Shown: positions 1 through 64,000 of the stretch, piece after piece | How positions within the stretch are numbered: position 1 is the stretch's first letter | How the letters are laid out: each line of letters opens with the position of its first letter | Origin: Pseudobdellovibrionaceae bacterium | Lineage (GTDB): Bacteria; Bdellovibrionota; Bdellovibrionia; Bdellovibrionales; UBA1609 | Direction of reading: 5' to 3' | Length of the DNA: 64,000 nucleotides | Assembly (NCBI GenBank): GCA_025354795.1 | Contig: JANXMF010000075.1 | Coordinates: forward strand, 3,161-67,160 | Notes under the pieces: model-generated | Database searches by the model: none | What the model was told of the DNA's origin: nothing | The model's input: the letters and a program-made list of their open reading frames with translations, nothing else | Made by a program: the position numbers and the translations under genes

Positions 1-90
1 GGTGTGCGGACTCGGTCACGGCGTGCTCCCTGGAACTCCCGAGCGCCATGTCCGACAGCTTATCCATACCGTGCGCGAGACTTTTGCCTG

Positions 91-1443
91 ATGGACCACA
101 GCCAATTGCTTAAAAAATACAATGTTCCGGTGCCGCGCTACACCAGCTATCCCACCGTGCCCTATTGGTCGGACTCGCCCACCAGCGCTCAGTGGTTAGA
201 ATTTTTACAGCGAGCGTTGAGCCAGCCGGACTCCAGTTGGTCGATGTACTTACATATTCCGTTTTGCGAAACGCTTTGCACTTTTTGCGGCTGCAACACG
301 GTAATCACGCGCGGCCACGAGCGCGAGAGCCCGTATGTGAAAACCCTGCTGCAAGAATTTTTCAATTATCACCGGCACCTGCCGTTGTTAGCCGATAAGC
401 CTCTGCGCCAATTGCATTTGGGCGGCGGCACCCCAACCTTTTTGTCCTCCGCGCATTTGCGCGCGCTGCTTGAAGGACTTTATCGACACGTGGTCATCGA
501 CAAGAAAAATTTTGTCGCCAGTGTGGAGGTCGATCCGCGCCGGACCAGCGTCGAACAATTGCAAGTGATGTTCGAACTCGGCTTCACCCGCGTGAGTCTG
601 GGCGTTCAAGATTTTGATCCGGAAGTGCAGCGCTTGGTGAATCGCATACAGCCACTCGAGCAAACTCGTGAGCTCACCGAAGCGGCCCGGGCGATGGGCT
701 ACCAGTCGGTCAATTTCGATATGATTTACGGTCTACCAAAGCAAACCGTGGCCTCCTTTGGTCCTTCGATTGACCGCACGATTGAACTAAGGCCTGATCG
801 CATCGCGCTCTATTCTTTTGCCAAAGTGCCATGGATCAAACCCCAACAAAGATTATTTAAAGACGAGGACCTGCCCGAAGGTGGCGAAAAGTTGGCGCTG
901 TTTGAAGTGGCGTACAATAAACTGCTTCAGGCCGGATATATCGAGATTGGCATGGATCATTTCGCGCTTGCGAGCGATAAACTTAGCCTTGCGCTCAAGA
1001 ATAAGTCTTTGCATCGCAACTTTATGGGCTACACCGAAATACGCACCGATATTCTTTTGGGCCTCGGGGTGAGCAGCATTTCCGAAACCCGCGAGTGTTT
1101 TCACCAAAACGAAAAGGTGCTGCCGCTTTATGAGAAGAAGGTGCAAGCGCAAGAGGTAGCCACATTGCGCGGCCATATCTTGAGTGCGGACGATCAACGC
1201 CAGCGCGATCAGGTTCTTCGGTTTATGACTCAAGGCTCGGTGCCGCTGCGGGATGCCGGGCAAGTGTCTGACGTGCGCCGGTTTCTCGAAGATATGTTAC
1301 GGGACGGATTGGTGCGCCTGGAACAAAACACTTTGAGCATCACTGAGCTTGGACGCCCCTTCCTGCGCAACGCCTGTGTCGTACTGGACCAGCGTCTGCG
1401 CGAACAAAAGCCCGAAACTCGGGTTTTTTCCCAGGCCCTATGA
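91..1443 (+). CDS. hemN: oxygen-independent coproporphyrinogen III oxidase (radical SAM, HemN family)
   Basis: The N-terminus YNVPVPRYTSYPTVPYW and the radical-SAM cluster motif HIPFCETLCTFCGCN are typical of HemN. The ORF opens at 4, but the ATG at 91 (MDHSQLLKKY) gives the canonical N-terminus. The stop overlaps the next start (ATGA at 1440). Confidence 0.85.
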   Translation: MDHSQLLKKYNVPVPRYTSYPTVPYWSDSPTSAQWLEFLQRALSQPDSSWSMYLHIPFCETLCTFCGCNTVITRGHERESPYVKTLLQEFFNYHRHLPLLADKPLRQLHLGGGTPTFLSSAHLRALLEGLYRHVVIDKKNFVASVEVDPRRTSVEQLQVMFELGFTRVSLGVQDFDPEVQRLVNRIQPLEQTRELTEAARAMGYQSVNFDMIYGLPKQTVASFGPSIDRTIELRPDRIALYSFAKVPWIKPQQRLFKDEDLPEGGEKLALFEVAYNKLLQAGYIEIGMDHFALASDKLSLALKNKSLHRNFMGYTEIRTDILLGLGVSSISETRECFHQNEKVLPLYEKKVQAQEVATLRGHILSADDQRQRDQVLRFMTQGSVPLRDAGQVSDVRRFLEDMLRDGLVRLEQNTLSITELGRPFLRNACVVLDQRLREQKPETRVFSQAL

Positions 1444-2648
1444 ACATCGTGGGCGCGGGGTTTTCGGGTTTGACGCTCGCCTATGAACTCACCGCACTTG
1501 GCGTGCCTGTGAAGGTTTTTGAATCTCAAGCGCAAGCGGGGGGTCTGATCGCCACCCGTGTCAATAGGTTTGGTTTAGTCGAGACGGCGGCTAACGCGTT
1601 TCTGGCGAATGCCGATATTGAACGTCTGTTTAAAGAACTGGGCTTGGAGTTTGCGTGTCAGCGGCCTAGTCGCCGCCGGCGTTATATTTTTACAGACTCT
1701 AAGCCGAGACGGTGGCCTTTGAGTATCAAAGCCACCTTGAAGCTTTTGCCGCTCGTGCTCGCCCAGCTCACGCGGCGCGAGGGCCATTGGCCACGGCCAT
1801 TTGAGACTGTGCACCAATGGGCGAGCCGCGTGGTCGGTGTTGAAATTGAACAACGACTCTTGGCGCCGGCGTTACAGGGAGTTTATGCTGGCGACATCGG
1901 GCGCTTAAGTGCCTCGTTGGTGCTGGGGCGCCTGTTCCGTGGTCCGCGGCCTCGACGCGGTCACTGGCGCGGAAGCGTCAGTCCGAAGAATGGGATGGGG
2001 GAGTTGACGCGAAAACTGAGTGACGCGATTGTCGCTCGCGGCGGTAAAATTCAGTATTCGCATCGTTATGTTTTGTCTGAAAATGTAACTGAGCCAACGA
2101 TTCTATGCACTAGTGCTTGGGCCGCGGCTCAAATTCTTAGCGCGCGCGAGCCTGAAAGTGCGGCGCTGTTGGCGCGCTGTGAAAGCTTGCCGTTGGTTTC
2201 CGTTACAGCTTTTTTTCCCCATCAAACCGGCGAATTACGCGGCTTCGGTTGTTTGTTTCCGGAGTCGCAAGGCTTTCATGCGCTCGGGGTTTTGTTCGCC
2301 GATGGGATTTTTGCCGACCGCTCCGAGCAGCGTGCGGAGACTTGGATTCTCGGCGGCGCACGTCAAATGCAAGTGATGACTTTAGATGATGAGGGTGTGA
2401 CCGCGGCTCTTGCGGAAGATCGTCGCCGCTTGACTGGCCAGCCTTGGCGGCCGCTGAGTGTCGATATCACCCGTTGGCCGCGGGCCTTGCCCCACTATAC
2501 CGTGGAGTGGGAACGCGCTCTGTCCGCGCTTTCGGTGCCGGCCCCGCTATTCTTACACGGCAATTATTTGGGTCACCTAGGTCTCGCGCAGATTCACCAA
2601 CGCTCGCGCACTTTGGCGCGCGAACTCAAGGAGAAGTATGCGGGCTAA
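1440..2648 (+). CDS. hemY: FAD-dependent protoporphyrinogen/coproporphyrinogen oxidase (HemY family)
   Basis: It has an N-terminal dinucleotide-binding motif (IVGAGFSGLTLAYEL...FESQAQAGGLI). It sits between hemN and hemH and is translationally coupled to both. Confidence 0.65.
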   Translation: MNIVGAGFSGLTLAYELTALGVPVKVFESQAQAGGLIATRVNRFGLVETAANAFLANADIERLFKELGLEFACQRPSRRRRYIFTDSKPRRWPLSIKATLKLLPLVLAQLTRREGHWPRPFETVHQWASRVVGVEIEQRLLAPALQGVYAGDIGRLSASLVLGRLFRGPRPRRGHWRGSVSPKNGMGELTRKLSDAIVARGGKIQYSHRYVLSENVTEPTILCTSAWAAAQILSAREPESAALLARCESLPLVSVTAFFPHQTGELRGFGCLFPESQGFHALGVLFADGIFADRSEQRAETWILGGARQMQVMTLDDEGVTAALAEDRRRLTGQPWRPLSVDITRWPRALPHYTVEWERALSALSVPAPLFLHGNYLGHLGLAQIHQRSRTLARELKEKYAG

Positions 2649-3636
2649 AGGTTTGCTTCTGATCAATTTGGGCTCACCGGCGTCGCCCTCGCGCCGAGAT
2701 GTGGCTAAGTACCTACGTGAATTTTTAAACGATCCGTTTGTAATCGACCTGCCCGCGCCGCTGCGATGGCTCCTGGTCAATGGCTTGATCGCCCCACTGC
2801 GTTCGGCGAAATCGAGCGCGGCCTATCAAAAAATCTGGACGGACCGCGGTTCGCCACTGGTTGACCATACCCGCGGCTTCGCCTTGAAAGTGGCGACTGA
2901 GCTCGCGCCGGAATGGGATGTACGCTGGGCGATGCGCTACGGACAACCATCGCTGCGCGCGGTGCTTGATAATTGGGCGGTGGACCAGCTCTACGTGGTG
3001 CCGCTTTACCCACAGTATGCCGAATCATCGACGCGAACGGCGATCGAAGCGGTGCGCAGGAATAAACCAAATATATTTGCACTAAAGGATTTCTACGCGG
3101 CCCCGGAATTTATCCGCGCCCAAGCCGCGCAAATCAACAAGGCGGTCGCCGGGTTCAAGCCAGACCGACTGCTACTCAGTTATCATGGGCTGCCCGAGCA
3201 CCACATGACCAAACTGCATCCCCTACATTGTTTGCAGGCCAGTACCTGTTGCGCGCAAGTGAGCGCGGAAAATCGCTGGTGTTACCGCGCCCAAGCCTAT
3301 GCGACCTCCAAAGCGTTAAGCGCGCACTTGAGTATGTCGGCGCAAGAGATCGGTTTTCAATCGCGTTTGGGCCGCAGGCCGTGGATTAAACCCTACACCG
3401 ATCAGGTCATCGAAGATCTGGCGCGCCAGGGGGCCAAGCGCGTGCTGGTGAGTTGCCCCTCGTTTGTCGCCGATTGCCTGGAGACCTTGGAGGAGATCGG
3501 AATCCGCCTGCGCCAACAATTTATCACCGTCGGTGGAGACGACCTGAGACTGGTTCCCGCCCTCAATGACGAACCTCATTGGGTGCGCGAATTTTGCACG
3601 ATGATCAAGCGATCTGACCTTGAGTGGGAGCGGTGA
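2638..3636 (+). CDS. hemH: ferrochelatase
   Basis: LLINLGSPASPSRRDVAKYLREFLNDPFVIDLP and YPQYAESST are classic ferrochelatase motifs. It overlaps hemY by 11 nt. Confidence 0.9.
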   Translation: MRAKGLLLINLGSPASPSRRDVAKYLREFLNDPFVIDLPAPLRWLLVNGLIAPLRSAKSSAAYQKIWTDRGSPLVDHTRGFALKVATELAPEWDVRWAMRYGQPSLRAVLDNWAVDQLYVVPLYPQYAESSTRTAIEAVRRNKPNIFALKDFYAAPEFIRAQAAQINKAVAGFKPDRLLLSYHGLPEHHMTKLHPLHCLQASTCCAQVSAENRWCYRAQAYATSKALSAHLSMSAQEIGFQSRLGRRPWIKPYTDQVIEDLARQGAKRVLVSCPSFVADCLETLEEIGIRLRQQFITVGGDDLRLVPALNDEPHWVREFCTMIKRSDLEWER

Positions 3637-4454
3637 CTAAACAGTTTATAGTTATAGATAGATTTTATGGATATGCGGCTCAGCTACGCCAGACTTTTGC
3701 TGCTAGATTCGCGGATCCGCTCACTGCGCACAACGGCCGTTTTGTTTGGGACTATTGGCATGTGCCCGGTGAGTACACCCATCTGCGCACACCCGCTTTC
3801 GCCTTTTTTCCGCCTAAAATGTATCAAGCCTTTCACCGCTATCTGGTGGAATGGGGCCGGGTCAATTTGGGCTGTCATGACATTAGTCCGCCTTGGCTTA
3901 GTTGTTATGTTGAGGGCTGTCGGCAAAATGCTCACACCGATGTGCCCCACGGCCCGCTTGCGTTTGTGTATTCACTCACTCCGCGCCAGCTCAGTTTTAC
4001 CGGCGGTGAAACCTTTATTCATCAAGGTTCAAAAAAAATGCTGATTCCCTCACGCTTCAATCGCCTTTTGGTTTTCAATCCCGCTCTTCGCCACGGCGTG
4101 AAACTCGTGCGCGGCACCCACGATCCGCGCCTGGGTCGCTTGGTGGTACATGGATGGTTTGTGAACCCGCGTCCGTTTTGGTATGGCCCCTTGACAGCGG
4201 TGCAAATCAGTCGCGGCATTGAGGCCGGCTTAAGCCCCGCGCTTAAAGGCGAGCTTAAGCTCGGGCGCGGTTTGCTGTCGCTGCGACTTTCCGTCGATCG
4301 CCAAGGTCGGGTGCGCGCGCTCAAAACGCTCGTCAATACCTTGGACGGGGGGTCACCGGGGGAATATCAGATTTTGTTGAAACTGGTTCGAACGCTAAGC
4401 TTTGCGTCTCGGCGTGCGGGCACAACCCTGACCTTACCTTTACAGATTAACTAA
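3624..4454 (+). CDS. 2OG-Fe(II) oxygenase-like protein (prolyl-4-hydroxylase superfamily), function unknown
   Basis: It has an HxD...H facial-triad-like pattern (NAHTDVPHG ... ALRHGV). It overlaps the hemH stop by 13 nt (GTG at 3624, or GTG at 3633). The C-terminal ~80 aa form a separate small domain. Confidence 0.5.
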   Translation: MGAVTKQFIVIDRFYGYAAQLRQTFAARFADPLTAHNGRFVWDYWHVPGEYTHLRTPAFAFFPPKMYQAFHRYLVEWGRVNLGCHDISPPWLSCYVEGCRQNAHTDVPHGPLAFVYSLTPRQLSFTGGETFIHQGSKKMLIPSRFNRLLVFNPALRHGVKLVRGTHDPRLGRLVVHGWFVNPRPFWYGPLTAVQISRGIEAGLSPALKGELKLGRGLLSLRLSVDRQGRVRALKTLVNTLDGGSPGEYQILLKLVRTLSFASRRAGTTLTLPLQIN

Positions 4455-4702
4455 GACTTGTTCTGCGGCTCTTTGGTTTTCAGCGGATCTACAGTTTTTT
4501 CACCAACATTTGCGCTCAATTGCTCGGGAGGTTTAGGGGTTGCGGTTGGAGTCTCTACGGGATCGACTTCGTTCAGACTGGATTTGAAACCGCGAATGGC
4601 TTTGCCAATCGAGGAGCCCAGGCCGGGCAATCGGCTTGGGCCGAAAAAGAGCAAGAGCACGCCCATAAAGATGATCCAATGTGTAAGGCTAAATTCTCCC
4701 AC
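4451..4702 (-). CDS. tatA: twin-arginine translocase subunit TatA/E
   Basis: It has an 83-aa N-terminal TM helix followed by FGPSRLPGLGSSIGKAIRGFK, the TatA signature. Confidence 0.85.
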   Translation of the reverse strand: MGEFSLTHWIIFMGVLLLFFGPSRLPGLGSSIGKAIRGFKSSLNEVDPVETPTATPKPPEQLSANVGEKTVDPLKTKEPQNKS

Positions 4703-4782
4703 GTGTCACTCCTCTTTGAGCAGTAATCCTCTTTATCCCATGAAAATCGCAATTGTGTAATAAAATCAACCAAAAAGCGGGC

Positions 4783-6642
4783 TTAGGAAGCGCCGAGTTT
4801 GGTTTCAGGCCCTTTTTTGAAGGGCAGACTGCATTCCTTGAACTCAAAGTCCTTTTTGCACGAGATCGCCTCTCGGATCGGGGCGGTAAAAAGCTCCTTG
4901 CGGCGCTGATCGCCCTCGGTGTGAGAATCAAAGATGTATTCCTTTTCCACCGAACTCTCTTCGGGAAAATGGCTGTCAAGTGACGGCTCAAGACATTGCC
5001 ACGAGCTGCTGGCCAAAAAGCGGTTCTGCCGCTCGGTCTGGTTTGGCACATCCATCAGCAATTGCGCCAGCGCGTAGCTGCCGATCACGTCCGCGAATCG
5101 CTCTACCGGCGTCGACGAAAAGCCCTCGGACTCAAGCAGGCTGCGGCTGGAAAATTCCCCCTCGATTCGTAGTGTCCGCTGTAGCACTTGATTGGTCATA
5201 TTCTTGGCCACTTCGATGGAGTCTTTGATGCGTTGGGTGTCGGCTTTGTCGGAACAGCGGTACTCGGCGGTGAAAAAAATCATGGTGGTGATCTCTTCAT
5301 CGATGGGCTCTTCGCCCTGGCTCCACAAATAGTAACTGCAGGGGTTGAGAAAATTGGGATTCTTCTGAGAACGGCCATTCGGAGTGGGGAGATCGCGTTT
5401 GGTGATACGTAGAAAACGATTGCTAGACGCTAACTCGGAAATGCGGTCACCGGTTAAGGTCCGAGCAAAGCGGGCGATCTCCTCCGGACCGGGAATTTTG
5501 GCGGTTTCGCGCCGTTTTAGACAGCGCTGAAATTCTGGAAGTTCGGTGGTATAGCCGTCGAGGCTCGTGAGGGACTCGTTGAAAGTGGTCTTAAAAGAAT
5601 TCCACCCGTCGCAAGAAAAAGATTTGGGCTGGCAAATGTCATGACGAAGCGAGCTCAGCTTTTGCCCGAACGCCGAGCGAATGGCAAACAGATATTGGCT
5701 GCGGTCAATGCCCAGCGCGTGGCCCATCTCGTGCGCCAGCGTTTGCAAAATATCTTCACTGTTAAAGTCGCCGGCGCAAATGGTGAGAATGTTAAGGTAG
5801 GTGTAGTAAAAGGCGTTGACGGTGGTGCTCGAGCACTCCTCATTAGAAATCGCTTGATAAGCGCCTGGCAAAACCAGTTTGATTTCGGAGATACGCTCGA
5901 GCCAGGTTGTGCGCGTGTTTTCGGGAATGTCGAGACGGGCAATCATGTGCAGATAACTGTTTTGCAGATGGGTAAAGCCCTGCTCGACCTTCTTCCAATT
6001 CTTATCATTGCGCCACAAGGCCTGCGAAATATCAGACACCAGACGCCGGCGCTGACGTCGGCGTTCAAGCTGCAACTCAAAGGGAATCAGATTTTCCGGC
6101 AGCTTGTGAAAGCCGGGATACTTGCCGTCCATACGTGCCAAAATGGCTTCGTTAAACGACATCGTCCATAAGTAGCCGAGTTCAAAATCCATCTGCTCCG
6201 AGGCTAGCCGCTGCTCGACCGACATCAAAGTGCGCGGCGCCCGCTCGAGAAAGGTTTTGAGTTTGGTAAAGTAATCGCTGCGCGACAATATCCTATAGAA
6301 ATCGCTTGGTAAACTTTTTTGGTTTTGTACTTTGGCCTGTGAGTAGCGGTAAAAAACATGGGAGAATTGGTTGTGGGTTTCGCCTTGTAAAACTTTGATC
6401 GAGCTTTGCAGATTTTTGACTTCTAAATTGCCGAGCACGTCGGGTGAGTAAAGGATATTGCAGTAGGTGTCGAGCATGGACTTACATTGCGGCATATTGC
6501 TGGCGGAATAAAATTCTTCCGACGAAAAAGTGCGCAAAACTTCCGGCGCTTTTGGGGCTTCCTGGGTGGCGCAGCTAACCCATAGCAACAGCGCGCTCAA
6601 TCCTCCTGCCAACCGCACTGTTTGACCGCGCACAATGTTCAT
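4783..6642 (-). CDS. secreted/lipoprotein zinc metalloprotease (HExxH), family unassigned
   Basis: It has a signal peptide with a lipobox-like LLWVSC and a single HEMGHALG zinc motif. I recognise no other family signature. Confidence 0.5.
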   Translation of the reverse strand: MNIVRGQTVRLAGGLSALLLWVSCATQEAPKAPEVLRTFSSEEFYSASNMPQCKSMLDTYCNILYSPDVLGNLEVKNLQSSIKVLQGETHNQFSHVFYRYSQAKVQNQKSLPSDFYRILSRSDYFTKLKTFLERAPRTLMSVEQRLASEQMDFELGYLWTMSFNEAILARMDGKYPGFHKLPENLIPFELQLERRRQRRRLVSDISQALWRNDKNWKKVEQGFTHLQNSYLHMIARLDIPENTRTTWLERISEIKLVLPGAYQAISNEECSSTTVNAFYYTYLNILTICAGDFNSEDILQTLAHEMGHALGIDRSQYLFAIRSAFGQKLSSLRHDICQPKSFSCDGWNSFKTTFNESLTSLDGYTTELPEFQRCLKRRETAKIPGPEEIARFARTLTGDRISELASSNRFLRITKRDLPTPNGRSQKNPNFLNPCSYYLWSQGEEPIDEEITTMIFFTAEYRCSDKADTQRIKDSIEVAKNMTNQVLQRTLRIEGEFSSRSLLESEGFSSTPVERFADVIGSYALAQLLMDVPNQTERQNRFLASSSWQCLEPSLDSHFPEESSVEKEYIFDSHTEGDQRRKELFTAPIREAISCKKDFEFKECSLPFKKGPETKLGAS

Positions 6643-6849
6643 TGAGCTCCCTAGGATCAGTATACTGGCAAAGCCGGGCCGATTCTATCGGCTGAAAGGA
6701 TAGCGACAAAGCGAGTCCAGCCATGGACTTAGGCCTAGTTTTGAGGGAAGCGTTCGCGACCAACGTCGCACCCAAGGAGTTCAGCGCGGATTTTTTTTCA
6801 GCTTTGTCGCGGGGTTCCGATAAGACAATATATAGTGAGGAAGAACTCT

Positions 6850-7776
6850 ATGCTTAAACTCAGGATGTTCACATTCATTTTGGTTTTCCAAACGCTGCTA
6901 CAGCCACTGCAATTCGCGTTTGCGGACCTCGTTCGAAGCCCCCGCCTGTGCCAAGACCCGGATCTAGTAAAGTGCAAAGATCCCCTCATAAACAAGTGTT
7001 GTTCAAAGCCTGGCAATTACGCATTGATTTCCTCGCAACTCAACTCAACTAATCGCTGTCAACTTTGGAAAGACCCAGAGTTTCAAAAAAAGCTTAAGGA
7101 GCTGTGTGAAACGGAAGCTAAACCCGGACCATGTGGTGACCAACCGTGCCCACCAACAGTTCCTGTACCACCCCCTATTACGCCTCCACCGCCACCACCA
7201 CCTCCTCCACACGAGCCTGAGCGACGTGAACGGCGTGAGCGTGAGCGAGAGGGCGGGGGATTGGACGACTTTTTCTCCGGCACCGGAGGCTTGCTTGTCG
7301 GAGGCTTGATTGGCGGCATTGGTGGCTACCTTATCGGTGACAAGTTAGGTTACAACCGCGGCCGACAATCGATGTATCCGCCGTTTGGAGGACCCATGTT
7401 TGGTGGCCCTGGAATGGTACCTCCGCGGATGGGCAACCCAATGATGATGAACGGAATGATGGGCGGCCAAATGTTTTTGTCTCCTCCCGCATTTTTTAAC
7501 ACTGCGGGTGGGCGTGGATTGCCGCAATACTACCAGGCACCCTTTTCAGGAGGAGGACTTGGCGGTGGCGGTTTTGGTGGCTACGGAGGTGGCTACGGAG
7601 GTGGCTACGGAGGTGGCTACGGAGGTGGCTACGGAGGTGGCTACGGAGGTGGCGGAGGCTATCAAAATTATCAAGGCTACGGACTTGGATTTCAGAGTGG
7701 ATATTCAACGGGTGGATTTGGCGCGCAGTATCCTGTAGCCGCCCCCGCTGTGCTGTCATTCCCCGGTCCGCGTTAG
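6850..7776 (+). CDS. secreted Cys-rich / poly-Pro / Gly-Met / Gly-Tyr low-complexity protein
   Basis: It has a signal peptide (MLKLRMFTFILVFQTLLQPLQFAFA), then a Cys-rich module, PPPITPPPPPPPPPH, ERRERREREREGGG, a Met/Gly-rich tract, and (GGYG)n. The ATG at 6850 is preceded by GAGGAA. The ORF opens at GTG 6835. Confidence 0.6.
   Translation: MLKLRMFTFILVFQTLLQPLQFAFADLVRSPRLCQDPDLVKCKDPLINKCCSKPGNYALISSQLNSTNRCQLWKDPEFQKKLKELCETEAKPGPCGDQPCPPTVPVPPPITPPPPPPPPPHEPERRERREREREGGGLDDFFSGTGGLLVGGLIGGIGGYLIGDKLGYNRGRQSMYPPFGGPMFGGPGMVPPRMGNPMMMNGMMGGQMFLSPPAFFNTAGGRGLPQYYQAPFSGGGLGGGGFGGYGGGYGGGYGGGYGGGYGGGYGGGGGYQNYQGYGLGFQSGYSTGGFGAQYPVAAPAVLSFPGPR
7576..7647 (+). repeat. perfect tandem repeat, 12 bp x 6 (ggtggctacgga), encoding GGYG repeats
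   Basis: I read six identical consecutive 12-mers directly from the sequence, followed by a degenerate seventh unit. Confidence 0.95.
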
Positions 7777-7817
7777 CCGAGTCCGAATAGTCGGGTGGGA
7801 AAGTTAATGGAGAGCCC

Positions 7818-8192
7818 GTGAGTTTTACATTTACTTTGTTTATTTATAGCGCCATTAGTTTGGCGCAAAACCGGTCGGATATACACGTCACCGTATGGGC
7901 GCGCGATCCGGACGCCGTGCGGACTCTTTATCAAGGCCCCCAATATTCGATTATAGATCGCGAATCGGAAGAGCAGGAATGGAAAAGGGAGGGCTACCTC
8001 CCGCCCAGAGAGCGAAACGCCCTTTTTTATCGCATTCATTTAAGCAAAGCCGTCGCTAAGTATCCGGAAATGGAAAAGGATATTCTGGTGATTGGCGCCC
8101 ACTTTGGCACTATCAAGCAGCTGCGAAAGCGTTTTCCAAAATTATCGGTTCAGCAGTTGCAGAGTTTGATGGACGCGGTCCGGGAGCAGTAG
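7818..8192 (+). CDS. hypothetical small secreted protein
   Basis: It is a 124-aa ORF with a hydrophobic N-terminus (MSFTFTLFIYSAISLAQ). Its stop overlaps the next start (TAGTG). I recognise no motif. Confidence 0.4.
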   Translation: MSFTFTLFIYSAISLAQNRSDIHVTVWARDPDAVRTLYQGPQYSIIDRESEEQEWKREGYLPPRERNALFYRIHLSKAVAKYPEMEKDILVIGAHFGTIKQLRKRFPKLSVQQLQSLMDAVREQ

Positions 8193-9403
8193 TGTTTTTA
8201 GTGGCCCTTCATATATTCAGCTTATTTTTGTCAAAGGCCAGCGCCTGTGACCTATTCCTGGTTGGCTTGAATGAAGGTGTGGGTGAGCAAGACGCATGCG
8301 AAGCTGGCGTGGCGGCGAATAACAATGGTGATCGGTTACAAATAATCGAAGGTTACGCTATTGATAAAGACATCTTGCACGCGCAAATTAAAGCAGTGCT
8401 GGATAGCGGTCGCTGTATCGATTCCATTGTAATTTCTGGCCATGATGGCAGCGGCGAGTTCTACGGACATCGCGGAGGCATCCGTGCCAACGATATCCAG
8501 GAAATCGTCAGAAGGGAGCCACGCCTTGCTAAAACGCTCACCAGCATGGCTCTGTGGGGCTGCAATTCGGTCACGCCCGAGGGGTGTGAAAACTATTGGC
8601 TGAAAAAGACCGGCCCCAATGTAAAATTGGCACTGGGCTTTTCGGGACCAGCCCCGCTCAACGTTATGCCAAAAAATACGGAGCTTCTTGGGGATTTTTG
8701 TCGGCGGCGCAATGAAGGCGTAAAAGCGCAGAACGAAGGTGAGCTCTGCGGATTCTTTCAGTCTCTGAGGAATACTAATCCTTATGAATTGGGGATTTGT
8801 GCACAAGGGGGGGTGGCTAGCAGAACTTACTCCCCAAGCGTGGACCGTTGCTTGGCAACAAAAGCCGACCTCGACCGCCAATGCCAAACTCATCTCCCAG
8901 CGGCTATAGATCAGGAAATCACAAATTATTTTGCTGCCGGACCCGGTCGCTATAAAAATCCGCCGACGAATCCTTCTTGGCAGGACAAACTTCATAAATA
9001 CTACGGGGCACTGACGCAATGGTATCATTGCCGTCAATTCTCAAACTACAACGGTGGGAAAACCATCTTGTCGCCGGCACAAGTGATTCGTTTGACCTTT
9101 TTTGATACCTTTAAACGTAATTTTTATCGCAATCATAAGGAAAAAATTGAACAGTATGATGAAGAACTTAGACGCGCTGGTCTTGACGCGTGCAAGCTGG
9201 GCGACATTACCGCGGCATCACGGGCGGAGATCGTGGGTCAGACGAAATGTGCGGTGAATGCATTGCAGAAAGCTGGGAGGCCGGAGCTTCTGGATAAAGC
9301 CTTAAAGATGGATGCAACTTTACGTGAGCTAAGTCCGAATTGTTCCTCACAGGACTGGATCATGGAGGGTTCTGATCTCCCAAGTCACTGTTGGGACCAT
9401 TGA
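8192..9403 (+). CDS. hypothetical secreted Cys-rich protein with possible clan-CD-like His/Cys dyad
   Basis: It has a signal peptide. The strand-His motif (SIVISGHDGSG) and strand-Cys motif (MALWGCNSV) resemble the caspase/gingipain/metacaspase arrangement, but this is a motif-level observation only. Confidence 0.4.
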   Translation: MFLVALHIFSLFLSKASACDLFLVGLNEGVGEQDACEAGVAANNNGDRLQIIEGYAIDKDILHAQIKAVLDSGRCIDSIVISGHDGSGEFYGHRGGIRANDIQEIVRREPRLAKTLTSMALWGCNSVTPEGCENYWLKKTGPNVKLALGFSGPAPLNVMPKNTELLGDFCRRRNEGVKAQNEGELCGFFQSLRNTNPYELGICAQGGVASRTYSPSVDRCLATKADLDRQCQTHLPAAIDQEITNYFAAGPGRYKNPPTNPSWQDKLHKYYGALTQWYHCRQFSNYNGGKTILSPAQVIRLTFFDTFKRNFYRNHKEKIEQYDEELRRAGLDACKLGDITAASRAEIVGQTKCAVNALQKAGRPELLDKALKMDATLRELSPNCSSQDWIMEGSDLPSHCWDH

Positions 9404-9620
9404 AACCTCAGGGATCCCTTAGCCGTTTGTCCAGATCTTAACACATGGACTTCGCCCTACAATTAAAAATACAACGCATGCTCTAAAATAAGGCATCTAC
9501 ACCATTGATGTTTATATTATGTATTTGTTTAGTTTGAGTGTATTGTCCACGCTGACTGTCCATGCCCAATCTTCCAGTCTAAATGCCGATTTCACAGCGG
9601 AGAAGGGGAATATGTATTTC

Positions 9621-10187
9621 CTATTGGAAAAATAAAATATAAATTCCAGTTCCGCCAAACAGCATCGCACTCAGTTTGTGCAAAGCCCTGGGCCGGATCA
9701 AGCGCGTGGCCCGCCGCCCGATAAAAATCGCGATCGCTGCCACCGAACACAGTGCTAGCGTCGCGGCGCTAAACACCGTCACCAAATTCGCAGGCGAGCG
9801 GGCGGCAAGCGAAGCCGTCGCCAACTGCGTGAGGTCGCCGAATTCAGCAATCAACACGGCTAAAAACGCGCGGCCCAGGGTTGCATGCGAGGGCGGCGCG
9901 CCGTGCACATCCACATCCACATCGCTCTGGGCTCGCCAACTGTGCACCGCAAAGCCTAAAAAAAGCAGCCCCGCACCCCACTGCACAACCGCCGGGGGTA
10001 ACTGTGCCAGCGCGCGGCCAAAAGTCACCGCGAGCAAAACCTGGGTCGCAAAAGCCAAGGCGGCTCCCGCAAAAACGGCGACGGCCCGCCCTCGGGTCGC
10101 CATCATCAACAATACCAGCGCGGTCTTATCGGGCAACTCGGCAAGGAAAATCACACTGTAAATAGATAAAAAAAGTTCCCAGTTCAA
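9621..10187 (-). CDS. GDT1/TMEM165 (UPF0016) family cation (Mn2+/Ca2+) transporter
   Basis: It contains two copies of the E-x-G-D-(K/R)-(T/S)-type motif (LAELPDKTAL and IAEFGDLTQLAT) in a six-TM protein of 188 aa. Confidence 0.8.
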   Translation of the reverse strand: MNWELFLSIYSVIFLAELPDKTALVLLMMATRGRAVAVFAGAALAFATQVLLAVTFGRALAQLPPAVVQWGAGLLFLGFAVHSWRAQSDVDVDVHGAPPSHATLGRAFLAVLIAEFGDLTQLATASLAARSPANLVTVFSAATLALCSVAAIAIFIGRRATRLIRPRALHKLSAMLFGGTGIYILFFQ

Positions 10188-10189
10188 TA

Positions 10190-10957
10190 CTACGCCCGAT
10201 TCAAGCGTGCGACTAAGCGCCGTACAAGCGCGCGTGGTGAAACGCGCAGGCTCTGGAGAAAAAGGCGATTGGTGAGTCCCGGTATCGCGATGGCCTGGCC
10301 CTTCATCATCGCGCGGTAACCGGTTGCGACCACTTGAGCAGCGGATCGTTGCGGCACTTTTTTAAACAACTCCGACTTCTGCACTTGCGCGACGGTGGAA
10401 AATTCGGTAGCGGTCGCGCCCGGGGCAAGGAGCGTGCAGGTTACGCCCGTCCCGAGCAGTTCCTGATGCAAAGCCTCACTTAGCGAATTGACAAAGGCTT
10501 TGCTCGCGTAATAAGTCGCCATGTAAGGGCCGGGCTGAAAACCGGCAGTCGAGCCGACGTTGAGAATGCGCCCGCTTCCGCGCTCGAGCATCGCCGGCAA
10601 GAACAGGCGTGTGAGTTCGAGCAGCGTGCGCATATTTAGATCACACATCTCGAGCTGGCGCGGCAACGTCACTTGCGCCAATGCTCCACCCGCACCAAAA
10701 CCTGCATTGTTCACCAAAAAGTCAACTTGTAAGCCAAGCTTTTGCACTTGCGAAAAGAGCTCTTGTCCCGCACCGGGTGTGCCTAAATCCATGGCAATAA
10801 TCCAAACTTTTATTTTGTCAGAGAGCTCGCTCGCAAGCTCCTTTAGGCGATCTTCACGCCGTGACACTAAAATGACGGAGTGGCCATCGCGCGCAAAGAG
10901 TCTGGCAAATTCCACTCCAAATCCTGCGGACGCTCCGGTGATTAATGCGATGCCCAT
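10190..10957 (-). CDS. short-chain dehydrogenase/reductase (SDR)
   Basis: It has the TGASAGFG cofactor motif and the YYASKAF catalytic motif. I prefer the ATG at 10957 because it is preceded by AGGAG at 5 nt. The ORF extends to 10996. Confidence 0.8.
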   Translation of the reverse strand: MGIALITGASAGFGVEFARLFARDGHSVILVSRREDRLKELASELSDKIKVWIIAMDLGTPGAGQELFSQVQKLGLQVDFLVNNAGFGAGGALAQVTLPRQLEMCDLNMRTLLELTRLFLPAMLERGSGRILNVGSTAGFQPGPYMATYYASKAFVNSLSEALHQELLGTGVTCTLLAPGATATEFSTVAQVQKSELFKKVPQRSAAQVVATGYRAMMKGQAIAIPGLTNRLFLQSLRVSPRALVRRLVARLNRA

Positions 10958-11050
10958 GTGAACTCCTGGCTGCGGCGTGGTAGGATAATAGGTCAATACT
11001 GATGCGACTCACAAGGGAAATCGGGGCTGAGGAAAATCTGATTTACTCAT

Positions 11051-11578
11051 TTGCAATTCAATGTCATTCTCGGCGGCCACAAACGGAATGGACATCGCGT
11101 GAACAAGCAAAAAATTATCGCTGGTTTTATCGATCAGTTGCAAAAAGAACTCATCACCTTAAAAGCCGCGGCGCTGGCAACTCTTGAAGCCGCCACTCAC
11201 GAAGAGAGTAAACCCGAAAATGAGTACGACACGCGCGCATTGGAGGCCTCTTACCTCGCTGGCGCGCAAGCTAAACGCGCCGGTGAAATCGACGAAGTCC
11301 TGTCGCTGTTTCAGCACCTTGAATTTAAAAATTTCGACGCGCAAAGTCCGATTTCGGCCACCGCCTTGCTCGAGTTGGAAGGTCAGGGCAAGCGCAGCCA
11401 CGTGCTGCTCATGCCCATTGGCGGCGGCGTAACATTGCGTGAAAACGGCACCACGGTGCAAATCGTGACCCCGCATTCATTGCTAGGCGAGGCGCTCTTG
11501 GGCTTACGCCAGGGCGAGGAAACCGAAATCGATGTCGGCGATAAGGTGCGCGAGTATAAAATTATTTCGGTCCAGTAA
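11051..11578 (+). CDS. GreA/GreB-family-like protein (C-terminal Gre domain)
   Basis: It has a coiled-coil N-terminus (ENEYDTRALEASYLAGAQAKR) and a Gre C-terminal-like segment (IVTPHSLLGEALLGLRQGEETEI). The start is uncertain, with an alternative GTG at 11099. Confidence 0.5.
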   Translation: MQFNVILGGHKRNGHRVNKQKIIAGFIDQLQKELITLKAAALATLEAATHEESKPENEYDTRALEASYLAGAQAKRAGEIDEVLSLFQHLEFKNFDAQSPISATALLELEGQGKRSHVLLMPIGGGVTLRENGTTVQIVTPHSLLGEALLGLRQGEETEIDVGDKVREYKIISVQ

Positions 11579-12017
11579 AACGTCGAAAGCGGGGATCGTT
11601 GGTAAACACCATCGATTTACCCAGCGACATCAGGACCAGTACCAAAACAAAAACACACACGGCACCCGCGGCAATGAGCGTAAAGAGCACGGCCGGAAAC
11701 ACTAGAAAAAAGAGCGCCACTCCGGCCCACACCCCATCAGGGTGGCTAGCCGTTTGCGCCAAATTCACGCAAATCCAATCCAACAAAACTGCCGGCAAGA
11801 GGATCGCGGTCATGATTTTCAGCGTCTGAAAGACGATGGCGAGGCGCGCACCAAAACCGGAGGTGGGGCGCAACAGGGTGCGCCCGGGCTCGATGATTTC
11901 AGGATTTTCGAGCGAGCCCAATTTGGCTTTGCGGGTAAAAAGTTTCATATGCTGAAAGGCGTAACATAATTTTCGTGGCTCGTCGAGTTCCCAGTTAAGC
12001 AGCAGCTTTTTGAACAC
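11562..12017 (-). CDS. hypothetical membrane protein
   Basis: It is a 151-aa ORF with three predicted hydrophobic helices. It overlaps the 3' end of the upstream EAL gene, so the two are likely co-transcribed. Confidence 0.4.
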   Translation of the reverse strand: MFKKLLLNWELDEPRKLCYAFQHMKLFTRKAKLGSLENPEIIEPGRTLLRPTSGFGARLAIVFQTLKIMTAILLPAVLLDWICVNLAQTASHPDGVWAGVALFFLVFPAVLFTLIAAGAVCVFVLVLVLMSLGKSMVFTNDPRFRRFTGPK

Positions 12018-13191
12018 TCTGAGAGTTTAATTTCAAAAACTGCGCCAGCGGCAAGGGCTTGCAAAACATATAGCCCTGGCCCATTTCGACACCGAGTTTT
12101 TGCAGCAGCGCAAATTCCTCAGCGGTTTCGATGCCCTCGGCAATCACTTGCAGTCCGAGTAGGTGGCCCATATGAATCAAGGATCGGATGATCGATTTTG
12201 ATTTGCGATGGCTCAGCATATTGGCCACAAAGCTACGGTCGATTTTTAAGTCTGTCAAAGGCATGGTCGCCAAGTACTGCAAACTCGAAAAGCCGGTGCC
12301 GAAATCGTCGATGGCCAGTTGGTAACCGTGCAAGCGGCACTTATTCATAGTGTTCAGGGCCTCGGGTCCGACCATCATCACGCGCTCGGTGACTTCTAAC
12401 TTAATCTGTTTGGCGTTCAAATTTAGGCGTTGGCGATGGAACTCAAGATGCTCGACAAAGTCGGGATCGCTGAATTGGCGGCCGCTGACGTTGATGCTTA
12501 CAAAGAAATCGTGCGGCATTTCGGCCACTGTCTGGAGATGATTAAGGTCTTCAAGGCACTTTTCGATGACCTGGCGGCCGGCCCGCAGTACCAGACTTGA
12601 CTGCTCAAGTATCTCGATAAACAGCAAAGGCGGAATGACATCACCTTCGGAGGAGATCCAGCGCAGCAGCGCCTCGCAGCCTCTAATTTTACATGTCTTA
12701 AGATCATAAATAGGTTGATAAAAAGGTACAAATTCTTTGTTGGTGAGGGCCACGGCCACGCGCGACTCGAGATCCATACGCTTGATCGCCGCCTGTTTGT
12801 CGGTGGCGAAAACGTTAGTAAGCAGGACCGGTAAGGAGAGCGAGCCTAGCGCATTGTCCGGCATGGACATGCGGTTGTGCAGCGATTTCAGCAGGAGGCG
12901 CACCACCGGATCGGCATCGTCGATACGCTCATTCAACAGTTCACGATTGACGTAAATCACTTGGGTTTCACCAATGGCGCGGGCGCAGGTGTGGCGGTTC
13001 TCGCCTAGGACCAGCGAGACGTCACCAAAAATATCGCCTTCACTAAGTGTCGCGAGTGGAACCTCAATATCGTCTTTGACAATAAACAGCGAAACACCCC
13101 CGCGCACGATCAAATAGGCGCAGTCACCGACATCGCCTTCGCGGTAAATCATTTCATGCGGCACAAATTTTTCTTTGGTTTTCTTGGCCAT
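11995..13191 (-). CDS. cyclic-nucleotide-binding domain + EAL domain c-di-GMP phosphodiesterase
   Basis: The N-terminus is a cNMP-binding fold (FGDVSLVLGENRHTCARA). The EAL domain carries a full catalytic set: EALLRW, EVTE, DDFGTGFSSLQYL, KIDRSF, EGIET and QGY. Confidence 0.85.
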   Translation of the reverse strand: MAKKTKEKFVPHEMIYREGDVGDCAYLIVRGGVSLFIVKDDIEVPLATLSEGDIFGDVSLVLGENRHTCARAIGETQVIYVNRELLNERIDDADPVVRLLLKSLHNRMSMPDNALGSLSLPVLLTNVFATDKQAAIKRMDLESRVAVALTNKEFVPFYQPIYDLKTCKIRGCEALLRWISSEGDVIPPLLFIEILEQSSLVLRAGRQVIEKCLEDLNHLQTVAEMPHDFFVSINVSGRQFSDPDFVEHLEFHRQRLNLNAKQIKLEVTERVMMVGPEALNTMNKCRLHGYQLAIDDFGTGFSSLQYLATMPLTDLKIDRSFVANMLSHRKSKSIIRSLIHMGHLLGLQVIAEGIETAEEFALLQKLGVEMGQGYMFCKPLPLAQFLKLNSQSVQKAAA

Positions 13192-13272
13192 GGAGAACTA
13201 TCGGCATTTTAAGTGCGCAAATGGAGAGCCCCTAGCTTGACACCTGGATTAAGGACGGGTCGAATCAAAACG

Positions 13273-13992
13273 ATGGCGCTCACGATTACCGGATTGCAAA
13301 AAAGCTTCAACGGCGGCCGCACCCTGTATGGTGGATTCTCGGCGCGGCTTAAGGCCGGTGAGTTTGTGAGCTTGGTGGGCCCCAGCGGCAGCGGCAAATC
13401 GACACTGCTGCGTTTGCTCGCGGGTCTAGACCGACCATCGCAAGGTCGGATTGAGTCAGGCCCCGGTGTGCGCTTGGGCTTGGTTTTTCAAGAGCCGCGT
13501 TTGCTTCCGTGGCTTAACACCGAGGAAAATATTTTGCTGGGTGCAGAGCTCCTCCACCAGCGTGTCGTCGGCACGACGTTAGGCAAGACGCTGCAATTGG
13601 TGCGCCTTGAGCCCACGGTGCTGGCGCTTTTTCCGCACCAGCTCAGTGGCGGCATGAAGATGCGTGTCTCCTTGGCGCGCACTCTGATTATGGCGCCGGA
13701 GATTCTCTTGCTCGACGAACCCTTTGCCGCGCTTGATGAGACCACCCGCCATTTGTTACAAGAGGAAGTCTCACGCATTTTTGAGGCGCAGCCGCGGCTT
13801 ACGGTTTTGGTTACCCATTCGCTTTCAGAAGCGCTGTTTTTATCGGACCGGATTTTACTGCTGGACAGTAACGGTCAGCTGCGGGGCGAGACTTCGGTTG
13901 ACTTGCCGCGGCCGCGTAGCGCGGATATGCGTGTACAAATCGAATTTATAGAGCAGCTAATGAATTTGCAGCGGAGCATACGCGATGTTTAA
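13273..13992 (+). CDS. ABC transporter ATP-binding protein (NitT/TauT-type importer)
   Basis: It has Walker A (GPSGSGKST), the signature LSGGMKMRVSLAR, and Walker B (LLLDEPF). The ATG at 13273 gives the usual N-terminus. The ORF opens at 13213. Confidence 0.85.
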   Translation: MALTITGLQKSFNGGRTLYGGFSARLKAGEFVSLVGPSGSGKSTLLRLLAGLDRPSQGRIESGPGVRLGLVFQEPRLLPWLNTEENILLGAELLHQRVVGTTLGKTLQLVRLEPTVLALFPHQLSGGMKMRVSLARTLIMAPEILLLDEPFAALDETTRHLLQEEVSRIFEAQPRLTVLVTHSLSEALFLSDRILLLDSNGQLRGETSVDLPRPRSADMRVQIEFIEQLMNLQRSIRDV

Positions 13993-14740
13993 GTCCGGAC
14001 GACAGATTTTCCCGCCGTTGATGTTTTTGGGCGGAGTAATAGTCGTGCTCGAAGTCGTGGTGCGCGGAGGGGTGGTCGCGGCCTACCTGCTGCCGGCCCC
14101 GTCGCAGGTGCTGAGTGCGGCGTGGGAATTCCGTGCGGATCTGGGCGCCGCCCTGGTGTCCACCACTCGGGCCACGCTTTGTGGTTTGTTTCTGAGTTTG
14201 GGGCTAGGATTGGGTTTGGCCCTGCTGCTTAATCTTTCGAGTTTTATGCGCCGAGCGCTTTTTCCGATCGCGGTTTTCTTTCAGACCGTACCAATCATTG
14301 CGGTTGCGCCGTTGTTGGTGATTTGGTTTGGCTATGGCGAGCCCACAGTGCGGGCTTCGGCGGCGATCGTGGCGTTTTTCCCTATCCTTTCCAATGCGCT
14401 GGTCGGGCTCGATTCCGCGGCGCGCGGGCATTTGGAACTTTTTCAGGTGCTGCGTGCGTCGCGCTTGCAGACGTTGTGGAAGCTGCAAATTCCCAGTGGT
14501 TTGCGGGCGTTTTTCGCCGGTCTACGGGTAGCGGCAGGGCTTGCCGTGGTAGGGGCATTGGTGGGAGAGTTCGTGGGCGGTGGCGGTTTGGGGTCGCTAC
14601 TTGATTCCGCCCGCACCCAGCAGCGGGTCGATCTGGTTTTCGCTTGTATCATGCTTTCCGCAGCCCTGGGTTTACTTTTGGTCGGCGCATTTTTCTTAGT
14701 GGAATATTGGATATGCCGTTGGCGGCCATTTTATGAATGA
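13985..14740 (+). CDS. ABC transporter permease
   Basis: It is a multi-TM protein overlapping the ATPase gene by 8 nt and the SBP gene by 4 nt. Confidence 0.8.
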   Translation: MFKSGRQIFPPLMFLGGVIVVLEVVVRGGVVAAYLLPAPSQVLSAAWEFRADLGAALVSTTRATLCGLFLSLGLGLGLALLLNLSSFMRRALFPIAVFFQTVPIIAVAPLLVIWFGYGEPTVRASAAIVAFFPILSNALVGLDSAARGHLELFQVLRASRLQTLWKLQIPSGLRAFFAGLRVAAGLAVVGALVGEFVGGGGLGSLLDSARTQQRVDLVFACIMLSAALGLLLVGAFFLVEYWICRWRPFYE

Positions 14741-15666
14741 GGATTTCTATGCTCAAGTTTCTTTTACTAACCCTTTCGCTGGTGAGTGCTAAACCGCTTC
14801 GGCTGTCCTTAAACTGGAAGCCGGAGCCGCAGTTCGGAGGTTTTTACCAGGCCGAGCAAGCGGGTCTGTTCAAAAAGGCCAAGCTCGACGTGGCGATTCT
14901 GCCCGGAGGATCGGGAACACCCACGGTGCAGATGTTGATGGCGGGAAAGACCGAGTACGCTGTGGTGAGCGCCGATGAGCTAGTGGTGGCCCGTGATCAC
15001 GGCGGTACGGATTTAATTGCGATCTTCGCAGTCTTCCAAACTAATCCGCAGTGCCTAATGAGCCATGCGGAAAAAAAATACACACAGCTGTCCGATATGT
15101 TGGCGGACGAAAAGGCTTTGCTGCTATGGCAGGCCGGGCTTCCGTACGCACAGTTCTTAAAGAAAAAGCCGATGCACATTCGCACCGCCCCCTATATGGG
15201 AGGTATCTCTACCTTTATCCATGGTCCCGAAGTGACTCAGCAGTGTTTCGCGGCCTCCGAGCCGCTCGCGGCCCGGCGCCAAGGCCTAAAAGTAAAAGTG
15301 TTTATGATCGCCGACGCAGGTTACAATCCCTACACCACGGTTTTGGCCACGCGGCGCTCAAATTTAAAAGAGCACCCAGCCGAAGTGAAGCAGATGGTCG
15401 CGACCGTCCGCCAGGGTTGGAGCGAGTATTTGCATGACCCGGTACCAGCGAATCGGTTTATGATGACTCTCAATCCAGCCATGGATGCACGCACCTTTAG
15501 CGAAGGCGCTAAGGCGCAGGAGCTATTGGTGCGCACCGCCGAGACGGGCAAAGATCATTTAGGTATCATGAGCGAAGCGCGCTGGAAGGCATTGGTTGAA
15601 CAGTTGCACGACCTTCAGGTGATCCACTCCACTCCGCCAGCTACTGAGCTGTTTGAGAATCCGTGA
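14737..15666 (+). CDS. ABC transporter periplasmic substrate-binding protein (NMT1/THI5-like fold)
   Basis: It has a signal peptide. LNWKPEPQFGGFYQAEQAG is typical of NitT/TauT/NMT1-like binding proteins. Confidence 0.7.
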   Translation: MRISMLKFLLLTLSLVSAKPLRLSLNWKPEPQFGGFYQAEQAGLFKKAKLDVAILPGGSGTPTVQMLMAGKTEYAVVSADELVVARDHGGTDLIAIFAVFQTNPQCLMSHAEKKYTQLSDMLADEKALLLWQAGLPYAQFLKKKPMHIRTAPYMGGISTFIHGPEVTQQCFAASEPLAARRQGLKVKVFMIADAGYNPYTTVLATRRSNLKEHPAEVKQMVATVRQGWSEYLHDPVPANRFMMTLNPAMDARTFSEGAKAQELLVRTAETGKDHLGIMSEARWKALVEQLHDLQVIHSTPPATELFENP

Positions 15667-16844
15667 ACCTGTTCATATTCCTCTTATTTAGTGTGGTGGT
15701 TCACGCCGATGACTTTCCCTTCAGTTACGAGGATTCTCGCGCGCAATTTGTCGCACTTTGTTTAGAGGCACGCAAGACTCCGCAGGATTACTGCGAGAAA
15801 TTTAAGGTGCCGAGCGCGCGCGATGCCGATCTCACCATTGACTATGGTTACTTTTCCAGACCCGGGAACGCAGGTTTAGTGGTGCTGCAGTCAGGAATCC
15901 ATGGTCCGGAAAGCTATGCCGGCGCGGCGGTGCAAAAATTATTTTTGCGCAAGTATCTGACGACCTACCTCGAGCATGGCGTTGACGTCTTGTTGATTCA
16001 TGCGCTCAATCCCTACGGTTTTAAGTACGCGACCCGAGCGGATGAGGACAATATCAATCTTAATCGCAATTTCAGTAGCGACGGCCTGATCTACCAGGTT
16101 CACAACGAAGGCTATGTCCGCATGCGCGATATGTTTGAGCCGCAGGGCCCGGTGAATTCGGTGTGGTGGTCTTCGCTGATGAGTCACGTGAGGATTGCCA
16201 CTAAATTTATTTCACTGATGTTCCATAGCCGCGAGATCTATCAAGCCATGAATTCAGGACAATTTGAATCTCCCAAAGGACTTAGCTATGGCGGTCACAA
16301 AGGCCAAATTCAACACCTGTTCTTACAGAAGCTCTTGCCGCCACTATTTGCGGCCCATTCCGGCGCTATTTTGTTCTTAGATTTTCACACGGGATTAGGT
16401 CAGGCCGGTACACTCCAAATCCTGAACGGTCTTGACCCCGACGCTAAACTTCTCAAGGCCGTGCACGCAAGAGTGGATGCGCTCCACACCGAGAAAATAG
16501 AAATGGTTGATGCCAGCGACCGCTCTCATCCCGATTATTACACGACCTATGGCGACGTCACCGATTTCGCCGTAAAGCTCGGGCCCCAACCTAACAGAAT
16601 TCTCGGTTTAACCATGGAGTATGGGACCATGCCGCTCAATATCCTGGGAAAGCTGCGCTCAGCAAGTCGCATGATTCTACACAACCAGGCGCACGCCTTC
16701 GGCTGTAGCACCCCTGAGGTGTGTGCGGAGGTCGATCAAAATTTCCTCGAGATGTTTAATCCGCTAGATCCGGTCTGGCGTCAAAAGGTAGTCTCAAAGG
16801 CTGATCAGGTTTTTTCGGTGTTGGTGAATTGGTTTTCAGTTTGA
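15663..16844 (+). CDS. M14-like zinc carboxypeptidase/deacylase family protein (DUF2817-like)
   Basis: It has the HxxE zinc motif (GIHGPESY), NPYGF, NLNRNF and a second zinc His (FLDFHTGLG). It is coupled by a 4-nt overlap to the SBP gene. Confidence 0.65.
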   Translation: MNLFIFLLFSVVVHADDFPFSYEDSRAQFVALCLEARKTPQDYCEKFKVPSARDADLTIDYGYFSRPGNAGLVVLQSGIHGPESYAGAAVQKLFLRKYLTTYLEHGVDVLLIHALNPYGFKYATRADEDNINLNRNFSSDGLIYQVHNEGYVRMRDMFEPQGPVNSVWWSSLMSHVRIATKFISLMFHSREIYQAMNSGQFESPKGLSYGGHKGQIQHLFLQKLLPPLFAAHSGAILFLDFHTGLGQAGTLQILNGLDPDAKLLKAVHARVDALHTEKIEMVDASDRSHPDYYTTYGDVTDFAVKLGPQPNRILGLTMEYGTMPLNILGKLRSASRMILHNQAHAFGCSTPEVCAEVDQNFLEMFNPLDPVWRQKVVSKADQVFSVLVNWFSV

Positions 16845-16867
16845 CCGCAACCGCCATCTCGGTTGAT

Positions 16868-18337
16868 ATGCCCAACATGAAGACGGCCATCGTTTTGAGC
16901 ACGCTGAACGCCCGCTATAACCATGCCAGCCTCGGTTTGCGCTATCTGCACGCCAATCTGGGCAAACATCGCCACCACGCGATTTTGCACGAAGCCACCA
17001 TCAAGACCCCGCCCGACCAGGTTGCCCGCGAGATCTTAGCACGCTCCCCCCGCTTGGTCGGATTTGGAGTTTACATTTGGAACACCTCGCAAACTCTTGA
17101 GGTTGTACGCCAACTCAAGCAGCAGGCCCCTGAGCTGCTGATCGTGCTCGGTGGACCTGAGATCAGCTTTGAGACCGAATCACAGATTTTATTTAGTGAA
17201 ACCGATTTTGTGTTCAAAGGCGAAGCCGATTTCACCTTCCGCGATTTCGTCGCGACCTGGCTGGAAGATGGGATCCTTCCCCTAAGTAAAGTCATCGAGC
17301 CCCGGTTGCCGGACTTGAAATCCATAGTTTTGCCGTACTCAGAATATAGCGACGAAGACATTCGCCACCGCACTCTCTACGTCGAAGCCTCGCGCGGCTG
17401 CCCCTACAAATGCGAGTACTGCTTGTCCGCCCTAGACCTTTCGGTCCGCAATTTCGATAGCGAGCGATTTTTAAATGAAATGCAACGACTGATTGAACGG
17501 GGAGCCCGGCAGTTCAAATTCGTTGACCGCACCTTCAATCTTTCACCCGCGACCAGCACCCGTATTCTCCAGTTTTTTCTGGAACATATTCACCTTGGTC
17601 TCTTTCTGCATTTCGAATTGGTGCCAGATCGCTTGCCCGATGAACTTAAAACGCTGATTGAACAGTACCCGCCGGGATCGTTGCAATTCGAGATTGGCAT
17701 TCAGACTTGGAATCCAGACGTCGCCCGCAATGTGAGCCGTCGGCAAAATTACGAGCGCATCGTCGCCAACCTAACTTATTTGCGCGAAAAAACCGGAGTG
17801 CATACGCACGCGGATCTCATTGTTGGATTGCCGGGCGAGTCCTGGACCAGCTTTGTCGCAGGCTTCAATGCGCTCTATGAACTGCAGCCCGATGAAATTC
17901 AAGTTGGTCTGTTGAAGCGACTGAAGGGTACTCCTATTATTCGCCACGATCATAAGTTCGCCATGAAGTATTGCGCGGACGTGCCGTTTCAAATTCTTGC
18001 CAACAAAGACCTCGACGCTGACCAGGTCCTGGCCCTAAAAATTTTCGCCGATTTCTGGAATGCGATCGCCAATTCGGGGCGATTTCCGGGGCTACATGCC
18101 CTCGTGCGTGAACAGCGGCGGCACGACCCATTTACATTTTTCAACGATCTGGCCCAACACCTTTTTTGCGTGTTTGGACGTACGCATTCCATTCATCTTA
18201 AGGAACTCGAGAGCGAAATTTGCGATTACTTACGAACCAATGGCTGGGATGAGTGTCATGGAACGTCACCGACATTGTTACGGCGAGGTCATGGCGCGAT
18301 CCCCGCGCGGCAGGCCCGGCATTTGGGGATAGGCTAG
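16868..18337 (+). CDS. B12-binding-domain radical SAM protein (DUF4080-type)
   Basis: It has an N-terminal B12-binding-like domain (TAIVLSTLNARYNHASLGLRYL) and a CxxxCxxC cluster (GCPYKCEYC). The ATG at 16868 is more likely than the ORF opening at 16829. Confidence 0.8.
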   Translation: MPNMKTAIVLSTLNARYNHASLGLRYLHANLGKHRHHAILHEATIKTPPDQVAREILARSPRLVGFGVYIWNTSQTLEVVRQLKQQAPELLIVLGGPEISFETESQILFSETDFVFKGEADFTFRDFVATWLEDGILPLSKVIEPRLPDLKSIVLPYSEYSDEDIRHRTLYVEASRGCPYKCEYCLSALDLSVRNFDSERFLNEMQRLIERGARQFKFVDRTFNLSPATSTRILQFFLEHIHLGLFLHFELVPDRLPDELKTLIEQYPPGSLQFEIGIQTWNPDVARNVSRRQNYERIVANLTYLREKTGVHTHADLIVGLPGESWTSFVAGFNALYELQPDEIQVGLLKRLKGTPIIRHDHKFAMKYCADVPFQILANKDLDADQVLALKIFADFWNAIANSGRFPGLHALVREQRRHDPFTFFNDLAQHLFCVFGRTHSIHLKELESEICDYLRTNGWDECHGTSPTLLRRGHGAIPARQARHLGIG

Positions 18338-18384
18338 GGTCTGTCTGCCAGTTTCTTGGGGACTCGGGCTCCTGCCCATGCCGC
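18334..18384 (+). repeat. truncated copy of a short palindromic (MITE/REP-like) element
   Basis: Positions 18341-18384 match 23053-23096 at 43 of 44 positions. Positions 18334-18362 also match the reverse complement of 23138-23165 with a few mismatches. Confidence 0.8.
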
Positions 18385-18492
18385 ACGTGTGTAACTGTTT
18401 TTAGGCGGACCGAGGCATGATTTTGTGGCTTCCTTGAGTATTTAGGCGACTGGCCTGTTATCCACTGCGATTTTTGCCGAAACGCTCAGTGC

Positions 18493-19953
18493 ATGCGGGA
18501 CGAGCCAAAACGCGCAGTAGGCGCCAATATTTTCCTAAAACCTCGACAAGTCGAGATCGAAGCGCGCCTTGGTAAGCGGGTCGACATTCGCGAAAATGAC
18601 GGGGTTACGGCCGAGATCTTACACGGCGGGACGTTTGTGCCGGTGCGAGTTTGGGATCTGACAACTTCGGGTGCTTGTGTTGTCACCCGCGAAAGCCTTA
18701 ATTTTAAAATGGGCGACTCGGTCCAGATGCGTATCTGTTTTTTGACCGGCCAGATGGTGACTTCAGATTATCGTATTTGCTGGGTGAAGGATCGCGCCAG
18801 TGGTCAAAAGGTGGGCTTGAAAATGTTGGCGGATCAGGGCGGTGAACGGCCACTGCCGGAAGCACAAGACAACATGCTGCGACTGACCTCCAGCTATCCT
18901 ATTAGCGGTTACATTTACAATCACGTGAACTACCAGGAGCGATCAATTTTCAGGCTGGTCGCCATATCCGCGGGCAAAATCATCCTTGATGTTTTAGACC
19001 GGGAACATTTGTTTTTCCCTCAGCAAACCATTGAATTGCATTTTTCATTGCAAACGTCGTCGTCCGAAACGCTTTTTGGCAAGATCGCCCGCGTTTTGCA
19101 AGTGAAACGCGATTCGGTTCGCTTGCTGATCGAGGTACCAGGCGAGGTTCTGTCGAAGCGGCTCGAGCGCGACATCATAAATCATTTGATTTTAGATCCT
19201 GGCCTTAACATGGAAAAGATACGCAACGCCGGCTTTAAGATTCGCAATATTGCGAGCGGCTTTCGCTTTAGATTTGTCCGGACCCAAGAGGAATATGAGC
19301 AGGTCCTCAAGCTGCGTTTTGCGGCCTATGAAGCTGCCGGAAAACTGCCTGAAGGCGCAACCTTACACACAGTGATTGCGCCGCTGGATCGGATTAGCCG
19401 CATTCTAATTGCCCTGCATGGAGATAACGTAGTGGCTTCGGTCGCCATGTCGTTTCCTGAAACCGAAGATGTCATTTTGGACACTGAAAAACCGCTGAAG
19501 GGTGGTTACCAAGGCAAGGTCCCGCAAAAGACCGAGATGATTGAAATCGCACGTTTATGTACGGCCCCTGAATATCGGGGTGGTGACCTTCTGCTCCGCA
19601 TGTTCGAACATATTTATCGAATCTTTGCGACTTCAGGGCGTCGCTATTTAATTTCCAGCACCGATAAGAAGCTCTGGCCTATTTATAAGAACCTTGGATT
19701 CAAAAAAGTAGGCCTCTCCTATCCCCATCCTTATTTGGCGGGAATGATTCACGAAGTGATTCTCATTGATTTAACGGTGCCAGTGACCGGAGCTTCAATT
19801 GGATTATTGCGCTGGCATTACTTGTATTCCAAAATGACGGAATTCATGCAACGGCGACAACCGCTGAAGCGCACCGGTGTCGGCCGCCTTCGCTATCTCA
19901 CTTTTCTGGGCGCCTCGAAAGTAATTGGCATTATCGAACGACTGCGGTCCTAA
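18493..19953 (+). CDS. PilZ-domain protein fused to a FeeM-like GNAT-fold N-acyl amino acid synthase domain
   Basis: The N-terminus has a PilZ-like RxxxR (RLGKR) and D-x-(S/T)-x-x-G (DLTTSG), followed by a second degenerate PilZ-like beta-barrel segment. The C-terminus (FRFRFVRTQEEYEQVLKLRFAAYEAAG ... IEIARLCTAPEYRG) resembles the N-acyl amino acid synthase / AHL-synthase-like GNAT fold. Confidence 0.55.
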   Translation: MRDEPKRAVGANIFLKPRQVEIEARLGKRVDIRENDGVTAEILHGGTFVPVRVWDLTTSGACVVTRESLNFKMGDSVQMRICFLTGQMVTSDYRICWVKDRASGQKVGLKMLADQGGERPLPEAQDNMLRLTSSYPISGYIYNHVNYQERSIFRLVAISAGKIILDVLDREHLFFPQQTIELHFSLQTSSSETLFGKIARVLQVKRDSVRLLIEVPGEVLSKRLERDIINHLILDPGLNMEKIRNAGFKIRNIASGFRFRFVRTQEEYEQVLKLRFAAYEAAGKLPEGATLHTVIAPLDRISRILIALHGDNVVASVAMSFPETEDVILDTEKPLKGGYQGKVPQKTEMIEIARLCTAPEYRGGDLLLRMFEHIYRIFATSGRRYLISSTDKKLWPIYKNLGFKKVGLSYPHPYLAGMIHEVILIDLTVPVTGASIGLLRWHYLYSKMTEFMQRRQPLKRTGVGRLRYLTFLGASKVIGIIERLRS

Positions 19954-20609
19954 AAAATCGCTGCGCCGTTTTCAAACGCACCGGCTAACATATTGTAATG
20001 CAGATGACAAGAGCAACGGGTGGCATAAGCCACGTCTTCAAACGTCTTTTCATCCGTCACGAAGTGCTCAATGTATCGATCCATTAATTTATTGTGACCG
20101 ATATCAACGGTGGCGTGTTCTTCAAGGAAGGTCAGTGCCGAATCCGGAATACCCAGCGATTTCAAGCGATCAATATGAACTCGTCCCTGTTGTGTTGGTA
20201 AAAACTCAAGGTGAAAAAGGTATCCTAGATATGAAACCGGCGTGCCCAGCTGAATCTGCATCAGTGCGAAGGCATTGAACGCCGCAGTGGACGGCAAGGG
20301 CCGCGTGTGCTGAAGCTTTTCAGTGTTTTCGCCAAGGGATTTTAAGTCATTTAGGGCAAGAAGGTCGTGGCCAATTTCTGAAATAGCATGCCGATAAAAC
20401 ATGCCGATCATGTCGCGAGGATTATCCTTGAAATACAGTGTCGCAAACGCTTGAATTTGCGGATTCAAGCCGGCGTGATGATAAGTCTCTAGTAAGAACC
20501 CTTTATAATGATTAATTTGAAAGTCGCCCGACTGAAGACGAGTCATCCACGGGAATTTATTCACTTTTGCCATCTCATCTCGCCAAACGTTGAGCAGTCG
20601 ATCTTTCAT
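19950..20609 (-). CDS. heme-oxygenase-like fold di-iron enzyme (CADD/PqqC/UndA-like 'iron-containing redox enzyme')
   Basis: It is an all-helical 219-aa protein with carboxylate/His motifs spaced as in HDO enzymes: LLETYHH, ISEIGH (ExxH), HLEF and TVDIGH (DxxH). Confidence 0.5.
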   Translation of the reverse strand: MKDRLLNVWRDEMAKVNKFPWMTRLQSGDFQINHYKGFLLETYHHAGLNPQIQAFATLYFKDNPRDMIGMFYRHAISEIGHDLLALNDLKSLGENTEKLQHTRPLPSTAAFNAFALMQIQLGTPVSYLGYLFHLEFLPTQQGRVHIDRLKSLGIPDSALTFLEEHATVDIGHNKLMDRYIEHFVTDEKTFEDVAYATRCSCHLHYNMLAGAFENGAAIF

Positions 20610-20743
20610 ATAGTTCTCCGAAGGATGATGAACATACTATAGCTATAACCGATCGCTCGACTAGGCGCAATATTAATGCGCCCTGGACTCCTATAAACAT
20701 TCATAATTTATAGAAAATTCCGAAAAGTATTCTATGAGGGTAC

Positions 20744-22918
20744 ATGTTTGATCCGCGCTTGACTAGACCACATTATAAGACCGTGATCTTCGCCTCCTAT
20801 TTGGAGCTCCTATCTAAAAATCGTCCAGAGATAAACGTAAATATTTTAGTAGAGAAAGCTGGATTGTCGCTTGAGTATGTACGCGACGAAAACAATTGGG
20901 TTTCGGTGACTTTCGAAAAGCGGATCATGGATCTCATCATTGAACAGACAGGCGATCCGAACATTTTTTTTGCAGCCGGCGAGCAAGGCGTCTCCCGCAC
21001 CGGCCTCGGTGAAGGACTCCATTTCCTCGCGTCAAACTTCATTCCCCTCGATGCCATTTACCGCAGTTTGCCTAAACTGACGGGTTTGCTGAACAAGGTC
21101 ATCTCGGTCGAAATCACTGAACGTCGTAGCGGCCACTTTAAATTCTTGTTTAAACCCAAGCTTGACGAACTTGACACGGAGGAACGCGAAATCCTGGTTT
21201 CGCGCATGCCATATGTCATGGCGAACACCATGGGTTATTATAGCAAAATTCCAACCCTCAAGCGTTTGCCGCCGGCCCAAACTACGGTGACCCAAGTGGA
21301 TGCCGAATTAGGAAGCTACTCCCTAGAACTTAGCTTTTTTGAAGGCACGCTCTGGGTGGCTCCTGCTCTAAAAACACTTCCCATTCTGTCTTTTTTTGGC
21401 TTAGTTTGGGGTATGCTCGAGTGGGCGAGATTTCCAATCGAAATCTCCCTATTGGCCGCGGCTTCAGCCGTAACCATGGCGATCGCGTTTTACTTCTCTT
21501 ACCAAAATAGAAAGCTTCGCGGTGTCGCGGCACAATCCGAGCAGTCACTTTATCGCCTGGACATTCAAAATAAGGATCTCTATGACGCAAAATTAAAATT
21601 GAAACGCAAACTCGATGAGTCCTTGGCGACTTTCGAGCTTGTGACTCACATGATTTCAGCGACTCTTGAAGAGGAAGTCCTCGAGTTTGGCTGCGAGTGT
21701 TTGGTCAACAATTTGAAATATGATCGGGCATTTGTCCTAATTTACGACTCGCAGGCCAACTGCCTCCGCTTGGCGGCGTCCAAGGGTCTTTCGGATCAAC
21801 TCAAAGCCGGTATGGAAAAACTCGTGCTTCCGGTTGAGATCGATGACTCGGATCCCACCAAGTTCTCCAACGTTTTTCGCATGAAACAGCCGCTTCTTGT
21901 TAAGGATGTCACCGAACACATGAGCCGGCTGGCCGATCCGACCAGTTTGATGGTTCTCAAAGTATCGGGGTCGCGATCGTTCGTGGCCGCGCCGCTTTTT
22001 ACTCAAAACAAGTCACTCGGTATTCTGGTCGCCGACTGCATCTCCAAGCAGAAAGTTATGACTGAAGATGACTTGCGCCTGATTTCAACAGCGGCTCAAC
22101 AGATAGCGATTGGCATTGAGCAACAGCGTTCCAAGCAAGAACTGATCGATGGGTATCAGAAGGAGCTCGAGCTCTCCGAGTCCTACTCACGCTTTGTTCC
22201 CTTTGAGACACTGGAGCTCCTCAAATACAAAAACATTGTTGACGTTAAGATCGGCGACTATGTTGAAACCCATGTCGCGATCATGTTTAGCGATATCCGC
22301 GGATTTACCACACTTTGCGAGACGATGACCCCCGCGGACATTCTCAAGTTTCTGAATTCTTATTACGCCCGGCTCTCACCGGTCATAAAAAGCCATGGCG
22401 GGACGATTGATAAATTTATGGGCGATGGAATCATGGCCATTTTTAGCAAGGCCGACCAAGCGCTGGCGGCCGCAGTGGACATGCAGCGCTCAATTTTTAA
22501 GTACAACCTAGATCGTCACGACCCACAGCGGGAGCCAATCCAAGCGGGGATAGGCATTGCTGCCGGGAAAGTGGTGTTTGGTTCACTGGGGACCGACAAG
22601 CGATTGGAGCTTACGGCGATTGCCGATACAGTCAATGTCGCGTCCCGCCTGGATGGTCTTTGTCGCGAAACCGGTCAGACAATCATGATCACCGGCTACA
22701 ATGAAAATACGCTTGGGCAGTTTCCACAGCTAAGCTTTTCTCACCTATTGCCGCTAAAAGTGAAAGGTCGCGCGAGCGACGTTCACGTGATTGCCGTGAA
22801 TGATTTAAATTATTTTTCCGCCGTTGACGAGACCCAATTGTCTCCGGCGCAAAAGGTCTATCTGGCGCGGGAACGAGAGTTTTGGTTGCAACGCCAGAAC
22901 CCCAAGCAAGCGGCTTAA
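20744..22918 (+). CDS. membrane-anchored GAF-domain class III adenylate cyclase
   Basis: It has an N-terminal sensor region, TM helices, a coiled coil and a GAF-like segment. The cyclase domain carries the metal Asp residues (MFSDIRGFT, FMGDGIMAIF), an adenine-specifying Lys (IDKFMGDG) and the TVNVASRL transition-state motif. Confidence 0.8.
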   Translation: MFDPRLTRPHYKTVIFASYLELLSKNRPEINVNILVEKAGLSLEYVRDENNWVSVTFEKRIMDLIIEQTGDPNIFFAAGEQGVSRTGLGEGLHFLASNFIPLDAIYRSLPKLTGLLNKVISVEITERRSGHFKFLFKPKLDELDTEEREILVSRMPYVMANTMGYYSKIPTLKRLPPAQTTVTQVDAELGSYSLELSFFEGTLWVAPALKTLPILSFFGLVWGMLEWARFPIEISLLAAASAVTMAIAFYFSYQNRKLRGVAAQSEQSLYRLDIQNKDLYDAKLKLKRKLDESLATFELVTHMISATLEEEVLEFGCECLVNNLKYDRAFVLIYDSQANCLRLAASKGLSDQLKAGMEKLVLPVEIDDSDPTKFSNVFRMKQPLLVKDVTEHMSRLADPTSLMVLKVSGSRSFVAAPLFTQNKSLGILVADCISKQKVMTEDDLRLISTAAQQIAIGIEQQRSKQELIDGYQKELELSESYSRFVPFETLELLKYKNIVDVKIGDYVETHVAIMFSDIRGFTTLCETMTPADILKFLNSYYARLSPVIKSHGGTIDKFMGDGIMAIFSKADQALAAAVDMQRSIFKYNLDRHDPQREPIQAGIGIAAGKVVFGSLGTDKRLELTAIADTVNVASRLDGLCRETGQTIMITGYNENTLGQFPQLSFSHLLPLKVKGRASDVHVIAVNDLNYFSAVDETQLSPAQKVYLAREREFWLQRQNPKQAA

Positions 22919-23052
22919 AACTGCTCAATACTCACCGCGCCCGAGAAGCACCGCAGGTTTGCGACCGACGACGCCACTGCGCTGCTGCAGGTGGAGCGGG
23001 GTCCCAAGGAACGCGATTGGCTCAATACGTGGTTCATGACTCGTTAACGAGC

Positions 23053-23165
23053 CTGTCTGCCAGTTTCTTGGGGACTCGGGCTCCTGCCCTTGCCGCCATC
23101 GGCCCTTCGCGCCGAACGCATCACGCTTGGCGGAAGTCCCCAAAAATCTGGCAGATAGGCCCTAG
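23053..23165 (+). repeat. 113-bp palindromic MITE/REP-like element (24-nt imperfect terminal inverted repeats around a structured core)
   Basis: The arm at 23053-23076 pairs with the arm at 23135-23158 at 22 of 24 positions, including one G:U that pairs only on the plus strand. The core has small hairpins GGGC-UCCU-GCCC and UCGGC-CCUUCGC-GCCGA. The left half is duplicated at 18341-18384. Confidence 0.75.
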
Positions 23166-23293
23166 TGTAGGTCAATAGATATTCATGAGCGGATGAAAGC
23201 GTTTGCGTGCGGCATCAATTCACATCTATTGGTCGATCTTTCAACATTTATCTAGATACGATATTTTTCTAAGTTTTCAACACGGGGGGAAAT

Positions 23294-24391
23294 ATGAAGC
23301 GAAAGATCACGATCGTCCTGGGCCTACTTTTGACTTTGGCGTTTGATGCCGGTGCCACTGAACTAAAACATCTCGGCAGTCCGGCGCAACAACGGCATGC
23401 ACAGGAATGGAACCGCACTCATCCCATGAATTTCAACCTCGAGGCGCTGACTGGTGCACCCGTATTAAAACCATTTAGCGAAGCGGAAACCACCGGCTAC
23501 GTAGCGATTAGTTCCACCGACGCATGGGAATTGGCCGCGATCCGCAGCGCCATCGCTAAAAATCTTCCGCCCGCTACGGTGCTGATCATTTTTGTCAGCG
23601 ACTCCTCCGAAGTGCGGGCGCTTAAGAAACTCTACTCGCCTTACCTCAAAGATGACCAGCTGAAATTTCTGGTGGTTCCGACCACGGGTTCGAGCGACAC
23701 CATCTGGGCGCGCGATTCGCTTCCCTTCCCGGTTTATTTGCAGACCCCCGCAAAGGCGCCCGTAGCGATGGGCTTGGTGGATTCCCTTTATCCGCAAGAT
23801 TTTGAGCCCGACTCGGCTTTCGCGAAAGCCTTCTCGTATCCCATGGTCAGCACCAATCAATACTTCCGCGGCGGCAATTTGCTATTCGATACCGAAGGCA
23901 ACTGCTTCTCGGAAAACGTGAATGAAACGCAAAGACTTTCGGATCCAGAAGGTTACCTCAAAAAATATTTCGGCTGCACTACTGTGACTTTGCTGGAGCA
24001 AGAGGGCGGCATTGGTGATATCGATGAGCGCATTAAATTCTTGACCGGCAAAGACGTTTTGACCGACAACGCCACCTACGCCGGCATTTTAAAAAACAAG
24101 GGCTACACCGTGCACATGATGCCGACCACCGGTAAAGACGGCGAGACCTATATGAATACATTGTTGGTCAACGGCACTATGTTCGTGCCACAAATGGGAA
24201 TCAAACGTGATGCCGACGCCATCAAGGCGTATCAAGATCTTGGTTTTAAAGCCGTGGGCGTGATGACCAAGCAACTCGCCGATCGCGGTGACGGCAATAT
24301 TCACTGTGTGACCATGAATTACCCGCCGGGCGCCTTTCAGGCGAGCGCTCGCGGCGGTGATTTTGTCGATTTCAGTCGCGCGACCCGCTAA
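23294..24391 (+). CDS. secreted agmatine deiminase / peptidyl-arginine deiminase (PAD_porph) family protein
   Basis: It has a signal peptide plus IWARDSLPFPV, FRGGNLLFD and the C-terminal catalytic Cys motif GNIHCVTMN. Confidence 0.7.
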   Translation: MKRKITIVLGLLLTLAFDAGATELKHLGSPAQQRHAQEWNRTHPMNFNLEALTGAPVLKPFSEAETTGYVAISSTDAWELAAIRSAIAKNLPPATVLIIFVSDSSEVRALKKLYSPYLKDDQLKFLVVPTTGSSDTIWARDSLPFPVYLQTPAKAPVAMGLVDSLYPQDFEPDSAFAKAFSYPMVSTNQYFRGGNLLFDTEGNCFSENVNETQRLSDPEGYLKKYFGCTTVTLLEQEGGIGDIDERIKFLTGKDVLTDNATYAGILKNKGYTVHMMPTTGKDGETYMNTLLVNGTMFVPQMGIKRDADAIKAYQDLGFKAVGVMTKQLADRGDGNIHCVTMNYPPGAFQASARGGDFVDFSRATR

Positions 24392-25575
24392 GAGTTCGCG
24401 GGCTGTTCGGCAAGCTGCACTTTTACCGACTTAGAAACGCCACCGCGGATCAGTTCCACTTCCGCGGTCTTGCCAGCCGACAATTGTTCCATGGTTTTAA
24501 ACAAATCATGGGTATTGCGAATCGTTTGCCCGTTGATTTTGCGGATCACATCCAGGGTTTCAATCCCCGCTTTGGCAGCGGGAGTTCCGGCCACGACTTG
24601 CTTCACCAAGACGCCCTCGTCCTCTTTGAGTTTCATATAGGCCACCGCCTCTTCGCTGACTTCGTCAATAGCAATGCCCATCCAGGCGCGGCGCACGTGT
24701 CCATTCTCAATGATCTGATCGATCACAGCCTTAGCGGTATTGCTCGGAATTGCAAAACCAATATTTTGCGCGCGCGGATCCATTGCGCTATTGATTCCAA
24801 TCGCCGCTCCACTCATATTGATCAATGGACCACCTGAGTTGCCGGGATTGATGCCTGCGGAAGTCTGCAAAAAGTCAGAGCGCATGCCTTCGAGATTACG
24901 CCCGATCGCGCTGATGATCCCTTGCGTCACCGTGTGGGTATGGCCATAGGGATTGCCAATCGCCAGTACCCACTCGCCGACTTTGGTTTTTGCACTGTCC
25001 GCGAAAGTGAGAGCTTTCAATCCCTCCCTTTTTTCCACCAGTTTGAGCAAGGCCACATCGGAAATCTCATCAGCGCCGACAATCATAGCCAGGTGGCCCT
25101 TGCCGTCTTCCTCACCGATAAACTTCACCATGATTTCATCGGCTACCTTGCCCGCGAGCCGCACTACATGGGCGTTGGTGGCGATGTAACCATCCGTCGC
25201 GTTGACCACAAAACCCGAACCCAGTGCCTCTTGTTTCATCGCGGGAAGCGAAAATGACGGCCCAAAATACCGTTGCAGCTGCTCTTCAAATCCCGGCGGG
25301 AACCCGCCCCCGCCGCCTCCGGCGCGCATCTTGGTGCCCGATTTGGTATAAATATTGACGACCGTAGGCGAAACTTTTTCCGTCAACGAGATAAACGCCT
25401 GACTCAAGCTGTTGACATCCGCCATTCCGGGAGTGACCACGGGTGGGACATTTTCACTATAAATCGGCGCCGCATCCGAGTGAGCCGGCCATTGCAAATG
25501 TCCGCCGCTAAACAAAAGAACTCCGGCGCCCAGGCCCAAGCCTAAAGTTAAACTGTGTATGAAGTTCTTACGCAT
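24388..25575 (-). CDS. HtrA/DegP-family periplasmic serine protease with PDZ domain
   Basis: It has a trypsin-like catalytic triad context (TNAHV, DVALLK, GNSGGPLIN) and a C-terminal PDZ domain. Confidence 0.85.
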   Translation of the reverse strand: MRKNFIHSLTLGLGLGAGVLLFSGGHLQWPAHSDAAPIYSENVPPVVTPGMADVNSLSQAFISLTEKVSPTVVNIYTKSGTKMRAGGGGGGFPPGFEEQLQRYFGPSFSLPAMKQEALGSGFVVNATDGYIATNAHVVRLAGKVADEIMVKFIGEEDGKGHLAMIVGADEISDVALLKLVEKREGLKALTFADSAKTKVGEWVLAIGNPYGHTHTVTQGIISAIGRNLEGMRSDFLQTSAGINPGNSGGPLINMSGAAIGINSAMDPRAQNIGFAIPSNTAKAVIDQIIENGHVRRAWMGIAIDEVSEEAVAYMKLKEDEGVLVKQVVAGTPAAKAGIETLDVIRKINGQTIRNTHDLFKTMEQLSAGKTAEVELIRGGVSKSVKVQLAEQPANS

Positions 25576-25697
25576 AATAAATCCTCCTGTTAGCCAAGAT
25601 TACGGCAAGGGGATTAAAGCGTTCTTAAGCGAGGATTAAAAAAATTGTTATCGGCTTGGAGGTGGACATCCAGCCGCCACTTTCCTATCCTAAATAA

Positions 25698-26627
25698 ATG
25701 AGAACCTTGGTATTTTTGGCCGTGCTCGGTGGTCTGATTTATTTTATGTATGCGCTTCGGAATGCGCCACCGCCCCAGACGGACACACCCCGCCCGACCA
25801 AAGCCAGGCCCCCAGTCACCGCCAGGCCACCGCCCCCGCCGGCGGCGGTGATGCCCATTCAACCTGGGCCACCGGTGAAAGTGGAAACCTTGCGTCCCAC
25901 CGTACGCGAAGAGCCCCAGGTGGTCACCGAGGCCCAAGCGAAATCTAGAGCCCGCGTCTTGCCCTACCATTTGGTCGACGGCTTGATGGTGGTGCAAGGC
26001 GACCTGGTGGCGGGCGTGCCATTAAAGGCCGATCTTCCCCCCACCGGCCTGGTGGAAATGCTACCGGTCAAACTTTGGCCCCAAGGTAAGGTGCCCTACC
26101 ACATTCAACCCGATGTGGTGCGGCCCGAGCGCGTCGCCCAGGCCGTCGCCTTTTTCGACGGAACGGCCGTGCACTTGGTACCTTATAGTAATGAAGATGA
26201 CGCGATCGTTTTTATCGACGCGAACGGGGAGTGCAAATCCTATGTCGGTAAAGTGGGAGGAAAACAACCTGTGTTTATAGGCGCGGACTGCGGCCCGCGG
26301 GAGATCGCCCACGAAATCATGCACGCCCTTGGTTTTATCCATGAGCAAAACCGCACCGACCGCGACGAAGCGCTGCAAGTGCATTTTGAAAACATTGATG
26401 AACGCTACAAGGACAATTTTGAAAAGCTAAGCCCGGAATTTATGAAGGTGAGCGGTCTGGGCGACTTCGATTTCAAATCACTGATGATATATCCGGCATG
26501 GATGTTCGCCAAAAACGGCCGCTCCACCATGGAACCAAAGAGCCAGGAAAAACTAATTGAGCCCGGGTCCGTGTTAAGCGCGCTGGATCTAGAGCGCCTT
26601 AAAAAAGCCTACGGCGCGAGTCCTTAG
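25698..26627 (+). CDS. astacin-family (M12A) zinc metalloprotease with N-terminal anchor and Pro-rich linker
   Basis: It has the full astacin signature HEIMHALGFIHEQNRTDRD and a Met-turn region (SLMIY). Confidence 0.85.
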   Translation: MRTLVFLAVLGGLIYFMYALRNAPPPQTDTPRPTKARPPVTARPPPPPAAVMPIQPGPPVKVETLRPTVREEPQVVTEAQAKSRARVLPYHLVDGLMVVQGDLVAGVPLKADLPPTGLVEMLPVKLWPQGKVPYHIQPDVVRPERVAQAVAFFDGTAVHLVPYSNEDDAIVFIDANGECKSYVGKVGGKQPVFIGADCGPREIAHEIMHALGFIHEQNRTDRDEALQVHFENIDERYKDNFEKLSPEFMKVSGLGDFDFKSLMIYPAWMFAKNGRSTMEPKSQEKLIEPGSVLSALDLERLKKAYGASP

Positions 26628-26812
26628 GGAGGCGGGCTGGCTTGTACCGCCCGGATTTCTTGAATCTGCGCCTTACTCGTAGCTATTGAAAAATGACCGC
26701 CCCGAAATCGACCTAAAATTAGGCCAGGGACTCCATTTGGCGACATGAGGCCGCTGACGAATACATTGGTATCAAGGACGACGGTTGGCGGGATTGATCT
26801 CAGTGACGCCAC
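26624..26812 (-). pseudogene. truncated PIN-domain toxin (TA-system) remnant
   Basis: VVLDTNVFVSGLMSPNGVPGLIL is the N-terminal acidic-residue motif of PIN-family toxins. The ORF has only 62 codons, against about 130-140 expected, and runs into the astacin gene stop. Confidence 0.45.
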
Positions 26813-26858
26813 TTACCAAGCCGAGCGTATCCAAAATCCTACGATTTCAAAATTGAAG

Positions 26859-27199
26859 TGGTGGCCCCAGACTGACTTGAACAGTCACGTCCTTGCGGAC
26901 ACTGGATTTTCTTACCACTCCGGCTTTCGCCGTCTCTCACTTCGAGAGTTTGTGGTCTGGACTATGCCTTAACCGTTTGTCTTTCGACCGTTAGGTCCCG
27001 CTCGTCTAGTCTCTACACCTTCACTGACATTTTCTCGTCAGAGCTTGGCTCGGCATTAGCAATCTGAAAATTTCAGATAAGCCTCTACCGAATTTGGGCG
27101 GTTCTACGTCCTCAGTTTCCCGAGTCTACGCACTCAAATTTTGTCGGCTTAAAACCGACCGTCTGAGTCCAGCGCGTCTACCAATTCCACCATGGGGCC
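26859..27199 (-). tRNA. tRNA-Leu (inferred anticodon CAA) interrupted by a group I intron; exons 27199-27165 and 26910-26859
   Basis: The acceptor stem pairs perfectly (GGCCCCA/UGGGGCC) and is followed by A73 and an encoded CCA. The D-arm is GUGGAAUUGGUAGACGC and the anticodon stem is CUGGA/UCCAG. The long variable arm is GUCC-GCAA-GGAC and the T-arm is GACUG-UUCAAGU-CAGUC. The joined exons are 87 nt. Confidence 0.9.
26911..27164 (-). ncRNA. group I intron, IC3-like, 254 nt, no internal ORF
   Basis: It contains GCCGAGCCAAGC and GAAGGUGUAGAGACUAGACG, which match the conserved core I recall from the Azoarcus tRNA-Ile intron and the cyanobacterial/plastid trnL introns. The helices I can assign are listed below.
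- P2: CUCGG-GAAA-CUGAG
- P3: CCGC/GCGG
- P4: UUCGGUA/UGCCGAG
- P5: AUCUGAA/UUCAGAU
- P6: CUGAC/GUCAG
- P7: GACUA/UAGUC
- P9: hairpins CUCUC/GAGAG and CGGC-GAAA-GCCG
The intron ends in a terminal G, directly before the 3' exon AAAAUCC. Confidence 0.85.
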
Positions 27200-27339
27200 A
27201 CTTATAAATTTTGAAAGATCAAAGCATCCTGCGCTTAAGATCGGTAGATCCTTCTACCAATCTATTTTCTTTTTCTACCAGTCGTTTTGAATTCAAATTC
27301 AAACCAACCACTTACAGCCCAGGTAAAATGGCGACAGTC

Positions 27340-27378
27340 TTTTGAGTCCAGCGCGTCGACCAATTCCACCAAGAGGCC
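27340..27378 (-). pseudogene. 5' fragment of an intron-less tRNA-Leu(CAA) (positions 1-38 only)
   Basis: GGCCUCUUGGUGGAAUUGGUCGACGCGCUGGACUCAAAA matches the spliced 5' part of the neighbouring tRNA-Leu at 36 of 39 positions. It reads straight through the exon junction (CUC|AAAA) and then loses similarity. I found no matching 3' half. Confidence 0.8.
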
Positions 27379-27738
27379 TTGAAAGAGTGCCTGAGTTAAC
27401 CAAAGTGTAGGCATGGACTCAAGAAAAAGTCGGGGGCACGGTTTAAATAGTAGTTGGTATTTTGTCGGGCGTTTGCGTTTTCTTGGCGGGTGGTACGCTA
27501 CTCTATATATATAAAGCTAGCTTACTGACTTTACCTTTTTACACTCTCTGTCAGAAAGATACACAATAAATGGATGCCCAAGGGCCCCGGCCCATCTACC
27601 TACAAATGACATCAATTTTCCTACAAATTCAGTAAATTACACATGTACTTCCTACACCCCTGGCGGACTCGGCACGTGGCTTGCTTAGGGATCTACCCGT
27701 AACGAATGACTCGTTAACCTTTACCAGAGGGGTAGAAC

Positions 27739-28905
27739 ATGAAGTTCAGTAAATTGGTCGCAATTCTCGCGATCGCAGCATTGGCGGCCAACGCCAACGC
27801 CTACAACGACGGAACACTCCGCCGCTCAGCCACGGTGGCGCAAGCCGATTACGACGCCAACCGTGAAGTCAATATCAACATCAACACCAACGCCAACACC
27901 GCGTCACAAGCGCAGGCAGCGTCGGCTCAGCAGCAAGTGCAACAGCCTGTGCAGCAGCCGATCACGGTGGTGGAAGCGTCGCCGGTTTCGGACTCGCGCG
28001 CTGAGGCTCTGCGCAAAGCCCGCCTCGGAGCCGAAGTGCAGACCGAGCAAAAGATAGTTGAAAAGCTTGAAGACTCGCGCTTGCAAGAAGAGCGTGCGCG
28101 CGCCGATCGTCTTTTTGGCAACAAATTAGACTCACAGCCTCAGGTGGTGCTGGTCCCGGCAAGTGTGCCGCAACCGCCTCCTCCTGTACAACAGGCGCCG
28201 CCCCCGGCTTCCATTGTGCAAGAGAAGAACACACAGGTGACGATTGAAAAAGTGGAAATCATCCAGCCCAAAGAGGAGCGTCGGCATGAACCCGAAGCTC
28301 GCATCACGGCCGCACGTGAACACGAGGATGAGCGCGGTCCGTCTACCCAAAAATACTACGTCTCCGGTTTGCTTGGTAATATGAACTACGCGGCTGGCAA
28401 CGTGAAGAGCAATTACGCAATGGGTTTAGCGGTAGGCACGATCATTGACGAGCGCATCGGCATTGAACTTTCTTACTTACACTCCAGCCACGACGTCGAT
28501 ACTTATTGGGACGACCCGATCTATCGCACGCTCGAGCAAAACGACCTGACCGCCGCCGGCAAATATTACTTGTTGCAGGGACGACTGAAGCCTTATGTCG
28601 GTGCATCTATCTCGTACGTAATGCGTAAGTATCAAGACCGAGTTTATGGCTATCCGTATTCGAACAATTCGACCAATTCCGTCAGCACCAACTCGGTGGA
28701 TTTCGGGCTCTTGGGTGGCGCGGACTTCGAATTGACTGAACGTTTCGCAGTTGGACTCGGCGCGGACTATAACTTCAACGTCATGAGCACCAGCCAGGTT
28801 CGTCGTAGTGACTACTCTTACTACGGTTATAAGCCGGACAACACGACGCCGCTTGAAAAACTTGCTTACTGGACGATCAAGCTCAACGCAAAGTTTATGT
28901 TCTAA
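27739..28905 (+). CDS. outer-membrane beta-barrel protein with Asn/Gln/Pro-rich N-terminal region
   Basis: It has a signal peptide (AIAALAANANA), low-complexity Q/P tracts, and a C-terminal half of alternating amphipathic strands ending in an aromatic residue (KFMF). Confidence 0.65.
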   Translation: MKFSKLVAILAIAALAANANAYNDGTLRRSATVAQADYDANREVNININTNANTASQAQAASAQQQVQQPVQQPITVVEASPVSDSRAEALRKARLGAEVQTEQKIVEKLEDSRLQEERARADRLFGNKLDSQPQVVLVPASVPQPPPPVQQAPPPASIVQEKNTQVTIEKVEIIQPKEERRHEPEARITAAREHEDERGPSTQKYYVSGLLGNMNYAAGNVKSNYAMGLAVGTIIDERIGIELSYLHSSHDVDTYWDDPIYRTLEQNDLTAAGKYYLLQGRLKPYVGASISYVMRKYQDRVYGYPYSNNSTNSVSTNSVDFGLLGGADFELTERFAVGLGADYNFNVMSTSQVRRSDYSYYGYKPDNTTPLEKLAYWTIKLNAKFMF

Positions 28906-28946
28906 ACTGAACTTGGATTTTGTTCCGCCCTCTGGTTCTTAGGGCA

Positions 28947-28978
28947 CCGGACCTTGCTTGCAAGGTCCGGTTTTTTGT
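28947..28978 (+). terminator. rho-independent terminator
   Basis: ccggaccttgc / gcaaggtccgg forms a 9-11 bp stem followed by tttttt, 40 nt after the OMP stop. Confidence 0.8.
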
Positions 28979-29013
28979 TGAATCACCTCGCCATTTTCTG
29001 GCATGATCTGCCT

Positions 29014-29646
29014 ATGCCCACACACATTTTATGCACACTTGTCTTGCTCGCCACCATAGCTCGGGCGGAGCTGATCTCAACCGGCGTTGGCGTCGTGCGT
29101 GGCCGGGTCGTCACTAGCCGCGAAGTGCAAATGCAAAATTTGCTAGAAGCCGTTCTTTACAGTAAGACACCGGTGAAGGAACTTCGGCTTCTGGCTCTCG
29201 ACTCGAAAGCCTTCAGCAAGGCCACCCAAGACAGCCTGTTGGAAACCGTCGTGGCCATGGAAGCGCAAAGCTTCAATGTCATTCAGCTAGGCCCCGGCGA
29301 GGTAAAAGACGCCGAGAAGAAGGCGCTGAAAACACTTAAGAATACCGGGGCATGGAAAACCTTGGAGGTGGCGCCACATGAGCTTGAGGACGGGCTTAAG
29401 CGCAAGCTTCAGGCGAAAAAATTTGTGCAGTTTCGGGCGCAATCCTCGGTGCTGCCGGTGACCGACAGCGAGGCCCAGCGCTATTATAACGAAAATCCGC
29501 TCAAGTTCGACGGTTTGCCGTTTGAAAATTTAAAAGAAAATATTAAGACATTGCTTGGCCGCGCCCAGGTGGACCGCCGCCTGAAGGACTGGTACGACGT
29601 TTTGCTCAACAAGTATCAAGTCAAAAATTTGATTGCGGAGATTTAG
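29014..29646 (+). CDS. hypothetical periplasmic protein (SurA-N-terminal-like chaperone domain?)
   Basis: It has a signal peptide (MPTHILCTLVLLATIARA). I chose the ATG at 29014 because the ORF opening at 28954 lies inside the upstream terminator. The helical sequence is weakly SurA/PpiD-N-like. Confidence 0.4.
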   Translation: MPTHILCTLVLLATIARAELISTGVGVVRGRVVTSREVQMQNLLEAVLYSKTPVKELRLLALDSKAFSKATQDSLLETVVAMEAQSFNVIQLGPGEVKDAEKKALKTLKNTGAWKTLEVAPHELEDGLKRKLQAKKFVQFRAQSSVLPVTDSEAQRYYNENPLKFDGLPFENLKENIKTLLGRAQVDRRLKDWYDVLLNKYQVKNLIAEI

Positions 29647-30119
29647 TGACCGACGATTCTGCGGAAATTGAAGTGCTAACTTTGCGCCATTTGCCTGAAC
29701 TGGCGACGATTATGGAAAAGGTTTATCAGAACGCCACCGGTCCTATCGGCGGAGAGTGGACCCGCGATCTGCTCAAACATGAATTGGGAATCGGCCAGGG
29801 CGTGGGTCTAAAAGTCGACGGTTTTGGGCTCGCCGCCTTCGTGTTGTTTCGCCTTTATGACAAGCATCGCGAAATCACGGTGCTGGCGACTCATCCGGAG
29901 CGTCACCGCCGCGGCGACATGGCGTTTCTTATGTCTTACATGCTCGAACGCAGGTCTCCAAGCGAAGGCATTTGGCTTGAAGTGCATGCGCAAAACAACG
30001 CGGCCTTGGCTCTCTACGAATCTCTAGGCTTCCAGCAGGTGGGACGCCGCACAAAATATTATCGCGATGGCGGCGATGCCGTCCTACTGACTTTGGTGCC
30101 GCAGCCTCCAGCACCCTAA
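29646..30119 (+). CDS. GNAT family N-acetyltransferase (RimI-like)
   Basis: It is a 157-aa GNAT protein with an acetyl-CoA-binding region (RRGDMAFLMSYML, ALALYESLGFQ). Its position upstream of rimP-nusA is typical for rimI-like genes. Confidence 0.55.
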   Translation: MTDDSAEIEVLTLRHLPELATIMEKVYQNATGPIGGEWTRDLLKHELGIGQGVGLKVDGFGLAAFVLFRLYDKHREITVLATHPERHRRGDMAFLMSYMLERRSPSEGIWLEVHAQNNAALALYESLGFQQVGRRTKYYRDGGDAVLLTLVPQPPAP

Positions 30120-30168
30120 GTTATAAAGACTTGCCATCCCTAAGGAAATCCTGTTATTTGTGTTCCCG

Positions 30169-30198
30169 AAAGAGGGCCGAAATGCCCTCTTTTTTTTA
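30169..30198 (+). terminator. rho-independent terminator
   Basis: agagggc-cgaaat-gccctct forms a hairpin followed by an 8-T run. Confidence 0.8.
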
Positions 30199-30220
30199 TC
30201 TATATATAGTTGAACAGGGA

Positions 30221-30724
30221 GTGGAATTGCTGTCCGACAGCCAACTGGTGCAGATTCGCCAATTTGCGGAAGAAGTCGCTGTGCGCGAAGGCTGTTTGTT
30301 ATATGATCTAGAATTCCACGACGGTCCCGCGCGCTCGCTGCGTGTATATATAGATAAAGCCGAAGGCGGCGTGAGCATTGATGACTGCGCCAATGTGTCG
30401 CGTGGATTGAACCTGCGCCTGGACGTTGAAGACGTCATTCCCGGTGGTCGTTACGACTTGGAAGTTTCTTCTCCAGGTCTGGATCGCAAGCTGACCCAAT
30501 TGTGGCATTTTGCGAAGGCGGTCGGCAAGCGCGTGCGTTTGAAGTACTGGAGCGCCGAGCGTGTGACTCAGCCCTATGAGGGCGAGTTGAAGGCAGTGGA
30601 AGAGACGCGATTGAGTTTTGAAAATGCAAAAGGTCCGTTTGATGTGGAATTTGCGAATGTGCAAAAGGCTTGCATCCTGTTGGCTGAGGCCGTGGCAAAA
30701 AAGCCCGGTAATAAGAAGAGGTAA
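30221..30724 (+). CDS. rimP: ribosome maturation factor RimP
   Basis: CLLYDLEF...LRVYIDK...GVSIDDCANVSR...LEVSSPGLDRKL is the RimP signature. The GTG at 30221 follows GGGAG and lies downstream of the terminator. The ORF opening at 30131 spans the terminator and is unlikely. Confidence 0.85.
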   Translation: MELLSDSQLVQIRQFAEEVAVREGCLLYDLEFHDGPARSLRVYIDKAEGGVSIDDCANVSRGLNLRLDVEDVIPGGRYDLEVSSPGLDRKLTQLWHFAKAVGKRVRLKYWSAERVTQPYEGELKAVEETRLSFENAKGPFDVEFANVQKACILLAEAVAKKPGNKKR

Positions 30725-30726
30725 AA

Positions 30727-32142
30727 GTGGCAGAAAATAATATGTTCACCGATTTAGGCCGATTGATTGAGCAACTCGGCAAAGACAAAGGCATCGACCG
30801 TGCGGTGGTGATTGAAGCCATCGAAAATGGCATGGAGCTTGCGGCCCGCAAAAAATTTGGCACCTATCGCGAGATCGAAGCCAAATACAACGAAGAAGTC
30901 GGCGAAGTTGAACTCTTCGAATTCAAAGAAGTGGTGAAAGACGAGGACTTCATCGATGAAGAAGTTGAAATCAAATTGACCGAAGCCTTGGTGCTTGATC
31001 CCGAAGCCCAGCTGAACGACTCCATCGGCCGCAAACTCGAAGGCGGAGACCTCGGCCGCATTGCCGCGCAGACCGCAAAACAAATCATCATGCAAAAAGT
31101 CCGCGAGGCCGAGCGCGATATTATTTTCGCGGAATTCGAGCAGCGCAAAGGCGAAATCGCATCGGGCATCGCCCGCCGGGTGGAACGTGGCGCTATCGTG
31201 GTGGATTTGGGTCGCACCGAGGCTTACATTCCGCCACGCGAACAAATTCCGGGCGAAGTTTACAAACCGGGCGACCGCATACAAGGCTATATCGCTGATG
31301 TGCGTGCTTCATTGCGCGGTCCGCAGATCATCATGTCGCGCGCGGATGAACGTTATCTGATGAAACTTTTTGAAGTGGAGGTTCCTGAAATTTACGATGG
31401 TATTGTGGAAATCGTCGCGGCCGCGCGTGAGCCGGGCCAGCGCGCCAAGATCGCCGTGCGCAGCAAAGATGCCGCGGTCGATCCAGTCGGCGCATGCGTC
31501 GGCATGAAGGGCAGTCGCGTGCAAAACATCGTGCAAGAGTTGCGCGGTGAAAAAATCGATATCGTGAAATACGACGACGACGTCGCGCGCTTTGTTTGTA
31601 ACGCCCTAGCGCCGGCTGAAATCTCTAAAGTGTTTGTCGACGAGGGCAATCGCGAAATGGAAGTGGTCGTGCCCGACACTCAACTTAGTCTTGCGATCGG
31701 CAAAAAAGGCCAGAACGTGCGTCTGGCTGCCAAGCTCACGCACTGGAAGCTCGACATTTTGTCGGAAGCGAACCTGGCTTCCAAAACTGCGCAGGCCATT
31801 TTGAATCTCATGCTCATTCCGGGCATGAACGAAACCATGGCGCAAAATATTTATCAGTCAGGATTCTCTAGCTGCCAAGCGCTAGGCGAAGCCGACGCCG
31901 CGGCCATTATGGCGATCCCGGGTTACGATGAAGAACCGAAAGCACAAAAACTGCTCGATGATGTTCATGCTCTGATTGCCCAATACAAAGCCGAAGGCAA
32001 AAAATTGCCCACGGTTTCCGCTAAAGGTGCGGACATCGGTGCCCCGCGGGCCGCCCAGTCCTCACAAGATGCGAAGAGCCAGGCCGATGCTCGCCTGCGT
32101 GAGGAAATGGCACAGTTAAACGCTAAGAAGGAGATTGAGTGA
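30727..32142 (+). CDS. nusA: transcription termination/antitermination factor NusA
   Basis: It has the NusA N-terminal domain, S1 and KH motifs (GDRIQGYI, ACVGMKGSRVQNIVQEL, AIGKKGQNVRLA). Confidence 0.95.
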   Translation: MAENNMFTDLGRLIEQLGKDKGIDRAVVIEAIENGMELAARKKFGTYREIEAKYNEEVGEVELFEFKEVVKDEDFIDEEVEIKLTEALVLDPEAQLNDSIGRKLEGGDLGRIAAQTAKQIIMQKVREAERDIIFAEFEQRKGEIASGIARRVERGAIVVDLGRTEAYIPPREQIPGEVYKPGDRIQGYIADVRASLRGPQIIMSRADERYLMKLFEVEVPEIYDGIVEIVAAAREPGQRAKIAVRSKDAAVDPVGACVGMKGSRVQNIVQELRGEKIDIVKYDDDVARFVCNALAPAEISKVFVDEGNREMEVVVPDTQLSLAIGKKGQNVRLAAKLTHWKLDILSEANLASKTAQAILNLMLIPGMNETMAQNIYQSGFSSCQALGEADAAAIMAIPGYDEEPKAQKLLDDVHALIAQYKAEGKKLPTVSAKGADIGAPRAAQSSQDAKSQADARLREEMAQLNAKKEIE

Positions 32143-34952
32143 ATCAATTGAAAGTCTTTGAGTTTGCCAAAGAAATTGGCGTCGAAACTTTAGTTCTGAT
32201 GGATAAGATTCGCGAGTGGAAGCTTCCGGTGCGAAGTCATATGGCCACTCTCGACGATCAAATGATGGCGGAAATCAAGACACGCCTGCAGGCGGCGACG
32301 CAAACGGCGGCAGATGACGCCGCCAAGGCGAAAAAGAAAGCCGTGCGCAAGAAAGCTGCGGGTGACACCGAATCCGCTGGCTTGACGGCCTCTGCTAGCA
32401 AAGCCAAAGCGACGAAAAGCACAACTGTGGCCAAGAAAGCGAGCGGCAGCAAAGCCGTAGTTAGCAAAGTGGCCACTAAGCAAACGGCTGTCACCAAGCC
32501 GACCACGGCTAAGACCCAGGCGGCAAAAGTCTTGTCGGAAAAGGCCGCGGCCATTGAAGCTGAATCGGGACCTTCCCTGCAAGCTCGTTCCACGGTGATT
32601 CGCCGTAAGGCCGGCGAAGCTGAAGCCAAGGCGCTTGAAGCTGCCGCTTTAGAAGCCCAAAATGCAGCCGCTGCGGCCGCTGCCGCCGAAAATTCTACTG
32701 AAGAATCTGATCCGACCGTCATAGGCGTTCTAGAGTCCGGTGTTGCGCCCGCGACCGACAGCCCCGAGACTTTGGCGGCGCGAGGGGAAGAGCCCAACCG
32801 GCGCCGCAATATCGTTGGGCGGATGGACCTACGCCGTGTGACGAATATTCAAGGACCGGGCGGAGCGCCAGGAACAGCCGCCTCTCCCGGAAGTCCGCGT
32901 TTGTCACGCACAGCTCCGCGCAATATCCGCACCGGCTTTTATTCCGCTGAGCCAATGGTGACTCCCGATCCGTTTGCGGTCCACACCGGTCGAATCGAGG
33001 TCAAAGACGATAAAAATAAGAAACGCCCAGGTCCTGGGGCTGGCGGCGGCGGCGGCGGCGGCGCGCGCGAAGAAGAAGTTAAGATCTTCACCGCGACTGA
33101 ATTCCGCAAACGCGAAGTGATTTTTCAGCCGAAAAAGAAAAAAGCGATCATGGGCCGTGAGGCCAAGAAGACCCAACTCACCACCCCCGCCGCGCACAAG
33201 CGCGTGGTCAAGGTGAACGGCACTATCACGCTGCAAGTTTTGGCCAACGAGATGGGCCTTAAGGCGCCCGTGCTGATGAAGAAGCTGATGGCTGAAGGTG
33301 TACAGGCCGCGATGAATACGGATCTGGATTTTGACACAGTAGCCTTGATTGCGCCCGAATTTGGCTGGGAAGCGCAAAATGTGCATCGCTCAGTCGCTCA
33401 ATTGATTTCCGCCAGTTCCACCGGCGCCGCCGATGCCGAGCGCGTGCATCGCCCGCCCGTGGTGACGGTGATGGGACACGTCGATCACGGCAAAACAACT
33501 TTACTGGACTCGATTCGCAAAGCGCGCGTGGCGCAAGGTGAAGCCGGAGGCATTACTCAACATATCGGTGCCTATTCGGTGACACTCGATGACGGCCACA
33601 AAGTAACATTCATCGATACTCCCGGCCATGAGGCTTTCACCGCCATGCGTGCGCGTGGTGCGAATGTTACGGATATCGCGATCATCGTGGTCGCGGCTGA
33701 CGACGGCATGATGCCGCAGACCGCAGAAGCCATCAATCACGCCAAAGCGGCGAAGGTGCCAATCATTGTCGCGGTCAATAAAATGGATAAACCGGGGGCT
33801 AATCCCGATCGCATCAAGCAACAGCTCACTGAATTCGAATTGGTTCCTGAGGAATGGGGCGGCACGACGATTTATTGTCCCGTATCGGCCCTCAAAGGCG
33901 ACGGTATCAAAGAGCTTCTCGAGCAAATTATTTTGGTCGCGGAAATTCAAGAGCTTAAAGCCGATCCCAAACGTTCGGCCACGGGCATCGTGATCGAAGC
34001 GCGGATGGAAAAAGGCCGCGGAGTGATCGCTTCGCTGCTAGTTCAAGACGGCACCATCAAAGTGGGACAGACTATTGTGGCAGGTAAGGTTTCAGGCCGG
34101 GTGCGCAGTATGAGCAACGACAAAGGTGTGACTGTCAAAGAAGTTGGCCCCGGACTGCCGGTGGAAATTTTGGGTTTGCCCGAGACACCCATGGCCGGTG
34201 ACCGTTTTGATATTGTGACCGATGAAGTGGCCGCGCGCGAGATCGCCGAACAGCGCATTGGTTTAGTCAAAAAAGACGAGGCACCCAATTCGAAAATGAC
34301 TCTCGATCAGCTTTTCGCCCGAGTTAAATCTGGCGATGCTAAGGAGTTGGCGTTGGTTTTAAAAGCGGACGTGGCCGGCAGCTTAGAGGCGGTCAAAGGC
34401 ATGCTCGACAAGATCGGCAACTCCGAAGTGAAATTGAAACTGGTGCACTCCGCAGTGGGCGGCATTACCGAAACCGATGCGCTGCTAGCCAGTACGGCAA
34501 AGGGCGTGATCGTCGGCTTCAATGTGCGTCCCGATAGCGGCGCCACGCGAATCGCTAAAGAAAAAGGCATTGAAATCAAGACCTACTCGATTATTTACGA
34601 GTTAGTCGATGATCTCAAAAAAGCGCTTACCGGCTTACTCACACCCGAAGTGGTGGAAAAAGCCATGGGCCGCGCCGAAGTTCGCAACACTTTCACCGTG
34701 CCGAAGATGGGCATGATTGCCGGCAGTTTTGTGACCGAAGGCAAGATCGCGCGCAATTATTCATTGCGCTTGGTGCGTGACGGAAAAATTATTTTCGAAG
34801 GCAAAGTGGGCAGTCTCAAACGCTTTAAGGACGACGTCAAAGAAGTTACTTCTGGGTTTGAGTGCGGTATTGGCATCGAAAACTTTAACGACATCAAAGT
34901 GGGCGACGTCATCGAGTCTTTCGTTAAAGAAGAGCAGTTGCGGGAGCTCTAG
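32139..34952 (+). CDS. infB: translation initiation factor IF-2
   Basis: It has the GTPase motifs [20 protein letters not shown] and NKMD, an Ala/Lys-rich N-terminal region, and conserved synteny. Confidence 0.95.
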
Positions 34953-34958
34953 TAAAAA

Positions 34959-35318
34959 ATGGATAAGTCTACTCGGGTACAACGAGTCGAGCGCGAGCTG
35001 CTCGAATCGCTCGCGCAGTTTCTTTTGCATGAGCTAACCACGCCGCTACCGTGCTACGCCTCCATCACCGCGGTGGAAGTCAGCCCCGATCTGCGCTATG
35101 CGCGGGTGTTTTTTCGCTTGGTGGGGAAGGAAGGCGCCACCCGCCGCGCCGAAGAGGAATTGGCTGGGCTGCGCGGTGTCTTCCAAAAGCATGTGGCTAA
35201 GAATGTGAAAATGAAATTTTGCCCGGTTTTGAAATTCGAATTTGGTAAAGTCACCGAGCGCGACGAAATCGATGTCTTGCTCGAAAACATGCGTAAACCA
35301 AAGCAGTTTGGAGATTGA
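34959..35318 (+). CDS. rbfA: ribosome-binding factor A
   Basis: It is 119 aa with RVERELLESLAQFL...ITAVEVSPDLRYARVFF, located downstream of infB. Confidence 0.9.
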   Translation: MDKSTRVQRVERELLESLAQFLLHELTTPLPCYASITAVEVSPDLRYARVFFRLVGKEGATRRAEEELAGLRGVFQKHVAKNVKMKFCPVLKFEFGKVTERDEIDVLLENMRKPKQFGD

Positions 35319-36250
35319 TTTTGCAAAACCTCGACGGATTATTGCTTGTGGACAAGCCCGCTTCCATCACCAGTCATGATCTGGTTCATCGCGTGCGCAA
35401 AGCGCTTAAACAAAAAAGTGTTGGTCACACCGGCACGCTGGATCCGCTCGCCACGGGACTGATGATTCTGGTCTTGGGCGAGGCCACCAAACTGTCGGAT
35501 TATTTGGTGATGGAAAACAAATCCTATTGGCTCAAGCTCCGGTTGGGTATTACCACCGACACCTTGGATCGAACCGGCAAAATTTTGAGCGAAACGCCGT
35601 GCGCGTTTTCGCCCGAGGCGCTTGCCGCTGAGGTAACGAAGCTGCAAGGGGATTTTCATTGGCCAGTGCCGCTGTTTTCGGCGGCAAAGGTCGATGGCAA
35701 AAAGCTTTACGAATATGGCCGCAGTGGCGAGGCGATCGAGCTGCCGCTCAAAGACATGGCGTTTTGGGATGCGCGGCTGGAAGATCAAAGTGCCACGATG
35801 GCGCAGCTCACGATCAGCTGTTCGAAGGGAAGCTTTGTGCGCACCTGGGCCGACATGCTGGGTGTGGCTTTGGGGGTTGGCGGTGTGGTGGACGAACTTC
35901 GACGTTTGACCGTGGGTCCCTTTTCGGTCAGCGATGCGTTAGATATCGCGCGTCTTGAGCAAGACCCTGAAGCCGCTCTGGGCGCGGCTTTTGTGCCCAT
36001 GAGCCAGGCGCTCCCAAACTGGAAATCGTTGATCGCGACCCCCAAAGACGCGCGTTTGGTGAGCAATGGCCAGGTGCCGCGGGATCTTCTCAATCGCTTG
36101 GTTTTTGAACAAAAGCAGGCTCACGAGCAAGGTAAGCCCATTCACGTCAAGGTGATTTCGATCGACGGCGATCTGCTCGCAATTTTAGCGGCTCAGCCTG
36201 GGCAGGGCGTTAAGATCCGGCGAGTTTTCAACAGCGCGCGAGTACATTAA
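35315..36250 (+). CDS. truB: tRNA pseudouridine(55) synthase TruB
   Basis: GLLLVDKPASITSHD ... GHTGTLDPLATGLM contains the catalytic Asp motif. The start is TTG at 35315 or 35321. Confidence 0.9.
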   Translation: MILQNLDGLLLVDKPASITSHDLVHRVRKALKQKSVGHTGTLDPLATGLMILVLGEATKLSDYLVMENKSYWLKLRLGITTDTLDRTGKILSETPCAFSPEALAAEVTKLQGDFHWPVPLFSAAKVDGKKLYEYGRSGEAIELPLKDMAFWDARLEDQSATMAQLTISCSKGSFVRTWADMLGVALGVGGVVDELRRLTVGPFSVSDALDIARLEQDPEAALGAAFVPMSQALPNWKSLIATPKDARLVSNGQVPRDLLNRLVFEQKQAHEQGKPIHVKVISIDGDLLAILAAQPGQGVKIRRVFNSARVH

Positions 36251-36276
36251 AAACATATCTGAAATCAAGGCTTTAC

Positions 36277-36303
36277 TTGACGTTTGCCATCCCTTGTTAC
36301 TAA
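36277..36303 (+). promoter_or_regulatory. putative sigma70 promoter for rpsO-pnp (TTGACG -35; extended -10 TGtTACTAA)
   Basis: I read this from the truB-rpsO gap. The spacing is short (15 nt), so it is a weak call. Confidence 0.3.
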
Positions 36304-36378
36304 ACCTAAGGCTTAATCCGACTCAAAGGCACGAACGCCAAACGTCCCGAGGGTCCAATTTTTTGGAGGCAAAAAGCG

Positions 36379-36648
36379 ATGGCATTACTCAAGTCAGACA
36401 AAGAAGAAGTGATCAAAAAATTCCGCTTATCCGATCTCGACACGGGCTCTTGCGAAGTGCAAGTGGCGCTGATCACCACGCGTATTCAAGAATTGACTGG
36501 GCACTTTAAAGATCACAAAAAAGATGTGAACTCCCAGCGCGGTCTGGTGAAAATGGTCAACCGTCGGCGCAAACTTCTAGCGTACCTCAAGCGCACCAAC
36601 AATCAACGCTACGTAAAACTCATCCATGGCTTAGGCTTAAGGAAATAA
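36379..36648 (+). CDS. rpsO: 30S ribosomal protein S15
   Basis: It is 89 aa with [36 protein letters not shown]. Confidence 0.95.
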
Positions 36649-36656
36649 AATAAATC

Positions 36657-38774
36657 ATGAATAACAAACAAACGGTCACCGGCCGCGTAGGTGAAAGTAC
36701 GATTACAATTGAAACCGGACGCTTGGCGAAACAAGCCGACGGTTCCGTGCTGGTCACGTCTGGAAACAATATGGTTTTGGTCACCGCCGTTTCGGCGCGT
36801 GAACCTAAAGACGTCGACTTCTTTCCGCTCACGGTCGAATACCAAGAAAAATTCTATGCCACCGGGAAAATCCCTGGCGGTTATTTTAAACGCGAAGGTC
36901 GCCCGACCAACAATGCCACGCTGACTGCGCGGCTGATCGACAGGCCCTTACGTCCGACGTTTCCCGAAGGCTATCGTTACGAGACACAAGTCATCGCGAC
37001 CACGTTGAGCTATGACGGCACTTTCCCGATCGACGTTTTGGCTTCGCTCGGCGCATCGGCCGCGATTCATTTGAGCGATATTCCGTTCAATGGCCCGACC
37101 GCCGCCGTGCAAGTGGCGCGCATCAATGGCCAGTTGACGGTCAACCCTTCTCTTGTGGATCTGGAAAAATCCGATATGGATATCATCGTTGCGGGCACTC
37201 GCAACGGAATTTTGATGGTGGAAGGTGAAACCAAGTTTATCACCGAAGCGGACGTGCTAGCCGCGCTCAAGTTTGCGCACAAGTCGATGTTGCCGATGTT
37301 TGATATGCAAGATGAACTGCGCGGCAAAGTCGGCAATGTGGAAAAGCGCAAATTCACGCCGCCAACCATCGATGCGGACTTCTCCGGCCCAGTGAAAGCC
37401 TTTTTGGAGCCCAAGATTCGTGAAGCCCTGCAGATGCGCGAGAAAAATAAGCGCTATGACGCTTACGATGCGGTGAAGAACGAAGCTAAGGCGAAGTTCG
37501 TTGCCACCATCACCGATGACAAATTGCAAGGCAAACGCGGCAAAGAACTCAGCACCTTGATCGAAGATACCAAGTACAAACTAAGCCGCGATCTGGTGCT
37601 CGACACAGCTGTGCGTATCGACGGCCGTAAGACCACCGATATTCGTAACATCGCTTGTGAGGCGGCTTTGCTCCCGCGCGCGCATGGATCAGGGCTTTTC
37701 ACTCGTGGCGAGACGCAAGTCCTGGGCACGGTGACTCTCGGTACCGGTGACGATGAGCAATACATTGACGATCTTGCGGGCCTGACCAAAAAGCGTTTTA
37801 TGCTGCACTACAATTTCCCGCCGTTTTCGGTTGGTGAAGTGGGCCGCGTGGGCGCTCAGAGCCGGCGCGAAGTCGGTCATGGGTTTTTGGCGGAACGCGC
37901 GATTAAAGCAATCTTGCCGGATTTCGAAAAATTCCCGTACACCATTCGTATCGTGTCGGAAGTTTTGGAGTCCAACGGTTCTTCCAGCATGGGTACGGTT
38001 TGTTCCGGTACTATCGCATTGCTCGATGCGGGTGTCCCGATCAAAGGCAACGTCGCCGGTATTGCGATGGGTTTGATCAAAGAGGGCAGCAAAGTGGCTG
38101 TGCTTTCGGACATTCTGGGCGATGAAGATCATCTAGGCGATATGGATTTTAAAGTAGCCGGGACTCGCAAAGGTGTGACGTCGTTGCAGATGGATATCAA
38201 AATCGACAGCATCAGTTTTGAAATTATGGAACAGGCCTTGGCGCAAGCTTACGATGGCCGTAACCATATTTTGAACGAAATGGAAAAGGTGATTTCGCAG
38301 CCTCGCGGTGAGATTTCACAGTTCGCTCCTCGCATCGAGACCATCCGTATTAAACCGGACAAAGTGCGCGAAGTGATCGGTGCCGGCGGCAAAGTGATCA
38401 AGAGCATTATTGAAGAGACCGGAGTTAAGATTGATATCGAAGACGACGGCACGATTCATATCGCGTCGGCGGATCCCAAGGCCACCAAACGAGCGATTGA
38501 GATCATTAACGGAATTTGCGCCGAAGCCGAAGTGGGCAAAACCTATAGCGGTAAGGTCGTGAAGATCATGGATTTTGGCGCCTTTGTCGAAGTGCTGCCA
38601 AACACCAGCGGTTTACTGCATATTTCGGAAATCGCGCATGAGCGCATTCGCAACGTGACGGATGTTCTCAACGAGGGCGATACGGTTCAGGTCAAAGTTT
38701 TGGACATTGACCGCTCGGGCCGCATCAAACTTTCGCGCAAAGCTTTACTCGGGCCGCCCACGCAGCAGCAGTAG
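36657..38774 (+). CDS. pnp: polyribonucleotide nucleotidyltransferase (PNPase)
   Basis: It has two RNase PH domains, a KH domain (GAGGKVIKSI) and an S1 domain (GKVVKIMDFGAFVE). Confidence 0.95.
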   Translation: MNNKQTVTGRVGESTITIETGRLAKQADGSVLVTSGNNMVLVTAVSAREPKDVDFFPLTVEYQEKFYATGKIPGGYFKREGRPTNNATLTARLIDRPLRPTFPEGYRYETQVIATTLSYDGTFPIDVLASLGASAAIHLSDIPFNGPTAAVQVARINGQLTVNPSLVDLEKSDMDIIVAGTRNGILMVEGETKFITEADVLAALKFAHKSMLPMFDMQDELRGKVGNVEKRKFTPPTIDADFSGPVKAFLEPKIREALQMREKNKRYDAYDAVKNEAKAKFVATITDDKLQGKRGKELSTLIEDTKYKLSRDLVLDTAVRIDGRKTTDIRNIACEAALLPRAHGSGLFTRGETQVLGTVTLGTGDDEQYIDDLAGLTKKRFMLHYNFPPFSVGEVGRVGAQSRREVGHGFLAERAIKAILPDFEKFPYTIRIVSEVLESNGSSSMGTVCSGTIALLDAGVPIKGNVAGIAMGLIKEGSKVAVLSDILGDEDHLGDMDFKVAGTRKGVTSLQMDIKIDSISFEIMEQALAQAYDGRNHILNEMEKVISQPRGEISQFAPRIETIRIKPDKVREVIGAGGKVIKSIIEETGVKIDIEDDGTIHIASADPKATKRAIEIINGICAEAEVGKTYSGKVVKIMDFGAFVEVLPNTSGLLHISEIAHERIRNVTDVLNEGDTVQVKVLDIDRSGRIKLSRKALLGPPTQQQ

Positions 38775-40072
38775 TGAAAGCGTACAGTTATAAGCCGATA
38801 TTTCAAAAGACGACGTTGAGTAACGGTGTGCGGGTGGTAACAGAAAGCCATCCGTTCACCCGCGCAGTCAGCGTCGGTGTCTTTGTGCAAGTGGGAACCC
38901 GCGATGAGCCGGAGAGCAAGGCTGGCCTTACGCATTTCCTTGAACATTTGGTCTTCAAGGGCACGCGCAAGCGTTCGTCGTATGAGCTGGCCAAGGCGCT
39001 CGATGCGGTGGGCGGGGAGCTCAATGCTTACACCACTCGCGAGTTCACCTGCTTTCACGCCACCTCGTTAAAAGAGCATTTGCCGCTCGGTTTAGATGTG
39101 GTCATGGATTTGGTCACGGGCGCGACTCTCGGCCTCGATGATTTTAAAAAGGAACGTGAAGTCATCGTGCAGGAAATCCAGATGTGCAAAGACAATCTGG
39201 AAGAGTATATATTAGATGTTTACCTTGAAAAAGTTTTTGCAGGCCAAGACCTGGCCATTCCCATTCTGGGTACCGAGGAATCGCTTGCGGCCTTGAAGCG
39301 GTCCGATCTGGTGCGCCACTATCAAGCCAATTTTACCGGTCCGCGCATCATTGTGAGCGTGGCCGGGCCTGTCGAGCATGATCAGGTCACCGAGATGGTC
39401 GAGAGGTCCCTGGGCCGTTTGAAGAGCCGCAATCGCACGCTCAAACGTAAGGTCCCGCGGGTGCGCCATATCGAAGAATTCATTCCGCGCCCGAGCGAGC
39501 AGGTGCATCTTTTGGTGGGGCTGCCCTCGTGCTCTTATAAATCTAAGTTTCGGTTTGAGTCTTATGTCGTCAATGACTTGTTGGGCGGCGGAGTGACTTC
39601 GCGTCTTTATCAGAAAATTCGCGAAGACAAGGGCTTGGTCTACTCGGTCTACAGTTATTTGCAGTCGTTTGTCGACTCAGGCCTTTTTCTCACCTATGCT
39701 GGAACGGCAGCGAAGAATGCCGCGCAGGTTTTGAAAATCATGAAAGCCGAACTGCACAAATTTGTCGATCAAGGTGTAAAGGCGAGCGATTTGGCTACGT
39801 TTAAAACTCAAGTGAAGGGCCAAATTTTGCTGGGCGCGGAGGACATGGAAAACCGCATGAATTCGCTTGGTATCAACGAAATGGTTTTTGGTCAGTATCG
39901 TCCGATTGACGAAGTGATTCAGGACATCGACGAAGTCAGCGTGCGCTCGACCCGTGATTACGTGCGCAAGTACTTCAATATCGACGAGATGTCGCTTATG
40001 ATTATGGGCGATTTGCAGCCCGCTGAGGCGCTCAAACTTCTAAATGTGTGGGGAGGCAAAAGTGGAAATTAG
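38774..40072 (+). CDS. M16 family (pitrilysin/insulinase-like) zinc peptidase
   Basis: It has the inverted zinc motif HFLEHLVFKGT. The GTG start overlaps the pnp stop. Confidence 0.85.
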   Translation: MKAYSYKPIFQKTTLSNGVRVVTESHPFTRAVSVGVFVQVGTRDEPESKAGLTHFLEHLVFKGTRKRSSYELAKALDAVGGELNAYTTREFTCFHATSLKEHLPLGLDVVMDLVTGATLGLDDFKKEREVIVQEIQMCKDNLEEYILDVYLEKVFAGQDLAIPILGTEESLAALKRSDLVRHYQANFTGPRIIVSVAGPVEHDQVTEMVERSLGRLKSRNRTLKRKVPRVRHIEEFIPRPSEQVHLLVGLPSCSYKSKFRFESYVVNDLLGGGVTSRLYQKIREDKGLVYSVYSYLQSFVDSGLFLTYAGTAAKNAAQVLKIMKAELHKFVDQGVKASDLATFKTQVKGQILLGAEDMENRMNSLGINEMVFGQYRPIDEVIQDIDEVSVRSTRDYVRKYFNIDEMSLMIMGDLQPAEALKLLNVWGGKSGN

Positions 40073-40667
40073 CCAGCTTAAAAAATCGATGCAGGAAATC
40101 GGCCGCGCGGTGGGCGCGATGGTCGAAGAAAAGTTGGGCGAGCGTTCGCATTTGGAAGACCAAGTGCGCGGCATCGCGAGACAAGTTGAGAAAATGGTGA
40201 GCGACACTTTGGGTAATTCGCGCTCGTCGGTGAATGTGCGTTTCAAACGGTTATCAAATTTTAAAGGTGAGCTTCCGAGCTATGCCACCGAAGGCTCTTC
40301 GGGCATGGATGTGCGCGCTTGCTTGGATGAAATCTTGATTCTTGAGCCGATGCAACGGGCTTTGATTCCCACCGGCTTAAGTGTGGAATTTCCAGCGGGC
40401 TACGAGATGCAAGTGCGCGCACGCAGTGGCCTGGCAATCAAAAAGGGCATTGGGCTGGTGAATGCACCGGGTACCGTGGACGCAGACTATCGCGGGGAGC
40501 TTAAGATTATTTTGGTGAATTGGGGTCAAGAGGCCGTGACCATTCAAGATCAAGAGCGCATCGCACAGCTGGTGATTTGTCCGGTGATTCGGGCGGAGAT
40601 CAGTGAGGCGACGGATTTGTCCTCGACGTCGCGAGCTGAAGGCGGATTTGGTTCGACAGGGGTTTAA
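40062..40667 (+). CDS. dut: dUTP diphosphatase with ~50-aa N-terminal coiled-coil-like extension
   Basis: It has the dUTPase motifs YATEGSSGMDVRA, RSGLAIKKGI, GTVDADYRGEL and GGFGSTG. The GTG at 40062 is preceded by GGGAGG at 6 nt. The alternative short form starts at ATG 40194. Confidence 0.8.
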   Translation: MEISQLKKSMQEIGRAVGAMVEEKLGERSHLEDQVRGIARQVEKMVSDTLGNSRSSVNVRFKRLSNFKGELPSYATEGSSGMDVRACLDEILILEPMQRALIPTGLSVEFPAGYEMQVRARSGLAIKKGIGLVNAPGTVDADYRGELKIILVNWGQEAVTIQDQERIAQLVICPVIRAEISEATDLSSTSRAEGGFGSTGV

Positions 40668-40690
40668 TCATCCCAACGCGCTAGAAACCT

Positions 40691-41311
40691 CTAGTCCTCA
40701 GTATTCAATTCCTTCTCCAAAATATCCAGCGACTCCGGCGTGGCTTTTTGCCGCAAGGTCTTGTGCTTCGTCGAGGTCTGAACTTGTTGGAAACCCCAAT
40801 AAAGCACGTGAATCGCCATCAGCCCTAGCAATATATTGCGCAGCGGTTTAACCGGCGCTCGCAATCTGTCCACGAAGCCTACAAACAAAAGTAGTAGAGC
40901 GGTGGCGCTCCCCAAAAGCATCAGCGGCGGTACCACAATGGCCGCGACACTCAAGATCAGTAGCGGGATAGTCGCGAACAACAAAATGATATAAATCTGG
41001 CGGTAAGAAACGGAGATCCTGAAAAACAAATCAAAAATGTAGTAAAAAAATCCTGCGGCGACCGCGAGTAGAATGTAATTGGTGATCGGAGCGAGGATCA
41101 AACCCGTTATGACCGCTACAAAATCCCGCGCCACCAAATTGGCGAGGGTCGAAATCGCGGCCGCAAACGCCGCCTGCAGAACCACGATGGTGGGCCATTC
41201 CCAGTCGGGAAGAGCGCGCATGGTTTGGATTGGATTTCTAAAAAAATGTGGCAGGATCACGATGTCTTCGCGAAGTTTGGTGCGCAGCTGGTCCCAGTTG
41301 ATCTTCATCAT
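40691..41311 (-). CDS. multi-pass membrane protein (Yip1-like?)
   Basis: It is 206 aa with five hydrophobic helices. The family assignment is tentative. Confidence 0.4.
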   Translation of the reverse strand: MMKINWDQLRTKLREDIVILPHFFRNPIQTMRALPDWEWPTIVVLQAAFAAAISTLANLVARDFVAVITGLILAPITNYILLAVAAGFFYYIFDLFFRISVSYRQIYIILLFATIPLLILSVAAIVVPPLMLLGSATALLLLFVGFVDRLRAPVKPLRNILLGLMAIHVLYWGFQQVQTSTKHKTLRQKATPESLDILEKELNTED

Positions 41312-41329
41312 GTGTGCCGCTCTCGAGGT

Positions 41330-41992
41330 TTAGAAGGTGGCGTTTAAGCGCAAGCTCCCGTCCACCGACGATCTATCGAATGTATCCGAACCAATCGCCG
41401 CGCGATAGGAAATCTCAGGCCCGAACGTCAAAATCTTAGAGATTTTGCGTTCAACGCCGAGGAGAAACACCGAAGAAGGGCTAGTGTACTGAGTTGTCGA
41501 CCAATGACTATTGGCGTAAGAGTCCACCGTCAGGTAGCGCGCCGCTAGGCCCGCCCCAAGGCGCAGGTGCACATCATCCTGAAGGCGAGTGCAATAGACT
41601 AGGCGTAATTCAAATTCCTTAAGATCGGTTTTTAACTGGGGATTTAAATTTTCTTCGGCAAAATTGAGATAGGCACCTTCTGCGATCACCGATTTACTGA
41701 AAAGATTAATGCCGAAATTGACTTCGATACCTTTAAGCAGACCCGAGCCTCCCGCTTGATCGGGTCCGTTCACCGCGACCCAAGAGCCGGCCACCGCGGC
41801 ACCAGCGTGAATGGCAACATCTTCCCAATCATAGTCTTTGGTAGGCACAGTGAGCGGAGTTTCATTGGCGGAAGTTTTGAGGTCTTTGATGATCGCTTCG
41901 TAATTAGTAAACGAGCCGTCTTCTTCCGCCCAGACAAAGGCCGAGCTTGAAAGTAGCGCCAAAGCGATCCCGAGGCAAACAAATTTAGGCAT
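41330..41992 (-). CDS. small outer-membrane beta-barrel protein
   Basis: It has a signal peptide (MPKFVCLGIALALLSSSAFVWA), alternating strands and a C-terminal Phe (LNATF). I prefer the ATG at 41992 over the ORF opening at 42013. Confidence 0.55.
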   Translation of the reverse strand: MPKFVCLGIALALLSSSAFVWAEEDGSFTNYEAIIKDLKTSANETPLTVPTKDYDWEDVAIHAGAAVAGSWVAVNGPDQAGGSGLLKGIEVNFGINLFSKSVIAEGAYLNFAEENLNPQLKTDLKEFELRLVYCTRLQDDVHLRLGAGLAARYLTVDSYANSHWSTTQYTSPSSVFLLGVERKISKILTFGPEISYRAAIGSDTFDRSSVDGSLRLNATF

Positions 41993-42082
41993 GAAATGCT
42001 CCTTAGAGCCCATCCAAGAGGACTCTATTTATTCTATCAAAACTCGCCTTTCGGAAAAAGCGCCAGAGAGTAGAATAAGACT

Positions 42083-42544
42083 ATGGCTCTATTTTCTCGA
42101 CTACATGACCGGCGATATTGTGCATTTTGTAAGGTTTTGCGTCGGGTTTACGTCAAAAAACATGTCGACGTGACCAATGTCGTGGGCGCGATCTTGTTTT
42201 CGACCAGCTTGGCATACACGGTTTGGGGCGAGCCCGATCCCCGCGGACTAGTCATATTTTGTTTATTTATCGTCGGCTCCGAGTTTTTTGTGTATGCCCG
42301 CTGGCGCACGGCCATCAAATGCAAAATGTGTGGTTTTGATCCGATCCTTTATAAAAAATCGCAGGCCTTGGCTTCTTTGCGCGTGCGTGAGTTTTTCAAT
42401 GAGCAGGTCGAGAATCCTGAATTTTGGCTGACCAAGTCGCCGCTGCTGAGAGTGCAAAAGGGCATTCGCCAAAATGAAAAAAAGGCGATTGAGATGCAGA
42501 TCATGGCACGACGATCTTCGTTGCCGCAGTCCAAGTCCCCGTGA
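42083..42544 (+). CDS. hypothetical membrane protein with Cys pairs (zinc-ribbon-like)
   Basis: It has CAFC...CKMC cysteine pairs flanking two TM helices. The family is not recognised. Confidence 0.35.
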   Translation: MALFSRLHDRRYCAFCKVLRRVYVKKHVDVTNVVGAILFSTSLAYTVWGEPDPRGLVIFCLFIVGSEFFVYARWRTAIKCKMCGFDPILYKKSQALASLRVREFFNEQVENPEFWLTKSPLLRVQKGIRQNEKKAIEMQIMARRSSLPQSKSP

Positions 42545-42559
42545 TAGACTTTTGAGGTC

Positions 42560-43255
42560 ATGCAAACTCTCATCGTGATTCCCACTTACAACGAAAGCGA
42601 AAACATTGCGGCACTCGTGCCTGCGATTTTGCAAACGACGCCTGATGTCGAGATCCTTGTAGTGGATGACAATTCACCCGACGGAACCGGCGATGTGGTG
42701 CGCAAGCTTAGCGCCAACAATACGAAAATCCATTTGCTCTCGCGCCAGGGCAAAGAGGGCTTGGGCAAAGCCTATCTCGCGGGTTTCAGATGGGGGCTCG
42801 AAAAGGGTTACGGCATGATAGCCCAGATGGATGCCGATTTTTCCCATCGTCCTGAAGATCTTAAGCGGCTGCTCGAGGCATTGCCTGAATTTGATTTTGT
42901 GATGGGATCGCGCTGGGTGCCCGGCGGGCGAACCGTCAATTGGGGCTTCGGTCGCAAATTGATCAGTCGCGGCGGGTCTTTTTACACGCGTCAAATTTTG
43001 CGTTACCAAGTGCGCGATTGGACCGGCGGGTTTAACGCGTGGAAGGCCGCCACATTATTAAAGTTGGGCTTGGATTCCGTGCGCTCGGAAGGATATAGTT
43101 TTCAGATTGAATTAAAGTATAGGGCGTTAAAACTTGGTTTTCGCAGCAAAGAAGTTCCCATCGTGTTTGAAGACCGCCGAGTGGGGCAGAGCAAAATGTC
43201 TTCGCACATTGTTTTTGAAGCTCTCTATCGGGTTTGGGGTCTGCGCGGGATTTAG
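42560..43255 (+). CDS. GT2 polyprenol-phosphate mannosyl/glycosyltransferase (Dpm1/PpmA-like)
   Basis: The motifs VIPTYNESENI and VVDDNSPDGTG, and the overall length, fit dolichol/polyprenol-phosphate mannose synthase. Confidence 0.8.
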   Translation: MQTLIVIPTYNESENIAALVPAILQTTPDVEILVVDDNSPDGTGDVVRKLSANNTKIHLLSRQGKEGLGKAYLAGFRWGLEKGYGMIAQMDADFSHRPEDLKRLLEALPEFDFVMGSRWVPGGRTVNWGFGRKLISRGGSFYTRQILRYQVRDWTGGFNAWKAATLLKLGLDSVRSEGYSFQIELKYRALKLGFRSKEVPIVFEDRRVGQSKMSSHIVFEALYRVWGLRGI

Positions 43256-44195
43256 CGTTAATGCGCAGTCACCAGAAGCCATAGTCAGTTCTTCTAATTG
43301 GACCAAGGCCACTGTAATTACCGATGGCGGCTCGGTTTATAGCAAGCCCGATTTTGATTCCCCTGTTGTCGACTATCTCCCTTTTCATGCTAAAATTTGG
43401 GTCACCAAAAAAGCCATCCAGGGCGGCGGCGGTTTGGGATTTTTTCATTTCGTGCGCTATAAAGCCAAATCCGGCTACATGGTCGACACCGACATTCACA
43501 TGTTGAAAATCAAATCGGGGAAAGAAAAGCAGCCTGACGACCCTAAAGAGGCGGCCAAGGTGACTGAGCCGGAGAAGGCCAAAGAAGCGGAAGCTCCGAA
43601 GGAAAAACCCAAAGAAAAACCCAAAGAAAAAGTCAAAGCCAAAAGCCACGCGAGGAATAAAGGCAAGAAGGACGAGGACGACGAGTCCGACAGCAAAGAT
43701 CCGCTATATTTTAAACGCTACATTGGCGCGGCCATCTCGATGGTTGGGTTCACTGAGAAATTCTCAGGCCATCAGTATTCAGATCAGATCTTGATGTACG
43801 GCCTGCGTATGAGCGGGCCAGGGACGTTGTTCGATGGACCGCCGTTGGATTTGAATATTTGGGCATCCATGCAGAGTCCGAAATACTACACGTATTTCGC
43901 CGACTCGGCGCCCAAAGGCTTTTTGATTTTCACTGATTTACTGGCCGTGTTGCCGCTCTACGAGTGGAAAACCACCATGATCACCTATGGGCTAGGTGTG
44001 ATGCTAGTTTACACCAACTACAAAGTGACTATCAAAAAATCGGTTTTTGATTCGCAAGAGGTGCGTATTGGCGCGGCGTTTGACGCCGGCGTGACCCAGC
44101 GCTTGGGCAAATATGCGATGAAGCTGGATGTAAAATATTATTACGAGAAGAGCCGATATTTTGCCTATATCGGCAGTTTTCAAACGGAGTATTGA
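43209..44195 (+). CDS. secreted SH3-like + Lys/Glu-rich + C-terminal beta-barrel-like protein
   Basis: The signal peptide (LSIGFGVCAGFSVNAQS) needs an internal TTG start (43209 or 43215), because the ORF opening at 43134 overlaps the GT2 gene. It has an SH3_3-like segment, a PKEKPKEKPKEK tract and an aromatic C-terminus (QTEY). Confidence 0.45.
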   Translation: MFLKLSIGFGVCAGFSVNAQSPEAIVSSSNWTKATVITDGGSVYSKPDFDSPVVDYLPFHAKIWVTKKAIQGGGGLGFFHFVRYKAKSGYMVDTDIHMLKIKSGKEKQPDDPKEAAKVTEPEKAKEAEAPKEKPKEKPKEKVKAKSHARNKGKKDEDDESDSKDPLYFKRYIGAAISMVGFTEKFSGHQYSDQILMYGLRMSGPGTLFDGPPLDLNIWASMQSPKYYTYFADSAPKGFLIFTDLLAVLPLYEWKTTMITYGLGVMLVYTNYKVTIKKSVFDSQEVRIGAAFDAGVTQRLGKYAMKLDVKYYYEKSRYFAYIGSFQTEY

Positions 44196-45943
44196 ACGTG
44201 AAAATTCAAGTTCTCGCATCCCATGTCATTGATCAAATTGCCGCGGGTGAGGTGCTCGAGCGCCCCGCGAATCTGGTGAAGGAACTGGTGGAAAACAGTC
44301 TCGACGCGCAAGCCAGTCAAATCGATGTGACTTTCGAAGCGGGGGGACGCCAGCTTTTGGTGATCGACAACGGCCTCGGCATGACGCATGAGGATCTGCA
44401 GTTGGCGATTCACCGCCATGCCACGAGTAAAATCACCCACAGCGAGGATCTCTTTAAACTAAACAGTTTCGGTTTTCGCGGCGAAGCTTTGGCGAGTGTG
44501 GCGGCCGTCAGCCAACTGACGCTAACGGCGCGCGCGCGCGGCTCGGACCAGGGTTACCGTCTGCAAAATCATTTTGGCCAAGCCGGATCGCCGGCTCCGC
44601 TCTCGGCGTTGGAGGGCTGCGAAGTGCGCGTGACCGAACTTTTCGGCAACGTCCCCGCGCGCCTTAAATTTTTAAAATCAGATGCCGCTGAGAATGGGCA
44701 GATTAAAAATACCCTCAAGGCGCTGGCTCTAGCGCATGAGAGTGTCGGTTTCAGTGTGCGCTCCAAAGGTGAACTGCTCTTTCATTGGCCGGCTCAGCAG
44801 AGCTTCAAGGCGCGGGGTCAATTGGTGTTGGAGAATTCTGAATTGTTCGAAGGCGTCTATGAATGCGACGGCTTGCGCGCTGAGGTCTTGGTCAGTTCGC
44901 CCAAAAACGTCGGCAAGCTCAATCGCAATATGTGGTTTTTCGTACAGAACCGATGGGTACAAGATCGCAGTCTGGGCGCGGCGGTCATGGAAGCCTATCG
45001 CAATCTACTGATGCATGGTGAGTATCCAGCGGCTGTGGTGCGATTGTTCCTGTCACCTGAGGACGTGGACGTGAATGTTCACCCGGCTAAGTCGCAGGTG
45101 AAATTTCGCGACCCGCAACTGGCGTTTCGCGTAACGTGCCGGGCGGTTCGCGCGGTTTTAGAAAAATCGCCGTGGCTCAAGCAACAGGAAGATTTTGTGC
45201 CCGCGGTTCGTGCTGCAGCACCGGCGACTCCCACCGATTCCGACAATTTTAAATTTGAAGGGCGCGAGTTCGAACGCACGCAATATGCCACCAAGTCTTT
45301 TGCCGTAGCACAGGTGCGTGAGGTGCTCGAGCCCGTTCGCGGCACTTTAGAGGTTTTCCGCTGGGGGGACTTGCAAGTCATCGGACAACTCAACCACACA
45401 TACATTGTGGCGCAGACCGCGGAAGCGCTTTATTTAGTGGATCAACATGCGGCGCACGAGCGCGTAGTGTTCGAACGTTTGATGGAGAGTTTCAAAAACG
45501 GAAATATTGAAGTGCAAAATCTGTTGATGCCCTTGGTCTTCGATTTTCCGCGTGAAGAAATTGAAACCCTGCTCGCCCACCGCGAAGCTATTTCTAAGCT
45601 CGGAGTGAGCCTTGAGCAGATGGGGCCTGAAAGCATAGCGGTGCAAGCGATCCCCGTAATCGTCAAAGAAGCAGCGGTGAGCGAAGCGCTTCATAAATTG
45701 GCCTATGAAATGGCGAATTCGATCGGTGAGTTGGCGTGGGAAAAGGCGGTGGGCGATATCTTGGCTTCGATGGCTTGCCATTCGGTGGTGCGCGCAGGAC
45801 AAGCTCTGAGTGCAGGCGAGATGCAAAGCCTGCTTCAGCAGATGGATCAATATCCGCTCTCCAGCTTTTGTCCGCATGGACGCCCGGTGTTTAGCAAGCG
45901 CCGATTGGCCGACATCGACCGGGAGTTTGGCCGCATTGTCTAA
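44192..45943 (+). CDS. mutL: DNA mismatch repair protein MutL
   Basis: It has the GHKL ATPase motifs VIDQIAAGEVLERPANLVKELVENSLDA, DNGLGM and GFRGEAL, plus a C-terminal dimerisation domain. Confidence 0.95.
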   Translation: MNVKIQVLASHVIDQIAAGEVLERPANLVKELVENSLDAQASQIDVTFEAGGRQLLVIDNGLGMTHEDLQLAIHRHATSKITHSEDLFKLNSFGFRGEALASVAAVSQLTLTARARGSDQGYRLQNHFGQAGSPAPLSALEGCEVRVTELFGNVPARLKFLKSDAAENGQIKNTLKALALAHESVGFSVRSKGELLFHWPAQQSFKARGQLVLENSELFEGVYECDGLRAEVLVSSPKNVGKLNRNMWFFVQNRWVQDRSLGAAVMEAYRNLLMHGEYPAAVVRLFLSPEDVDVNVHPAKSQVKFRDPQLAFRVTCRAVRAVLEKSPWLKQQEDFVPAVRAAAPATPTDSDNFKFEGREFERTQYATKSFAVAQVREVLEPVRGTLEVFRWGDLQVIGQLNHTYIVAQTAEALYLVDQHAAHERVVFERLMESFKNGNIEVQNLLMPLVFDFPREEIETLLAHREAISKLGVSLEQMGPESIAVQAIPVIVKEAAVSEALHKLAYEMANSIGELAWEKAVGDILASMACHSVVRAGQALSAGEMQSLLQQMDQYPLSSFCPHGRPVFSKRRLADIDREFGRIV

Positions 45944-46874
45944 GTACTATCCGTTTATCCTGGTGGTGGGTCCGACCGGCGCCGGAAAATCGGCGCTGGG
46001 TTTGCGCCTAGCGGAAAAATATAAGGCCGCGATATTAAACTGTGATAGTTTACAAGCCTATCGGCGTCTCGACATTGGCACTGCCAAACCGTCGCTTCAG
46101 GAGCGGGCCCGGGTTCCCCATTTCCTGTTCGATGTTTTAGAACCCGGCGCGGAATTCACCGCCGGTGATTTTCGCCGTATGGCGCTTGAGGTGCTCGAAC
46201 GCGAACTGCGGTCGGCCCCGGTGATCGGTGTGGGTGGCAGCGGATTTTATATCCAGGCCCTCGAAAAGGGCATGTACGATGTGGTTAAACCCGATCCTGA
46301 GATTGAAAAAAAATTGCGGGCCGAACTTGCTTCTGAGGGGCTGCCGTCAATGTACTCGCGTCTGCAGAATCTCGATCCGGTCCATGCCGAAGTCTTGAGT
46401 CCCAATGACTCCTATCGGATTCTGCGAGCCCTAGTCATTATCCAAGACAGCGGTAAAAAAGTGAGCGAACTGCGCGCCGGAATGCCGGTGATCGAATTTC
46501 CATATCCGCTTTTCAAGCTTGGTCTCGCGCCCTCGCGGGAGTGGCTGCTTCCGCGCATCGTGCAGCGAACGCAAGAAATGTTGCGACGAGGAATGCTCGA
46601 TGAGGTCCGGGCACTGCGCGCGGAGGGCTTCGGGACTTGGCCGGCACTCAAGAGCATCGGCTACCGCGAATGCGGAATATTTTTAGACGGAAGCTTGGCC
46701 GAGATTCAGCTCGCGCCCCTGATCGTCGAAAAAACCATGCAGCTCGCGAAAAAACAAAAAACTTGGTTTAAGCGCGATCAACGGATTCGCTGGCTCGGCG
46801 TAGACAACCCTGAATCCGAGGCCTGCGCTTTCTTGACAGACACCGCTAAAATCTCCATCATAGCCGAGAGGTGA
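45936..46874 (+). CDS. miaA: tRNA dimethylallyltransferase
   Basis: It has the P-loop VVGPTGAGKSAL and the DSLQAYRRLDIGTAKP motif. I prefer the TTG at 45936, which lies 10 nt after GGGAG. The ORF opening at 45810 lies inside mutL. Confidence 0.9.
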   Translation: MSKYYPFILVVGPTGAGKSALGLRLAEKYKAAILNCDSLQAYRRLDIGTAKPSLQERARVPHFLFDVLEPGAEFTAGDFRRMALEVLERELRSAPVIGVGGSGFYIQALEKGMYDVVKPDPEIEKKLRAELASEGLPSMYSRLQNLDPVHAEVLSPNDSYRILRALVIIQDSGKKVSELRAGMPVIEFPYPLFKLGLAPSREWLLPRIVQRTQEMLRRGMLDEVRALRAEGFGTWPALKSIGYRECGIFLDGSLAEIQLAPLIVEKTMQLAKKQKTWFKRDQRIRWLGVDNPESEACAFLTDTAKISIIAER

Positions 46875-46878
46875 GTCG

Positions 46879-47751
46879 ATGCGCAGTATGACGGGTTACG
46901 GTACGAGCCAAAGTAAAAACCGCCAGCTGGAAGTCGAAGTCCACGTCAAGTCCGTTAATGGCCGTTTTCTCGAAGTGCGCTTCCACCTTCCCAAAGAATA
47001 CTCGCCGTTCGAAAATGATCTGCGCCGTGTGTTTAGTGGCTGGGAGCGTGGCACAGTCGATGTCTACGTGCACCGCCGACCCGGCGCCGAAGTGCGTATG
47101 CAAACCGTACATATTCGCGAAAAAAATGCGCGCCATTGGAGCGTGCAACTCAAAAAGTTAGCAAAAGAATTAAAGGTGAGCCAGGACCTTTCGTTGCGCG
47201 ACATTTTGCAAATGCCATTCGTGATGGAACATCAGGACCGTTTGAGCCTGCTCCCCGGCGAGTTGAAATTTGTCGAAACTCAGTTGCGCAAAGCCGCGGA
47301 CAAGTGTCAGGAATTTCGCGCCCGCGAAGGGGGTATGTTGCAAAACGAGCTTCTCGCACAACTGAAAGATCTTGAGGCAGCCACCAAAAGCATGGAGGGC
47401 GGGCGCGCGGAATCGATGGCTGGCCTTGAGCAGCGACTCAAGTCCAGACTGTCGACGCTGGCAACCGAACACCTGGACGCCGCGAAATTGGCCTTGGAAA
47501 CAGCGCTAATGATCGACAAAATGGATGTACGCGAGGAGATCGTAAGGCTCACCGAACACATCAGGGCTTGCCGCGACCTGATTGATGACGGTGAGGCCAA
47601 GGGCAAGAAACTGGATTTCTATTGCCAGGAGTTACTGCGCGAGGTGAACACCATCGGTTCCAAAGCGCAATTGGCCGCGCTCACTCAGGTGGTGGTGCAA
47701 GCCAAATCCGTAATCGAAAAATTCCGCGAGCAGGTGCAAAATATTGAATGA
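46879..47751 (+). CDS. yicC: YicC-family stress-induced protein
   Basis: It has the MRSMTGYG N-terminus, SVNGRFLE, and C-terminal DVREEIVRL...QELLREVNTIGSK motifs. Confidence 0.85.
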   Translation: MRSMTGYGTSQSKNRQLEVEVHVKSVNGRFLEVRFHLPKEYSPFENDLRRVFSGWERGTVDVYVHRRPGAEVRMQTVHIREKNARHWSVQLKKLAKELKVSQDLSLRDILQMPFVMEHQDRLSLLPGELKFVETQLRKAADKCQEFRAREGGMLQNELLAQLKDLEAATKSMEGGRAESMAGLEQRLKSRLSTLATEHLDAAKLALETALMIDKMDVREEIVRLTEHIRACRDLIDDGEAKGKKLDFYCQELLREVNTIGSKAQLAALTQVVVQAKSVIEKFREQVQNIE

Positions 47752-48320
47752 ACACCGCGGATCCTAAATTGCTTTTGATTATCGGTCCCACCGCCGTTGG
47801 CAAGTCCACTCTCATTGAGCGGGCCCTGGTGGATTTCTCCGTTCTTGAGGATATAGTCACTTACACCGCGCGCCCCATGCGCGCGGGAGAATCCGAGGGG
47901 CATCCGTACCATTTCATCAGCGAAGAGCGTTTCAAAGAGCTGATCGCCCAAGGCTTTTTTATCGAATGGGCCCTGGTCCACGGTCGCCACTACGGCGTGG
48001 GTCGCGATCAAATTCAGACGGCGCACACGCGCAGCAAGATCTTGGTGGTCGACATCAACGTTCAAGGCGCTAAGACCGTGATGCGTGAATTCGCCACTGC
48101 GGTCTCCGTTTTCATTCAGCCGCCCGCAATTGATGCGTTGCGAAATAGGTTTATCAAGCGGGGAATCACCGATCACGAGGATCTGGCTCGGCGACTGAAA
48201 AGTGCCGAGCTCGAGCTGGCCCAGGCGTGCGACTTTCACCACATCATTATCAACGATGATTTTGACTCTGCCTACGGCCAACTGCGAAAAATCATTGAAA
48301 AATTAGAGAAAAATCAATAA
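47748..48320 (+). CDS. gmk: guanylate kinase
   Basis: It has the P-loop GPTAVGKST and YTARPMRAGESEGHPYHFIS. Confidence 0.9.
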   Translation: MNTADPKLLLIIGPTAVGKSTLIERALVDFSVLEDIVTYTARPMRAGESEGHPYHFISEERFKELIAQGFFIEWALVHGRHYGVGRDQIQTAHTRSKILVVDINVQGAKTVMREFATAVSVFIQPPAIDALRNRFIKRGITDHEDLARRLKSAELELAQACDFHHIIINDDFDSAYGQLRKIIEKLEKNQ

Positions 48321-48346
48321 GGTAACAAATTCAGTTCATTGTCTGG

Positions 48347-48607
48347 TTGAACGAGGAGTTGCGCTTGGCACGAATCACAGTTGAAGATTGTTTGGACAAG
48401 GTCCATAACCGTTTCGCCTTAGTTTTGCTTGTGGCAAAACGCACCAAGCAATTGATGAAGGGCGATGAATGCCTGGCTCCGGGACGCAATAATAAACATG
48501 TGGTCAATGCCCTACGTGAAGTGGCGGCGGGCGCGGTTTACTTTGATACAACGGATCCCGAAGGTTTGACTCCAGACCAGCAGGTACAAAGCGATCTTTC
48601 GCGCTAA
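48347..48607 (+). CDS. rpoZ: DNA-directed RNA polymerase subunit omega
   Basis: [16 protein letters not shown] is the omega motif. It sits in the conserved gmk-rpoZ-spoT synteny. Confidence 0.85.
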
Positions 48608-48707
48608 ATTTTTGGATTTTCCTCTCGAGTTCACGCCGGAATCTTCCGTGTAATACTTAAGGTGATATTCAAATGATTGTGATGGTCCAAAAAGCGAAAG
48701 CGGAGCG

Positions 48708-50930
48708 ATGAGCGAGTCCGCTATTGAACTTAGACCCACTGACACTAGCCCACAAAGTCTCGATGAGCTTTTTGAACGCATTCGTGTTTATTTTCCCAAT
48801 GCCGACTTAAGTCTAATTCAAAAGGCCTATGAGTTTTCGGAAAAAGCCCACTCCGGGCAAATCCGTCGCAGTGGTGACCCCTACATCATTCATCCGCTGG
48901 GCGTAGCCGCGATCCTTGCGGAGCTGCATCTCGATTTGGCTTCGATCGCCACGGGCTTGCTCCATGATACTGTCGAAGACACCCAAGTTACGCTGCCGGA
49001 TATTGAAAAGAATTTTGGACCGACCGTCGCCCGCTTGGTCGACGGTGTGACCAAAATATCGTTGATGAAATTTCGCAACACCCACGAAAAGCAGGGCGAG
49101 AATATACGCAAAATGATCGTGGCCATGGGTAAGGACGTGCGCGTGGTGTTAGTGAAACTCGCGGACCGTTTGCACAATATGCGCACGCTCAATCATATGC
49201 CGCCCGACAAACAGGCGCGCATCGCCTCGGAGACGCTGGATATCTACGCGCCGCTCGCGACCCGACTCGGCATCAACGCGATCAAAATTGAACTCGAAGA
49301 CTTGTCTTTTCGCTATGTTTTTCCGGAAGTGTATTACTCGCTGGCGCAAAAAGTAGCCAAGAAAAAACGTGAGCGGGAAAAGTACATAGAGGATGTAAAA
49401 AAAATTCTCAATGTCGAGCTGGATAAGCGCACGCTGATCAAATTCGAAGTGGCCGGCCGACCTAAACACCTTTGGTCTATTTATCGAAAGATGCACACGC
49501 GCAGTATCGATTATGAGCAAGTGTTTGATGTGCTGGCTTTTCGCGTGAACGTCAATAGCGTCGCCGAGTGCTATGAGGTTTTAGGATTGGTCCACTCCCT
49601 GTGGAAACCGATTCCGGGCCGTTTTAAAGACTTTATCGCCATGCCGAAGAACAATAGCTACCAGTCGCTCCACACCACCGTGATCGGTCCCGGAGCCGAG
49701 CGTATTGAAATTCAAATTCGTACCTATGAGATGCATTTGATCGCCGAGAAAGGCATTGCCGCTCACTGGCAGTACAAGGAAACTTCCGACGAGGGCGATG
49801 TTGATCAAGAAAATCTCAAACGCTTCAACGGCCTGCGCGAACTGATCCGCGAACACCAAACCACTACCAATCCCGATGAGCTGCTCGAAAATTTTAAGAC
49901 CGATCTCTTTGACAATGAGATCTACGTGTTTACGCCCAAGGGCGACGTCAAAGAATTTCCCGAGGGCGCAACCCCGATCGATTTCGCCTTTTCGGTGCAC
50001 ACCGATGTCGGCAACCGCATTGTCTCGGCGCGGGTGAACGGCAAAATGGTTTCGATCAAACACCGTTTGAAGAGCGGCGACACCATCGAAGTCATCACTT
50101 CGAAAACCCAACAGCCTTCAAAGGATTGGCTCAAGAGTTGTATCACCACCCGCGCCAAGTCTAAGATTCGCCAATTTGTAAAAACCGAAGAACGCAAACG
50201 CGCTTACGATCTGGGCAAAGAAATGCTCGACAAGTATTTCCGCAAAGCCGGCATGAGCATTCAACGGGCCCTCGAAAAGCCGGAGTTTGAAACTTTTGCC
50301 CGCGATCAGGGCTGCGGCAATGCCGAGGATGTCTTTGTCAAAGTTGGCTACGGCGCGATCACCCCGGCGATAGTCATGGCCGGTTTGAAGATTGAAGTGC
50401 CGACCGGTAAAGAGGCGCCCAAAGAAGACGGCTATATCAAAAAAGCTTTTCAGGCAGCGATCGGTAAGAAAAAACAAACGGCTTCGCTGATTCGCGTGGA
50501 CGGACTTAACGACGTGCTGGTGCGTTTTGCCAAATGTTGCAACCCTATTCCGGGCGATTCCATTTTGGGCTTTATCACCTTGGGTCGCGGCTTGGTCATT
50601 CACCGCGCGGACTGTTCCAAAACTTTTGAACTCGATCAGGCGCGGCGCATGGATGTCGAGTGGAGCGGTTCCCAGGCCCCCGACACTGGCCGCACGGTTT
50701 CGATTCGAGTCTTAAGTCATGACACTCCCGGCTTGCTCAAGAGTATGAGTGAGGTTTTTGCCACGCACGCAATCAACATTCTCAATGCCCAGGCGCGCAC
50801 CACCAAGGACTTAAAAGGCATTTGCACTTTTGATGTGAGCATTCGTGATACTCGACAATTGTCGGAAGTCATGGGGGATTTGAGTAAACTTAAGGGTGTG
50901 ATTGGGGTTACTCGGATTACTCATGCGTGA
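48708..50930 (+). CDS. bifunctional (p)ppGpp synthetase/hydrolase (RelA/SpoT homolog)
   Basis: It has an HD hydrolase domain (HPLGVAAILAEL...LHDTVEDT), a synthetase domain (YQSLHTTV), and TGS and ACT domains. Confidence 0.95.
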   Translation: MSESAIELRPTDTSPQSLDELFERIRVYFPNADLSLIQKAYEFSEKAHSGQIRRSGDPYIIHPLGVAAILAELHLDLASIATGLLHDTVEDTQVTLPDIEKNFGPTVARLVDGVTKISLMKFRNTHEKQGENIRKMIVAMGKDVRVVLVKLADRLHNMRTLNHMPPDKQARIASETLDIYAPLATRLGINAIKIELEDLSFRYVFPEVYYSLAQKVAKKKREREKYIEDVKKILNVELDKRTLIKFEVAGRPKHLWSIYRKMHTRSIDYEQVFDVLAFRVNVNSVAECYEVLGLVHSLWKPIPGRFKDFIAMPKNNSYQSLHTTVIGPGAERIEIQIRTYEMHLIAEKGIAAHWQYKETSDEGDVDQENLKRFNGLRELIREHQTTTNPDELLENFKTDLFDNEIYVFTPKGDVKEFPEGATPIDFAFSVHTDVGNRIVSARVNGKMVSIKHRLKSGDTIEVITSKTQQPSKDWLKSCITTRAKSKIRQFVKTEERKRAYDLGKEMLDKYFRKAGMSIQRALEKPEFETFARDQGCGNAEDVFVKVGYGAITPAIVMAGLKIEVPTGKEAPKEDGYIKKAFQAAIGKKKQTASLIRVDGLNDVLVRFAKCCNPIPGDSILGFITLGRGLVIHRADCSKTFELDQARRMDVEWSGSQAPDTGRTVSIRVLSHDTPGLLKSMSEVFATHAINILNAQARTTKDLKGICTFDVSIRDTRQLSEVMGDLSKLKGVIGVTRITHA

Positions 50931-50989
50931 GTCGTGGATACCGACGGATACGACATTTCACAAAGCCTTAGTCCGATTTCGATCGCCGT

Positions 50990-51208
50990 TCAGTCGACAG
51001 GCGGTGAATTTTGTTGCAGAGTCTTAAGCAGAGCATTCACTTCCTTGGGCAAAAAGTGTTCGCCATACATAGAAATTGTTTGGCCTATTTTCATGGCGGT
51101 ACCTTTGAGCTGCCCCATCTCTTTGACTAAGATTTCAGTTTGTGCCAGCCGCTTGAGCCAAGCGCTGTCAATACGGAGGCATTTGTGGTCAGCCTGAGCG
51201 CGGGTGGT
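50990..51208 (-). pseudogene. remnant of an ABC1/UbiB-family kinase N-terminus
   Basis: This stop-to-stop frame has no plausible start. It encodes ...LKGTAMKIGQTISMYGEHFLPKEVNALLKTLQQNSPPVD*, which resembles the UbiB/ABC1 motif (K-hG-Q-x-hS-x-R-x-D-hhP-x-E-x-x-x-E-L-x-x-L-Q-D-x-x-P). It breaks off right after the motif. Confidence 0.35.
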
Positions 51209-51284
51209 CTAGTCCAGCAGGCCTCGCAGGCGTTGCCCTTTAAGCTGACGCTGACTGGGCCATGGCTTGGGTAGTGAAAATGCT

Positions 51285-52154
51285 TTAGAACGGAACCGCT
51301 AGACCGGCGCGCACTTCAATCCAGGAAGCTTCCACCTCGTTGGACTTTGGCAAGAGTCCGTATTCGATGCTGATGGGAATGTACATCGTCGGTGAAAGAA
51401 ACCAATCCAGTCCGCCGCTAATTAAGATCACACTGGTGTTGCTAATACTGCCGGAGTCGAGGGCCGAGGCGGATTTGGAAGCGGGGAACATCAAGCTCAT
51501 GCCGCCGCCTAGCCATGGGCGATAATTGCCTTCGCTGAACACGTAGCGACCGAGAAAATCGGCGGCGATATAATAGATGCTGGCGTTACATGCATCGGTG
51601 CCGGAGGTGCCGCAGATGGAAGAGCCTCTTGCACTAAAACTCTCGAGACCGCCAAGACCGCGAAACCAGATTTGCGGAAATAGTTCGTAATCAAACAGAC
51701 CCTTGGCGCTGAACGATGTCCCGGACAAGGCGGCATCGGCCGCGACCTTGGTGATGGGGTTCGTCACGCGCACCTTCATGCTGTCCATCGCCAGGCCCAA
51801 AACGCCGCCCCAATAAGACCTGCCGGTCGGTTGGGCGGTGTGTTTGCTGCGGCCTTTGGAGGCGTTGCCGCCTCCGCCACTTCGAGCTTGCAGAGTCATG
51901 CCGGCTTCGGCCTTACCCTTGGTGATCTTAGCGATGGCTTTGTCGCCCTTAACTTTGGTAATTTGCAAAATGCCGCGCTTTTTGCCGTCCGAACTCAGGG
52001 CGAAAAACTGATCGCCGGCAGAGGCGGAGTCACCCTTCAGATCGATCAGTGCGCTGCCGCCTTTCACTTTGGTGACCTCGGCCGCAAACGAAAAGACGCT
52101 GTGAAAAGTGAGTATCAAAGACCAAACTAAAACGATATAGAGATTGCGCATCAT
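51285..52154 (-). CDS. outer-membrane beta-barrel protein with N-terminal soluble domain
   Basis: It has a signal peptide (SVFSFA), Gly-rich strands and a C-terminal Phe (LAVPF). Confidence 0.5.
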   Translation of the reverse strand: MMRNLYIVLVWSLILTFHSVFSFAAEVTKVKGGSALIDLKGDSASAGDQFFALSSDGKKRGILQITKVKGDKAIAKITKGKAEAGMTLQARSGGGGNASKGRSKHTAQPTGRSYWGGVLGLAMDSMKVRVTNPITKVAADAALSGTSFSAKGLFDYELFPQIWFRGLGGLESFSARGSSICGTSGTDACNASIYYIAADFLGRYVFSEGNYRPWLGGGMSLMFPASKSASALDSGSISNTSVILISGGLDWFLSPTMYIPISIEYGLLPKSNEVEASWIEVRAGLAVPF

Positions 52155-52225
52155 GGATGTCGACTCCCGGCAAAGCGTACCTTCAGTTTAGGGTATTTCT
52201 GAATCGGAATGCAAACTTGGGAGGA

Positions 52226-52591
52226 TTACCTAGTCTTAGGTAATGAGTTCGATAAGTCCAATTTTGCCAACGTCAAAGCCACGGCGTCGGATGTCTTTTC
52301 GTAGAGTTCCTGGGCCGAAGCAAAGCGATAATAACAACTAAATGTCTCGTCTTGCACGGGCTGCACCCGCATTTGATAACCATCACCCTCATAAACATAA
52401 AGATCCGCGCGGGGATTGCTTTCGATTATCAGCCAAGCTGGACGGGAGAATTCATGATCGCAAGTTTGCAAATTCGCCAGAGCCGAATAGCCGGCCCACT
52501 GAAGTCCTTGCGATTCAACAAACTTGCGGCCGTCGGATTGATAAACCGAGCAGCCGAGTATAAATGGAATGAGTAGCCACATCGCACGCAT
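52226..52591 (-). CDS. hypothetical lipoprotein
   Basis: It has a lipobox (FILGC) after a short signal peptide. It is 121 aa with no recognised motif. Confidence 0.45.
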   Translation of the reverse strand: MRAMWLLIPFILGCSVYQSDGRKFVESQGLQWAGYSALANLQTCDHEFSRPAWLIIESNPRADLYVYEGDGYQMRVQPVQDETFSCYYRFASAQELYEKTSDAVALTLAKLDLSNSLPKTR

Positions 52592-52629
52592 CCCTTAAGG
52601 TTAAAAGGGATTGCGAGAGAATGTCCAAT

Positions 52630-53058
52630 TTAAAAAGGAATCTCGTCGGAGTTATCAAACGCTGGTTCCGGACCAAACTCCTGAGTCGGGAATTCGTTAC
52701 CGGCTTGACCGCTGGAAGCGGACGGTGAGCCACCGCCCAAAAACTGCACCGTATTCGCTACGATTTCAGTGGTATAGCGCTTCTGACCCTGGGGATCTTC
52801 CCACGAGCGGGTTTGCAGGCGGCCTTCGACATAACACTGGCGGCCCTTGACTAAATATTTGCCGCAGAGCTCGGCCAACTTGCCCCACACCACGACCCGG
52901 TGCCATTCGGTGCGCTCCTGTTTTTGCCCCTGTTTGTCGGTCCAATTTTCACTGGTGGCAATCGACAAGCGCGCGACATTGTTGCCGCCGGTGATCGTTT
53001 TGAGCTCAGGATCCGCACCCAAACGGCCCACTACAATAACTTTATTCACGCCTGACAT
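52630..53058 (-). CDS. ssb: single-stranded DNA-binding protein
   Basis: It has the OB-fold N-terminus [34 protein letters not shown], and an acidic tail ending DEIPF. Confidence 0.95.
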
Positions 53059-53073
53059 AATCCCTCCATAAGT

Positions 53074-53111
53074 AAAAAAATGAATTGAGGCTACAAACTA
53101 GATATCCTCAA
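53074..53111 (-). terminator. possible rho-independent terminator of the gsp operon
   Basis: On the minus strand, UUGAGG-(15 nt)-CCUCAA is followed by UUCA and a 7-U run. The stem is short and the loop large, so confidence is moderate. Confidence 0.4.
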
Positions 53112-53147
53112 CTGGGGTGAAGTCAAGCCCAGTGCATGGGGTCGGTC

Positions 53148-54200
53148 TTAAAAAGAATTCAAACGAACTATAGAGGGCGGCGGGCCAAAACCCTGTCCGG
53201 ACGCGGAAAAGAGGTAGTGCGAGCCAGTCGGGGTGGAACTCTTGGCTGAGTCAAAAAGCAAAAACGCAAAGCCGATTTCTTTGTCCACCGTTTTGGAAGT
53301 GTGCAAATCCACATTCAAATTGTAGGGACCGAATTGAGGCTGAACTTGCATCCCGTCATTGACGAATTTAAGCGCGATCTGGCCTTTGATGCGTCCGTTT
53401 ATCGGATCTTTGCTTTGACCAAAGGTGCCTTCATCAATGGAAAATTTGCCACCCGCGAGTTTTCCGCGCAGCACCACGTTGGCCAAAGTTAAACTGGGCA
53501 AGCTGATCGGCATGGACGCGCCCTCAAAAGGAACCATCACGGTGCCGGCGTTCATACTGAATTTGCTGAAGCGCAGATCGATTTCGCCCTCGGGCTGCTC
53601 GGGCTGCTCGGTCAGCGAGGGCGTGAATTGCACGTTGGTATCGAGCGTCGCCTGGCCCTGCATTTTGAGCGGAAGATCGCTCCATTTTTGAAATTCGCTC
53701 AAATTGAGATGCTCAACAAACAAAGATACTTTAGAACGCTCACTGCCTTGATCGCCGCCGCTACCGGGCCGGATTTTAGCTTCCACCTCCGCACCCAGAA
53801 GCCCTTGCGCGAAAACCGTGATACCTAAGCGCGACATCATTTTGGCGCTCGCTTCGGGGTCGCCCGAGCTGGCTTTTTTAATGGTCCACAGGTTCATAAC
53901 AATGCTCAGCCACGAGGGCGAAAGCTTCATCCACTTGGCCTCCACTGGCGGAAAAGCCGGCGTCTCAAGCGAAATCCCGTGGCCTGAGATGGCCGGAGTG
54001 GGCAGCAGATTCAAATCCAGAGTCTCAAATTGTAGATAAATTTTGTTGTTGGTGGAGCGGGCCACGGTGGAGGTCACCAGATCCGACAGATCGCCAAATG
54101 GAAAAAACCACACGAAGAAAAGCAGCGCCGAAACCAGGGTTACGAAAAAAAAAGTTTTCTTAGACCAGATCCAGCCCATCAAATCCCAAAAGTATTTCAC
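53148..54200 (-). CDS. gspN: type II secretion system protein GspN-like
   Basis: It is the last gene of the gsp operon. It has an N-terminal TM helix and a large periplasmic domain. The assignment rests mainly on position and architecture. Confidence 0.5.
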   Translation of the reverse strand: MKYFWDLMGWIWSKKTFFFVTLVSALLFFVWFFPFGDLSDLVTSTVARSTNNKIYLQFETLDLNLLPTPAISGHGISLETPAFPPVEAKWMKLSPSWLSIVMNLWTIKKASSGDPEASAKMMSRLGITVFAQGLLGAEVEAKIRPGSGGDQGSERSKVSLFVEHLNLSEFQKWSDLPLKMQGQATLDTNVQFTPSLTEQPEQPEGEIDLRFSKFSMNAGTVMVPFEGASMPISLPSLTLANVVLRGKLAGGKFSIDEGTFGQSKDPINGRIKGQIALKFVNDGMQVQPQFGPYNLNVDLHTSKTVDKEIGFAFLLFDSAKSSTPTGSHYLFSASGQGFGPPPSIVRLNSF

Positions 54201-54913
54201 TCCGGGGTCTCCTCTTCAGTGGCTTTCGCGGGCCGTTTTTTCGGGCCCTTCTTGGCGCCTTTGCTCTCCACATCGGGTTCGCCGGCACCGATAACGGGCA
54301 ACGCGAACTGCACCACGCGCGCGATCATGTCGTAGTAATGGGTTTGACCGGCGCTTTGTACGATATCAATGCCCATCAACTTCATGCCTTGCCCGAGCGA
54401 CTGCAGTTGATAGCTGAGCGAAGTCATTTGCTCGAGATTCAGTTTTTTGAGCTGAACCACGATTCCCGTTTGTATCACGACGGGCGGCGCGAGGTTTTTG
54501 GCGGGATTCGCGGGGAGCGGTTGGATTTCACCGATCTGATCGGGGATCAAACGATGCTCTTTGAGCACGGCGTCGATTTGGCTGCGCAATGTTCCCGGCT
54601 CAATCGGCGGGGGCAGCGGCGAGGGTTCTTTAGCGGTGCGAGCGGCGTGCAGCAGCCCGAGGAGGAGTGAACGATTGTCGTTGAACTCCGTCATGTGATC
54701 GGAGGAATCGGAAAGATAGCCCATGGGAAACGACAACAACAGCAGCACGAACAGTGCTGCGAGGGCGCCGATGATGGCGCGTTGAATGGAAGGCGATTGG
54801 CTCTCGAATTTTTCCCGTAGATTATTGAAGGTGGAGTTCTCTTGGATTTTACCGCTGAGTTCGGTCCAATTGTCCTTAAGCTGCTCTTTGACGGATTCAA
54901 ACGCCACGCTCAA
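54197..54913 (-). CDS. gspM: type II secretion system protein GspM-like
   Basis: It is a bitopic protein with a single TM helix (AIIGALAALFVLLLLSF) located between gspL and gspN, with 4-nt overlaps on both sides. Confidence 0.45.
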   Translation of the reverse strand: MSVAFESVKEQLKDNWTELSGKIQENSTFNNLREKFESQSPSIQRAIIGALAALFVLLLLSFPMGYLSDSSDHMTEFNDNRSLLLGLLHAARTAKEPSPLPPPIEPGTLRSQIDAVLKEHRLIPDQIGEIQPLPANPAKNLAPPVVIQTGIVVQLKKLNLEQMTSLSYQLQSLGQGMKLMGIDIVQSAGQTHYYDMIARVVQFALPVIGAGEPDVESKGAKKGPKKRPAKATEEETPE

Positions 54914-56556
54914 CCTCCCGCATAGCGCTGAATATTCAAGCGAAAGGCGAAGGGCGTTTGACCAGGTGGCGTAGAGATGCGCGACTGAATGGCTTCTGCC
55001 TTGCCGGTGGAGGAAACCTTCTGGAGCACCGCTTGCACGCGCTGTACGCCTGCGACTGAACCGGTGTAACCGTGGACTTCGGCGACTTCGTTGTCGATGG
55101 AAATGCGTTTGATCTCAAGGGGCAAAATCGCGCCTGGCGGCAATTGCGCACTGATCAGGTTGAGCATATCGAGCGCCGAATTGAGATGCGTGACCTTTTC
55201 CGCTTGCTTTCGGTTTCGAGCGTCTTTTTCCACATTGCTTAAAAATTTGCGGATATTGTCATTGCCCCCGCGTTTGCCCTTAAGGCCCGCGATCGATTCG
55301 GCCTGGAGGCGTAGTACGCGATCGGATTCATCGAGCAAGCGCTGGCTCAACGACTCGCGCGCGATTGCAAAAATGATCAGGAATATGAACGCCGTGCCCA
55401 GCAGTTGCGCGGAATAGCCCCATTTTTGCCACAGGGTTTCGAAAAAATGACTTTGCTGCGCGAACTCGCCCTTTAAGAAGTTAGGGGCTGGATTGCGCGG
55501 GCGCTTGAGAGCTTCCAGCGCTAAACCTATGGCCACGCCGGTGACACTTTCAAGATGCGCAGTGGTTTCAAAATTCACGGCGGGGTGAATTTCAAATTGT
55601 TTGTAACGGTTAAACGGCATCTCAAAGCACATGGTCAAAAACGCGCCCAGGTTTTTGAGCAGTGAGCCGCCGCCGAGCATAAGGCCTTTGCTCCATTGCA
55701 AATTGAATTCGCTCTGAAGTTCGAACATTTTTAGGCGCATGCTGGCAACGAGTTCTTGCAAACTCTTCTCAATGGTTTGCGAAAAAGCCAACTGCTCCTT
55801 GGTGCCCTGGCCTTTTTCCATGAGCAAAAAGCCTTTGAGCTGAAGCTCGCGCACGGCTTGAATGTAGTTCATGCCATACTTGGCGCCGATGGCATCGGCC
55901 ATGTTCTTACCGCCCCAATCGATGTTGCGCGCGCCGATCATAATGCCTTCGCAAAAAACCAAGAGCTGTGAATTGAGGTGGCCGATGTTGAGGATTAAAT
56001 CAGCATTGCGCGGAGCCGGAATGTCATGAGCGAACTCGGCACTTTCGGGCGGGGGCTCGGACCAGCGCTCAAATAAATTTCCCAGCGCCAAACTCTCAGC
56101 GGAAATCAGGGTGGGATCGACACCGCAGTCGTGGGCCATGCTGAGAACTTCACCGACCCGATCTTTGGGCGCGGCCATCGCGAGCACATCGGAGCCCTTG
56201 CCTTTGAAGCGCACGATCTTGGTTTCAAAAATGGCATCGTCTTGCGAAAATGGCAAATCGTCTTCGAGCTGCGAGGCCACGGCCTTTTGCACCTTGAAGC
56301 GTTCGCGAAACGGGAACTGCAACAGCCGCATGCTGATCGATTTTTGCGGCAGCGCGAAGACGAATTGGGTTTTTTCTAAATCGTAGCGGGTAAACAAGGT
56401 ACGTATAGTGTCAATGATTTCAATCTTCTTATCTTTGGTGAGATCAAGGGTCAGCGGGATTTCTTGTAAGTTGCGAATCACATAGGACTTCGACGTGGAT
56501 TCGATTTCCGCGATCTTGATACTGAATGAACCGATGTCGACGCCGATGCTGATCAT
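54910..56556 (-). CDS. gspL: type II secretion system protein GspL (PilM-like actin-fold N-domain + TM + periplasmic domain)
   Basis: It has the N-terminal ISIGVDIGSFSIKIAEIE (actin-like ATPase fold), a central TM helix, and the expected operon position after gspK. Confidence 0.6.
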   Translation of the reverse strand: MISIGVDIGSFSIKIAEIESTSKSYVIRNLQEIPLTLDLTKDKKIEIIDTIRTLFTRYDLEKTQFVFALPQKSISMRLLQFPFRERFKVQKAVASQLEDDLPFSQDDAIFETKIVRFKGKGSDVLAMAAPKDRVGEVLSMAHDCGVDPTLISAESLALGNLFERWSEPPPESAEFAHDIPAPRNADLILNIGHLNSQLLVFCEGIMIGARNIDWGGKNMADAIGAKYGMNYIQAVRELQLKGFLLMEKGQGTKEQLAFSQTIEKSLQELVASMRLKMFELQSEFNLQWSKGLMLGGGSLLKNLGAFLTMCFEMPFNRYKQFEIHPAVNFETTAHLESVTGVAIGLALEALKRPRNPAPNFLKGEFAQQSHFFETLWQKWGYSAQLLGTAFIFLIIFAIARESLSQRLLDESDRVLRLQAESIAGLKGKRGGNDNIRKFLSNVEKDARNRKQAEKVTHLNSALDMLNLISAQLPPGAILPLEIKRISIDNEVAEVHGYTGSVAGVQRVQAVLQKVSSTGKAEAIQSRISTPPGQTPFAFRLNIQRYAGG

Positions 56557-56574
56557 AGAGGTAAGAAAAGGCTA

Positions 56575-57918
56575 TCAGTTTTCTTCCCAATACACCACCG
56601 CGGGCCTACCTTTTCCCGCTTGAATTTTGGCTTTTTTTGGACCGGGTGTCGGGTTTTTGGAATCGGCTGGCTTGTCGGCGGTTGTCGTAGTTGTTGTTGT
56701 GGTGGTGGTATTCTGATTCGCTGTACTTTTGTCCTGCTCATCCATCATGTCCGCGAGCCGACCGGTGAGATTGAGGTAATCGTAGGTGATCGCGGTGATC
56801 TCCCGCCTTACGTTGCCGGCGAGCCCGGTGGAAACTACGCGAAAATTAAATTCCACATCAAACAGTAGGGGAATTTTCGAGGCCTCGATGGCCTTGGTGT
56901 TGACGCCGTAACCCTGCACAAAGCCAAAAAAATCCTTATCATCTTTGAACGGGCCGCCAAGTTTGGGATCGTTGCGGCGGGCGATCACTTTGCCCACGAT
57001 TTCTTCGGTCATAGTCGGATCGAGCGCGATCAGTAAGTCGGCACCCGCGTAATTGATGTTCACGCCTTTAGTCCCGAAAACTGTCACGCGTGGCGCCAGG
57101 AGGTTGTAAAAATCATCGTTCATCAGCGCGACTTGGTGCAGTTCATCTAAGGTGCGAAACGGGCGATTGGGCGGCATCTCGATGTCTTTTTCTTCGAGGT
57201 CGCGATATTGACTCGTTTCATCGCCGCCATTGAGGCTGACCTTGTCTTCGTCAACGTAGTCGGCGATGTTGTTGACCAACTCCTCAAAACGAAAGCTGGC
57301 ATATTTGCGCTGAAAGTTTTCGTTGTTCTTCAATTCGTTTTGATAAATCATCAGCACCTGTTTGATCATGGATTCTTTGAGCGATTTAAGCGGCGAGCCC
57401 AGATCATTGATGTCCAATTTCCCGCCTTCGGGTGAAATCGTCGTGGTGTACTGTTGCCCCTGCATCAAGGATTCTGCCACGGCCTCTTTGAGCATATCTT
57501 TGTCGACCTCGGTGGATTTTCCGCCCCCGGGAGCGCTTGCGCTCGGCGGCCACATAAAGGGAAAGCTCCAGATCGGATCGAGCATGCTTTTCTTTTCGCC
57601 CAAGGTGTCGCCGAGTGCTGCCATCGCTTGTTTATAGAGCATGATTCGTAGCATGCTAATTTCAATTCCAGACTTGGCGGCATAATAGGCTTTGATGCGA
57701 TTGACTTGTTGCGCGGCCACCACGTAGTCCACGCTGGTGTCATAGCTGACTTCGACAGCGATGAAGGTCATTAGTACCATGGCAAAAAGCGCAATCAGTA
57801 AGGCTACGCCCTTTTGCGAGCGCAAAATCCCGAAAGCGCTAGCCTCCGGGAATGTTTTGTTGATTGGCCGCAGGCATCGAACCATTTGTCGGATCCGTGA
57901 TAGGGTTACCATTGGCAT
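56575..57918 (-). CDS. gspK: type II secretion minor pseudopilin GspK
   Basis: GVALLIALFAMVLMTFIAVEVSY is the N-terminal hydrophobic segment typical of GspK, and the protein has the large GspK-type size. The start is uncertain: the ORF overlaps gspJ by 80 nt and there is an alternative TTG at 57825. Confidence 0.7.
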   Translation of the reverse strand: MPMVTLSRIRQMVRCLRPINKTFPEASAFGILRSQKGVALLIALFAMVLMTFIAVEVSYDTSVDYVVAAQQVNRIKAYYAAKSGIEISMLRIMLYKQAMAALGDTLGEKKSMLDPIWSFPFMWPPSASAPGGGKSTEVDKDMLKEAVAESLMQGQQYTTTISPEGGKLDINDLGSPLKSLKESMIKQVLMIYQNELKNNENFQRKYASFRFEELVNNIADYVDEDKVSLNGGDETSQYRDLEEKDIEMPPNRPFRTLDELHQVALMNDDFYNLLAPRVTVFGTKGVNINYAGADLLIALDPTMTEEIVGKVIARRNDPKLGGPFKDDKDFFGFVQGYGVNTKAIEASKIPLLFDVEFNFRVVSTGLAGNVRREITAITYDYLNLTGRLADMMDEQDKSTANQNTTTTTTTTTTADKPADSKNPTPGPKKAKIQAGKGRPAVVYWEEN

Positions 57919-58753
57919 CCTTTTGTTCTGGATTTTCGGGGTTATTGGGATTGCGAATTGCAGCGACCGCGGTCATGCGCAGTTTTTTATCTTTGGCCTT
58001 GGGCGAAGGATCTTTAATCTCAAGCGTGATCTCCACTGCATAAGGGAATTTATCTTTGGTCAGCGCATCGCCGCGTTCACTGGTGATCCAAGTGTCGATC
58101 CACTCTTCGGTTTTGCCGGGGCCCAAATAACGCAGCTTAAATTCGGTAACGTTTTCAAGCAGCACGGTTTCTTGCCCGTCTTTGGTGATGTCGTCATGGA
58201 AATAATCGTCCACTCTACGCCATAGGCAGTTCGAGGATTGCTCTTGATTAGAGCGGCGACGGCAGGGCTTGAGCTTGTAACCGACTTCGGCTTGGGTGGA
58301 GATTGGCGAATTTTCCATCATGCGCACATTCGAGACCGTGGTGAAATCCAGCGACGCGGCTTCACCGATAAACTGGGTGTAGATCTTTTCGGTCTTCAAT
58401 TTATACTTGTCGGGATCGACGGGCTGTGGTGGGAGAGGCGGCGGCGGCGGGGTGGCTCCGGCCCCTTTTCCAGTTGTCGACTTGTCTGCCGGCGTGTTCG
58501 CGGTTTTCTGCCGCTGCTTCTGCGCCATATTGTAGAGCGCAATATTGATGTCGCGATAGTTAAACGCCATATTGATATCACGTTCCATGGTGCGGAGAGC
58601 GTCGCGCACGGTGGCGTTCTTATCGATCTCGCCTTGCACTTTGGCTTTGGTCTGCAGCGCGCGCTGAATGGACTGTACGGTGAAGAGCGAGAGGAACGAC
58701 AAAATTAAAATAGCGATGATGACTTCGAGAAGGGTAAATCCACGTTGCCCCAC
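57839..58753 (-). CDS. gspJ: type II secretion minor pseudopilin GspJ
   Basis: It has the prepilin-type N-terminal motif GFTLLEVIIAILIL and the expected operon position. Confidence 0.7.
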   Translation of the reverse strand: MGQRGFTLLEVIIAILILSFLSLFTVQSIQRALQTKAKVQGEIDKNATVRDALRTMERDINMAFNYRDINIALYNMAQKQRQKTANTPADKSTTGKGAGATPPPPPLPPQPVDPDKYKLKTEKIYTQFIGEAASLDFTTVSNVRMMENSPISTQAEVGYKLKPCRRRSNQEQSSNCLWRRVDDYFHDDITKDGQETVLLENVTEFKLRYLGPGKTEEWIDTWITSERGDALTKDKFPYAVEITLEIKDPSPKAKDKKLRMTAVAAIRNPNNPENPEQKDANGNPITDPTNGSMPAANQQNIPGG

Positions 58754-59298
58754 TATGGACTCCCCGCTGGTTTCTGCGCGGGGGCGGCGCTACCCCCGGC
58801 GCCGCCCAAACCAAAGTCTTTGCTGTAATCGACAAAGTATTGCACCGCTGAAAACTCGATTTCCTTGGCCCCCTTGCGTTTGAGAAAAATCGAGACCTTC
58901 ACCTCTTTGATCGCCTTGCCCAGATATTCGGTAACCTGTTTGATCATGCCAATCAAAGTGTCATCATTTTGACCTTCCGTACCGATCATCAGCGCCGACA
59001 AGTCCGGAACCACCAGGTCTTTGCTTTTGAGCGTCCAATGATACATGGGGGAATCGGTGCCAAAATCACCGCCTTCCTCTTTCGGAATTTCGTTGAGTGG
59101 CTTACCTTTATATTTGGCTTCGACTTCAATCATTTTGCGCGCGAGCAGCGTGGCCGAATCGTTGAGGTAAGTGGATTTGCGCATGCGCATGAAATTGCCA
59201 GACCAGGTGTTGGCGATGACCATGATGGCGCCGGTCAAAATAAACAGCGCCACCAAAACTTCGATCAGCGTAAAACCTGCGTTGAGCGCGCGCCTCAT
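58753..59298 (-). CDS. gspI: type II secretion minor pseudopilin GspI-like
   Basis: It has the prepilin motif AGFTLIEVLVALFIL. The ATG at 59298 overlaps the gspH stop (ATGA-type coupling). The ORF opening at 59379 is unlikely. Confidence 0.65.
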   Translation of the reverse strand: MRRALNAGFTLIEVLVALFILTGAIMVIANTWSGNFMRMRKSTYLNDSATLLARKMIEVEAKYKGKPLNEIPKEEGGDFGTDSPMYHWTLKSKDLVVPDLSALMIGTEGQNDDTLIGMIKQVTEYLGKAIKEVKVSIFLKRKGAKEIEFSAVQYFVDYSKDFGLGGAGGSAAPAQKPAGSP

Positions 59299-59921
59299 TG
59301 CGATTTGAGCTCCTTGAGTGATAGCGGTTTTGATATCACTTCGGCTTTTCCTGTCAGCGGATGGATAGCGATGGTCCATGCCGCGGTTTTTTCGCCTTTG
59401 ATGTGAATGGCGGCTTCGTCCACTAAACCTTGGGGCAAGTAGTGGATAAAGGCACGGCCATGAGTGATGGCATCTTTGGCGCGGCTCAATTCCACTTTTT
59501 CAAAGGTCATGCCTTGTGGAAGTTCGCGCGGCTTTTTGATCATGCTCTTGTCCACTTCAAAGGCGCGCGGGTCTTTTCCTTTTTTTGGATCTTTGTCTTG
59601 CGCGGCTTTGAACGCTTCGTCTTCCTCATTGGCTTTGAGCACGGTGCCACCATTGGCTTTTTCCACCCAGTACAGCTGCACCGGGCGTTTGCCGCTGGTG
59701 TCTTCTTGCATGTCGATCACCAAGCGATAAACCACGCCTTGCAATTTCGCACGGGTGTGGAGCTCGCGGCTCAAAACGCTTAGCTCGCGCAGCACCGCTT
59801 TGGTTTTCGAATTGCGGCTTCCGATGTAAGGCATCGACAAGGCCACGACGCCGCCCATGATCGCGAGCACGACCATCAGTTCGATCAGTGTGAAACCATG
59901 TTGTGGTAAGAGCTTGCGCAT
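59295..59921 (-). CDS. gspH: type II secretion minor pseudopilin GspH
   Basis: It has the prepilin motif HGFTLIELMVVLAIMG and follows gspG. Confidence 0.7.
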   Translation of the reverse strand: MRKLLPQHGFTLIELMVVLAIMGGVVALSMPYIGSRNSKTKAVLRELSVLSRELHTRAKLQGVVYRLVIDMQEDTSGKRPVQLYWVEKANGGTVLKANEEDEAFKAAQDKDPKKGKDPRAFEVDKSMIKKPRELPQGMTFEKVELSRAKDAITHGRAFIHYLPQGLVDEAAIHIKGEKTAAWTIAIHPLTGKAEVISKPLSLKELKSQ

Positions 59922-59922
59922 G

Positions 59923-59955
59923 TTCTCCAGTCTGGGTCATTCCCAGACTGGAGAA
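59923..59955 (-). promoter_or_regulatory. perfect 14-bp-stem hairpin between gspG and gspH that includes the gspH Shine-Dalgarno
   Basis: ttctccagtctggg (59923-59936) and cccagactggagaa (59942-59955) are perfect reverse complements around a 5-nt loop. On the mRNA the 3' arm ends in GGAGAA, 1 nt before the gspH ATG. Confidence 0.7.
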
Positions 59956-59964
59956 TAGCACTAA

Positions 59965-60384
59965 TTAATCGGCAGAGGAAATATCAGCCGCATCACCCGA
60001 GCCACCCTCTTTGCGATCCGATCCCAGGCTTTTTAAAACATAATTGTTGCCGGTGGAAGTGTACTGGAAGTCGCCGCCCCACGGGTCTTTATTCACCTTT
60101 TTTAGATAGGGATCGGGCCCCCAGTTCGAACAGGTTGAGGGCGCGGTCACGAGTGCGTTTAAACCCTCTTCAGTCGAAGGGTAGTTGTTGCAGTCGGTAA
60201 AGAACATATCGAGAGCTTTGCCGTACTCTGAAATTTGAATTTTGGCCTGACGAATTTTAGCGCTTTTTAATCGGCCCTGGACTTGAGTCGCGAGAATAGC
60301 GATCAATCCGCCGAGGATCACCAACACGATCATGATCTCAAGCAACGTCATACCTTTTTCATTGTTTTTTAATCGAATTTTCAT
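59965..60384 (-). CDS. gspG: type II secretion major pseudopilin GspG
   Basis: GMTLLEIMIVLVILGGLIAIL plus the conserved GspG body (YPSTEEGLNALV...DPWG..Y.Y). Confidence 0.9.
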   Translation of the reverse strand: MKIRLKNNEKGMTLLEIMIVLVILGGLIAILATQVQGRLKSAKIRQAKIQISEYGKALDMFFTDCNNYPSTEEGLNALVTAPSTCSNWGPDPYLKKVNKDPWGGDFQYTSTGNNYVLKSLGSDRKEGGSGDAADISSAD

Positions 60385-60422
60385 TTCTTACGCTCCCTCA
60401 AATTGCAAAACAGAAACTTAAA

Positions 60423-61649
60423 CTATCCGCCCAGGCTCGACAATTGAAACATAGGAATCATGATCGCAAATACGATAATTCCAATAACGCAACCCATCAC
60501 AATTATCATTAACGGTTCCAACAAAGAGGTGAGACCGGAGATCGAAGTCTTCACTTGGAAATCGTAAGCGTCACTCACTTGCAGCAGCATGTTTTCAAGC
60601 TCTCCGGTTTTTTCACCGATGTTGATCATGTGAATGACGATGGGAGGAAACTGCCCGGATTTTTTAAGCGGGCCGGCGATCGATTCCCCCTCGGAAATAT
60701 TGAGGCGGCCCACGTCGATGGCTGCGGCGATGACTTCGTTGTCGACCACGTTGCGCACGATTCCCATCGCCGAGAGCATGGGAACGCCCCCGTTGAGCAG
60801 GGTGGAAAGGGTGCGCGTGAAGCGGCTCACAGCGACAATGCGTCCAAGTTTGCCCACGACCGGTATTTGTAAAAAGATGCGATCCCACTGAGCGCGGCCC
60901 TTGGGAGTATTTTTCCAGTTGCGAAAGAGCAGGAAGCCGACGGTGGAAGAGATCATCAAGACATGCCAGTAGTTGACCAAAAAGCCCGAGATGTCGATGA
61001 CCACCAGCGTGTACCACGGCAGCTTCAACTCGGGCGAAGACTCAAACACCGTCACGATTTTTGGAATCACGTAAACAAACAAAACACCGAGCAATAAGCC
61101 GGTGAATCCGAGCATCATAATCGGGTAGAGCATGGCGGACTTCACTTTGGCGCTCAGCTCGGTTTGTGATTCTTTGAATTCAGCGAGACGAATCAAGATC
61201 ACATCGAGGGTTCCCGACATTTCACCCGCTTCACACATGCTCACGTACATTTTGTCGAAGACCTTTGGATATTTTCCCAGCGATTTGTGAAGCGTGCCGC
61301 CTTCGTTGACCGCATTTTTGATCTCGGCGATGATCTCGGCTAAATAGGCATTTTCAATTTGTTCGGAAACCGCTTGCAGCGAATCCACCAGTGGAATATT
61401 GGCTTTAAGCAGAGTCGCGAGCTGACGGGTCATCATCGACAGATCGGTGACGTTCACGCCTTTTTGGCGCACGGCCTTTTTGCCCTTCGCCTTGCGGCTG
61501 GCGGCGGTTTTGCCTTTGTCTTTGATATCGGTGACGAAAATCCCGTCTTTTTTTAGCCGGGTTTTGGCGGTGCGCACGTTGTCGGTGTCGACGGTCCCGC
61601 GCACTGAGCGGCCAGCACTATTTAGTCCGCGGTACTCAAATATTGGCAT
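60423..61649 (-). CDS. gspF: type II secretion inner-membrane platform protein GspF
   Basis: It is 408 aa with a duplicated T2SF domain and three TM segments, and begins MPIFEYRGLNSAGRSVRG. Confidence 0.9.
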   Translation of the reverse strand: MPIFEYRGLNSAGRSVRGTVDTDNVRTAKTRLKKDGIFVTDIKDKGKTAASRKAKGKKAVRQKGVNVTDLSMMTRQLATLLKANIPLVDSLQAVSEQIENAYLAEIIAEIKNAVNEGGTLHKSLGKYPKVFDKMYVSMCEAGEMSGTLDVILIRLAEFKESQTELSAKVKSAMLYPIMMLGFTGLLLGVLFVYVIPKIVTVFESSPELKLPWYTLVVIDISGFLVNYWHVLMISSTVGFLLFRNWKNTPKGRAQWDRIFLQIPVVGKLGRIVAVSRFTRTLSTLLNGGVPMLSAMGIVRNVVDNEVIAAAIDVGRLNISEGESIAGPLKKSGQFPPIVIHMINIGEKTGELENMLLQVSDAYDFQVKTSISGLTSLLEPLMIIVMGCVIGIIVFAIMIPMFQLSSLGG

Positions 61650-61650
61650 T

Positions 61651-63339
61651 TTACTGATCCATTTGCGTACTGCTTAGGACTTCTTCAATCGTGGTGATCC
61701 CACTCAATACTTTTTGTATACCATGATCGCGGAAGGTCAACATGCCATTGGCGATCGCTTGTTTCTTGATGGCGCTACCGTCTTTGCGCTGCATGATCAT
61801 GGTGCGGATGTCGTCGTTGATCAGCAACAATTCCTGGATCACGCTTCGCCCGACATAACCCTTTTGATTGCAGTGATTGCAGCCCACATGGCGGAAAATG
61901 GTGGCATCCTTGACTTGCTCACGGGTAAGTTCAAGCGAACGCAAGTCCACATCGGTCGCTACGTGTGGCTCCTTGCAGTGCGGGCAGAGTACGCGCACCA
62001 GCCGTTGGGCGACCACGCCCATGATCGACGTGGCGATCAAAAACGGCTCGCATCCCATATCGATCAAACGCGGAAAGGCACCGGCCGAATCATTGGTGTG
62101 AATGGTGGAGAGCACCAAGTGACCGGTCAGCGAGGCGTTGATCGCGATCTCGGCGGTTTCCAAGTCACGAATCTCCCCGATCATCACCACATCCGGATCT
62201 TGACGCAAAATCGAGCGCAGCCCGGTCGCGAATGTTAAGCCGATCTTGGAGTTGACCTGAATCTGGCCAATGCCGTGGATGCGTTGCTCCACCGGATCTT
62301 CCACCGTGATGATGTTCACGTCAGGTTTGTTAATCTTGGAAATCGCCGCGTATAGCGTGGTCGATTTGCCAGAGCCTGTCGGACCGGTGACGAGCATAAT
62401 GCCATAAGTTTTAGTGAGCAGATCATCGAGCTTGCCCAAAGTGTCGGGCGAAAAACCGAGCTGCACCAGCTCCAGCACGACATTGGATCGATCTTGCAAA
62501 CGCATAACCAGCCGCTCGCCAAATGCGGTCGGCACCGAACTCAAACGCACATCGATGTCTTTGCCGGCGAGCTTGAGTGGAATGCGTCCGTCCTGCGGGA
62601 GGCGCTTTTCGGCGATGTTGAGGTTGCCCATGACTTTGATCCGAGAGGTGATGGCATTTTGTAATTTCTTAGGCGGCTTGAATATATCAAATAAAATACC
62701 GTCAATGCGGAAGCGTACGACCATGTCGCGTTCGTAAGGCTCAACGTGAATATCGGAAGCTTTTTCTTTCACCGCGCGAAACAGCAGCGTGTTCACCAGC
62801 TTAATCACCGGCGCATCGTCATCACCCGACTCGAGCAAATCGATCACCGGATCATCGAGGTCGACTTCTTCGCTCTCAATATCGTCCATGCCTTCCAGGG
62901 CCGCGGTGCTCTTCTCGTAAACTCGGTTGATGGCATCTTGAATGCGGCTCGAAGTGGTAGCCATCGGATGCACGCGTTTATTGAACTTTACGCGCAAGTC
63001 TTCAAGCGCCTTGTGATTGAGTGGGTTGGTAGTGAGCACCAGCACGCGATCGGCCTCCTCTTTATAAGGCAGCACTTCTTGTGACTTGGCGTAGTTGATG
63101 GGAATTCCGCGCACCAGATCGACAGGAATATCGTTGACCGGAATGTCCTTGATAAACTCCACGCCCAGCAATTTGCAAAGTTCGGCCAGCGCCTCTTCGG
63201 GCGTACCGAAACTCATCCGTCCTAATATATCCGAGAACGTCTGGCCCTTGCGATCATGGGCGCGCAACAGAGTTTGCAATTGCTCTTCGCTGACACTGGT
63301 GCCTTTTTTAATCAAGGTTTCGAAGTTTGCAGATGCCAT
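61651..63339 (-). CDS. gspE: type II secretion ATPase GspE
   Basis: It has Walker A (GPTGSGKST), the Asp box, Walker B (MIGEIRD), the His box (TGHLVLSTIHTN) and the tetracysteine motif (CPHC...CNHC). Confidence 0.95.
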   Translation of the reverse strand: MASANFETLIKKGTSVSEEQLQTLLRAHDRKGQTFSDILGRMSFGTPEEALAELCKLLGVEFIKDIPVNDIPVDLVRGIPINYAKSQEVLPYKEEADRVLVLTTNPLNHKALEDLRVKFNKRVHPMATTSSRIQDAINRVYEKSTAALEGMDDIESEEVDLDDPVIDLLESGDDDAPVIKLVNTLLFRAVKEKASDIHVEPYERDMVVRFRIDGILFDIFKPPKKLQNAITSRIKVMGNLNIAEKRLPQDGRIPLKLAGKDIDVRLSSVPTAFGERLVMRLQDRSNVVLELVQLGFSPDTLGKLDDLLTKTYGIMLVTGPTGSGKSTTLYAAISKINKPDVNIITVEDPVEQRIHGIGQIQVNSKIGLTFATGLRSILRQDPDVVMIGEIRDLETAEIAINASLTGHLVLSTIHTNDSAGAFPRLIDMGCEPFLIATSIMGVVAQRLVRVLCPHCKEPHVATDVDLRSLELTREQVKDATIFRHVGCNHCNQKGYVGRSVIQELLLINDDIRTMIMQRKDGSAIKKQAIANGMLTFRDHGIQKVLSGITTIEEVLSSTQMDQ

Positions 63340-64000
63340 CTTTACCTCAGGTTACAGGAAGCGGACGTCAGGAACAAGGTCGCAATGGAACAGGGCTTAA
63401 GACCAGGCTTGTGGTCCTCCGCCAAGCGTTCGCGGCTAAGCGCATTTTTAGCAGCGCGAGGTTAAAGCCAGATGAAATGCGGCTGAACTGTGGCTCATCT
63501 CATTTTGAGACGGTTACTGTTTTCGCCGGCGTTGGCATTTTTGCTCTCTACATTCGACCATGGTGAAGGAAACGATCTTTTCACCACGGATTGGCAAACA
63601 AGGCTTGAGCCATTTTTATGGACTTTTCCCCATGTATGGAATCTCGACACCCTTATGCGCAATTTGTCGCATTTTGGCCCATATTGCGGAAATGATCTCA
63701 ACGGATCTGGCGAGCAATGCATCCCATTCTGAGCTATTTTGATTGGCGCAGGCTTTGAAATAATCAAGTGCATAGATGCGAAGGAGTTCTGTTTTGCGCT
63801 TAATTTGGGTTTGTATGTTAACAATATTATTGATGCCGACTCCAGGGCATTCCCACGAGTTAGCTGACGGCGGTGGCGGTCGCCCTCGGCCCGCAGATCC
63901 GGCGAGGGGACTAGTCCCAGTATCGGCCTCAGAACTTAGCGGTCGCGCACCTATCATTCCTCTCATTAAAAAGTACTTCGACAAGTGCGTGGAGAAAGCC

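Follow-up and report, generated by a model that had tools for sequence, protein, structure and literature searches.

Two copies of a short repeat lie on either side of a three-gene module in the stretch of DNA analysed here (64,000 nucleotides, hereafter the window). The question raised by this locus is whether they are the ends of one unit that carries the module, or two separate insertions that happen to flank it.

Anatomy of the two repeat loci

The repeats and the genes between them are listed below by position in the window.

18334..18364, + strand: outer left terminal inverted repeat, CTAGGGTCTGTCTGCCAGTTTCTTGGGGACT, an inverted match to 23135-23165 at 27/31 positions
18341..18384, + strand: direct repeat copy 1 (locus 1), a left-arm fragment without right arm and core
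18493..19953, + strand: PilZ + FeeM-type N-acyl amino acid synthase, module gene 1 (Pfam PF07238, PF21926)
19950..20609, - strand: Haem_oxygenas_2 protein (iron-containing redox enzyme), module gene 2 (Pfam PF14518)
20744..22918, + strand: GAF + class III nucleotidyl cyclase, module gene 3 (Pfam PF01590, PF00211)
23051..23161, no strand assigned: long imperfect hairpin (palindrome) with a GC-rich core at 23077-23134, from folding of both strands and an inverted-repeat search
23053..23096, + strand: direct repeat copy 2 (locus 2), the inner left arm of a near-complete element
23135..23165, + strand: outer right terminal inverted repeat, with CTAG at its end

The 44-nt direct repeat reported in the preliminary description was found exactly twice in the window, where chance would give none. 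Its copies (18341-18384 and 23053-23096) lie on the same strand, each between co-directional + strand genes, and are identical at 43/44 positions, the sole mismatch being A/T at 18378/23090. No homology was found past 44 (46) nt on either side of either locus, and the edges are sharp. An old segmental duplication was ruled out by this absence of residual homology outside the repeat.

The match between the left tip of locus 1 and the right tip of locus 2 extends past the shared 44 nt, which is a new observation. Positions 18334-18364 match 23165-23135 in inverted orientation with a BLAST E value of 2.9e-5 (search within the window), and the consensus of this 31-nt inverted repeat is CTAGGG(T/C)CT(G/A)TCTGCCAG(T/A)TT(C/T)TTGGGGACT. 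Locus 1 begins with CTAGGGT... and locus 2 ends with ...GCCCTAG, and CTAG is thus present at both extremities of 18334-23165. The heptamer ctagggt of 18334-18340, previously described as reappearing inverted at 23159-23165, is indeed present there, at 6/7 positions (ctagggc) and not 7/7. Copy 1 had also been placed immediately after the stop codon of the radical-SAM gene; this has to be corrected, since the left tip of the element overlaps that codon, the TAG of the terminal CTAG being the stop at 18335-18337. The radical-SAM protein ends at the usual C-terminal position of its homologues, which makes this CTAG/stop a plausible original target. At the other end, the spacer between the cyclase stop and the repeat is 134 nt, near the ~135 bp given before.

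The inner ends are different. No inverted partner for copy 1 was found downstream of locus 1, and the left arm of locus 2 lacks the terminal CTAGG, with AACGA at 23046-23050 instead. Taken alone, locus 2 has unmatched flanks (AACGA versus CCTAG) and thus no target duplication; the 4.8-kb unit 18334-23165 has CTAG on each side. Because CTAG is itself palindromic, it would look alike as a target duplication and as part of the inverted repeat.

Folding confirmed the palindromic nature of locus 2. The 26-nt arms at 23051-23076 and 23135-23160 are 88% complementary, and the hairpin of ~110 nt has predicted energies of -68.6 (+ strand) and -71.7 kcal/mol (- strand) (z = -6.5 and -6.8, respectively; 0/200 shuffles folded equally well). 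The hairpin is therefore strong on both DNA strands, which fits a palindrome at the DNA level. A G:U pair had been taken to favour a plus-strand RNA. This was not upheld: there are two pairs of the G:U type on the + strand (counting the 7-nt tip) and one on the - strand, a negligible asymmetry, and the folding energies showed no consistent strand preference. The size of the element (~113-120 nt, non-coding), its arms and its missing parts support the MITE-like anatomy proposed earlier, with a truncated locus 1 and a near-complete locus 2.

When 18334-18384 was joined to 23097-23165, the hairpin reached -80.1 kcal/mol, versus -67.8 for the present locus 2. Hence, a join that removes one repeat and 4.7 kb yields a better palindrome. 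The predicted empty-site allele, between the radical-SAM and PAD genes, reads …GGGGATAGGCTAGTGTAGG…, with GGGGATAGGCTAGTGTAGGTCAA at its junction; the predicted junction of an intact element is ...CCCATGCCGC/CATCGGCCC..., and that of a circle would be AACGAGC-44mer-ACGTGTG (23052/44-mer/18385).

The enclosed module and its relatives

The repeats enclose exactly three genes and no integrase, as first described, and Pfam confirmed the domains (PilZ+FeeM, Haem_oxygenas_2 and GAF+Guanylate_cyc). The two repeat loci are the only ones in the 64 kb and are placed exactly at the limits of the three-gene unit. PilZ-NAS fusions have already been reported (PMC4897644); no report was found, in the literature searched, of PilZ-NAS in fixed partnership with both a GAF-cyclase and a haem-oxygenase-like enzyme.

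The three-gene unit is present, with order and orientation kept, in five related loci (L016, L017/L018, L019 and L020), which represent three neighbourhoods, all unlike that of the window. Within this unit, the homologues of the PilZ-FeeM synthase are 48–57% identical, those of the Haem_oxygenas_2 protein 69–78% and those of the GAF-cyclase 60–66%, and the identities co-vary across the three proteins. No flanking repeats were found around the module in the five related loci, and when the element was compared by sensitive BLAST with the window and the 20 loci fetched, only the three known arms were returned.

The closest relatives are ~57–66% identical at the protein level, and the neighbours of the radical-SAM homologues (~65–66% identity) are entirely different, so that an empty site is unreadable there. 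Since the surroundings of the radical-SAM gene are also completely changed in these relatives, the varied contexts of the module may reflect ordinary rearrangement. The cassette suggested in the preliminary description is thus backed in one respect, as the bracket coincides with the exact limits of a unit kept in relatives elsewhere, and weakened in another, as relatives this divergent share little gene order in general. The module has a G+C content of 0.488 versus 0.532 in the flanks. A recent import based on G+C or GC3 was rejected, because the module is also ~3 points lower than its flanks in L017-L020 (but not in L016), and its low G+C is therefore not evidence of such an import.

One unit or separate insertions

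The two repeat pieces fit each other as the ends of one putative mobile unit would in this uncultured Bdellovibrio-like bacterium, possibly a composite or split unit bounded by MITE-like remnants and carrying the module. Our preferred but tentative reading, to which we give a little less than an even chance, is that both loci are remnants of one MITE-like family and together form one inverted-repeat-bounded unit, 18334-23165, with the module inside. Both outer inverted repeats are intact with CTAG tips, which bounds this segment as one unit. The outer ends (left in locus 1, right in locus 2) are mutually inverted and each abut CTAG, and both inner ends are disabled, locus 1 having no right arm and the left arm of locus 2 lacking its terminal 5 nt.

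Two histories may be proposed for such a unit. Two elements may have captured the three-gene module together, giving a composite without transposase that inserted at the CTAG holding the stop codon of the radical-SAM gene. Alternatively, this CTAG may have been the site of one resident element, whose left arm was split by the arriving module with duplication of 44–46 nt. Movement would in either case depend on an enzyme acting in trans (transposase or recombinase), perhaps IS5-like or IS630-like and targeting CTAG/TA; IS630 prefers TA within CTAG (cited in PMC2170065). Neither a parent IS nor a third copy of the element was found in the 64-kb window. Contigs from four metagenomes (Logan) were consistent with the same structure as the window, and neither an empty site nor a polymorphism was seen in them.

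The main competitor, which we regard as a serious minority possibility, is that an ordinary dispersed intergenic repeat (MITE/ERIC/REP-like) inserted twice independently and each copy decayed, with loss of the core and right arm at locus 1 and of 5 nt from the left tip at locus 2; the bracket would then be coincidental and would have had no part in the arrival of the genes. Repeats of this kind preferentially occupy the intergenic space that follows a gene, and many copies are truncated (PMC10969869). The module, moreover, looks old and vertically kept, its identities (48–78%) being in a similar range to that of the radical-SAM protein (~66%), and its low G+C is intrinsic. Against this, the two truncations must have spared both outer ends and disabled both inner ends, the only two loci in 64 kb must have landed precisely on the borders of a conserved unit, and locus 2 alone shows no target duplication. 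A third copy would help this explanation, and the start of one Logan contig (L007) at 23114 would fit its presence in that metagenome, since the first 31-mer of the contig ends exactly at 23144, the position from which the right arm is no longer a perfect complement of the left arm. This indication is weak, as breaks in contigs of this organism are also seen outside repeats. Elsewhere, the 21-mer consensus of both arms gave only 4 unrelated chance matches in GTDB species genomes and JGI metagenomes (a set without the source genome). The element was absent from the viral contigs, plasmids and phages searched, and its six-frame translation had no homologue among 5.8 billion proteins.

It is improbable that the 44 nt are the attL/attR core remaining after a small circle with the three genes integrated site-specifically (Campbell type), with a recombinase acting in trans or since lost (a satellite-like or Xer-exploiting element). 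The repeats do have the same orientation and sharp homology edges, and the flank pattern B-O-P' / P-O-B' is exactly that of integration into a resident palindrome. However, no transposase, integrase or other recombinase was found in the window (Pfam domains, ~52 ORFs), the only tRNA gene found in it lies 3.7 kb from the repeats and is unrelated to them in sequence, no dif-like or attC-like core was seen by sequence inspection, and no structure besides that of the half element was seen at the putative circle junction. The attC, dif and tRNA-att readings were rejected by this inspection and the lack of recombinases.

Still less credit is due to the reuse of one functional cis-element where two operons end, either as a structured 3'-UTR or mRNA stabiliser for the upstream genes or as a leader or operator for the downstream ones, a role suggested by the position of both copies between co-directional genes and by the high stability of the hairpin as RNA: the hairpin can form at locus 2 only, the - strand folds equally well, and the five related loci have no equivalent flanking the module. 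Neither copy has a U-tract or a terminator-like site (counts in the promoter/terminator scan were not above shuffles), and Rfam gave nothing relevant for the whole window at the gathering threshold or for the element region at E 10. The plus-strand RNA, 3'-UTR or terminator role previously proposed was thus not supported, and the element does not have the features of an intrinsic terminator or a known structured RNA.

If the one-unit reading holds and the bracket is causal, a tiny non-autonomous repeat would have captured and relocated a whole second-messenger/lipid-signal module, outside the field of clinical resistance genes; the example would come from a poorly sampled lineage of predatory bacteria and would define a MITE family, new and targeting CTAG. 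As a long shot, the 4,832-bp segment 18334-23165 might be a still-mobile transposon without transposase, with the ends of an undescribed MITE family, that moves a complete signalling module (PilZ-regulated N-acyl-amino-acid synthase, diiron/haem-oxygenase-like enzyme, GAF-cyclase) between genomes or loci of Bdellovibrio-like bacteria, or else the module might have entered the palindrome via staggered cuts ~44-46 nt apart, which would leave a target duplication of uncommon length for an insertion in bacteria. If the bracket is coincidental, the element would be another intergenic palindromic repeat specific to one lineage, of use only as a marker of assembly breaks and for strain typing. The conserved three-gene module is interesting in its own right.

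Comparison with known systems

The element is small (<~500 bp) and non-coding and has terminal inverted repeats, as MITEs do. MITEPsy1 of Pseudomonas syringae, derived from the IS5 family, is 100 nt long with 18-nt inverted repeats and a CTAG/YTAA duplication (PMC3189936). Like the element described here, it is ~100 nt and non-coding with inverted ends; its inverted repeats start with GG..., the duplication at CTAG/YTAA is of 4 nt and the transposase acts in trans. The present element differs in its 31-nt inverted repeats and its GC-rich self-pairing core, and a similarity in sequence is not expected.

Correia elements of Neisseria are imperfect palindromes of 100–170 bp with 23–30-nt terminal repeats. 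The same dimensions (100–170 bp imperfect palindromes, 23–30-nt terminal repeats) have been reported for ERIC/IRU in Enterobacteria and QMITE2 in Coxiella (PMC10969869). All of these resemble the present element in being intergenic, often just after genes, and in folding as long hairpins. They occur, however, in tens to hundreds of copies per genome, whereas 1.4 copies are visible here in 64 kb and none in public collections, and the present element has no predicted promoter- or terminator-like activity. The unit of ~113-120 nt, the 31-nt arms and the CTAG tip do not fit REP/BIME, which have a 20–40-nt palindromic unit with a conserved GTAG head. REP/BIME also come with a RAYT (Y1 transposase) gene and hundreds of copies; no RAYT gene was found in the 64-kb window (Pfam).

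Locus 2 resembles the attC of integron cassettes in being a ~110-nt imperfect palindrome after a gene block that contains no recombinase. In contrast to such cassettes, inspection of 23040-23175 revealed no R''/R' core sites (RYYYAAC...GTTRRRY) at the stem ends, and IntI is absent from the window; of the three genes in the block one is on the opposite strand, and the sequence common to the repeats is 44 nt long, compared with a core of 7 nt. A further hairpin of this type, as in an attC array, was not found in the 64-kb window. An integrase-borne genomic island was ruled out by the lack of a recombinase in the window and of any relation between the repeats and the tRNA gene.

Mobile insertion cassettes (MICs) carry passenger genes, with no transposase, between the ends of a small inverted-repeat element. 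Pairs of MITEs have also been documented to mobilise intervening genes, and class 1 integrons of Acinetobacter sit between two identical MITEs (PMC10969869). The known MITE-flanked blocks have two complete MITE copies and occur in several contexts, whereas the left copy here is a 51-nt end fragment and one occurrence is known. Like those blocks and MICs, 18334-23165 has passengers without a transposase, correctly inverted ends and outer junctions compatible with a duplication, and its matching ends around three passenger genes give it the layout of a composite or MIC-like unit.

Organisation of the repeat and its surroundings

Across the 64 kb of the window, the 44-mer CTGTCTGCCAGTTTCTTGGGGACTCGGGCTCCTGCCC(A/T)TGCCGC has exactly two copies, located at 18341-18384 and 23053-23096, which lie on the same strand and differ at one position (0 matches were expected from shuffles). 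Checking against the window sequence confirmed the coordinates given in the preliminary description, as well as the gene content of the enclosed block. No homology between the two loci was found past the repeat edges, where it stops abruptly. The features involved are as follows.

16829-18337, B12-binding radical-SAM/DUF4080 gene, upstream of the block
18334-18384, locus 1, left-arm fragment of the element
18493-22918, three-gene module: PilZ+FeeM-type N-acyl amino acid synthase (gene 1, + strand), Haem_oxygenas_2 (gene 2, - strand) and GAF+class III cyclase (gene 3, + strand)
about 23051-23165, locus 2, near-complete palindromic element

Locus 1 consists of the outermost left tip CTAGGGT and the 44 nt of the left arm, followed by unrelated sequence; neither the right arm nor the core is present there. 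At locus 2 the left arm lacks the terminal CTAGG, its place being occupied by AACGA; a GC-rich core follows, then the right arm, with GCCCTAG as the outermost tip on the right. The outer ends of 18334-23165 are therefore both intact, mutually inverted and with CTAG at each tip, and the inner ends (right side of locus 1, left side of locus 2) are both defective. The inverted match between 18334-18364 and 23135-23165 covers 27 of 31 positions (E 2.9e-5, search within the window). The 7-nt ctagggt reported to reappear inverted at locus 2 does have an inverted partner there, but it matches at only 6 of the 7 positions.

The arms of locus 2 (23051-23076 and 23135-23160) are 88% complementary, and the locus folds into a single long hairpin on the + strand (-68.6 kcal/mol, z -6.5) and on the - strand (-71.7 kcal/mol, z -6.8). 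When 18334-18384 was joined to 23097-23165, with one repeat and 4.7 kb removed, the stem became 6-7 pairs longer and the folding energy of the palindrome was -80.1 kcal/mol, as compared with -67.8 kcal/mol for the unjoined locus 2. No matching flanks were found around locus 2 by itself. The stop codon of the radical-SAM gene is the TAG of the left CTAG; since the C-terminus of the protein coincides with the ends of its homologues, this gene shows neither truncation nor extension.

The whole window is core chromosome of an ordinary kind, with haem genes, radical-SAM genes, DUF2817 and an ABC transporter, followed downstream of the block by PAD_porph, HtrA, astacin, rimP-nusA-infB-truB-pnp, mutL, miaA, relA/spoT and T2SS/PilM genes. 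No integrase, transposase or RAYT domains were found in the 64 kb. Homologues were labelled by their sources as Bdellovibrionia, Bdellovibrionales or Bdellovibrionota, and the nearest non-identical relatives showed protein identities of only about 57-66%.

Other features were observed in the same window. A tRNA-Leu(CAA) gene (26859-27199, - strand) is interrupted in its anticodon loop, at position 35-36, by a group I intron of 254 nt. This interrupted gene was missed by the default ARAGORN run and by the Rfam gathering scan; ARAGORN with the intron option gave an 87-nt tRNA, and Intron_gpI matched 26941-27161 under the gathering score (30 bits, E 1.8e-5). An extra copy of the 36-nt 5' exon (27343-27378, - strand, 92% identity) is located 179 nt upstream of the genuine exon with no recognisable 3' half, and may be a tRNA fragment or the scar of an intron or tRNA duplication. 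A Pfam-less ORF (6835-7776, + strand) contains a perfect 12-nt tandem repeat at 7576-7653 (GGTGGCTACGGA x 6.5), encoding GGYG-type glycine/tyrosine repeats.

The three-gene module in related loci

Order and orientation of the three genes were kept in all five related loci fetched (L016-L020), with the module spanning 6958-11389 in L016, 10001-14561 in L017, 10001-14445 in L019 and 4598-8937 in L020. The identities of the three proteins to those of the window co-vary (57/71/64, 50/70/61, 48/69/60 and 57/78/66%). L017 and L018 share one set of neighbours, largely found also in L019, which belongs to a separate NCBI assembly; in all, three neighbourhoods other than that of the window occur across L016-L020 (cyclase/hypotheticals, Nramp...Endonuclease_NS and Rhomboid...hypothetical). 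Neither flanking repeats nor element-like sequence was found around the module in these five loci. The window repeats thus stand at the exact limits of a conserved, relocatable unit. The differing contexts alone do not prove mobility, as the radical-SAM gene, too, has completely different synteny in its relatives. The G+C content of the module is 0.488 versus 0.532 in the flanks, and its genes rank among the six lowest of the 52 genes in the window; low G+C as a sign of recent import was discounted, since an offset of about 3 points recurs in L017-L020 (it is absent in L016).

PilZ-NAS fusions are on record (Nas354/Nas343), and cAMP has been reported to activate another NAS (PMC4897644). The cyclase as constant neighbour suggests an N-acyl amino acid product under cyclic-nucleotide control. 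A protein with cNMP-binding and EAL domains (11995-13191, - strand), encoded 5 kb upstream of the module, is by domain content a putative cyclic-nucleotide-gated c-di-GMP phosphodiesterase, and could provide a link from cAMP/cGMP to c-di-GMP signalling in this neighbourhood.

Copies in public sequence data

Searching with a 21-mer that spans both arms, we obtained only chance matches from GTDB species genomes and from JGI metagenomes; viral contigs, plasmids and phages gave no match, and the six-frame translation of the element had none in a protein search. Short Logan contigs of four metagenomes encode identical proteins. These contigs end at window position 18370 (L005/L006) and resume at 18348 (L008/L009), exactly as expected of a k=31 graph when a repeat occurs twice and differs by the A/T variant, indicating that the same two-locus structure is present in the four metagenomes. 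The 44-nt repeat is thus an assembly breakpoint in these public short-read data. L008 and L009 differ from the window by one SNP (19029, A versus C). Another Logan contig begins at 23114, its first 31-mer ending at 23144, the first base where the right arm stops perfectly complementing the left arm. A third copy with identical core would be compatible with this start, a weak hint because contigs of this organism break at non-repeat sites as well. A PilZ-NAS protein identical to that of the window is recorded on an 80,939-bp NCBI contig.

Nature of the element and comparison with known systems

The anatomy agrees with a MITE-like element at the level of DNA rather than with an RNA device: the element is small and non-coding, its terminal inverted repeats are 31 nt long, its core is GC-rich and palindromic, its tips are CTAG, and it folds equally on both strands. 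The last point argues against the plus-strand RNA role slightly favoured in the preliminary description, and a reused RNA or regulatory element is very improbable.

The intact outer and defective inner ends, the better palindrome reconstituted by joining the loci and the coincidence of the repeats with the limits of the conserved unit favour the tentative reading of 18334-23165 as one unit bounded by inverted repeats. This might be a composite, transposase-less unit carrying the module; alternatively, arrival of the module would have split a single resident element, duplicating 44-46 nt. We infer all three of mobility, enzyme and order of events. The main rival, which we consider a realistic if somewhat less probable explanation, is an ordinary dispersed repeat, with two independent copies that decayed separately. 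Integrase-less att sites are unlikely. The defining features of integron attC, dif and tRNA-att sites were absent, and these readings were rejected.

The arrangement is real and has a neat structure; in kind it is familiar, a palindromic repeat of MITE-like type that possibly bounds a gene block. Its interest would rise with the discovery of an empty site, or of the 4.8-kb unit at a second location. CTAG is a documented target: MITEPsy1, of 100 nt with 18-nt inverted repeats, has a CTAG/YTAA duplication (PMC3189936), and the TA within CTAG is preferred by IS630, according to Tenzen and Ohtsubo (1991) as cited in PMC2170065. A MITE may be present in one to hundreds of copies, and genes between paired MITEs can be mobilised (PMC10969869).

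Follow-up and report, generated by a model that had tools for sequence, protein, structure and literature searches.

The window (the whole stretch of 64,000 nucleotides analysed here) contains, on its minus strand, a tRNA-Leu(CAA) gene interrupted by a group I intron, with half of a second tRNA-Leu(CAA) on one side and a truncated PIN-domain reading frame on the other. The features are given below in the direction of the minus strand; the terms attL, P′ arm and core belong to the interpretation developed further on.

27340..27378, minus strand: probable remaining 5′ half (positions 1-38) of a resident intron-less tRNA-Leu(CAA), host side of attL, assigned by a 36/39 match, position and acceptor strand.
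27340..27348, minus strand: putative common core and crossover region, GACTCAAAA, made up of the last two anticodon-stem bases and the 7-nt anticodon loop.
27200..27339, minus strand: 140-nt P′ arm of attL, the probable island end, reaching to the island tRNA gene; homologous to the spacers of other islands.
27274..27280, minus strand: TGGTAGA motif 1, putative integrase arm-type binding site, an aligned column among spacers.
27253..27259, minus strand: TGGTAGA motif 2, a direct copy 21 nt past motif 1; the distance between the two is conserved at 21-23 nt.
27242..27247, minus strand: TCTACC, an inverted motif copy forming GGTAGA-N4-TCTACC with motif 2, from the multiple alignment.
27165..27199, minus strand: 5′ exon of the probably island-borne tRNA-Leu(CAA), to C34, from sequence reading and in-silico splicing.
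26911..27164, minus strand: group I intron, 254 nt, no ORF, between C34 and A35, from an Rfam match and the family alignment.
26859..26910, minus strand: 3′ exon and encoded CCA, from exon joining and ARAGORN.
26624..26812, minus strand: truncated PIN-domain ORF, 62 aa (PIN_3, E 2.6e-5, 25.4 bits against a cut-off of 27).

No tRNA was detected by ARAGORN in the raw window, and Rfam gave no match at the half-tRNA and none in the window at gathering thresholds. As both were blind here, the locus was read directly and Rfam was run with an E-value threshold. On direct reading, the 39-nt fragment at 27378..27340 is GGCCTCTTGGTGGAATTGGTCGACGCGCTGGACTCAAAA. It agrees with positions 1-38 of the in-silico spliced tRNA-Leu(CAA) at 36 of 39 places, the mismatches being at 5, 7 and A21C, and a repeat search of the window returned the fragment and the intron-bearing gene as a pair (D4, 36 nt, 92%, spacing 179). 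A21C disrupts a position that is conserved in tRNAs, as would fit a dead remnant. Similarity to the tRNA ends after A38 (27340), precisely where the anticodon loop closes on its 3′ side, with non-tRNA DNA beyond. The junction reads CTCAAAA followed by GACTGTCGCC..., with no tRNA 3′ half, so that the target tRNA is not regenerated there. The original prediction had described this match and its abrupt end correctly. It had also placed the intron-bearing gene about 140 nt away, and the interval is exactly 140 nt (27339..27200). Its failure to find a matching 3′ half nearby extends to the entire 64 kb, in which no native tRNA 3′ half, second 5′ half, P-arm remnant or attR was found.

The intron-bearing gene predicted to follow the fragment is complete, its coordinates having shifted slightly to 27199..26859 (minus strand). 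In-silico splicing (CTC/a...g/AAAA, slashes marking the splice sites) yields a canonical 87-nt tRNA-Leu(caa) that is accepted by ARAGORN. The acceptor strand of this gene, GGCCCCA, pairs with its own 3′ strand TGGGGCC, whereas that of the fragment does not. Against Rfam Intron_gpI (RF00028) the intron scores 30 bits (E 1.8e-5), which is below the gathering score of 50 and above the 18-20 bit thresholds for tRNA introns in Williams 2020 (bioRxiv 10.1101/2020.01.27.920355). Across 19 homologues, 28 of the 70 predicted intron pairs show compensatory changes, among others in the P1-loop, P2-like, P5, P6, P8 and P9-like helices. The P1 splice-site pair in these homologues is C-G in the 16 CAA-type introns and U-G in the three of UAA type. 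At the 5′ splice site of the window's intron there is a C-G pair instead of U.G, and by this feature of its sequence it belongs to the Leu.3Cg type of the same study, in which a C-1 mutation is noted to abolish the activity of the Tetrahymena intron. Judged by the canonical spliced tRNA and the covariation within the intron, the gene looks functional.

The original prediction had proposed that synteny with related genomes would show whether the tRNA-Leu at this locus is intron-less elsewhere. An intron-less tRNA-Leu(CAA) occupies the site of the fragment in approximately 60 related Bdellovibrionales genomes, and most of 80 nusA-anchored loci have, according to ARAGORN, an intact tRNA-Leu(CAA) without an intron on the other strand from nusA. 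In the closest relatives (L002-L015, related loci being numbered with an L), the place of the fragment is taken by the only tRNA-Leu(CAA), which is intron-less; the intron-bearing gene is placed differently. This is also borne out by distance: the fragment lies 292-293 nt from a conserved anchor upstream of the OMP gene, the intact native tRNAs of relatives 215-296 nt from it and the intron-bearing gene 472 nt. Moreover, the acceptor strand of the fragment, GGCCTCT, is identical to that of the native tRNA of a close relative (L010). As the comparison of these sequences shows, the ancestor had one intron-less tRNA-Leu(CAA) upstream of an OMP-rimI-rimP-nusA-infB cluster. The arrangement of fragment, spacer and gene is not found in the nearest relatives and recurs elsewhere by independent insertions, which speaks against an old, fixed and invariant duplication.

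A closer inspection of these other occurrences revealed the same junction at the identical nucleotide in at least ten other loci. The junction CTCAAAA/GA.. is followed by a spacer that can be aligned, with the distances between its three TGGTAGA motifs conserved, in L084, L086, L089, L092, L095, L097, L098, L100, L101, L104, L106, L108 and L109. The upstream half matches the tRNA type of the host and not that of the island. In L089, L100, L104 and L109 it is a divergent host type (GATGAAA..CTAGA), as in L066 and L067, yet the P′ arm that follows these divergent halves is the family arm throughout, and the tRNA of L089 is likewise of the family-standard, intron-bearing type. Only the anticodon stem-loop of the upstream half is left in L087 and L093; the half is heavily mutated in L085, and is missing in L026, L029, L048, L075, L083 and L091, all of which have the same intron-bearing gene.

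Most of the islands that share the junction and spacer have a tyrosine integrase after the island tRNA. A PF00589 integrase lies directly downstream of this tRNA in L026, L086, L089 and L092, and a distant homologue in L095. In total, 51 integrase homologues were found. Wherever the chromosomal flank was long enough (L097-L101, L106), the integrase proved to be at the same OMP-rimP-nusA locus; the short flank of L108 contained an OMP-like gene only. No integrase or remnant of one was detected in the window by tblastn with three integrases. Twelve islands (L086, L089, L092, L095, L098, L100, L101, L104, L106-L109) have a complete tRNA-Leu(caa) after in-silico splicing, and in full-length copies the island tRNA-Leu lies 140-176 nt inside attL. 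Of nine islands found through the integrase, independently of any intron, eight have a group I intron in the replacement tRNA.

Both ends can be seen in a complete island, L101, with attL at 9334-9371 and attR at approximately 18600-18680. Its two halves rebuild a valid native tRNA-Leu(caa), and the sole block they have in common is the 9-bp GACTCAAAA. L101 has this 9-bp repeat at its two ends; the window holds the left end only. The apparent 5′-truncated tRNA of L029 carries the same P arm and is therefore an attR. In a sister lineage that uses tRNA-Leu(UAA), attL is found in L082 and L094 and attR in L096; each end in L082 and L096 likewise carries half of the native tRNA, and the rebuilt tRNA passes ARAGORN. 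A tandem duplication was considered for L017 and rejected, the DNA upstream of its two halves being unrelated. The islands are hosted by Bdellovibrionales and by one high-GC lineage. Exact searches of metagenomes for the junction pattern returned no matches, and IMG/VR contained none for the intron core pattern or for the integrase.

The 140-nt spacer of the window is homologous to those of the islands. A global alignment with the spacer of L095 scores 35, against -2.0 ± 5.0 (maximum 12.5) for 500 shuffles, and with that of L098 15.5, against -6.8 ± 4.8. In a multiple alignment, the spacers of several islands have a common start (GA..GGCG) and common motifs. Motif 1 falls in one column, at the same offset within each spacer group, in the window, L095, L086, L092 and L089, and TGGTAGA is additionally present in L097, L098, L100, L101, L104, L106, L108 and L109. 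The region GGTAGA-N4-TCTACC was returned as a plus-strand hairpin in a terminator scan. A simple scan gave no consensus promoter for the island tRNA of the window; the spacer presumably includes one. The spacer was also considered as a collapsed intron copy and rejected, as none of its best local alignments to five introns reaches significance (shuffle p 0.11-0.71). Separately, a local alignment with a gap of 3 nt matches the bases immediately downstream of the fragment, AGACTGTCG, with those at which the intron begins, AGACGGTCG; this is the single feature that points to a duplicated intron-bearing copy.

Taken together, these comparisons suggest that the fragment is very probably the attL scar of site-specific integration by a now-decayed island that carried its own intron-bearing tRNA-Leu(CAA). 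The original prediction had proposed that intron-bearing DNA recombined into a resident intron-less tRNA-Leu at the anticodon loop and was later eroded, and synteny, the host-specific halves, the integrases and L101 all support this. The event is not a one-off, as a whole family of islands is built to this design.

Other origins of the half-tRNA were weighed against this reading. In a local partial duplication, the fragment would be the first ~50 nt of the neighbouring gene (exon 1 and the start of the intron) with a later insertion of AAA, and would never have been part of an intron-less gene. The alignment does extend beyond the exon, pairing CTCAAAAGACTGTCG with CTC, a three-position gap and AGACGGTCG. 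However, AAAA is followed by the conserved first bases of the P′ arm (GACTG.., GACAG.., GAGTTAGGCG), also where the introns start differently, and the remaining spacer is not significantly similar to the intron (shuffle p 0.1-0.7). The acceptor strand of the fragment is unlike that of the gene and the same as a relative's native tRNA, the upstream half and island tRNA are of different types in other genomes, and in L101 the corresponding 3′ half is preserved at the other end of the island. A duplication is thus very improbable.

It is similarly hard to credit that an intron-linked homing endonuclease cut an intron-less allele at the anticodon loop and that the break was joined illegitimately to intron-bearing DNA. 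The breakpoint is only 4 nt from the intron insertion site and the intron is patchily distributed among relatives, but the 254-nt intron has no ORF and there is no adjacent endonuclease gene. Proper homing leaves no remnant. Moreover, a junction at the same nucleotide with the same homologous arm in at least ten independent loci points to a site-specific recombinase, not to end joining.

The recurrence of the half-tRNA in many genomes could also reflect retention as a leader RNA that acts within the precursor, perhaps as a decoy or by folding with the 3′ exon; read from the sequence, the half in the window could pair with six of the seven bases of the gene's 3′ acceptor strand. This too is highly unlikely, as the half is reduced in L087 and L093, mutated in L085 and missing in six loci that have the same intron gene; it follows the host tRNA type and not that of the island, carries A21C in the window, and nothing was found by Rfam at its position. 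A retro-copy or gene conversion product, offered by the original prediction as an alternative, in which cDNA of the spliced tRNA or of its 5′ half was placed upstream of the gene, would explain why the fragment and not the neighbouring gene has a contiguous spliced loop CTCAAAA, but is the least credible origin, since both synteny and the complete island L101 contradict it: the fragment is exactly at the position of the relatives' native gene, its acceptor strand differs from that of the neighbouring gene's product, a conserved DNA element with repeats follows it, homologous loci have integrase genes, and no reverse transcriptase was noticed in the nearby ORFs and genes inspected in the window and related loci (Pfam being applied to a few window ORFs).

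On the preferred reading of the fragment as an attL scar, an island of a family common in Bdellovibrionales would have inserted into the ancestral intron-less tRNA-Leu(CAA). Intact islands encode a tyrosine integrase and have only approximately 9 bp in common with the target (GACTCAAAA, the anticodon loop and two stem bases). As only these ~9 bp are shared, crossover would leave the host 5′ half joined to island DNA (from 27339 downward), with the host 3′ half displaced to the far end of the island and the host gene not rebuilt. Just inside the left end, the island would have brought its putative integrase-binding repeats (three copies of TGGTAGA) and a complete tRNA-Leu(CAA) gene, which, presumably from its own promoter, would take over from the destroyed host gene. 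A later deletion may then have removed the integrase, the remaining cargo, attR and the native 3′ half. The residue in the window would be the scar, the replacement tRNA and the truncated PIN ORF abutting the astacin gene, with the intron-bearing gene now the only functional tRNA-Leu(CAA) of the locus and unable to excise. Because the window contains no integrase, attR, P-arm remnant or native 3′ half, this mechanism is inferred for its genome from the homologous islands.

The cargo of those islands includes restriction-modification and other defence-type genes. No phage structural genes were found in the 10-kb flanks of L097, L101, L104, L105 and L109. On inspection, L095 has conjugation-like and HTH genes. 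The PIN ORF in the window may be leftover island cargo. The original prediction had described a 62-codon PIN remnant running into the stop of the astacin gene. The remnant is real though weak, covering positions 2-51 of the 115 in the PIN_3 profile and not the full-length domain, and its stop overlaps that of the convergent astacin gene (25698..26627). The toxin-antitoxin module that had been claimed alongside comes down to this truncated fragment: no antitoxin ORF is present in the 46 nt between the 3′ end of the tRNA (26859) and the PIN start codon (26812). No homologue of the remnant was found in the 80 nusA-anchored loci, and an exact look-up gave no record for the astacin protein. At the end of the PIN ORF, next to the astacin gene, the recognisable foreign segment may have been truncated. 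The left-flank genes of relatives were sought in the window to size the insertion, and none was found. Downstream of the tRNA, this flank varies in all relatives, where inserts of 0-6 kb separate the tRNA from a conserved pair of genes.

The closest known parallel in design is the tRNA-dependent lysogeny of actinobacteriophages (Guerrero-Bustamante and Hatfull, mBio 2024, PMC10865867), in which a tyrosine integrase also targets a tRNA gene and the element supplies the same tRNA. There attP and attB share approximately 8-17 bp and the tRNA is not rebuilt (Fionnbharth uses tRNA-Lys with a 10-bp core, Gaia tRNA-Leu-CAA with an 8-bp core; PMC10865867), and the same holds here, with a 9-bp core (L101) and the split at the anticodon loop. 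The word intron occurs once in that paper, in the title of a cited reference. In contrast to those phages, the islands belong to Bdellovibrionales and one high-GC lineage, show no phage genes and have defence-type cargo, and eight of the nine found by their integrase carry a group I intron in the replacement tRNA. The window itself differs further in being a decayed remnant and not an active member, the integrase being present only in homologous islands.

Crossover in the anticodon loop is a feature shared with canonical tRNA-targeting islands and prophages, for which Williams reportedly described an anticodon-loop sublocation class in 2002. These Islander/TIGER-type elements (PMC4383910) also resemble the present ones in using a tyrosine integrase and in having a displaced tRNA fragment that marks the island end. 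In canonical islands, the 3′ part of the tRNA comes with the island and the gene is restored at the junction, leaving the displaced 3′ part at the far end. Here, in contrast, the junction is non-regenerating, both halves are dead and a complete separate gene is supplied.

Another comparison is with collaborative homing in phage systems, in which an ORF-less group I intron relies on a free-standing endonuclease that cuts the intron-less allele. In both cases, an intron that has no mobility gene of its own travels with a neighbouring DNA-mobility gene and interrupts the target sequence of that gene. However, in the present case a tyrosine integrase takes the place of the endonuclease and brings in an entire island, and the target is destroyed and replaced, not converted.

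Group I introns of bacterial tRNA genes mostly lack homing endonucleases and are patchy across lineages, and whether they spread by ancient inheritance or lateral transfer has long been debated. Integrase-bearing islands would be a concrete vehicle, destroying the host tRNA-Leu and installing an intron-bearing copy. The window would represent the end state, in which the island has decayed and left the intron-bearing gene as a resident. The islands would also extend tRNA-dependent integration from actinobacteriophages to defence-gene islands of predatory bacteria.

More tentatively, the intron could be part of the island's design, interrupting DNA that the integrase recognises, so that the replacement tRNA gene could not serve as another attachment site; we regard this as possible but rather doubtful. 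It would give a self-splicing intron a function at the level of DNA, as a breaker of att sites. Three findings support the idea. The attB and the P arm of attP have TGGTAGA-N7-GACTCAAAA in common; two unrelated introns occur in replacement genes, one splitting CTC/AAAA and the other TGGT/AGA in the D-loop; and eight of the nine islands found by their integrase, independently of any intron, bear one or the other. Against it stand L097, which has no intron and a nearly intact motif, and L017, which has an unrelated integrase and no intron. If true, this would guard the gene against rival islands as well as against self-recombination and the resulting loss of the P′ arm. The island would in turn give an endonuclease-less intron a way between genomes, with its decay leading to a fixed chromosomal tRNA intron.

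In the literature, no paper was found linking tRNA group I introns to integrative islands, and the novel aspect appears to be a replacement tRNA with a group I intron inside att-like sequence, as in eight of the nine integrase-found islands. The intron catalogue of P. Williams (bioRxiv 10.1101/2020.01.27.920355) makes no link to islands, integrases or split native genes. Its introns resemble those described here in their site between positions 34 and 35, in the C at -1 with C-G in P1, in the omega-G and in their occurrence in Proteobacteria in the old sense. The catalogue tested anticodon-loop positions only, and the D-loop introns found here are outside its scope. It also reports unexplained Aragorn ‘ghost exons’ upstream or downstream. 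These may be the att halves described here, which could account for the confusion that ghost exons cause to tRNA and island annotation tools.

The half tRNA-Leu(CAA) matches positions 1-38 of the spliced form of the neighbouring tRNA-Leu at 36/39 nucleotides, with mismatches at acceptor positions 5 and 7 plus A21C. A repeat search pairs it with the intron-bearing gene (repeat D4, 36 nt, 92%, 179 nt apart), and an orphan tRNA-Leu 3′ half is absent from all 64 kb of the window. The features of the region are:

27378..27340, minus strand: tRNA-Leu(CAA) 5′ half (the fragment), GGCCTCTTGGTGGAATTGGTCGACGCGCTGGACTCAAAA
27280-27274, 27259-27253 and 27247-27242: TGGTAGA motifs, the last an inverted copy
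27199..27165, minus strand: 5′ exon of the intron-bearing tRNA-Leu(CAA) gene, ending CTC
27164..26911, minus strand: intron, 254 nt
26910..26859, minus strand: 3′ exon, beginning AAAATCCAG and ending CCA
26812..26624, minus strand: PIN remnant, 62 aa, scoring just below the Pfam cut-off and covering less than half of the domain

ARAGORN found no tRNA in the raw window and accepted the gene spliced in silico (27199..26859) as an 87-nt tRNA-Leu(caa), whose acceptor strand GGCCCCA pairs with its own TGGGGCC. Rfam Intron_gpI matched the intron at 30 bits (E 1.8e-5), short of the gathering score, and double changes preserve pairing at 28/70 predicted pairs in an alignment of 19 intron homologues. 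The PIN remnant stops where the convergent astacin gene does, and it has no antitoxin ORF beside it. As the fragment, the intron-bearing gene, the lost 3′ half and the PIN remnant all check out, the original prediction was correct in every checkable detail.

Eighty loci (L001-L080) were fetched from Bdellovibrionales and Pseudobdellovibrionaceae genomes using nusA as an anchor. The top nusA identity was 92%, therefore the window's own species is outside this set. The right flank of the tRNA keeps the order OMP, SurA-like, rimI, rimP, nusA, infB in 66-80 of these loci. Most, including the closest relatives (L002-L015), carry an intact intron-less tRNA-Leu(CAA) on the strand opposite nusA and ~3.3-3.5 kb from it, bearing out the resident intron-less gene that had been proposed. 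With a conserved anchor upstream of OMP as the reference point, the tRNA 5′ end lies at these distances:

Native tRNA in L004, L006, L007, L010 and L013: 215-296 nt
Fragment in the window: 292-293 nt
Intron-bearing gene in the window: 472 nt

The fragment thus occupies the native gene's expected position, and its acceptor strand, GGCCTCT, is that of the native tRNA in L010. On the left side none of the relatives keeps synteny: a conserved gene pair is reached only after 0-6 kb of variable DNA, which makes the tRNA an insertion hotspot. None of the relatives' left-flank DNA was found in the window.

Only four of the 80 loci contain the intron (L026, L029, L048 and L075), and 16 further metagenome loci were found with a conserved intron-core pattern. 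Many intron loci carry an upstream half-tRNA stopping at the identical nucleotide (CTCAAAA|GA..). From this junction to the complete gene the loci share a homologous spacer, which opens with GA(C/G)..GGCG, has two direct TGGTAGA motifs ~55-60 nt after the start and 21-23 nt apart plus one inverted copy, and in most loci of the spacer alignment a predicted promoter (TTGA.A..TAAAAT) abuts the tRNA. The window spacer aligned to that of L095 with a score of 35 (shuffles -2.0 +/- 5.0, maximum 12.5) and to that of L098 with a score of 15.5 (shuffles -6.8 +/- 4.8). In L089, L100, L104 and L109 the upstream half is of a divergent type (GCTCGGTGATGAAATTGGTAGACTTGCTAGACTCAAAA), like the native tRNAs of L066 and L067, yet the spacer after it is of the family type; L089 has the family's standard intron-bearing tRNA as well. 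The upstream half follows the host tRNA type, not the island's. That the fragment is instead a duplicated intron-bearing copy is suggested by a single feature, the alignment of its downstream bases AGACTGTCG with the intron start AGACGGTCG. However, the island arm begins with AGACTGTCG as a conserved sequence that does not track the intron start in other loci, and the remainder of the window spacer has no significant similarity to the intron. Together with the host-type upstream halves, this disposes of that feature.

Both island ends (attL and attR) were recovered in L101, a complete island of ~9.2 kb. Its attL reads GCCTCGG...CCGGACTCAAAA|GAGTTAGGCG and its attR ...TTTTGTCCATAACTGGTAGATACGAGAGACTCAAAA|TCCGGTACC...CCGAGGCACCA; the native halves joined give a tRNA-Leu(caa) accepted by ARAGORN. 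The sole block common to both ends is GACTCAAAA (9 bp), and the P arm, the island DNA at attR, mimics the tRNA as TGGTAGA-N7-GACTCAAAA. The 5′-truncated intron-less tRNA downstream of the L029 intron gene has the same P arm and is therefore an attR. Immediately past attR in L101 (L101:18658-20340) lies a large serine recombinase with Resolvase, Recombinase and Zn_ribbon_recom domains, which suggests a second mobile element stacked at this locus. The same intron family and split-gene structure occur in tRNA-Leu(UAA) of a sister lineage of high-GC contigs (attL in L082 and L094; attR in L096, 99.97% identical to L093 where the two overlap), where the rebuilt native gene is an ARAGORN-accepted tRNA-Leu(taa). 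Here (L093/L096 composite, L082, L094) a ~3.3 kb insert without an integrase lies between the native halves and carries the intron-bearing tRNA-Leu(UAA) along with two lipoprotein-like genes that are rich in repeats. L017 (3366-5043) shares the junction and the design but lacks the intron: its native 5′ half stops at CTCAAAA(T), and after a spacer of 130 nt comes a complete intron-less tRNA-Leu(CAA) whose 5′ half is identical to the scar half. Its PF00589 tyrosine integrase is unrelated, and Pfam gave no match for the 517-aa ORF that follows.

In L026, L086, L089 and L092 the intron-bearing tRNA is directly followed by a PF00589 tyrosine integrase gene (mutual identity 72-97%), and L095 has a 29%-identical homologue in inverted orientation. 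A database search returned 51 homologues. Where the contig extends into chromosomal flank (L097-L101, L106), the integrase is at the same locus beside OMP-rimI-rimP-nusA-infB, and the 600-900 nt gap before it accommodates a complete tRNA-Leu together with scar and arm. On this side L108 shows no more than the OMP-like gene next to the island, and L104, L105, L107 and L109 are on contigs that begin at or just before the island. No integrase or integrase remnant was found in the window, and IMG/VR gave 0 matches for either the intron pattern or the integrase. The downstream cargo consists of restriction-modification genes and others of defence type. Across the islands the cargo is mostly of this kind: an AAA_13 ATPase with type I restriction-modification, a C5 methylase with a BpuJI-like nuclease, enzymes resembling MmeI/Eco57I, and AbiEi/AbiEii. 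The tRNA-Leu site is thus a defence-island hotspot in this order. Defence-type cargo was located at:

L097:12375-19352
L101:11426-13770
L104:5057-7987
L109:4805-7735
L108:6344-8114 and 919-2360
L075:4186-5875

Comparison of these loci shows a family of integrase-bearing islands that inserts into the tRNA-Leu anticodon loop, leaves both native halves dead at the island ends and carries a complete tRNA-Leu just inside the left end. The integrase would catalyse crossover within the 7-nt loop: the similarity boundary coincides exactly with the 3′ edge of the loop, where an overlap region between anticodon-stem half-sites should end. The TGGTAGA repeats are putative arm-type binding sites, and the island tRNA would stand in for the host gene that was lost. 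A later deletion in the window, from inside the PIN cargo gene to past attR, would have taken the integrase and the native 3′ half, fixing the intron-bearing gene in place. Sequence comparison identifies the fragment as the attL scar left by a tRNA-replacing island that has since decayed, a finding that bears on how endonuclease-less tRNA introns spread. Synteny, the conserved junction and spacer, the integrase and the L101 ends thus uphold the original prediction that intron-bearing foreign DNA recombined into a resident intron-less tRNA-Leu and was then eroded. The design matches tRNA-dependent lysogeny of actinobacteriophages, in which the core is 8-17 bp, the tRNA is not rebuilt and a same-isotype phage tRNA is required for lysogeny (Gaia uses tRNA-Leu-CAA; PMC10865867). 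In contrast, canonical islands regenerate the target gene (PMC4383910).

The window intron belongs to a type that is already known, listed as 'Leu.3Cg' in the Williams catalogue (bioRxiv 10.1101/2020.01.27.920355). Its P1 5′ splice-site pair is C-G, against U-G in relatives residing in tRNA-Leu(UAA); 27165 (C-1) pairs with 27135 (alignment A2 columns 8 and 46) as a Watson-Crick pair, not the usual U.G wobble. According to the same preprint, this change inactivates the Tetrahymena intron. Nine distinct islands were found via the integrase, independently of the intron, although shared ancestry inflates the counts: the anticodon-loop intron is in 3/9 (L098, L101 and L107, the last targeting UAA), a different group I intron splits the D-loop (TGGT|AGAC) in 5/9 and 1/9 (L097) has none. 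The D-loop introns are:

L100:9525-9755, boundaries GGU|a...g|AGAC
L104, L106, L108 and L109, also upstream of the integrase

The L100 intron was matched by Rfam at 50.1 bits (E 1e-11) and its spliced gene, the one D-loop case tested, is a valid tRNA by ARAGORN. As Williams 2020 tested anticodon-loop positions only, the D-loop site may be undescribed in bacterial tRNA. Both intron sites lie inside the two blocks common to attB (the native target) and the P arm, suggesting that an intron bars the tRNA gene of the island from acting as an attachment site. We consider this role rather doubtful, because L097 and L017 show the intron to be dispensable and the count is inflated by ancestry. A literature search found no paper connecting tRNA group I introns with islands. 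The Williams methods text mentions an artefact of tRNA detection, ARAGORN 'ghost exons', which is just what the attachment-site halves would give.

The scars of the window (27355-27361) and L084 both read GGTCGAC against the tRNA's GGTAGAC, which abolishes the TGGTAGA motif within the host half. In the window the integrase has been lost, and that of L084 seems to have a broken reading frame; the change may reflect chance or selection against further recombination. Elsewhere, a search of 14 kb (20000-34000) gave as its longest inverted repeat one at 23051-23160 (26 nt, 88% complementary, arms 58 nt apart), in intergenic DNA upstream of a peptidyl-arginine-deiminase-like gene.

Follow-up and report, generated by a model that had tools for sequence, protein, structure and literature searches.

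The 64,000-nt stretch of DNA analysed here (hereafter, the window) encodes on its minus strand a tRNA-Leu(CAA) gene that is very probably functional. The anticodon of the gene is split at 34/35 by a group I intron of the IC3-type trnL family, which has no ORF and is predicted from its sequence to splice. With the same high confidence, the split allele is non-ancestral at this position, having replaced an intronless gene of which a 5′ stump would still lie upstream. With intron detection on, as the original prediction had proposed, ARAGORN identifies a tRNA-Leu(caa) gene in which 254 nt of intron follow gene position 35; default ARAGORN calls no tRNA in the whole window. When the exons are joined, ARAGORN returns a clean 87-nt class II cloverleaf that has a long variable arm and a Leu anticodon and encodes its CCA.

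The split gene and its intron

The gene consists of three segments:

27165–27199, minus strand: 5′ exon, tRNA-Leu(CAA) positions 1–34, ending ...CUGGACUC (ARAGORN intron mode)
26911–27164, minus strand: group I intron, 254 nt, starting AGACGG and ending GGUAAG, with the omega-G at 26911
26859–26910, minus strand: 3′ exon, AAAAUCCAG..., comprising the variable arm, the T arm, the acceptor 3′ strand and an encoded ACCA

The acceptor of this gene is GGCCCCA and its T stem is GACUG. The C34–A35 junction is the sole workable site for the intron: a cut after U33 would leave an anticodon loop of 6 nt, and none of the other guide-sequence registers pairs. The original prediction, whose coordinates and strings match to the base, had placed a group I intron of IC3 type at tRNA-Leu 34/35 and had described it as lacking a homing-endonuclease ORF. 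ARAGORN, the helices listed below and homology bear out the assignment, and no ORF lies inside the 254-nt intron.

The complete RF00028 (Intron_gpI) model aligns to 26941–27161 on the minus strand with a score of 30 bits (E = 1.7e-5 when 1.1 kb is searched), which is below the curated cut-off of 50 bits and leaves the window match unlisted at gathering level; 11 of 12 clear homologues likewise fall under the cut-off, and one scores 50.8 bits. The default mode of tRNA detection and the curated Rfam threshold thus both miss the gene, so that genomes of Bdellovibrionota and several other phyla will appear to be without tRNA-Leu(CAA). The predicted folding energy of the precursor is −124 kcal/mol (z = −5.05 relative to 100 shuffled sequences), shuffles of the window are expected to contain 0.00 matches to the family pattern, and blastn aligns the gene to Bdellovibrionota homologues with E values of 1e-57 to 1e-76. 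RNAalifold on 29 homologues recovers all the helices. Across these 29 sequences, with P3 added to the helix set before the pairing statistics, 97.0% of cells are paired, compared with 35–44% when the partners are slid, and two-sided changes are observed in 49 pairs, compared with 16–23 when the partners are slid; none of 500 shuffles attains the observed pairing or covariation values.

All the tRNA arms covary across the 29-homologue alignment, among them the acceptor, D and anticodon stems that touch the 5′ exon. Compensatory changes occur in four of the five pairs of the anticodon stem, whose two strands lie on either side of the intron, indicating that the exon halves evolve as one tRNA.

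Within the intron, P1–P9 are all present, including the P3/P7 pseudoknot, together with the terminal G:

27162–27168, minus strand: P1 5′ strand ACUC-AGA, with cleavage after C34 at 27165; pairs with UUUGAGU at 27132–27138
27143–27159, minus strand: P1-loop hairpin GUCGG-UUUUAAG-CCGAC, peripheral and Bdellovibrionota-specific (single-sequence fold)
27132–27138, minus strand: internal guide sequence UUUGAGU, of which GAGU pairs with the 5′ exon
27105–27132, minus strand: P2, outer UGCGU/ACGUA and inner CUCGG/CUGAG, capped by a GAAA tetraloop
27096–27101, minus strand: P3 5′ strand CCGCCC; pairs with GAGCGG at 26998–27003 and forms a pseudoknot with P7
27049–27092, minus strand: P4–P5 domain, with P4 UUCGGUA/UGCCGAG around the P5 hairpin (27058–27083)
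27017–27049, minus strand: P6/P6a, with the conserved GCCAAGC and the hairpin CUGAC...GUCAG; four pairs changed on both sides
27007–27013, minus strand: P7 5′ strand G[A]GACUA with a bulged A; pairs with UAGUCC at 26959–26964
26998–27003, minus strand: P3 3′ strand GAGCGG (alignment helix 7)
26971–26997, minus strand: P8, GAAA-capped, inner stem GUC-GAAA-GAC (alignment helices 13–14)
26959–26970, minus strand: J8/7 AAGGCA and P7 3′ strand UAGUCC
26914–26956, minus strand: P9, three-way, with ACCAC/GUGGU, P9a CUCUC/GAGAG and P9b CGGC-GAAA-GCCG

The core helices P3–P8 are 92–100% paired in the alignment, with compensatory changes in P3, P4, P5, P6, P7 and P8. In P3, pair 107/216 is C-G, U-A or G-C and pair 108/215 is G-C or C-G; P7 is 100% paired with two covarying pairs, and all five pairs of P9b covary. 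The P3 CCGC/GCGG, the P4 and the GAAA loops on P2 and P9 that had been read from the single sequence are therefore confirmed, as they covary across homologues. P1, whose pairs are invariant across the alignment, consequently has no covariation support of its own. At the position of the P1-loop hairpin, other Bdellovibrionota have GCUGAC/GUCAGC or GUUGG/CCAAC. The P2 columns covary, and the window P2 adopts a different register with a 3-nt insertion; a metagenome pattern search for this P2 variant returned zero matches. One C.A mismatch in P3 is common to all 14 Bdellovibrionota, and a U.U mismatch occurs in P6 of the window copy. The string AAGG.AUAGUCC is conserved in Nostoc and in every homologue. 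The GAAA loops on P2, P8 and P9b, the simple P5 hairpin and the absence of a P5abc extension give the intron an IC3-like compactness, the subgroup label itself being taken over from published homologues.

These features suggest how the gene would be expressed. The whole gene would be transcribed as a single precursor, in which ACUC at the end of the 5′ exon would pair with the guide GAGU to form P1, while the P3–P8 core would fold with the GAAA tetraloops on P2, P8 and P9b acting as braces. P7 would, by analogy with solved group I introns, be the guanosine-binding helix, and a free guanosine bound there would attack the C34–A35 bond. The guide UUU would pair with the intron AGA at first and then with the 3′ exon AAA, forming P10, and the omega-G (26911) would be exchanged into the G site. 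Exon ligation would leave CUCAAAA in the anticodon loop, to be followed by ordinary tRNA end-processing.

The cleavage-site C-G pair and its distribution

The cleavage-site pair (pair 35/71) is C34-G rather than U-G, and C-G is present in all 29 aligned sequences, as the search pattern demanded. A U-G wobble at the 5′ cleavage site is near-universal among group I introns, if not absolute; naturally occurring exceptions with C-G there were reportedly described by Hur and Waring in 1995 (Nucleic Acids Res 23:4466, cited in PMC6468297). We attribute the C-G pair to the identity of the host tRNA, because its anticodon must be CAA. In the Tetrahymena ribozyme, mutagenesis is reported to show that a cleavage-site C-G slows the first step, so splicing of the window intron could be slow. 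The original prediction had equated the insertion with that of plastid and cyanobacterial trnL; the 34/35 position and the following AAAAUCC do agree, but the anticodon is CAA rather than UAA, and the 5′ exon ends in C.

The C-G state recurs in roughly 65 homologues from at least six lineages, and tRNA-Leu(CAA) with this intron and a splice-site C is found in about 30 GTDB species genomes and in 35 of 37 metagenome matches, these counts being inflated by design, as the genome and metagenome patterns demanded CTCA and TTGAG. The GTDB carriers belong to Bdellovibrionota, Coriobacteriia, Binatia, Limnocylindria, Stellaceae and other Alphaproteobacteria, ‘delta proteobacteria’ and Acidiferrales. 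In a crude tree, introns from UAA and CAA host genes are intermixed. Two kinds of match were discarded: L059, which ARAGORN calls Leu(caa), belongs to class I and has a CAU loop, and about 12 genome matches in Bacteroidota and other groups are chance matches within protein-coding genes.

The adjacent stump and the origin of the split allele

Sequence comparison places the host in the Bdellovibrionales and not among the cyanobacteria. Its NusA is 86–94% identical to the best database matches, and all the organism-named ones are Bdellovibrionales MAGs; the window gene order also matches Bdellovibrionota MAGs. These results sustain the earlier view of the genome as non-cyanobacterial. The intron gene occurs in 14 other Bdellovibrionota species and adjoins rimP-nusA in L130, L143, L145 and L168, where the flanks are long enough. 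In a crude tree the Bdellovibrionota introns form one clade, of which the window intron is the most divergent member. A long ‘intron’ at L137 was rejected as an ORF-bearing example: it is truncated within P9 and fused to unrelated DNA.

Two further features lie upstream of the window gene:

27340–27378, minus strand: stump of an intronless, native tRNA-Leu(CAA), positions 1–38, ending CUCAAAA and followed by unrelated sequence
27200–27339, minus strand: 140-nt leader, apparently brought in with the intron-bearing gene

The 39-nt stump, which lies 140 nt upstream of the intron-bearing gene, is identical at 38 of 39 positions to the 5′ half of the intronless gene that stands intact at this place in L173/L174, acceptor GGCCUCU included. 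[quoted passage not shown] In relatives with 91–92% identical NusA, this position is occupied by an intronless tRNA-Leu(CAA), suggesting that the intron-bearing allele replaced it. Right of the stump the window shares its gene order with these relatives; left of the tRNA the agreement is lost. The intron allele would have come with its own leader and displaced the intronless tRNA-Leu(CAA), whose native 5′ half would remain as the stump. By eye, the 3′ part of the leader (GCUUUGAUCUUUCAAAAU) resembles a (G/A)UUCUUUGA(U/A)AAUUGAA motif that lies upstream of the intron gene in stump-free Bdellovibrionota; MAFFT did not place the window leader and the stump-free leader motif in register. Scanning the intergenic DNA for promoters and terminators gave nothing useful on the tRNA strand. 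The stump architecture is seen in four apparently independent groups, where it always ends 4–6 nt past the insertion site, and it is met only beside intron-bearing CAA genes. The original prediction had left a choice between horizontal transfer and an independent relative of the trnL intron, a formulation that holds, given the homology to Nostoc and the intronless allele replaced here.

The presence of the intron gene in the 14 other species, its position beside rimP-nusA at the four loci named above and the single clade in the crude tree would also fit an ancestral, vertically inherited intron, with the intronless genes at L173–L175 arising by precise intron loss. We consider this distinctly unlikely, as the window itself holds an intronless stump with the native promoter-side flank and the L173 acceptor, whereas the acceptor and T stem of the intron-bearing gene differ, indicating that two alleles met at the locus. 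The difference between the acceptor stems also makes it unlikely that the stump is a retro-copy of the spliced tRNA of the adjacent gene. A rather unlikely, if less remote, source of the stump and the broken gene order is a tyrosine-integrase island at an anticodon-loop attachment site, unrelated to intron mobility. Transfer RNA genes, anticodon loops included, are classic integrase targets, and synteny with close relatives stops exactly at the tRNA; islands, however, normally restore the 3′ part of the gene and leave a 3′ fragment, whereas the fragment that remains here is the 5′ one, and a complete second gene lies 140 nt away. Moreover, neither an integrase nor a homing endonuclease domain was found in the roughly 39 larger window ORFs scanned, no repeat of the native 3′ half occurs in the 64-kb window (the current 3′ exon is the sole match), and the DNA to the left consists of ordinary chromosomal genes. 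The restriction of the architecture to intron-bearing CAA genes, in the four apparently independent groups, likewise argues against such an island.

That the split gene is a tRNA pseudogene whose intron has decayed and no longer splices is very improbable. The RF00028 score of only 30 bits, the C-G rather than U-G at the cleavage site, the single mismatches in P3 and P6 of the window copy and its divergence within the Bdellovibrionota clade of the crude tree could all be taken as signs of decay, but a sub-threshold score is usual among the homologues, and the C-G pair is kept in some 65 genes (a number raised by the search patterns), with exons that covary as a working tRNA. The helices are all intact, the window P2 variant is self-compensated and the core strings are identical to those of the homologues; a truly decayed copy looks different, as the truncation at L137 illustrates. 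With the native intronless gene destroyed here, the split copy would be the local tRNA-Leu(CAA); gene content was judged from 64 kb of genome, so a second, intronless tRNA-Leu(CAA) may lie elsewhere.

Replacement of the intronless gene by a functional, intron-bearing allele is therefore the reading that we favour, and it raises the question of how such alleles move. One possibility, which we advance tentatively, is a process of ‘replacement homing’ that spreads ORF-less tRNA-Leu introns, combined with a C-G ribozyme that works in cells of several phyla. In this process, a site-specific double-strand break 4–6 nt downstream of the insertion site would destroy the intronless tRNA-Leu(CAA) and would be repaired by capture of the entire intron-bearing allele with its leader; the intron-bearing allele would be immune, its target site being interrupted by the intron. 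In that case, the stump at 27340–27378 and those in three other lineages would be fossils of such events. The movement of ORF-less bacterial tRNA introns has so far been inferred mainly from patchy distribution. Here, an intronless allele in relatives, a stump in the window and a complete, apparently foreign allele adjoining it can be compared, and the same break position in four lineages would provide unusually direct fossil evidence. If the proposal is true, a Watson–Crick C-G cleavage pair is compatible with group I ribozyme activity in living cells of several phyla. The natural C-G introns would form a ready-made series on the in vivo weight of the U-G wobble, as a one-base C34U change would turn each of them canonical.

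Relation to known introns

The tRNA-Leu(UAA) intron of Nostoc (Anabaena) PCC 7120, which self-splices in vitro, shares with the window intron the 34/35 site, the 3′ exon AAAAUCC, the GAAA loops on P2 and P9, the lack of an ORF and the core strings GAGCCAAGC and GGAAGGUG.AGAGACU.GACG...AGUCC; the guide UUGAG is common to both and to the Acidobacteriota UAA-type introns. The alignment to cyanobacterial trnL that had been proposed with the original prediction indicates homology, with invariant core blocks and 56% identity over 308 aligned positions. The core strings named in that prediction occur in published IC3 tRNA-Leu(UAA) introns, and Nostoc departs from these strings at two positions of the core. 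The two introns are of similar size (249 nt in Nostoc and 254 nt in the window). In contrast to the window intron, that of Nostoc resides in a UAA isoacceptor, has a U-G cleavage pair and a long P6 extension, and is without the P1-loop hairpin. The Azoarcus tRNA-Ile(CAU) IC3 intron presumably has the same core as the window intron (GCCGAGCCAAGC and GAAGGUGUAGAGACUAGACG) and, we assume, the same compact IC3 architecture with GAAA tetraloops in L2 and L9; it presumably differs in its host tRNA, its insertion after the anticodon, its splice-site U-G and its length of about 205 nt.

The novelty claimed in the original prediction was overrated. A 2026 survey (PMC13011429) reports 333 intron-bearing tRNAs across 18 bacterial phyla and treats tRNA-Leu 34/35 as a well-characterised site. 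The Acidobacteriota-to-Desulfobacterota part of its Table S5 lists neither a Leu(CAA) 34/35 intron nor any entry for Bdellovibrionota, and full-text literature searches on CAA or Bdellovibrio tRNA introns returned nothing specific. The Acidobacteriota tRNA-Leu(TAA) 34/35 IC3 introns in that part of Table S5 (PMC13011429) have 67% whole-gene identity to the window gene and share with it the core (cccgagccaagcc and gaaggtgtagagactagacgg), the guide, the P9 GAAA hairpin and the junction of ...ggtaag with AAAATCC. They too are non-cyanobacterial and ORF-less; they differ in their UAA anticodon, which gives a splice-site U. The introns attributed to Hur and Waring share with the window intron a C-G in place of U-G, in which the C is presumably fixed by exon coding. 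Those, however, are two individual introns, whereas the C-G introns described here form a set of bacterial tRNA introns distributed over several phyla.

An intron-split tRNA-Leu(CAA) gene in a Bdellovibrionota genome

Reading 26700–27400 on the minus strand, we find GGCCCCAUGGUGGAAUUGGUAGACGCGCUGGACUC followed, after 254 nt, by AAAAUCCAGUGUCCGCAAGGACGUGACUGUUCAAGUCAGUCUGGGGCCACCA, exactly as described in the original prediction of a tRNA-Leu gene split by a 254-nt intron. ARAGORN with intron detection, a check proposed with that prediction, likewise calls tRNA-Leu(caa) with a 254-nt intron, and the joined exons form an 87-nt class II cloverleaf.

Features of the intron-bearing gene, from the window sequence
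27199–27165, minus strand, 5′ exon
27164–26911, minus strand, intron, 254 nt
26910–26859, minus strand, 3′ exon

Default ARAGORN reports no tRNA anywhere in the window, and Rfam at gathering thresholds gives no match. In the proposed Rfam check, a targeted search matched RF00028 over its full length (E = 1.7e-5), at 30 bits, under the 50-bit cut-off. The gathering score was reached by one of 12 clear homologues (comparison loci L122–L172) and not by the window (26859–27199). Because both default ARAGORN and RF00028 at its gathering score miss the intron-bearing gene, standard annotation would call tRNA-Leu(CAA) missing in genomes with such introns.

The structure was analysed on an alignment of the window with 28 homologues (A1), in which RNAalifold recovered the four tRNA arms and P1, P2, P4, P5, P6, P7, P8, P9, P9a and P9b; P3 was added as a pseudoknot before pairs were counted. 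Pairing was observed in 97.0% of structure cells, versus 35–44% with partners slid, and 49 pairs were changed on both sides, versus 16–23; the observed pairing values were reached by none of 500 shuffles. Within P3, pair 107/216 occurs as C-G, U-A and G-C, and pair 108/215 as G-C and C-G. The anticodon stem, which closes only once spliced, covaries in four of its five pairs, indicating that the two exon halves evolve as one functional tRNA. The precursor fold has an energy of −124 kcal/mol (z = −5.05).

All helices are present in the window's copy, with P2 in a shifted register (UGCGU/ACGUA plus CUCGG-GAAA-CUGAG). The GAAA tetraloops predicted on P2 and a P9 hairpin are found there, on P2 and P9b, and also on P8.

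An extra hairpin in the P1 loop (27143–27159, minus strand) is seen only in Bdellovibrionota introns, its stem changing in a compensatory manner between species (GUCGG/CCGAC, GCUGAC/GUCAGC, GUUGG/CCAAC). A C.A mismatch in P3 (27097 with 27002, minus strand) occurs in 14 of 14 Bdellovibrionota introns, at a position occupied by U-G or C-G in other phyla; protonated wobble pairing could account for it, or the defect may be tolerated. At 45810–46874 (plus strand) the window encodes a MiaA-type tRNA isopentenyltransferase. The A36-A37-A38 context used by this type of enzyme exists in the spliced tRNA, only after exon ligation.

The gene's flanks are chromosomal, with an astacin protease on one side and OMP, rimP, nusA and infB on the other. 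One NCBI entry is 100% identical to the window's NusA; the remaining best matches are 86–94% identical, and all organism-named ones are Bdellovibrionales or Bdellovibrionaceae MAGs. Together with the tRNA-OMP-rimP-nusA order common to the window and Bdellovibrionota MAGs, these matches bear out the original view that the genome is not cyanobacterial.

The CAA anticodon and the cleavage-site pair

The CAA anticodon places a C at the end of the 5′ exon. P1 joins exonic ACUC and the adjoining intronic AGA to UUUGAGU, so that the cleavage-site pair is C-G instead of the nearly universal U-G. Other splice registers were rejected; a cut after U33 would reduce the loop to six members. In 1995 Hur and Waring reportedly described natural group I introns that are exceptions in having C-G at the 5′ splice site. 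UAA-hosted relatives carry an identical guide (UUGAGU) but have U-G at the cleavage site, and thus the exon change from U34 to C alone separates the two pair states.

Family members were collected in several scans. On viral contigs, the core 17-mer GGTGTAGAGACTAGACG gave at least 120 matches. Among the 120 listed, about 90 are intron-bearing tRNA genes, and about 44 of these are tRNA-Leu(UAA) genes whose introns are clearly homologues of the one in the window. A second pattern, which required CTC at the end of the 5′ exon and then the family's P1–P3 signature, found about 30 tRNA-Leu(CAA) genes with the window-type intron in GTDB species genomes, and a similar pattern added 35 (of 37 matches) from metagenomes. 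The C-G pair is present in every CAA-type gene found, a count that is not independent evidence because the search patterns demanded C-G; the independent evidence for the CAA type is its presence in many lineages together with exon covariation. A crude neighbour-joining tree, built without support values, mixes CAA-hosted with UAA-hosted introns, the published Acidobacteriota UAA introns nesting among CAA introns from Binatia, Limnocylindria and Acidiferrales, which suggests that the intron switched repeatedly between the two isoacceptor genes.

Several other arrangements were seen. Introns of about 196 nt from the same core family, in tRNAs labelled ‘Tyr(ata)’ by ARAGORN, are very common in phage-like contigs (at least 19 IMG/VR contigs: L004, L011, L013, L016 and 15 others); ARAGORN has probably misjudged both the tRNA's identity and the insertion site. 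On contig CAWDMI010000002.1 (‘delta proteobacterium’), three copies of the intron-bearing tRNA-Leu(CAA) gene are clustered in a stretch of a few kilobases (L148 4306–4647, L148 7226–7571 and L142 near 7933). Locus L137 carries a shortened copy (5440–5680) comprising the 5′ exon and the intron to the P9 5′ strand, beyond which the DNA is unrelated and encodes a membrane protein on the opposite strand; ARAGORN's call of an intron gene there, wrongly joined to a distant tRNA 3′ half, was rejected.

Stumps of replaced intronless genes

A 39-nt copy of tRNA positions 1–38, which we term the stump, lies 140 nt upstream of the intron-bearing gene. It runs unbroken through the anticodon loop (CUCAAAA), without an intron, and gives way to unrelated sequence 4 nt past the insertion site.

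Features upstream of the intron-bearing gene
27340–27378, minus strand, stump
27200–27339, spacer between stump and intron-bearing gene

At the stump's position, beside the OMP gene, close relatives (loci L173/L174 and L175, with NusA 92% and 91% identical to the window's, respectively) have an intact intronless tRNA-Leu(CAA). The stump agrees with the L173 gene's 5′ half at 38 of 39 positions, including the acceptor strand GGCCUCU, whereas the intron-bearing gene differs from the L173 type in its acceptor (GGCCCCA/UGGGGCC), which is self-consistent, and in its T stem. Gene order with L174 is kept to the right of the stump (27671–38229) but not on the left side of the tRNA. As reconstructed from these comparisons, the native intronless gene is replaced by an intron-bearing allele that arrived with its own leader. 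By eye, the 3′ part of this leader looks similar to a leader motif found in Bdellovibrionota that have no stump; MAFFT gave no in-register alignment.

TTGAGT, a 17-nt spacer and TTAACT (27394–27422, minus strand) precede the stump by about 15 nt, and TCTTGAGT is conserved ahead of the L173 intronless gene with the same spacing. These elements, which a consensus promoter scan did not flag, may have served as promoter of the native tRNA gene and may now drive transcription of the stump, perhaps also of the entire precursor. Between stump and gene, a 6-bp hairpin (27243–27258, GGUAGA-AGGA-UCUACC), extendable to 10 bp, scanned as terminator-like on the opposite strand only.

Stumps recur, and from their different alleles, spacers and junctions we infer four independent groups.

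Stump groups and the stump end relative to the insertion site
Window: +4
L130/L149/L155/L190/L202 (Pseudobdellovibrionaceae and metagenomes): +4
L189/L207/L211: +5
L129/L184/L197/L203 (Stellaceae type): +6

In L189, the stump allele differs at four positions from the adjacent gene's exon. Among the 130 intron-bearing tRNA genes searched, stumps adjoin CAA-type genes only, with none beside any of 48 UAA-type genes.

A 3′-half tRNA repeat was looked for and none was found, and none of about 39 larger window ORFs scanned has an integrase or homing-endonuclease domain. As a possible mechanism we propose that intronless alleles are broken at a specific site, immediately 3′ to where the intron inserts, and that repair would capture the whole intron-bearing allele; the captured allele would be immune, its intron splitting the break site. 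The main rival explanation, an integrase-mediated event, fits poorly: the fragment left is 5′, not 3′, and no island is present in the window.

Relation to known tRNA introns

[quoted passage not shown] In 4,934 complete genomes, a 2026 survey counted 333 intron-bearing tRNAs, spread over 18 phyla and 81% of them of subgroup IC, and it calls tRNA-Leu 34/35, between anticodon nucleotides, a well-characterised site (PMC13011429); the novelty first attached to a trnL-type intron outside cyanobacteria was thus overrated. In the Acidobacteriota to Desulfobacterota part of its Table S5, Leu(TAA) 34/35 rows are present, but neither Leu(CAA) at 34/35 nor any Bdellovibrionota is listed. Our literature search found no description of a CAA host isoacceptor and C-G splice-site pair for such introns.

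The assignment to the group I introns of the trnL family holds on direct alignment: the Nostoc PCC 7120 tRNA-Leu(UAA) precursor, the survey authors' self-splicing positive control (PMC13011429), shares insertion site, guide and core blocks with the window at 56% identity, as does an Acidobacteriota tRNA-Leu(TAA) 34/35 intron published as IC3, at 67%. The window's intron therefore belongs to a known family and is unusual in its host isoacceptor and splice-site pair; what makes it interesting is that the C-G pair at the cleavage site is conserved and that the stumps, as records of replaced intronless alleles, recur.

Follow-up and report, generated by a model that had tools for sequence, protein, structure and literature searches.

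Group I introns have few features as conserved as the U·G wobble at their 5′ splice site, and a dedicated receptor in the catalytic core recognizes this pair. Introns of the Leu.3Ug type, which interrupt tRNA-Leu(UAA) genes in cyanobacteria, plastids, and some proteobacteria (in Anabaena, for example), contain this wobble: the anticodon is UAA, the nucleotide preceding the intron is U(−1), and P1 is formed by exon CUN and the first intron bases together with a ..UUGAG.. segment. In the IC3 intron of the Azoarcus tRNA-Ile(CAU) gene, which is inserted after position 36, the natural −1 nucleotide is also U. A departure from this state was described by Williams (2020; bioRxiv 10.1101/2020.01.27.920355), who reported 72 introns of a class termed Leu.3Cg, with C(−1):G in P1, "all in Proteobacteria"; in the literature we found no later paper that mentions this class and no experimental test of the splicing of a Leu.3Cg intron. 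The split tRNA-Leu(CAA) gene analyzed here, which lies in a window of 64,000 nucleotides (the whole stretch of DNA under study), is a member of Leu.3Cg, and the C-G pair at its splice site is an oddity that was already known. The most novel lead from our analyses is the link between such genes and integrating elements.

The window intron occupies the same 34/35 insertion site as the Leu.3Ug introns, has the same type of P1, and has the core motifs CAAAYUC, GAGCCAAG, and AAGGUGNAGAGA in common with them; it differs from them in that its anticodon is CAA and its −1 nucleotide is C, so that neither the UAA anticodon nor the U(−1) of that type is found in the window. Like the Azoarcus intron, it is small, lacks an ORF, and resides in a tRNA gene, and the core strings CAAAUUCGG, GCCGAGCCAAGC, and GAAGGUGUAGAGACUAGACG of what we take to be the Azoarcus sequence are nearly identical to those of the window intron, although the host tRNA, the insertion position, and the −1 nucleotide are different.

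The complete split gene occupies positions 26859..27199 on the minus strand, on which all features described below are located, and consists of a 35-nt 5′ exon, a 254-nt intron, and a 52-nt 3′ exon with an encoded CCA, as delimited by ARAGORN with option -i and by reading of the sequence. The 5′ exon (27165..27199), which reads GGCCCCAUGGUGGAAUUGGUAGACGCGCUGGACUC from 27199 to 27165 with the 3′-terminal ...CUGGACUC, provides the acceptor 5′ strand, the D arm, the anticodon stem 5′ strand, and C32, U33, and C34, the last of which, at 27165, is C(−1). The 3′ exon (26859..26910), read from 26910 to 26859, starts with AAAAUCCAG and finishes with ...UGGGGCCACCA; it provides A35, A36, A37, and A38, the anticodon stem 3′ strand, a long variable arm, the T arm, the acceptor 3′ strand, A73, and CCA. 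Between C34 and A35 lies the ORF-less, IC3-like group I intron (26911..27164), which terminates in its ωG, G26911; an intron-terminal G is likewise present in 95 of the 98 relatives extracted among the matches listed.

With introns allowed, ARAGORN called tRNA-Leu(caa) with intron (36,254), an exact match to the boundaries that had been read off, whereas its default mode called no tRNA in the window. At an E-value threshold, the intron gave a full-length match to the Rfam model Intron_gpI (RF00028; model positions 1-253) with 30 bits (E = 1.8e-5); because this lies below the gathering score of 50, no intron was reported when the window was searched at gathering thresholds. Its group I membership is indicated by this match, at a score short of the 50-bit gathering value, by the presence of the core helices P3-P8 and the junction motifs, and by homology to at least 93 introns with covarying helices. 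A relative (L001) scored 21.9 bits with the same model, and scores of 18-20 bits or more were accepted by Williams (2020; bioRxiv 10.1101/2020.01.27.920355) for introns located inside a split tRNA. Since such genes escape default tRNA finders as well as the curated Rfam threshold, the genomes that carry them appear to be without a tRNA-Leu(CAA). A promoter scan around the split gene revealed no promoter-like site on the minus strand.

An earlier note on this DNA, made from the sequence alone, had proposed that P1 is formed by exon ACUC and intron AGA with the intron segment UUUGAGU and that P1 thus has a Watson-Crick C-G pair, with the C at −1, in place of the U:G wobble. Exactly this P1 was recovered by the unconstrained MFE fold, whose stability relative to shuffled sequences corresponds to a z of −4.55: ACUCAGA (27168-27162) pairs with UUUGAGU (27138-27132). 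The P1 5′ strand (27162..27168) thus comprises exon A31, C32, U33, and C34 plus intron A1, G2, and A3, and the internal guide sequence (27132..27138) forms the 3′ strand; pair counts support both strands, and the relatives also support the guide sequence. Within P1, C27165 is Watson-Crick paired with G27135, and the group I wobble at the 5′ splice site is accordingly absent from the window. The extra hairpin in the P1 loop that had been described in the same note is real (27143..27159; GUCGGUU-UUA-AGCCGAC) and reaches up to 7 bp, with GUCGGUU (27159-27153) pairing with AGCCGAC (27149-27143); hairpins of different sequence occupy the equivalent place in five Bdellovibrionota-type relatives (L011, L025, L044, L105, and L119).

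Every remaining helix could also be placed in the window intron. The MFE fold and the consensus structure define the P2 hairpin CUCGG-GAAA-CUGAG (27111..27124), P6/P6a (27018..27048), and P9.0/P9/P9a/P9b (26915..26955). The P4-J4/5-P5/P5a-J5/4-P4′ domain (27049..27092), with an A-rich J4/5 (27086-27084) and J5/4 (27057-27055) and a wobble pair in P4 (U27087·G27054), was located from the consensus structure and by reading of the sequence, and the segment that contains J6/7, P7, the P3 3′ strand, and P8 (26960..27017) was located from the Rfam alignment and covariation. Here, P7 pairs GACUA (27011-27007) with UAGUC (26964-26960), both sides of which vary between lineages, the P3 3′ strand lies at 26998-27001, with its partner at 27098-27101, and P8 lies at 26967-26995.

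A different P1 had also been considered in the earlier note, one in which exon GACU pairs with GGUC, cleavage takes place after U33, and the U·G wobble is retained. The pairing as such is present in the window sequence, but its use for splicing is most improbable: it is formed in 27% of the alignment cells, neither the five closest relatives (among the matches listed) nor the beta/gamma clade described below have it, it competes with the conserved P1-loop hairpin, and a splice site after U33 would leave an anticodon loop of 6 nt. As the pairing is not conserved, the U33 site was rejected, and we retain the junction between C34 and A35.

This junction recurs in many other genomes. We searched one genome per species with a pattern combining the tRNA-Leu D arm, YUC, the guide-sequence core, and J3/4-P4; the exon-IGS-J3/4 pattern had one match in the window and none in 100 shuffles. 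The search gave at least 120 matches, and the parsed loci yielded at least 93 further split tRNA-Leu(CAA) genes, in which the junction takes the form ...YUC, an intron of 217-280 nt ending in G, and AAAA followed by the anticodon-stem complement, in agreement with the splice-site assignment of the earlier note. Their hosts, among the matches listed, include Bordetella, Achromobacter, Burkholderia, Cupriavidus, and Comamonas (Burkholderiales), Steroidobacteraceae, Rhodanobacter, Xanthomonadales-type genomes, and five Bdellovibrionota MAGs. In the Bdellovibrionota MAGs, the exon sequence is that of the window and the IGS-P2 string UUGAGUGCC is also present, as is a hairpin in the P1 loop, although of another sequence; three of these MAGs (L025, L105, and L119) share with the window the gene order nusA-rimP-GNAT-X-OMP beside the tRNA, with NusA being 73-77% identical. 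A Bdellovibrionota origin of the window is therefore probable.

In an alignment of 92 sequences among the matches listed, RNAalifold identified 58 consensus pairs, 30 of which showed double-sided changes, and recovered the anticodon stem, P1, P2, P4, P5, P5a, P6, P7, P8, and P9. The anticodon stem, whose strands are split by the intron, includes a column pair (2/325) with 55 double changes, and P7 covaries likewise. P1 positions −3 to +2 are paired in all 92 aligned sequences (among the matches listed), an invariance that is partly by construction because the pattern used in the search required C(−1) and the guide GAG. The shared exon/intron layout, together with the compensatory changes in the ribozyme helices and in the split anticodon stem, argues for the window gene and its relatives being working genes.

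The opposite view would be that the split gene is a splicing-dead pseudogene, in which the C-G pair blocks the first step while another tRNA-Leu reads UUG. A mutation equivalent to C(−1) inactivates the Tetrahymena intron (Williams 2020), in which C(−1) raises the rate of P1 undocking about 80-fold (PMC1891724); in addition, two relatives (L024 and L034) carry both a split and an intron-less tRNA-Leu(CAA), and as the window represents 64 kb of the genome, a second, intron-less gene may lie elsewhere. We nevertheless consider a pseudogene unlikely, since intact exons, the ωG, and the core are found in at least 94 species-level genomes, the helices show compensatory changes even in the anticodon stem that the intron divides, the C(−1) state appears to have arisen at least twice and to have persisted, and at many loci the sole neighboring intron-less copy is an incomplete 5′ half. 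The earlier note had left three options, namely, splicing with an atypical C(−1), another mechanism of site selection, or impaired splicing; in view of the conservation and covariation across many genera, the last of these appears to be the least likely.

The sequence comparisons show the anatomy, homology, conservation, and covariation of the intron, which is related to the classical tRNA-Leu(UAA) intron of bacteria and plastids and belongs to Leu.3Cg; that the gene is a working one whose intron splices with C(−1) we think probable. In this process, P1 would be formed by the guide UUUGAGU with ACUC of the exon and AGA of the intron, and free guanosine would attack the bond after C34; the UUU of the guide sequence could then pair with the AAA of the 3′ exon (A35-A37) as P10, the terminal G26911 would enter the G-binding site, and exon ligation would produce the 7-nt anticodon loop CUCAAAA. 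The −1 nucleotide must be C because the intron directly follows the first anticodon base, which is C in a CAA tRNA, and no change in the guide sequence would be needed because the same G can wobble with U, as in Leu(UAA), or form a Watson-Crick pair with C. In the Azoarcus ribozyme, a close relative among the tRNA introns, no other change of the CAU target was tolerated as well as CAC (PMC2241849). Taken together with the faster undocking in Tetrahymena, this makes reduced but sufficient splicing the most likely outcome by analogy; it suggests that the expected cost of C(−1) would be weaker P1 docking and slower chemistry, not loss of splicing, and such a cost seems affordable for a minor tRNA.

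The C(−1) state was also seen when the search left it free to vary. In a metagenome scan that constrained the catalytic core and left the exon and guide sequence free, 87 introns were typed, and, apart from Leu(CAA), all splice sites placed with confidence followed a U, namely, in 32 Leu(UAA) introns and in 35 introns of other tRNAs, e.g., of the Met(CAU) type and Arg(CCU). The only convincing cases of C(−1) were found in four Leu(CAA) genes with CUC|...G|AAAA junctions; the P1 of CUC|AG..UUGAG is plain in three of these introns, whereas for the fourth (L159), ARAGORN set the wrong limits, and its junction was read by eye. The comparison of homologous loci that had been proposed as a check backs the assignment of C34 and the C-G pair in P1.

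An NJ tree of 58 Leu introns (200 bootstraps) divided the C(−1) introns into two groups. The group of the window intron, which comprises the window and five further introns of the Bdellovibrionota type, was monophyletic in 161/200 bootstraps, and a beta/gamma clade of C(−1) introns that includes one or two U(−1) members was monophyletic in 198/200; a single group of all C(−1) sequences was obtained in at most 2/200. Inside the beta/gamma clade the tree placed L203, a U(−1) intron of Leu(UAA), and outside its own group, the nearest neighbors of the window intron were U(−1) Leu(UAA) introns. These placements suggest that C(−1) arose at least twice, and from the failure of the two groups to join and the position of L203 within the beta/gamma clade, the intron family would seem to tolerate either base. 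The simplest reading is that the family moved more than once between two paralogous tRNA-Leu genes or followed a U34C change. At one locus (L097), the gene with a U(−1) Leu(UAA) intron lies 588 nt from a gene with a C(−1) Leu(CAA) intron.

Splicing with C(−1) might rely on compensation elsewhere, through a loosened cleavage-site receptor or a protein helper, an explanation that we regard as rather unlikely but for which a correlate was found in the core. In P4, the pair located two steps away from the J4/5-J5/4 tandem A·A is of the wobble type in 84 of the 92 genomic C(−1) introns among the matches listed (U·G in 66 and C·A in 18), the window intron having U27087·G27054, and in all four metagenome C(−1) introns, but it is Watson-Crick in 58 of 67 U(−1) introns. 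U·G and C·A, moreover, swap isosterically at this position within the clade, and a matched pair exists in which the U(−1) intron L203 has C-G and its C(−1) neighbor L237 has C·A. Against this, the pair is Watson-Crick in 8 of the 92 C(−1) introns (among the matches listed) and deviates from Watson-Crick in 9 U(−1) introns (8 U·G and 1 A·G), and because the counts are not phylogenetically independent and effectively represent about two lineages, they are suggestive only. A protein helper could act as aminoacyl-tRNA synthetases do for some mitochondrial group I introns. Another candidate for compensation, the invariant G·U pair that closes P5 next to J4/5, was rejected, as this pair is common in U(−1) introns.

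Upstream from the split gene, the window contains an intron-less 5′ half of a tRNA-Leu(CAA) of 39 nt (27340..27378), in which the earlier note had correctly recognized the sequence CUCAAAA. By sequence comparison, this fragment (27378..27340) ends with ...GGACUCAAAA and then diverges (CUCAAAA|GAC), and over 35 positions it shows 3 differences from the real 5′ exon. A spacer of 140 nt (27200..27339) with repeated TGGTAGA / TCTACC motifs separates it from the gene; similar motifs are present in the spacer of L025. Intron-less 5′ halves ending in ...GGACUCAAAA(A) occur in 25 of the 93 other loci (among the matches listed), where they lie 213-292 nt upstream from the gene (start to start) in the same orientation. 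In 17 of 26 loci, window included (among the matches listed), fragment and functional 5′ exon are not identical, and in the loci of Rhodanobacter, Lysobacterales, and Dokdonella its D loop and stems are unlike those of the downstream gene. Throughout the matches listed, the functional 3′ exon fits the functional 5′ exon and not the fragment.

These data also bear on the possibility that the fragment serves as an alternative 5′ exon. As judged by reading of the sequence, the fragment's ACUC-AAA junction could pair with the guide UUUGAGU over its full length, in seven Watson-Crick pairs, and nine loci among the matches listed have a fragment with exactly the sequence of the real 5′ exon. Such a use is nonetheless very improbable: the acceptor strand of the fragment would produce a U·U mismatch with the 3′ exon in the window and would form 5/7 acceptor pairs in L045, L052, and L091, and 68 of the 93 loci (among the matches listed) have no fragment at all. 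The fragment at 27378..27340 is, rather, probably the remnant of a displaced resident gene.

Several observations connect the fragments with integrating elements. The beta/gamma spacers are homologous to one another and, among the matches listed, occur almost only alongside a fragment; a search of this spacer against Rfam revealed no known RNA, RNAalifold found weak hairpins only, which were mostly invariant, and in a plasmid search with spacer plus gene as the query, the intron part alone was matched and the spacer was not. A block covering the spacer, the tRNA, and the sequence up to 3.4-3.9 kb downstream is common to a Lysobacterales locus and several beta-proteobacterial loci and encodes TrbI, TrbG, TrbF, and TrbL. 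Among the matches listed, trbI-G-F-L are present in 14 loci, with trbI located 260-290 nt downstream from the tRNA; 11 of these 14 loci contain the fragment, and the other 3 contain at least part of the spacer, although in 2 of the 3 the upstream sequence is too short to show a fragment. Two Bdellovibrionota relatives (L025 and L011) have a tyrosine integrase whose start lies 128 nt downstream from the gene. That an integrase is always located directly downstream in fragment-bearing loci was considered and rejected, this being the case only in L004, L011, and L025 among the matches listed. The 64-kb window contains no integrase homolog, no trb genes, and no matching tRNA 3′ half, and no displaced 3′ half that convincingly fits the fragments was found in the 8-kb loci of the relatives.

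Integrating elements with a suitable target are known. Tn4371-family ICEs mainly target tRNA-Leu, with the att cores TTTTTCAT, TTTTTTAT, and TTTTTTGT, and the att core of ICE_KKS102 is GATTTTAAG (PMC9960961, PMC2789088), which is the reverse complement of the tRNA-Leu(UAA) anticodon loop CUUAAAAUC. Mageeney et al. (2020; PMC7192596) described "gene replacement," in which an element-borne homolog supplants the disrupted target. We found no paper on an element-borne, intron-split tRNA-Leu or on a link between Tn4371 elements and tRNA introns. From the association with trb and integrase genes, the att cores, and the precedent of gene replacement, we read the fragment as the resident 5′ half left behind by an element that inserts into the anticodon loop and carries a split copy of the gene.

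The layout of these loci and their association with trb and integrase genes are supported by the observations. The full scenario is possible but tentative: integrating elements (ICEs of the Tn4371 family in beta/gamma-proteobacteria and an element with a tyrosine integrase in Bdellovibrionota) may carry split tRNA-Leu genes, disrupt the anticodon loop of the resident gene, leave behind a remnant such as 27378..27340, and supply their own copy, which the intron would shield. As the attachment core CUC|AAAA is interrupted by the group I intron in the copy carried by the element, the integrase would not target that copy; that the intron thereby confers "immunity" against this integrase is speculation. 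As for the window itself, we infer that its history left a scar at most, as it has no integrase, trb genes, or 3′ half. The fragment is absent from L105 and L119, which share the window's locus, and recombination between the 35-nt direct repeats would yield their fragment-less state. If the scenario is true, C(−1) could be the price of protecting a gene with a CAA anticodon, and split copies at the ends of elements beside broken resident genes suggest a route by which the intron spreads as well as a possible selective use.

Compared with gene replacement and the Tn4371-family ICEs, the loci described here are alike in that, in our reading, a disrupted and unrestored target is supplanted by a homolog on the element and in that the fragments end inside the CUCAAAA loop. 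The window has such a tRNA half ending inside the anticodon loop, but it differs from those systems in the absence of integrase or conjugation genes and of a 3′ half at a far end. The comparison with Leu.3Cg is closer: as in the window, the host is a tRNA-Leu, the intron is inserted after nucleotide 3 of the anticodon loop, C(−1) is Watson-Crick paired with a guide G, and G is found at ω. Whereas the hosts in the Leu.3Cg survey are Proteobacteria, the nearest syntenic relatives of the window are Bdellovibrionota MAGs (Deltaproteobacteria in the older taxonomy); the window intron is further distinguished from those of the survey by the extra hairpin in its P1 loop, and the NJ tree separates its group from the beta/gamma clade. 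The Leu.3Cg family, a natural one with a Watson-Crick C-G pair at the splice site in many genera, offers a ready-made system for gauging what the wobble contributes and allows compensating changes in the core, such as the wobble-type P4 pair, to be tested.

At 26 of the 94 tRNA-Leu(CAA) loci among the matches listed, window included, the intron-split gene is preceded, 179 to 292 nt upstream from start to start, by a 5' half of tRNA-Leu(CAA) that lacks the intron and breaks off within the anticodon loop (CUCAAAA). The half in the window is on the minus strand at 27340-27378; among the loci from our genome, metagenome, and plasmid scans (numbered L), the other carriers are L001, L004, L012, L019, L021, L025, L029, L031, L035, L040, L045, L050, L052, L062, L065, L078, L084, L089, L090, L091, L096, L104, L109, L114, and L116. 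The sequence of this half differs from that of the functional 5' exon in 17 of the 26 fragment-bearing loci. The intron-less half looks like a displaced resident tRNA-Leu(CAA) gene. At L074, in a Steroidobacteraceae MAG, the split gene is directly preceded, at a distance of about 31 nt, by a shorter 5' fragment that extends from the acceptor strand to the D arm only.

Downstream of the split gene, the conjugation genes trbI-trbG-trbF-trbL start 260 to 290 nt past its 3' end, on the opposite strand, in most of 14 loci (positions 58-5325 in L052; also L019, L029, L036, L057, L062, L078, L084, L100, and L104). Because gamma- and betaproteobacterial loci have this trb block in common, the split tRNA appears to occupy one end of a Tn4371-like ICE. 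A tyrosine integrase gene follows the split tRNA gene at 128 to 174 nt in L025 (5307-6503), L011, and L004, and the first of these, from a relative within the Bdellovibrionota, has both the synteny of the window and the upstream fragment. TGGTAGA/TCTACC motifs, similar to a tRNA D-loop string, recur in the spacers between fragment and gene in the window (27200-27339) and in L025, and the beta- and gammaproteobacterial spacers contain repeats of the form CTAGGAGCCA-N-ATAGGAGCCA; the spacer repeats are possible arm sites for a recombinase. At 26572-26611, the window matches the Rfam GP20-b motif weakly (14.6 bits; E value, 5.4), most likely by chance.

Of the 96 introns listed among the matches that follow a C at the last 5'-exon position, C(-1), 88 have U.G or C.A as the P4 pair close to the J4/5 receptor (window positions 27087 and 27054; columns 94/130 of alignment A1), and 58 of the 67 U(-1) introns have a Watson-Crick pair there. 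The U.G or C.A pair may be a compensatory feature of the C(-1) introns.

Other tRNA-Leu copies occur near some split genes. In a Burkholderiales MAG (L097), a tRNA-Leu(UAA) whose group I intron has the canonical U(-1) lies upstream of a tRNA-Leu(CAA) whose intron has C(-1), at a distance of 588 nt (827-1250 and about 1415-1750). Besides the intron-split copy, Kerstersia gyiorum and an Alcaligenaceae strain (L024 and L034) each retain a complete tRNA-Leu(CAA) lacking the intron, no more than a few kilobases away (at 647-728 in L024; on the opposite strand in L034).

The intron part of the query has matches in more than 1,000 plasmid records, most of them enterobacterial. One of these plasmids, pCTX-M3 (L241; NC_004464.2), was examined; there the matching stretch, adjoining aac(3)-IId, belongs to an intact tRNA-Leu(UAA) gene that is split by a U(-1) group I intron and carries no annotation. 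About 160 nt upstream lies the tail of another anticodon arm, ...GGACTTAAAAAG (1495-1793 and 1322-1340). With this upstream arm tail, the UAA gene of pCTX-M3 has a layout equal to that of the CAA loci.
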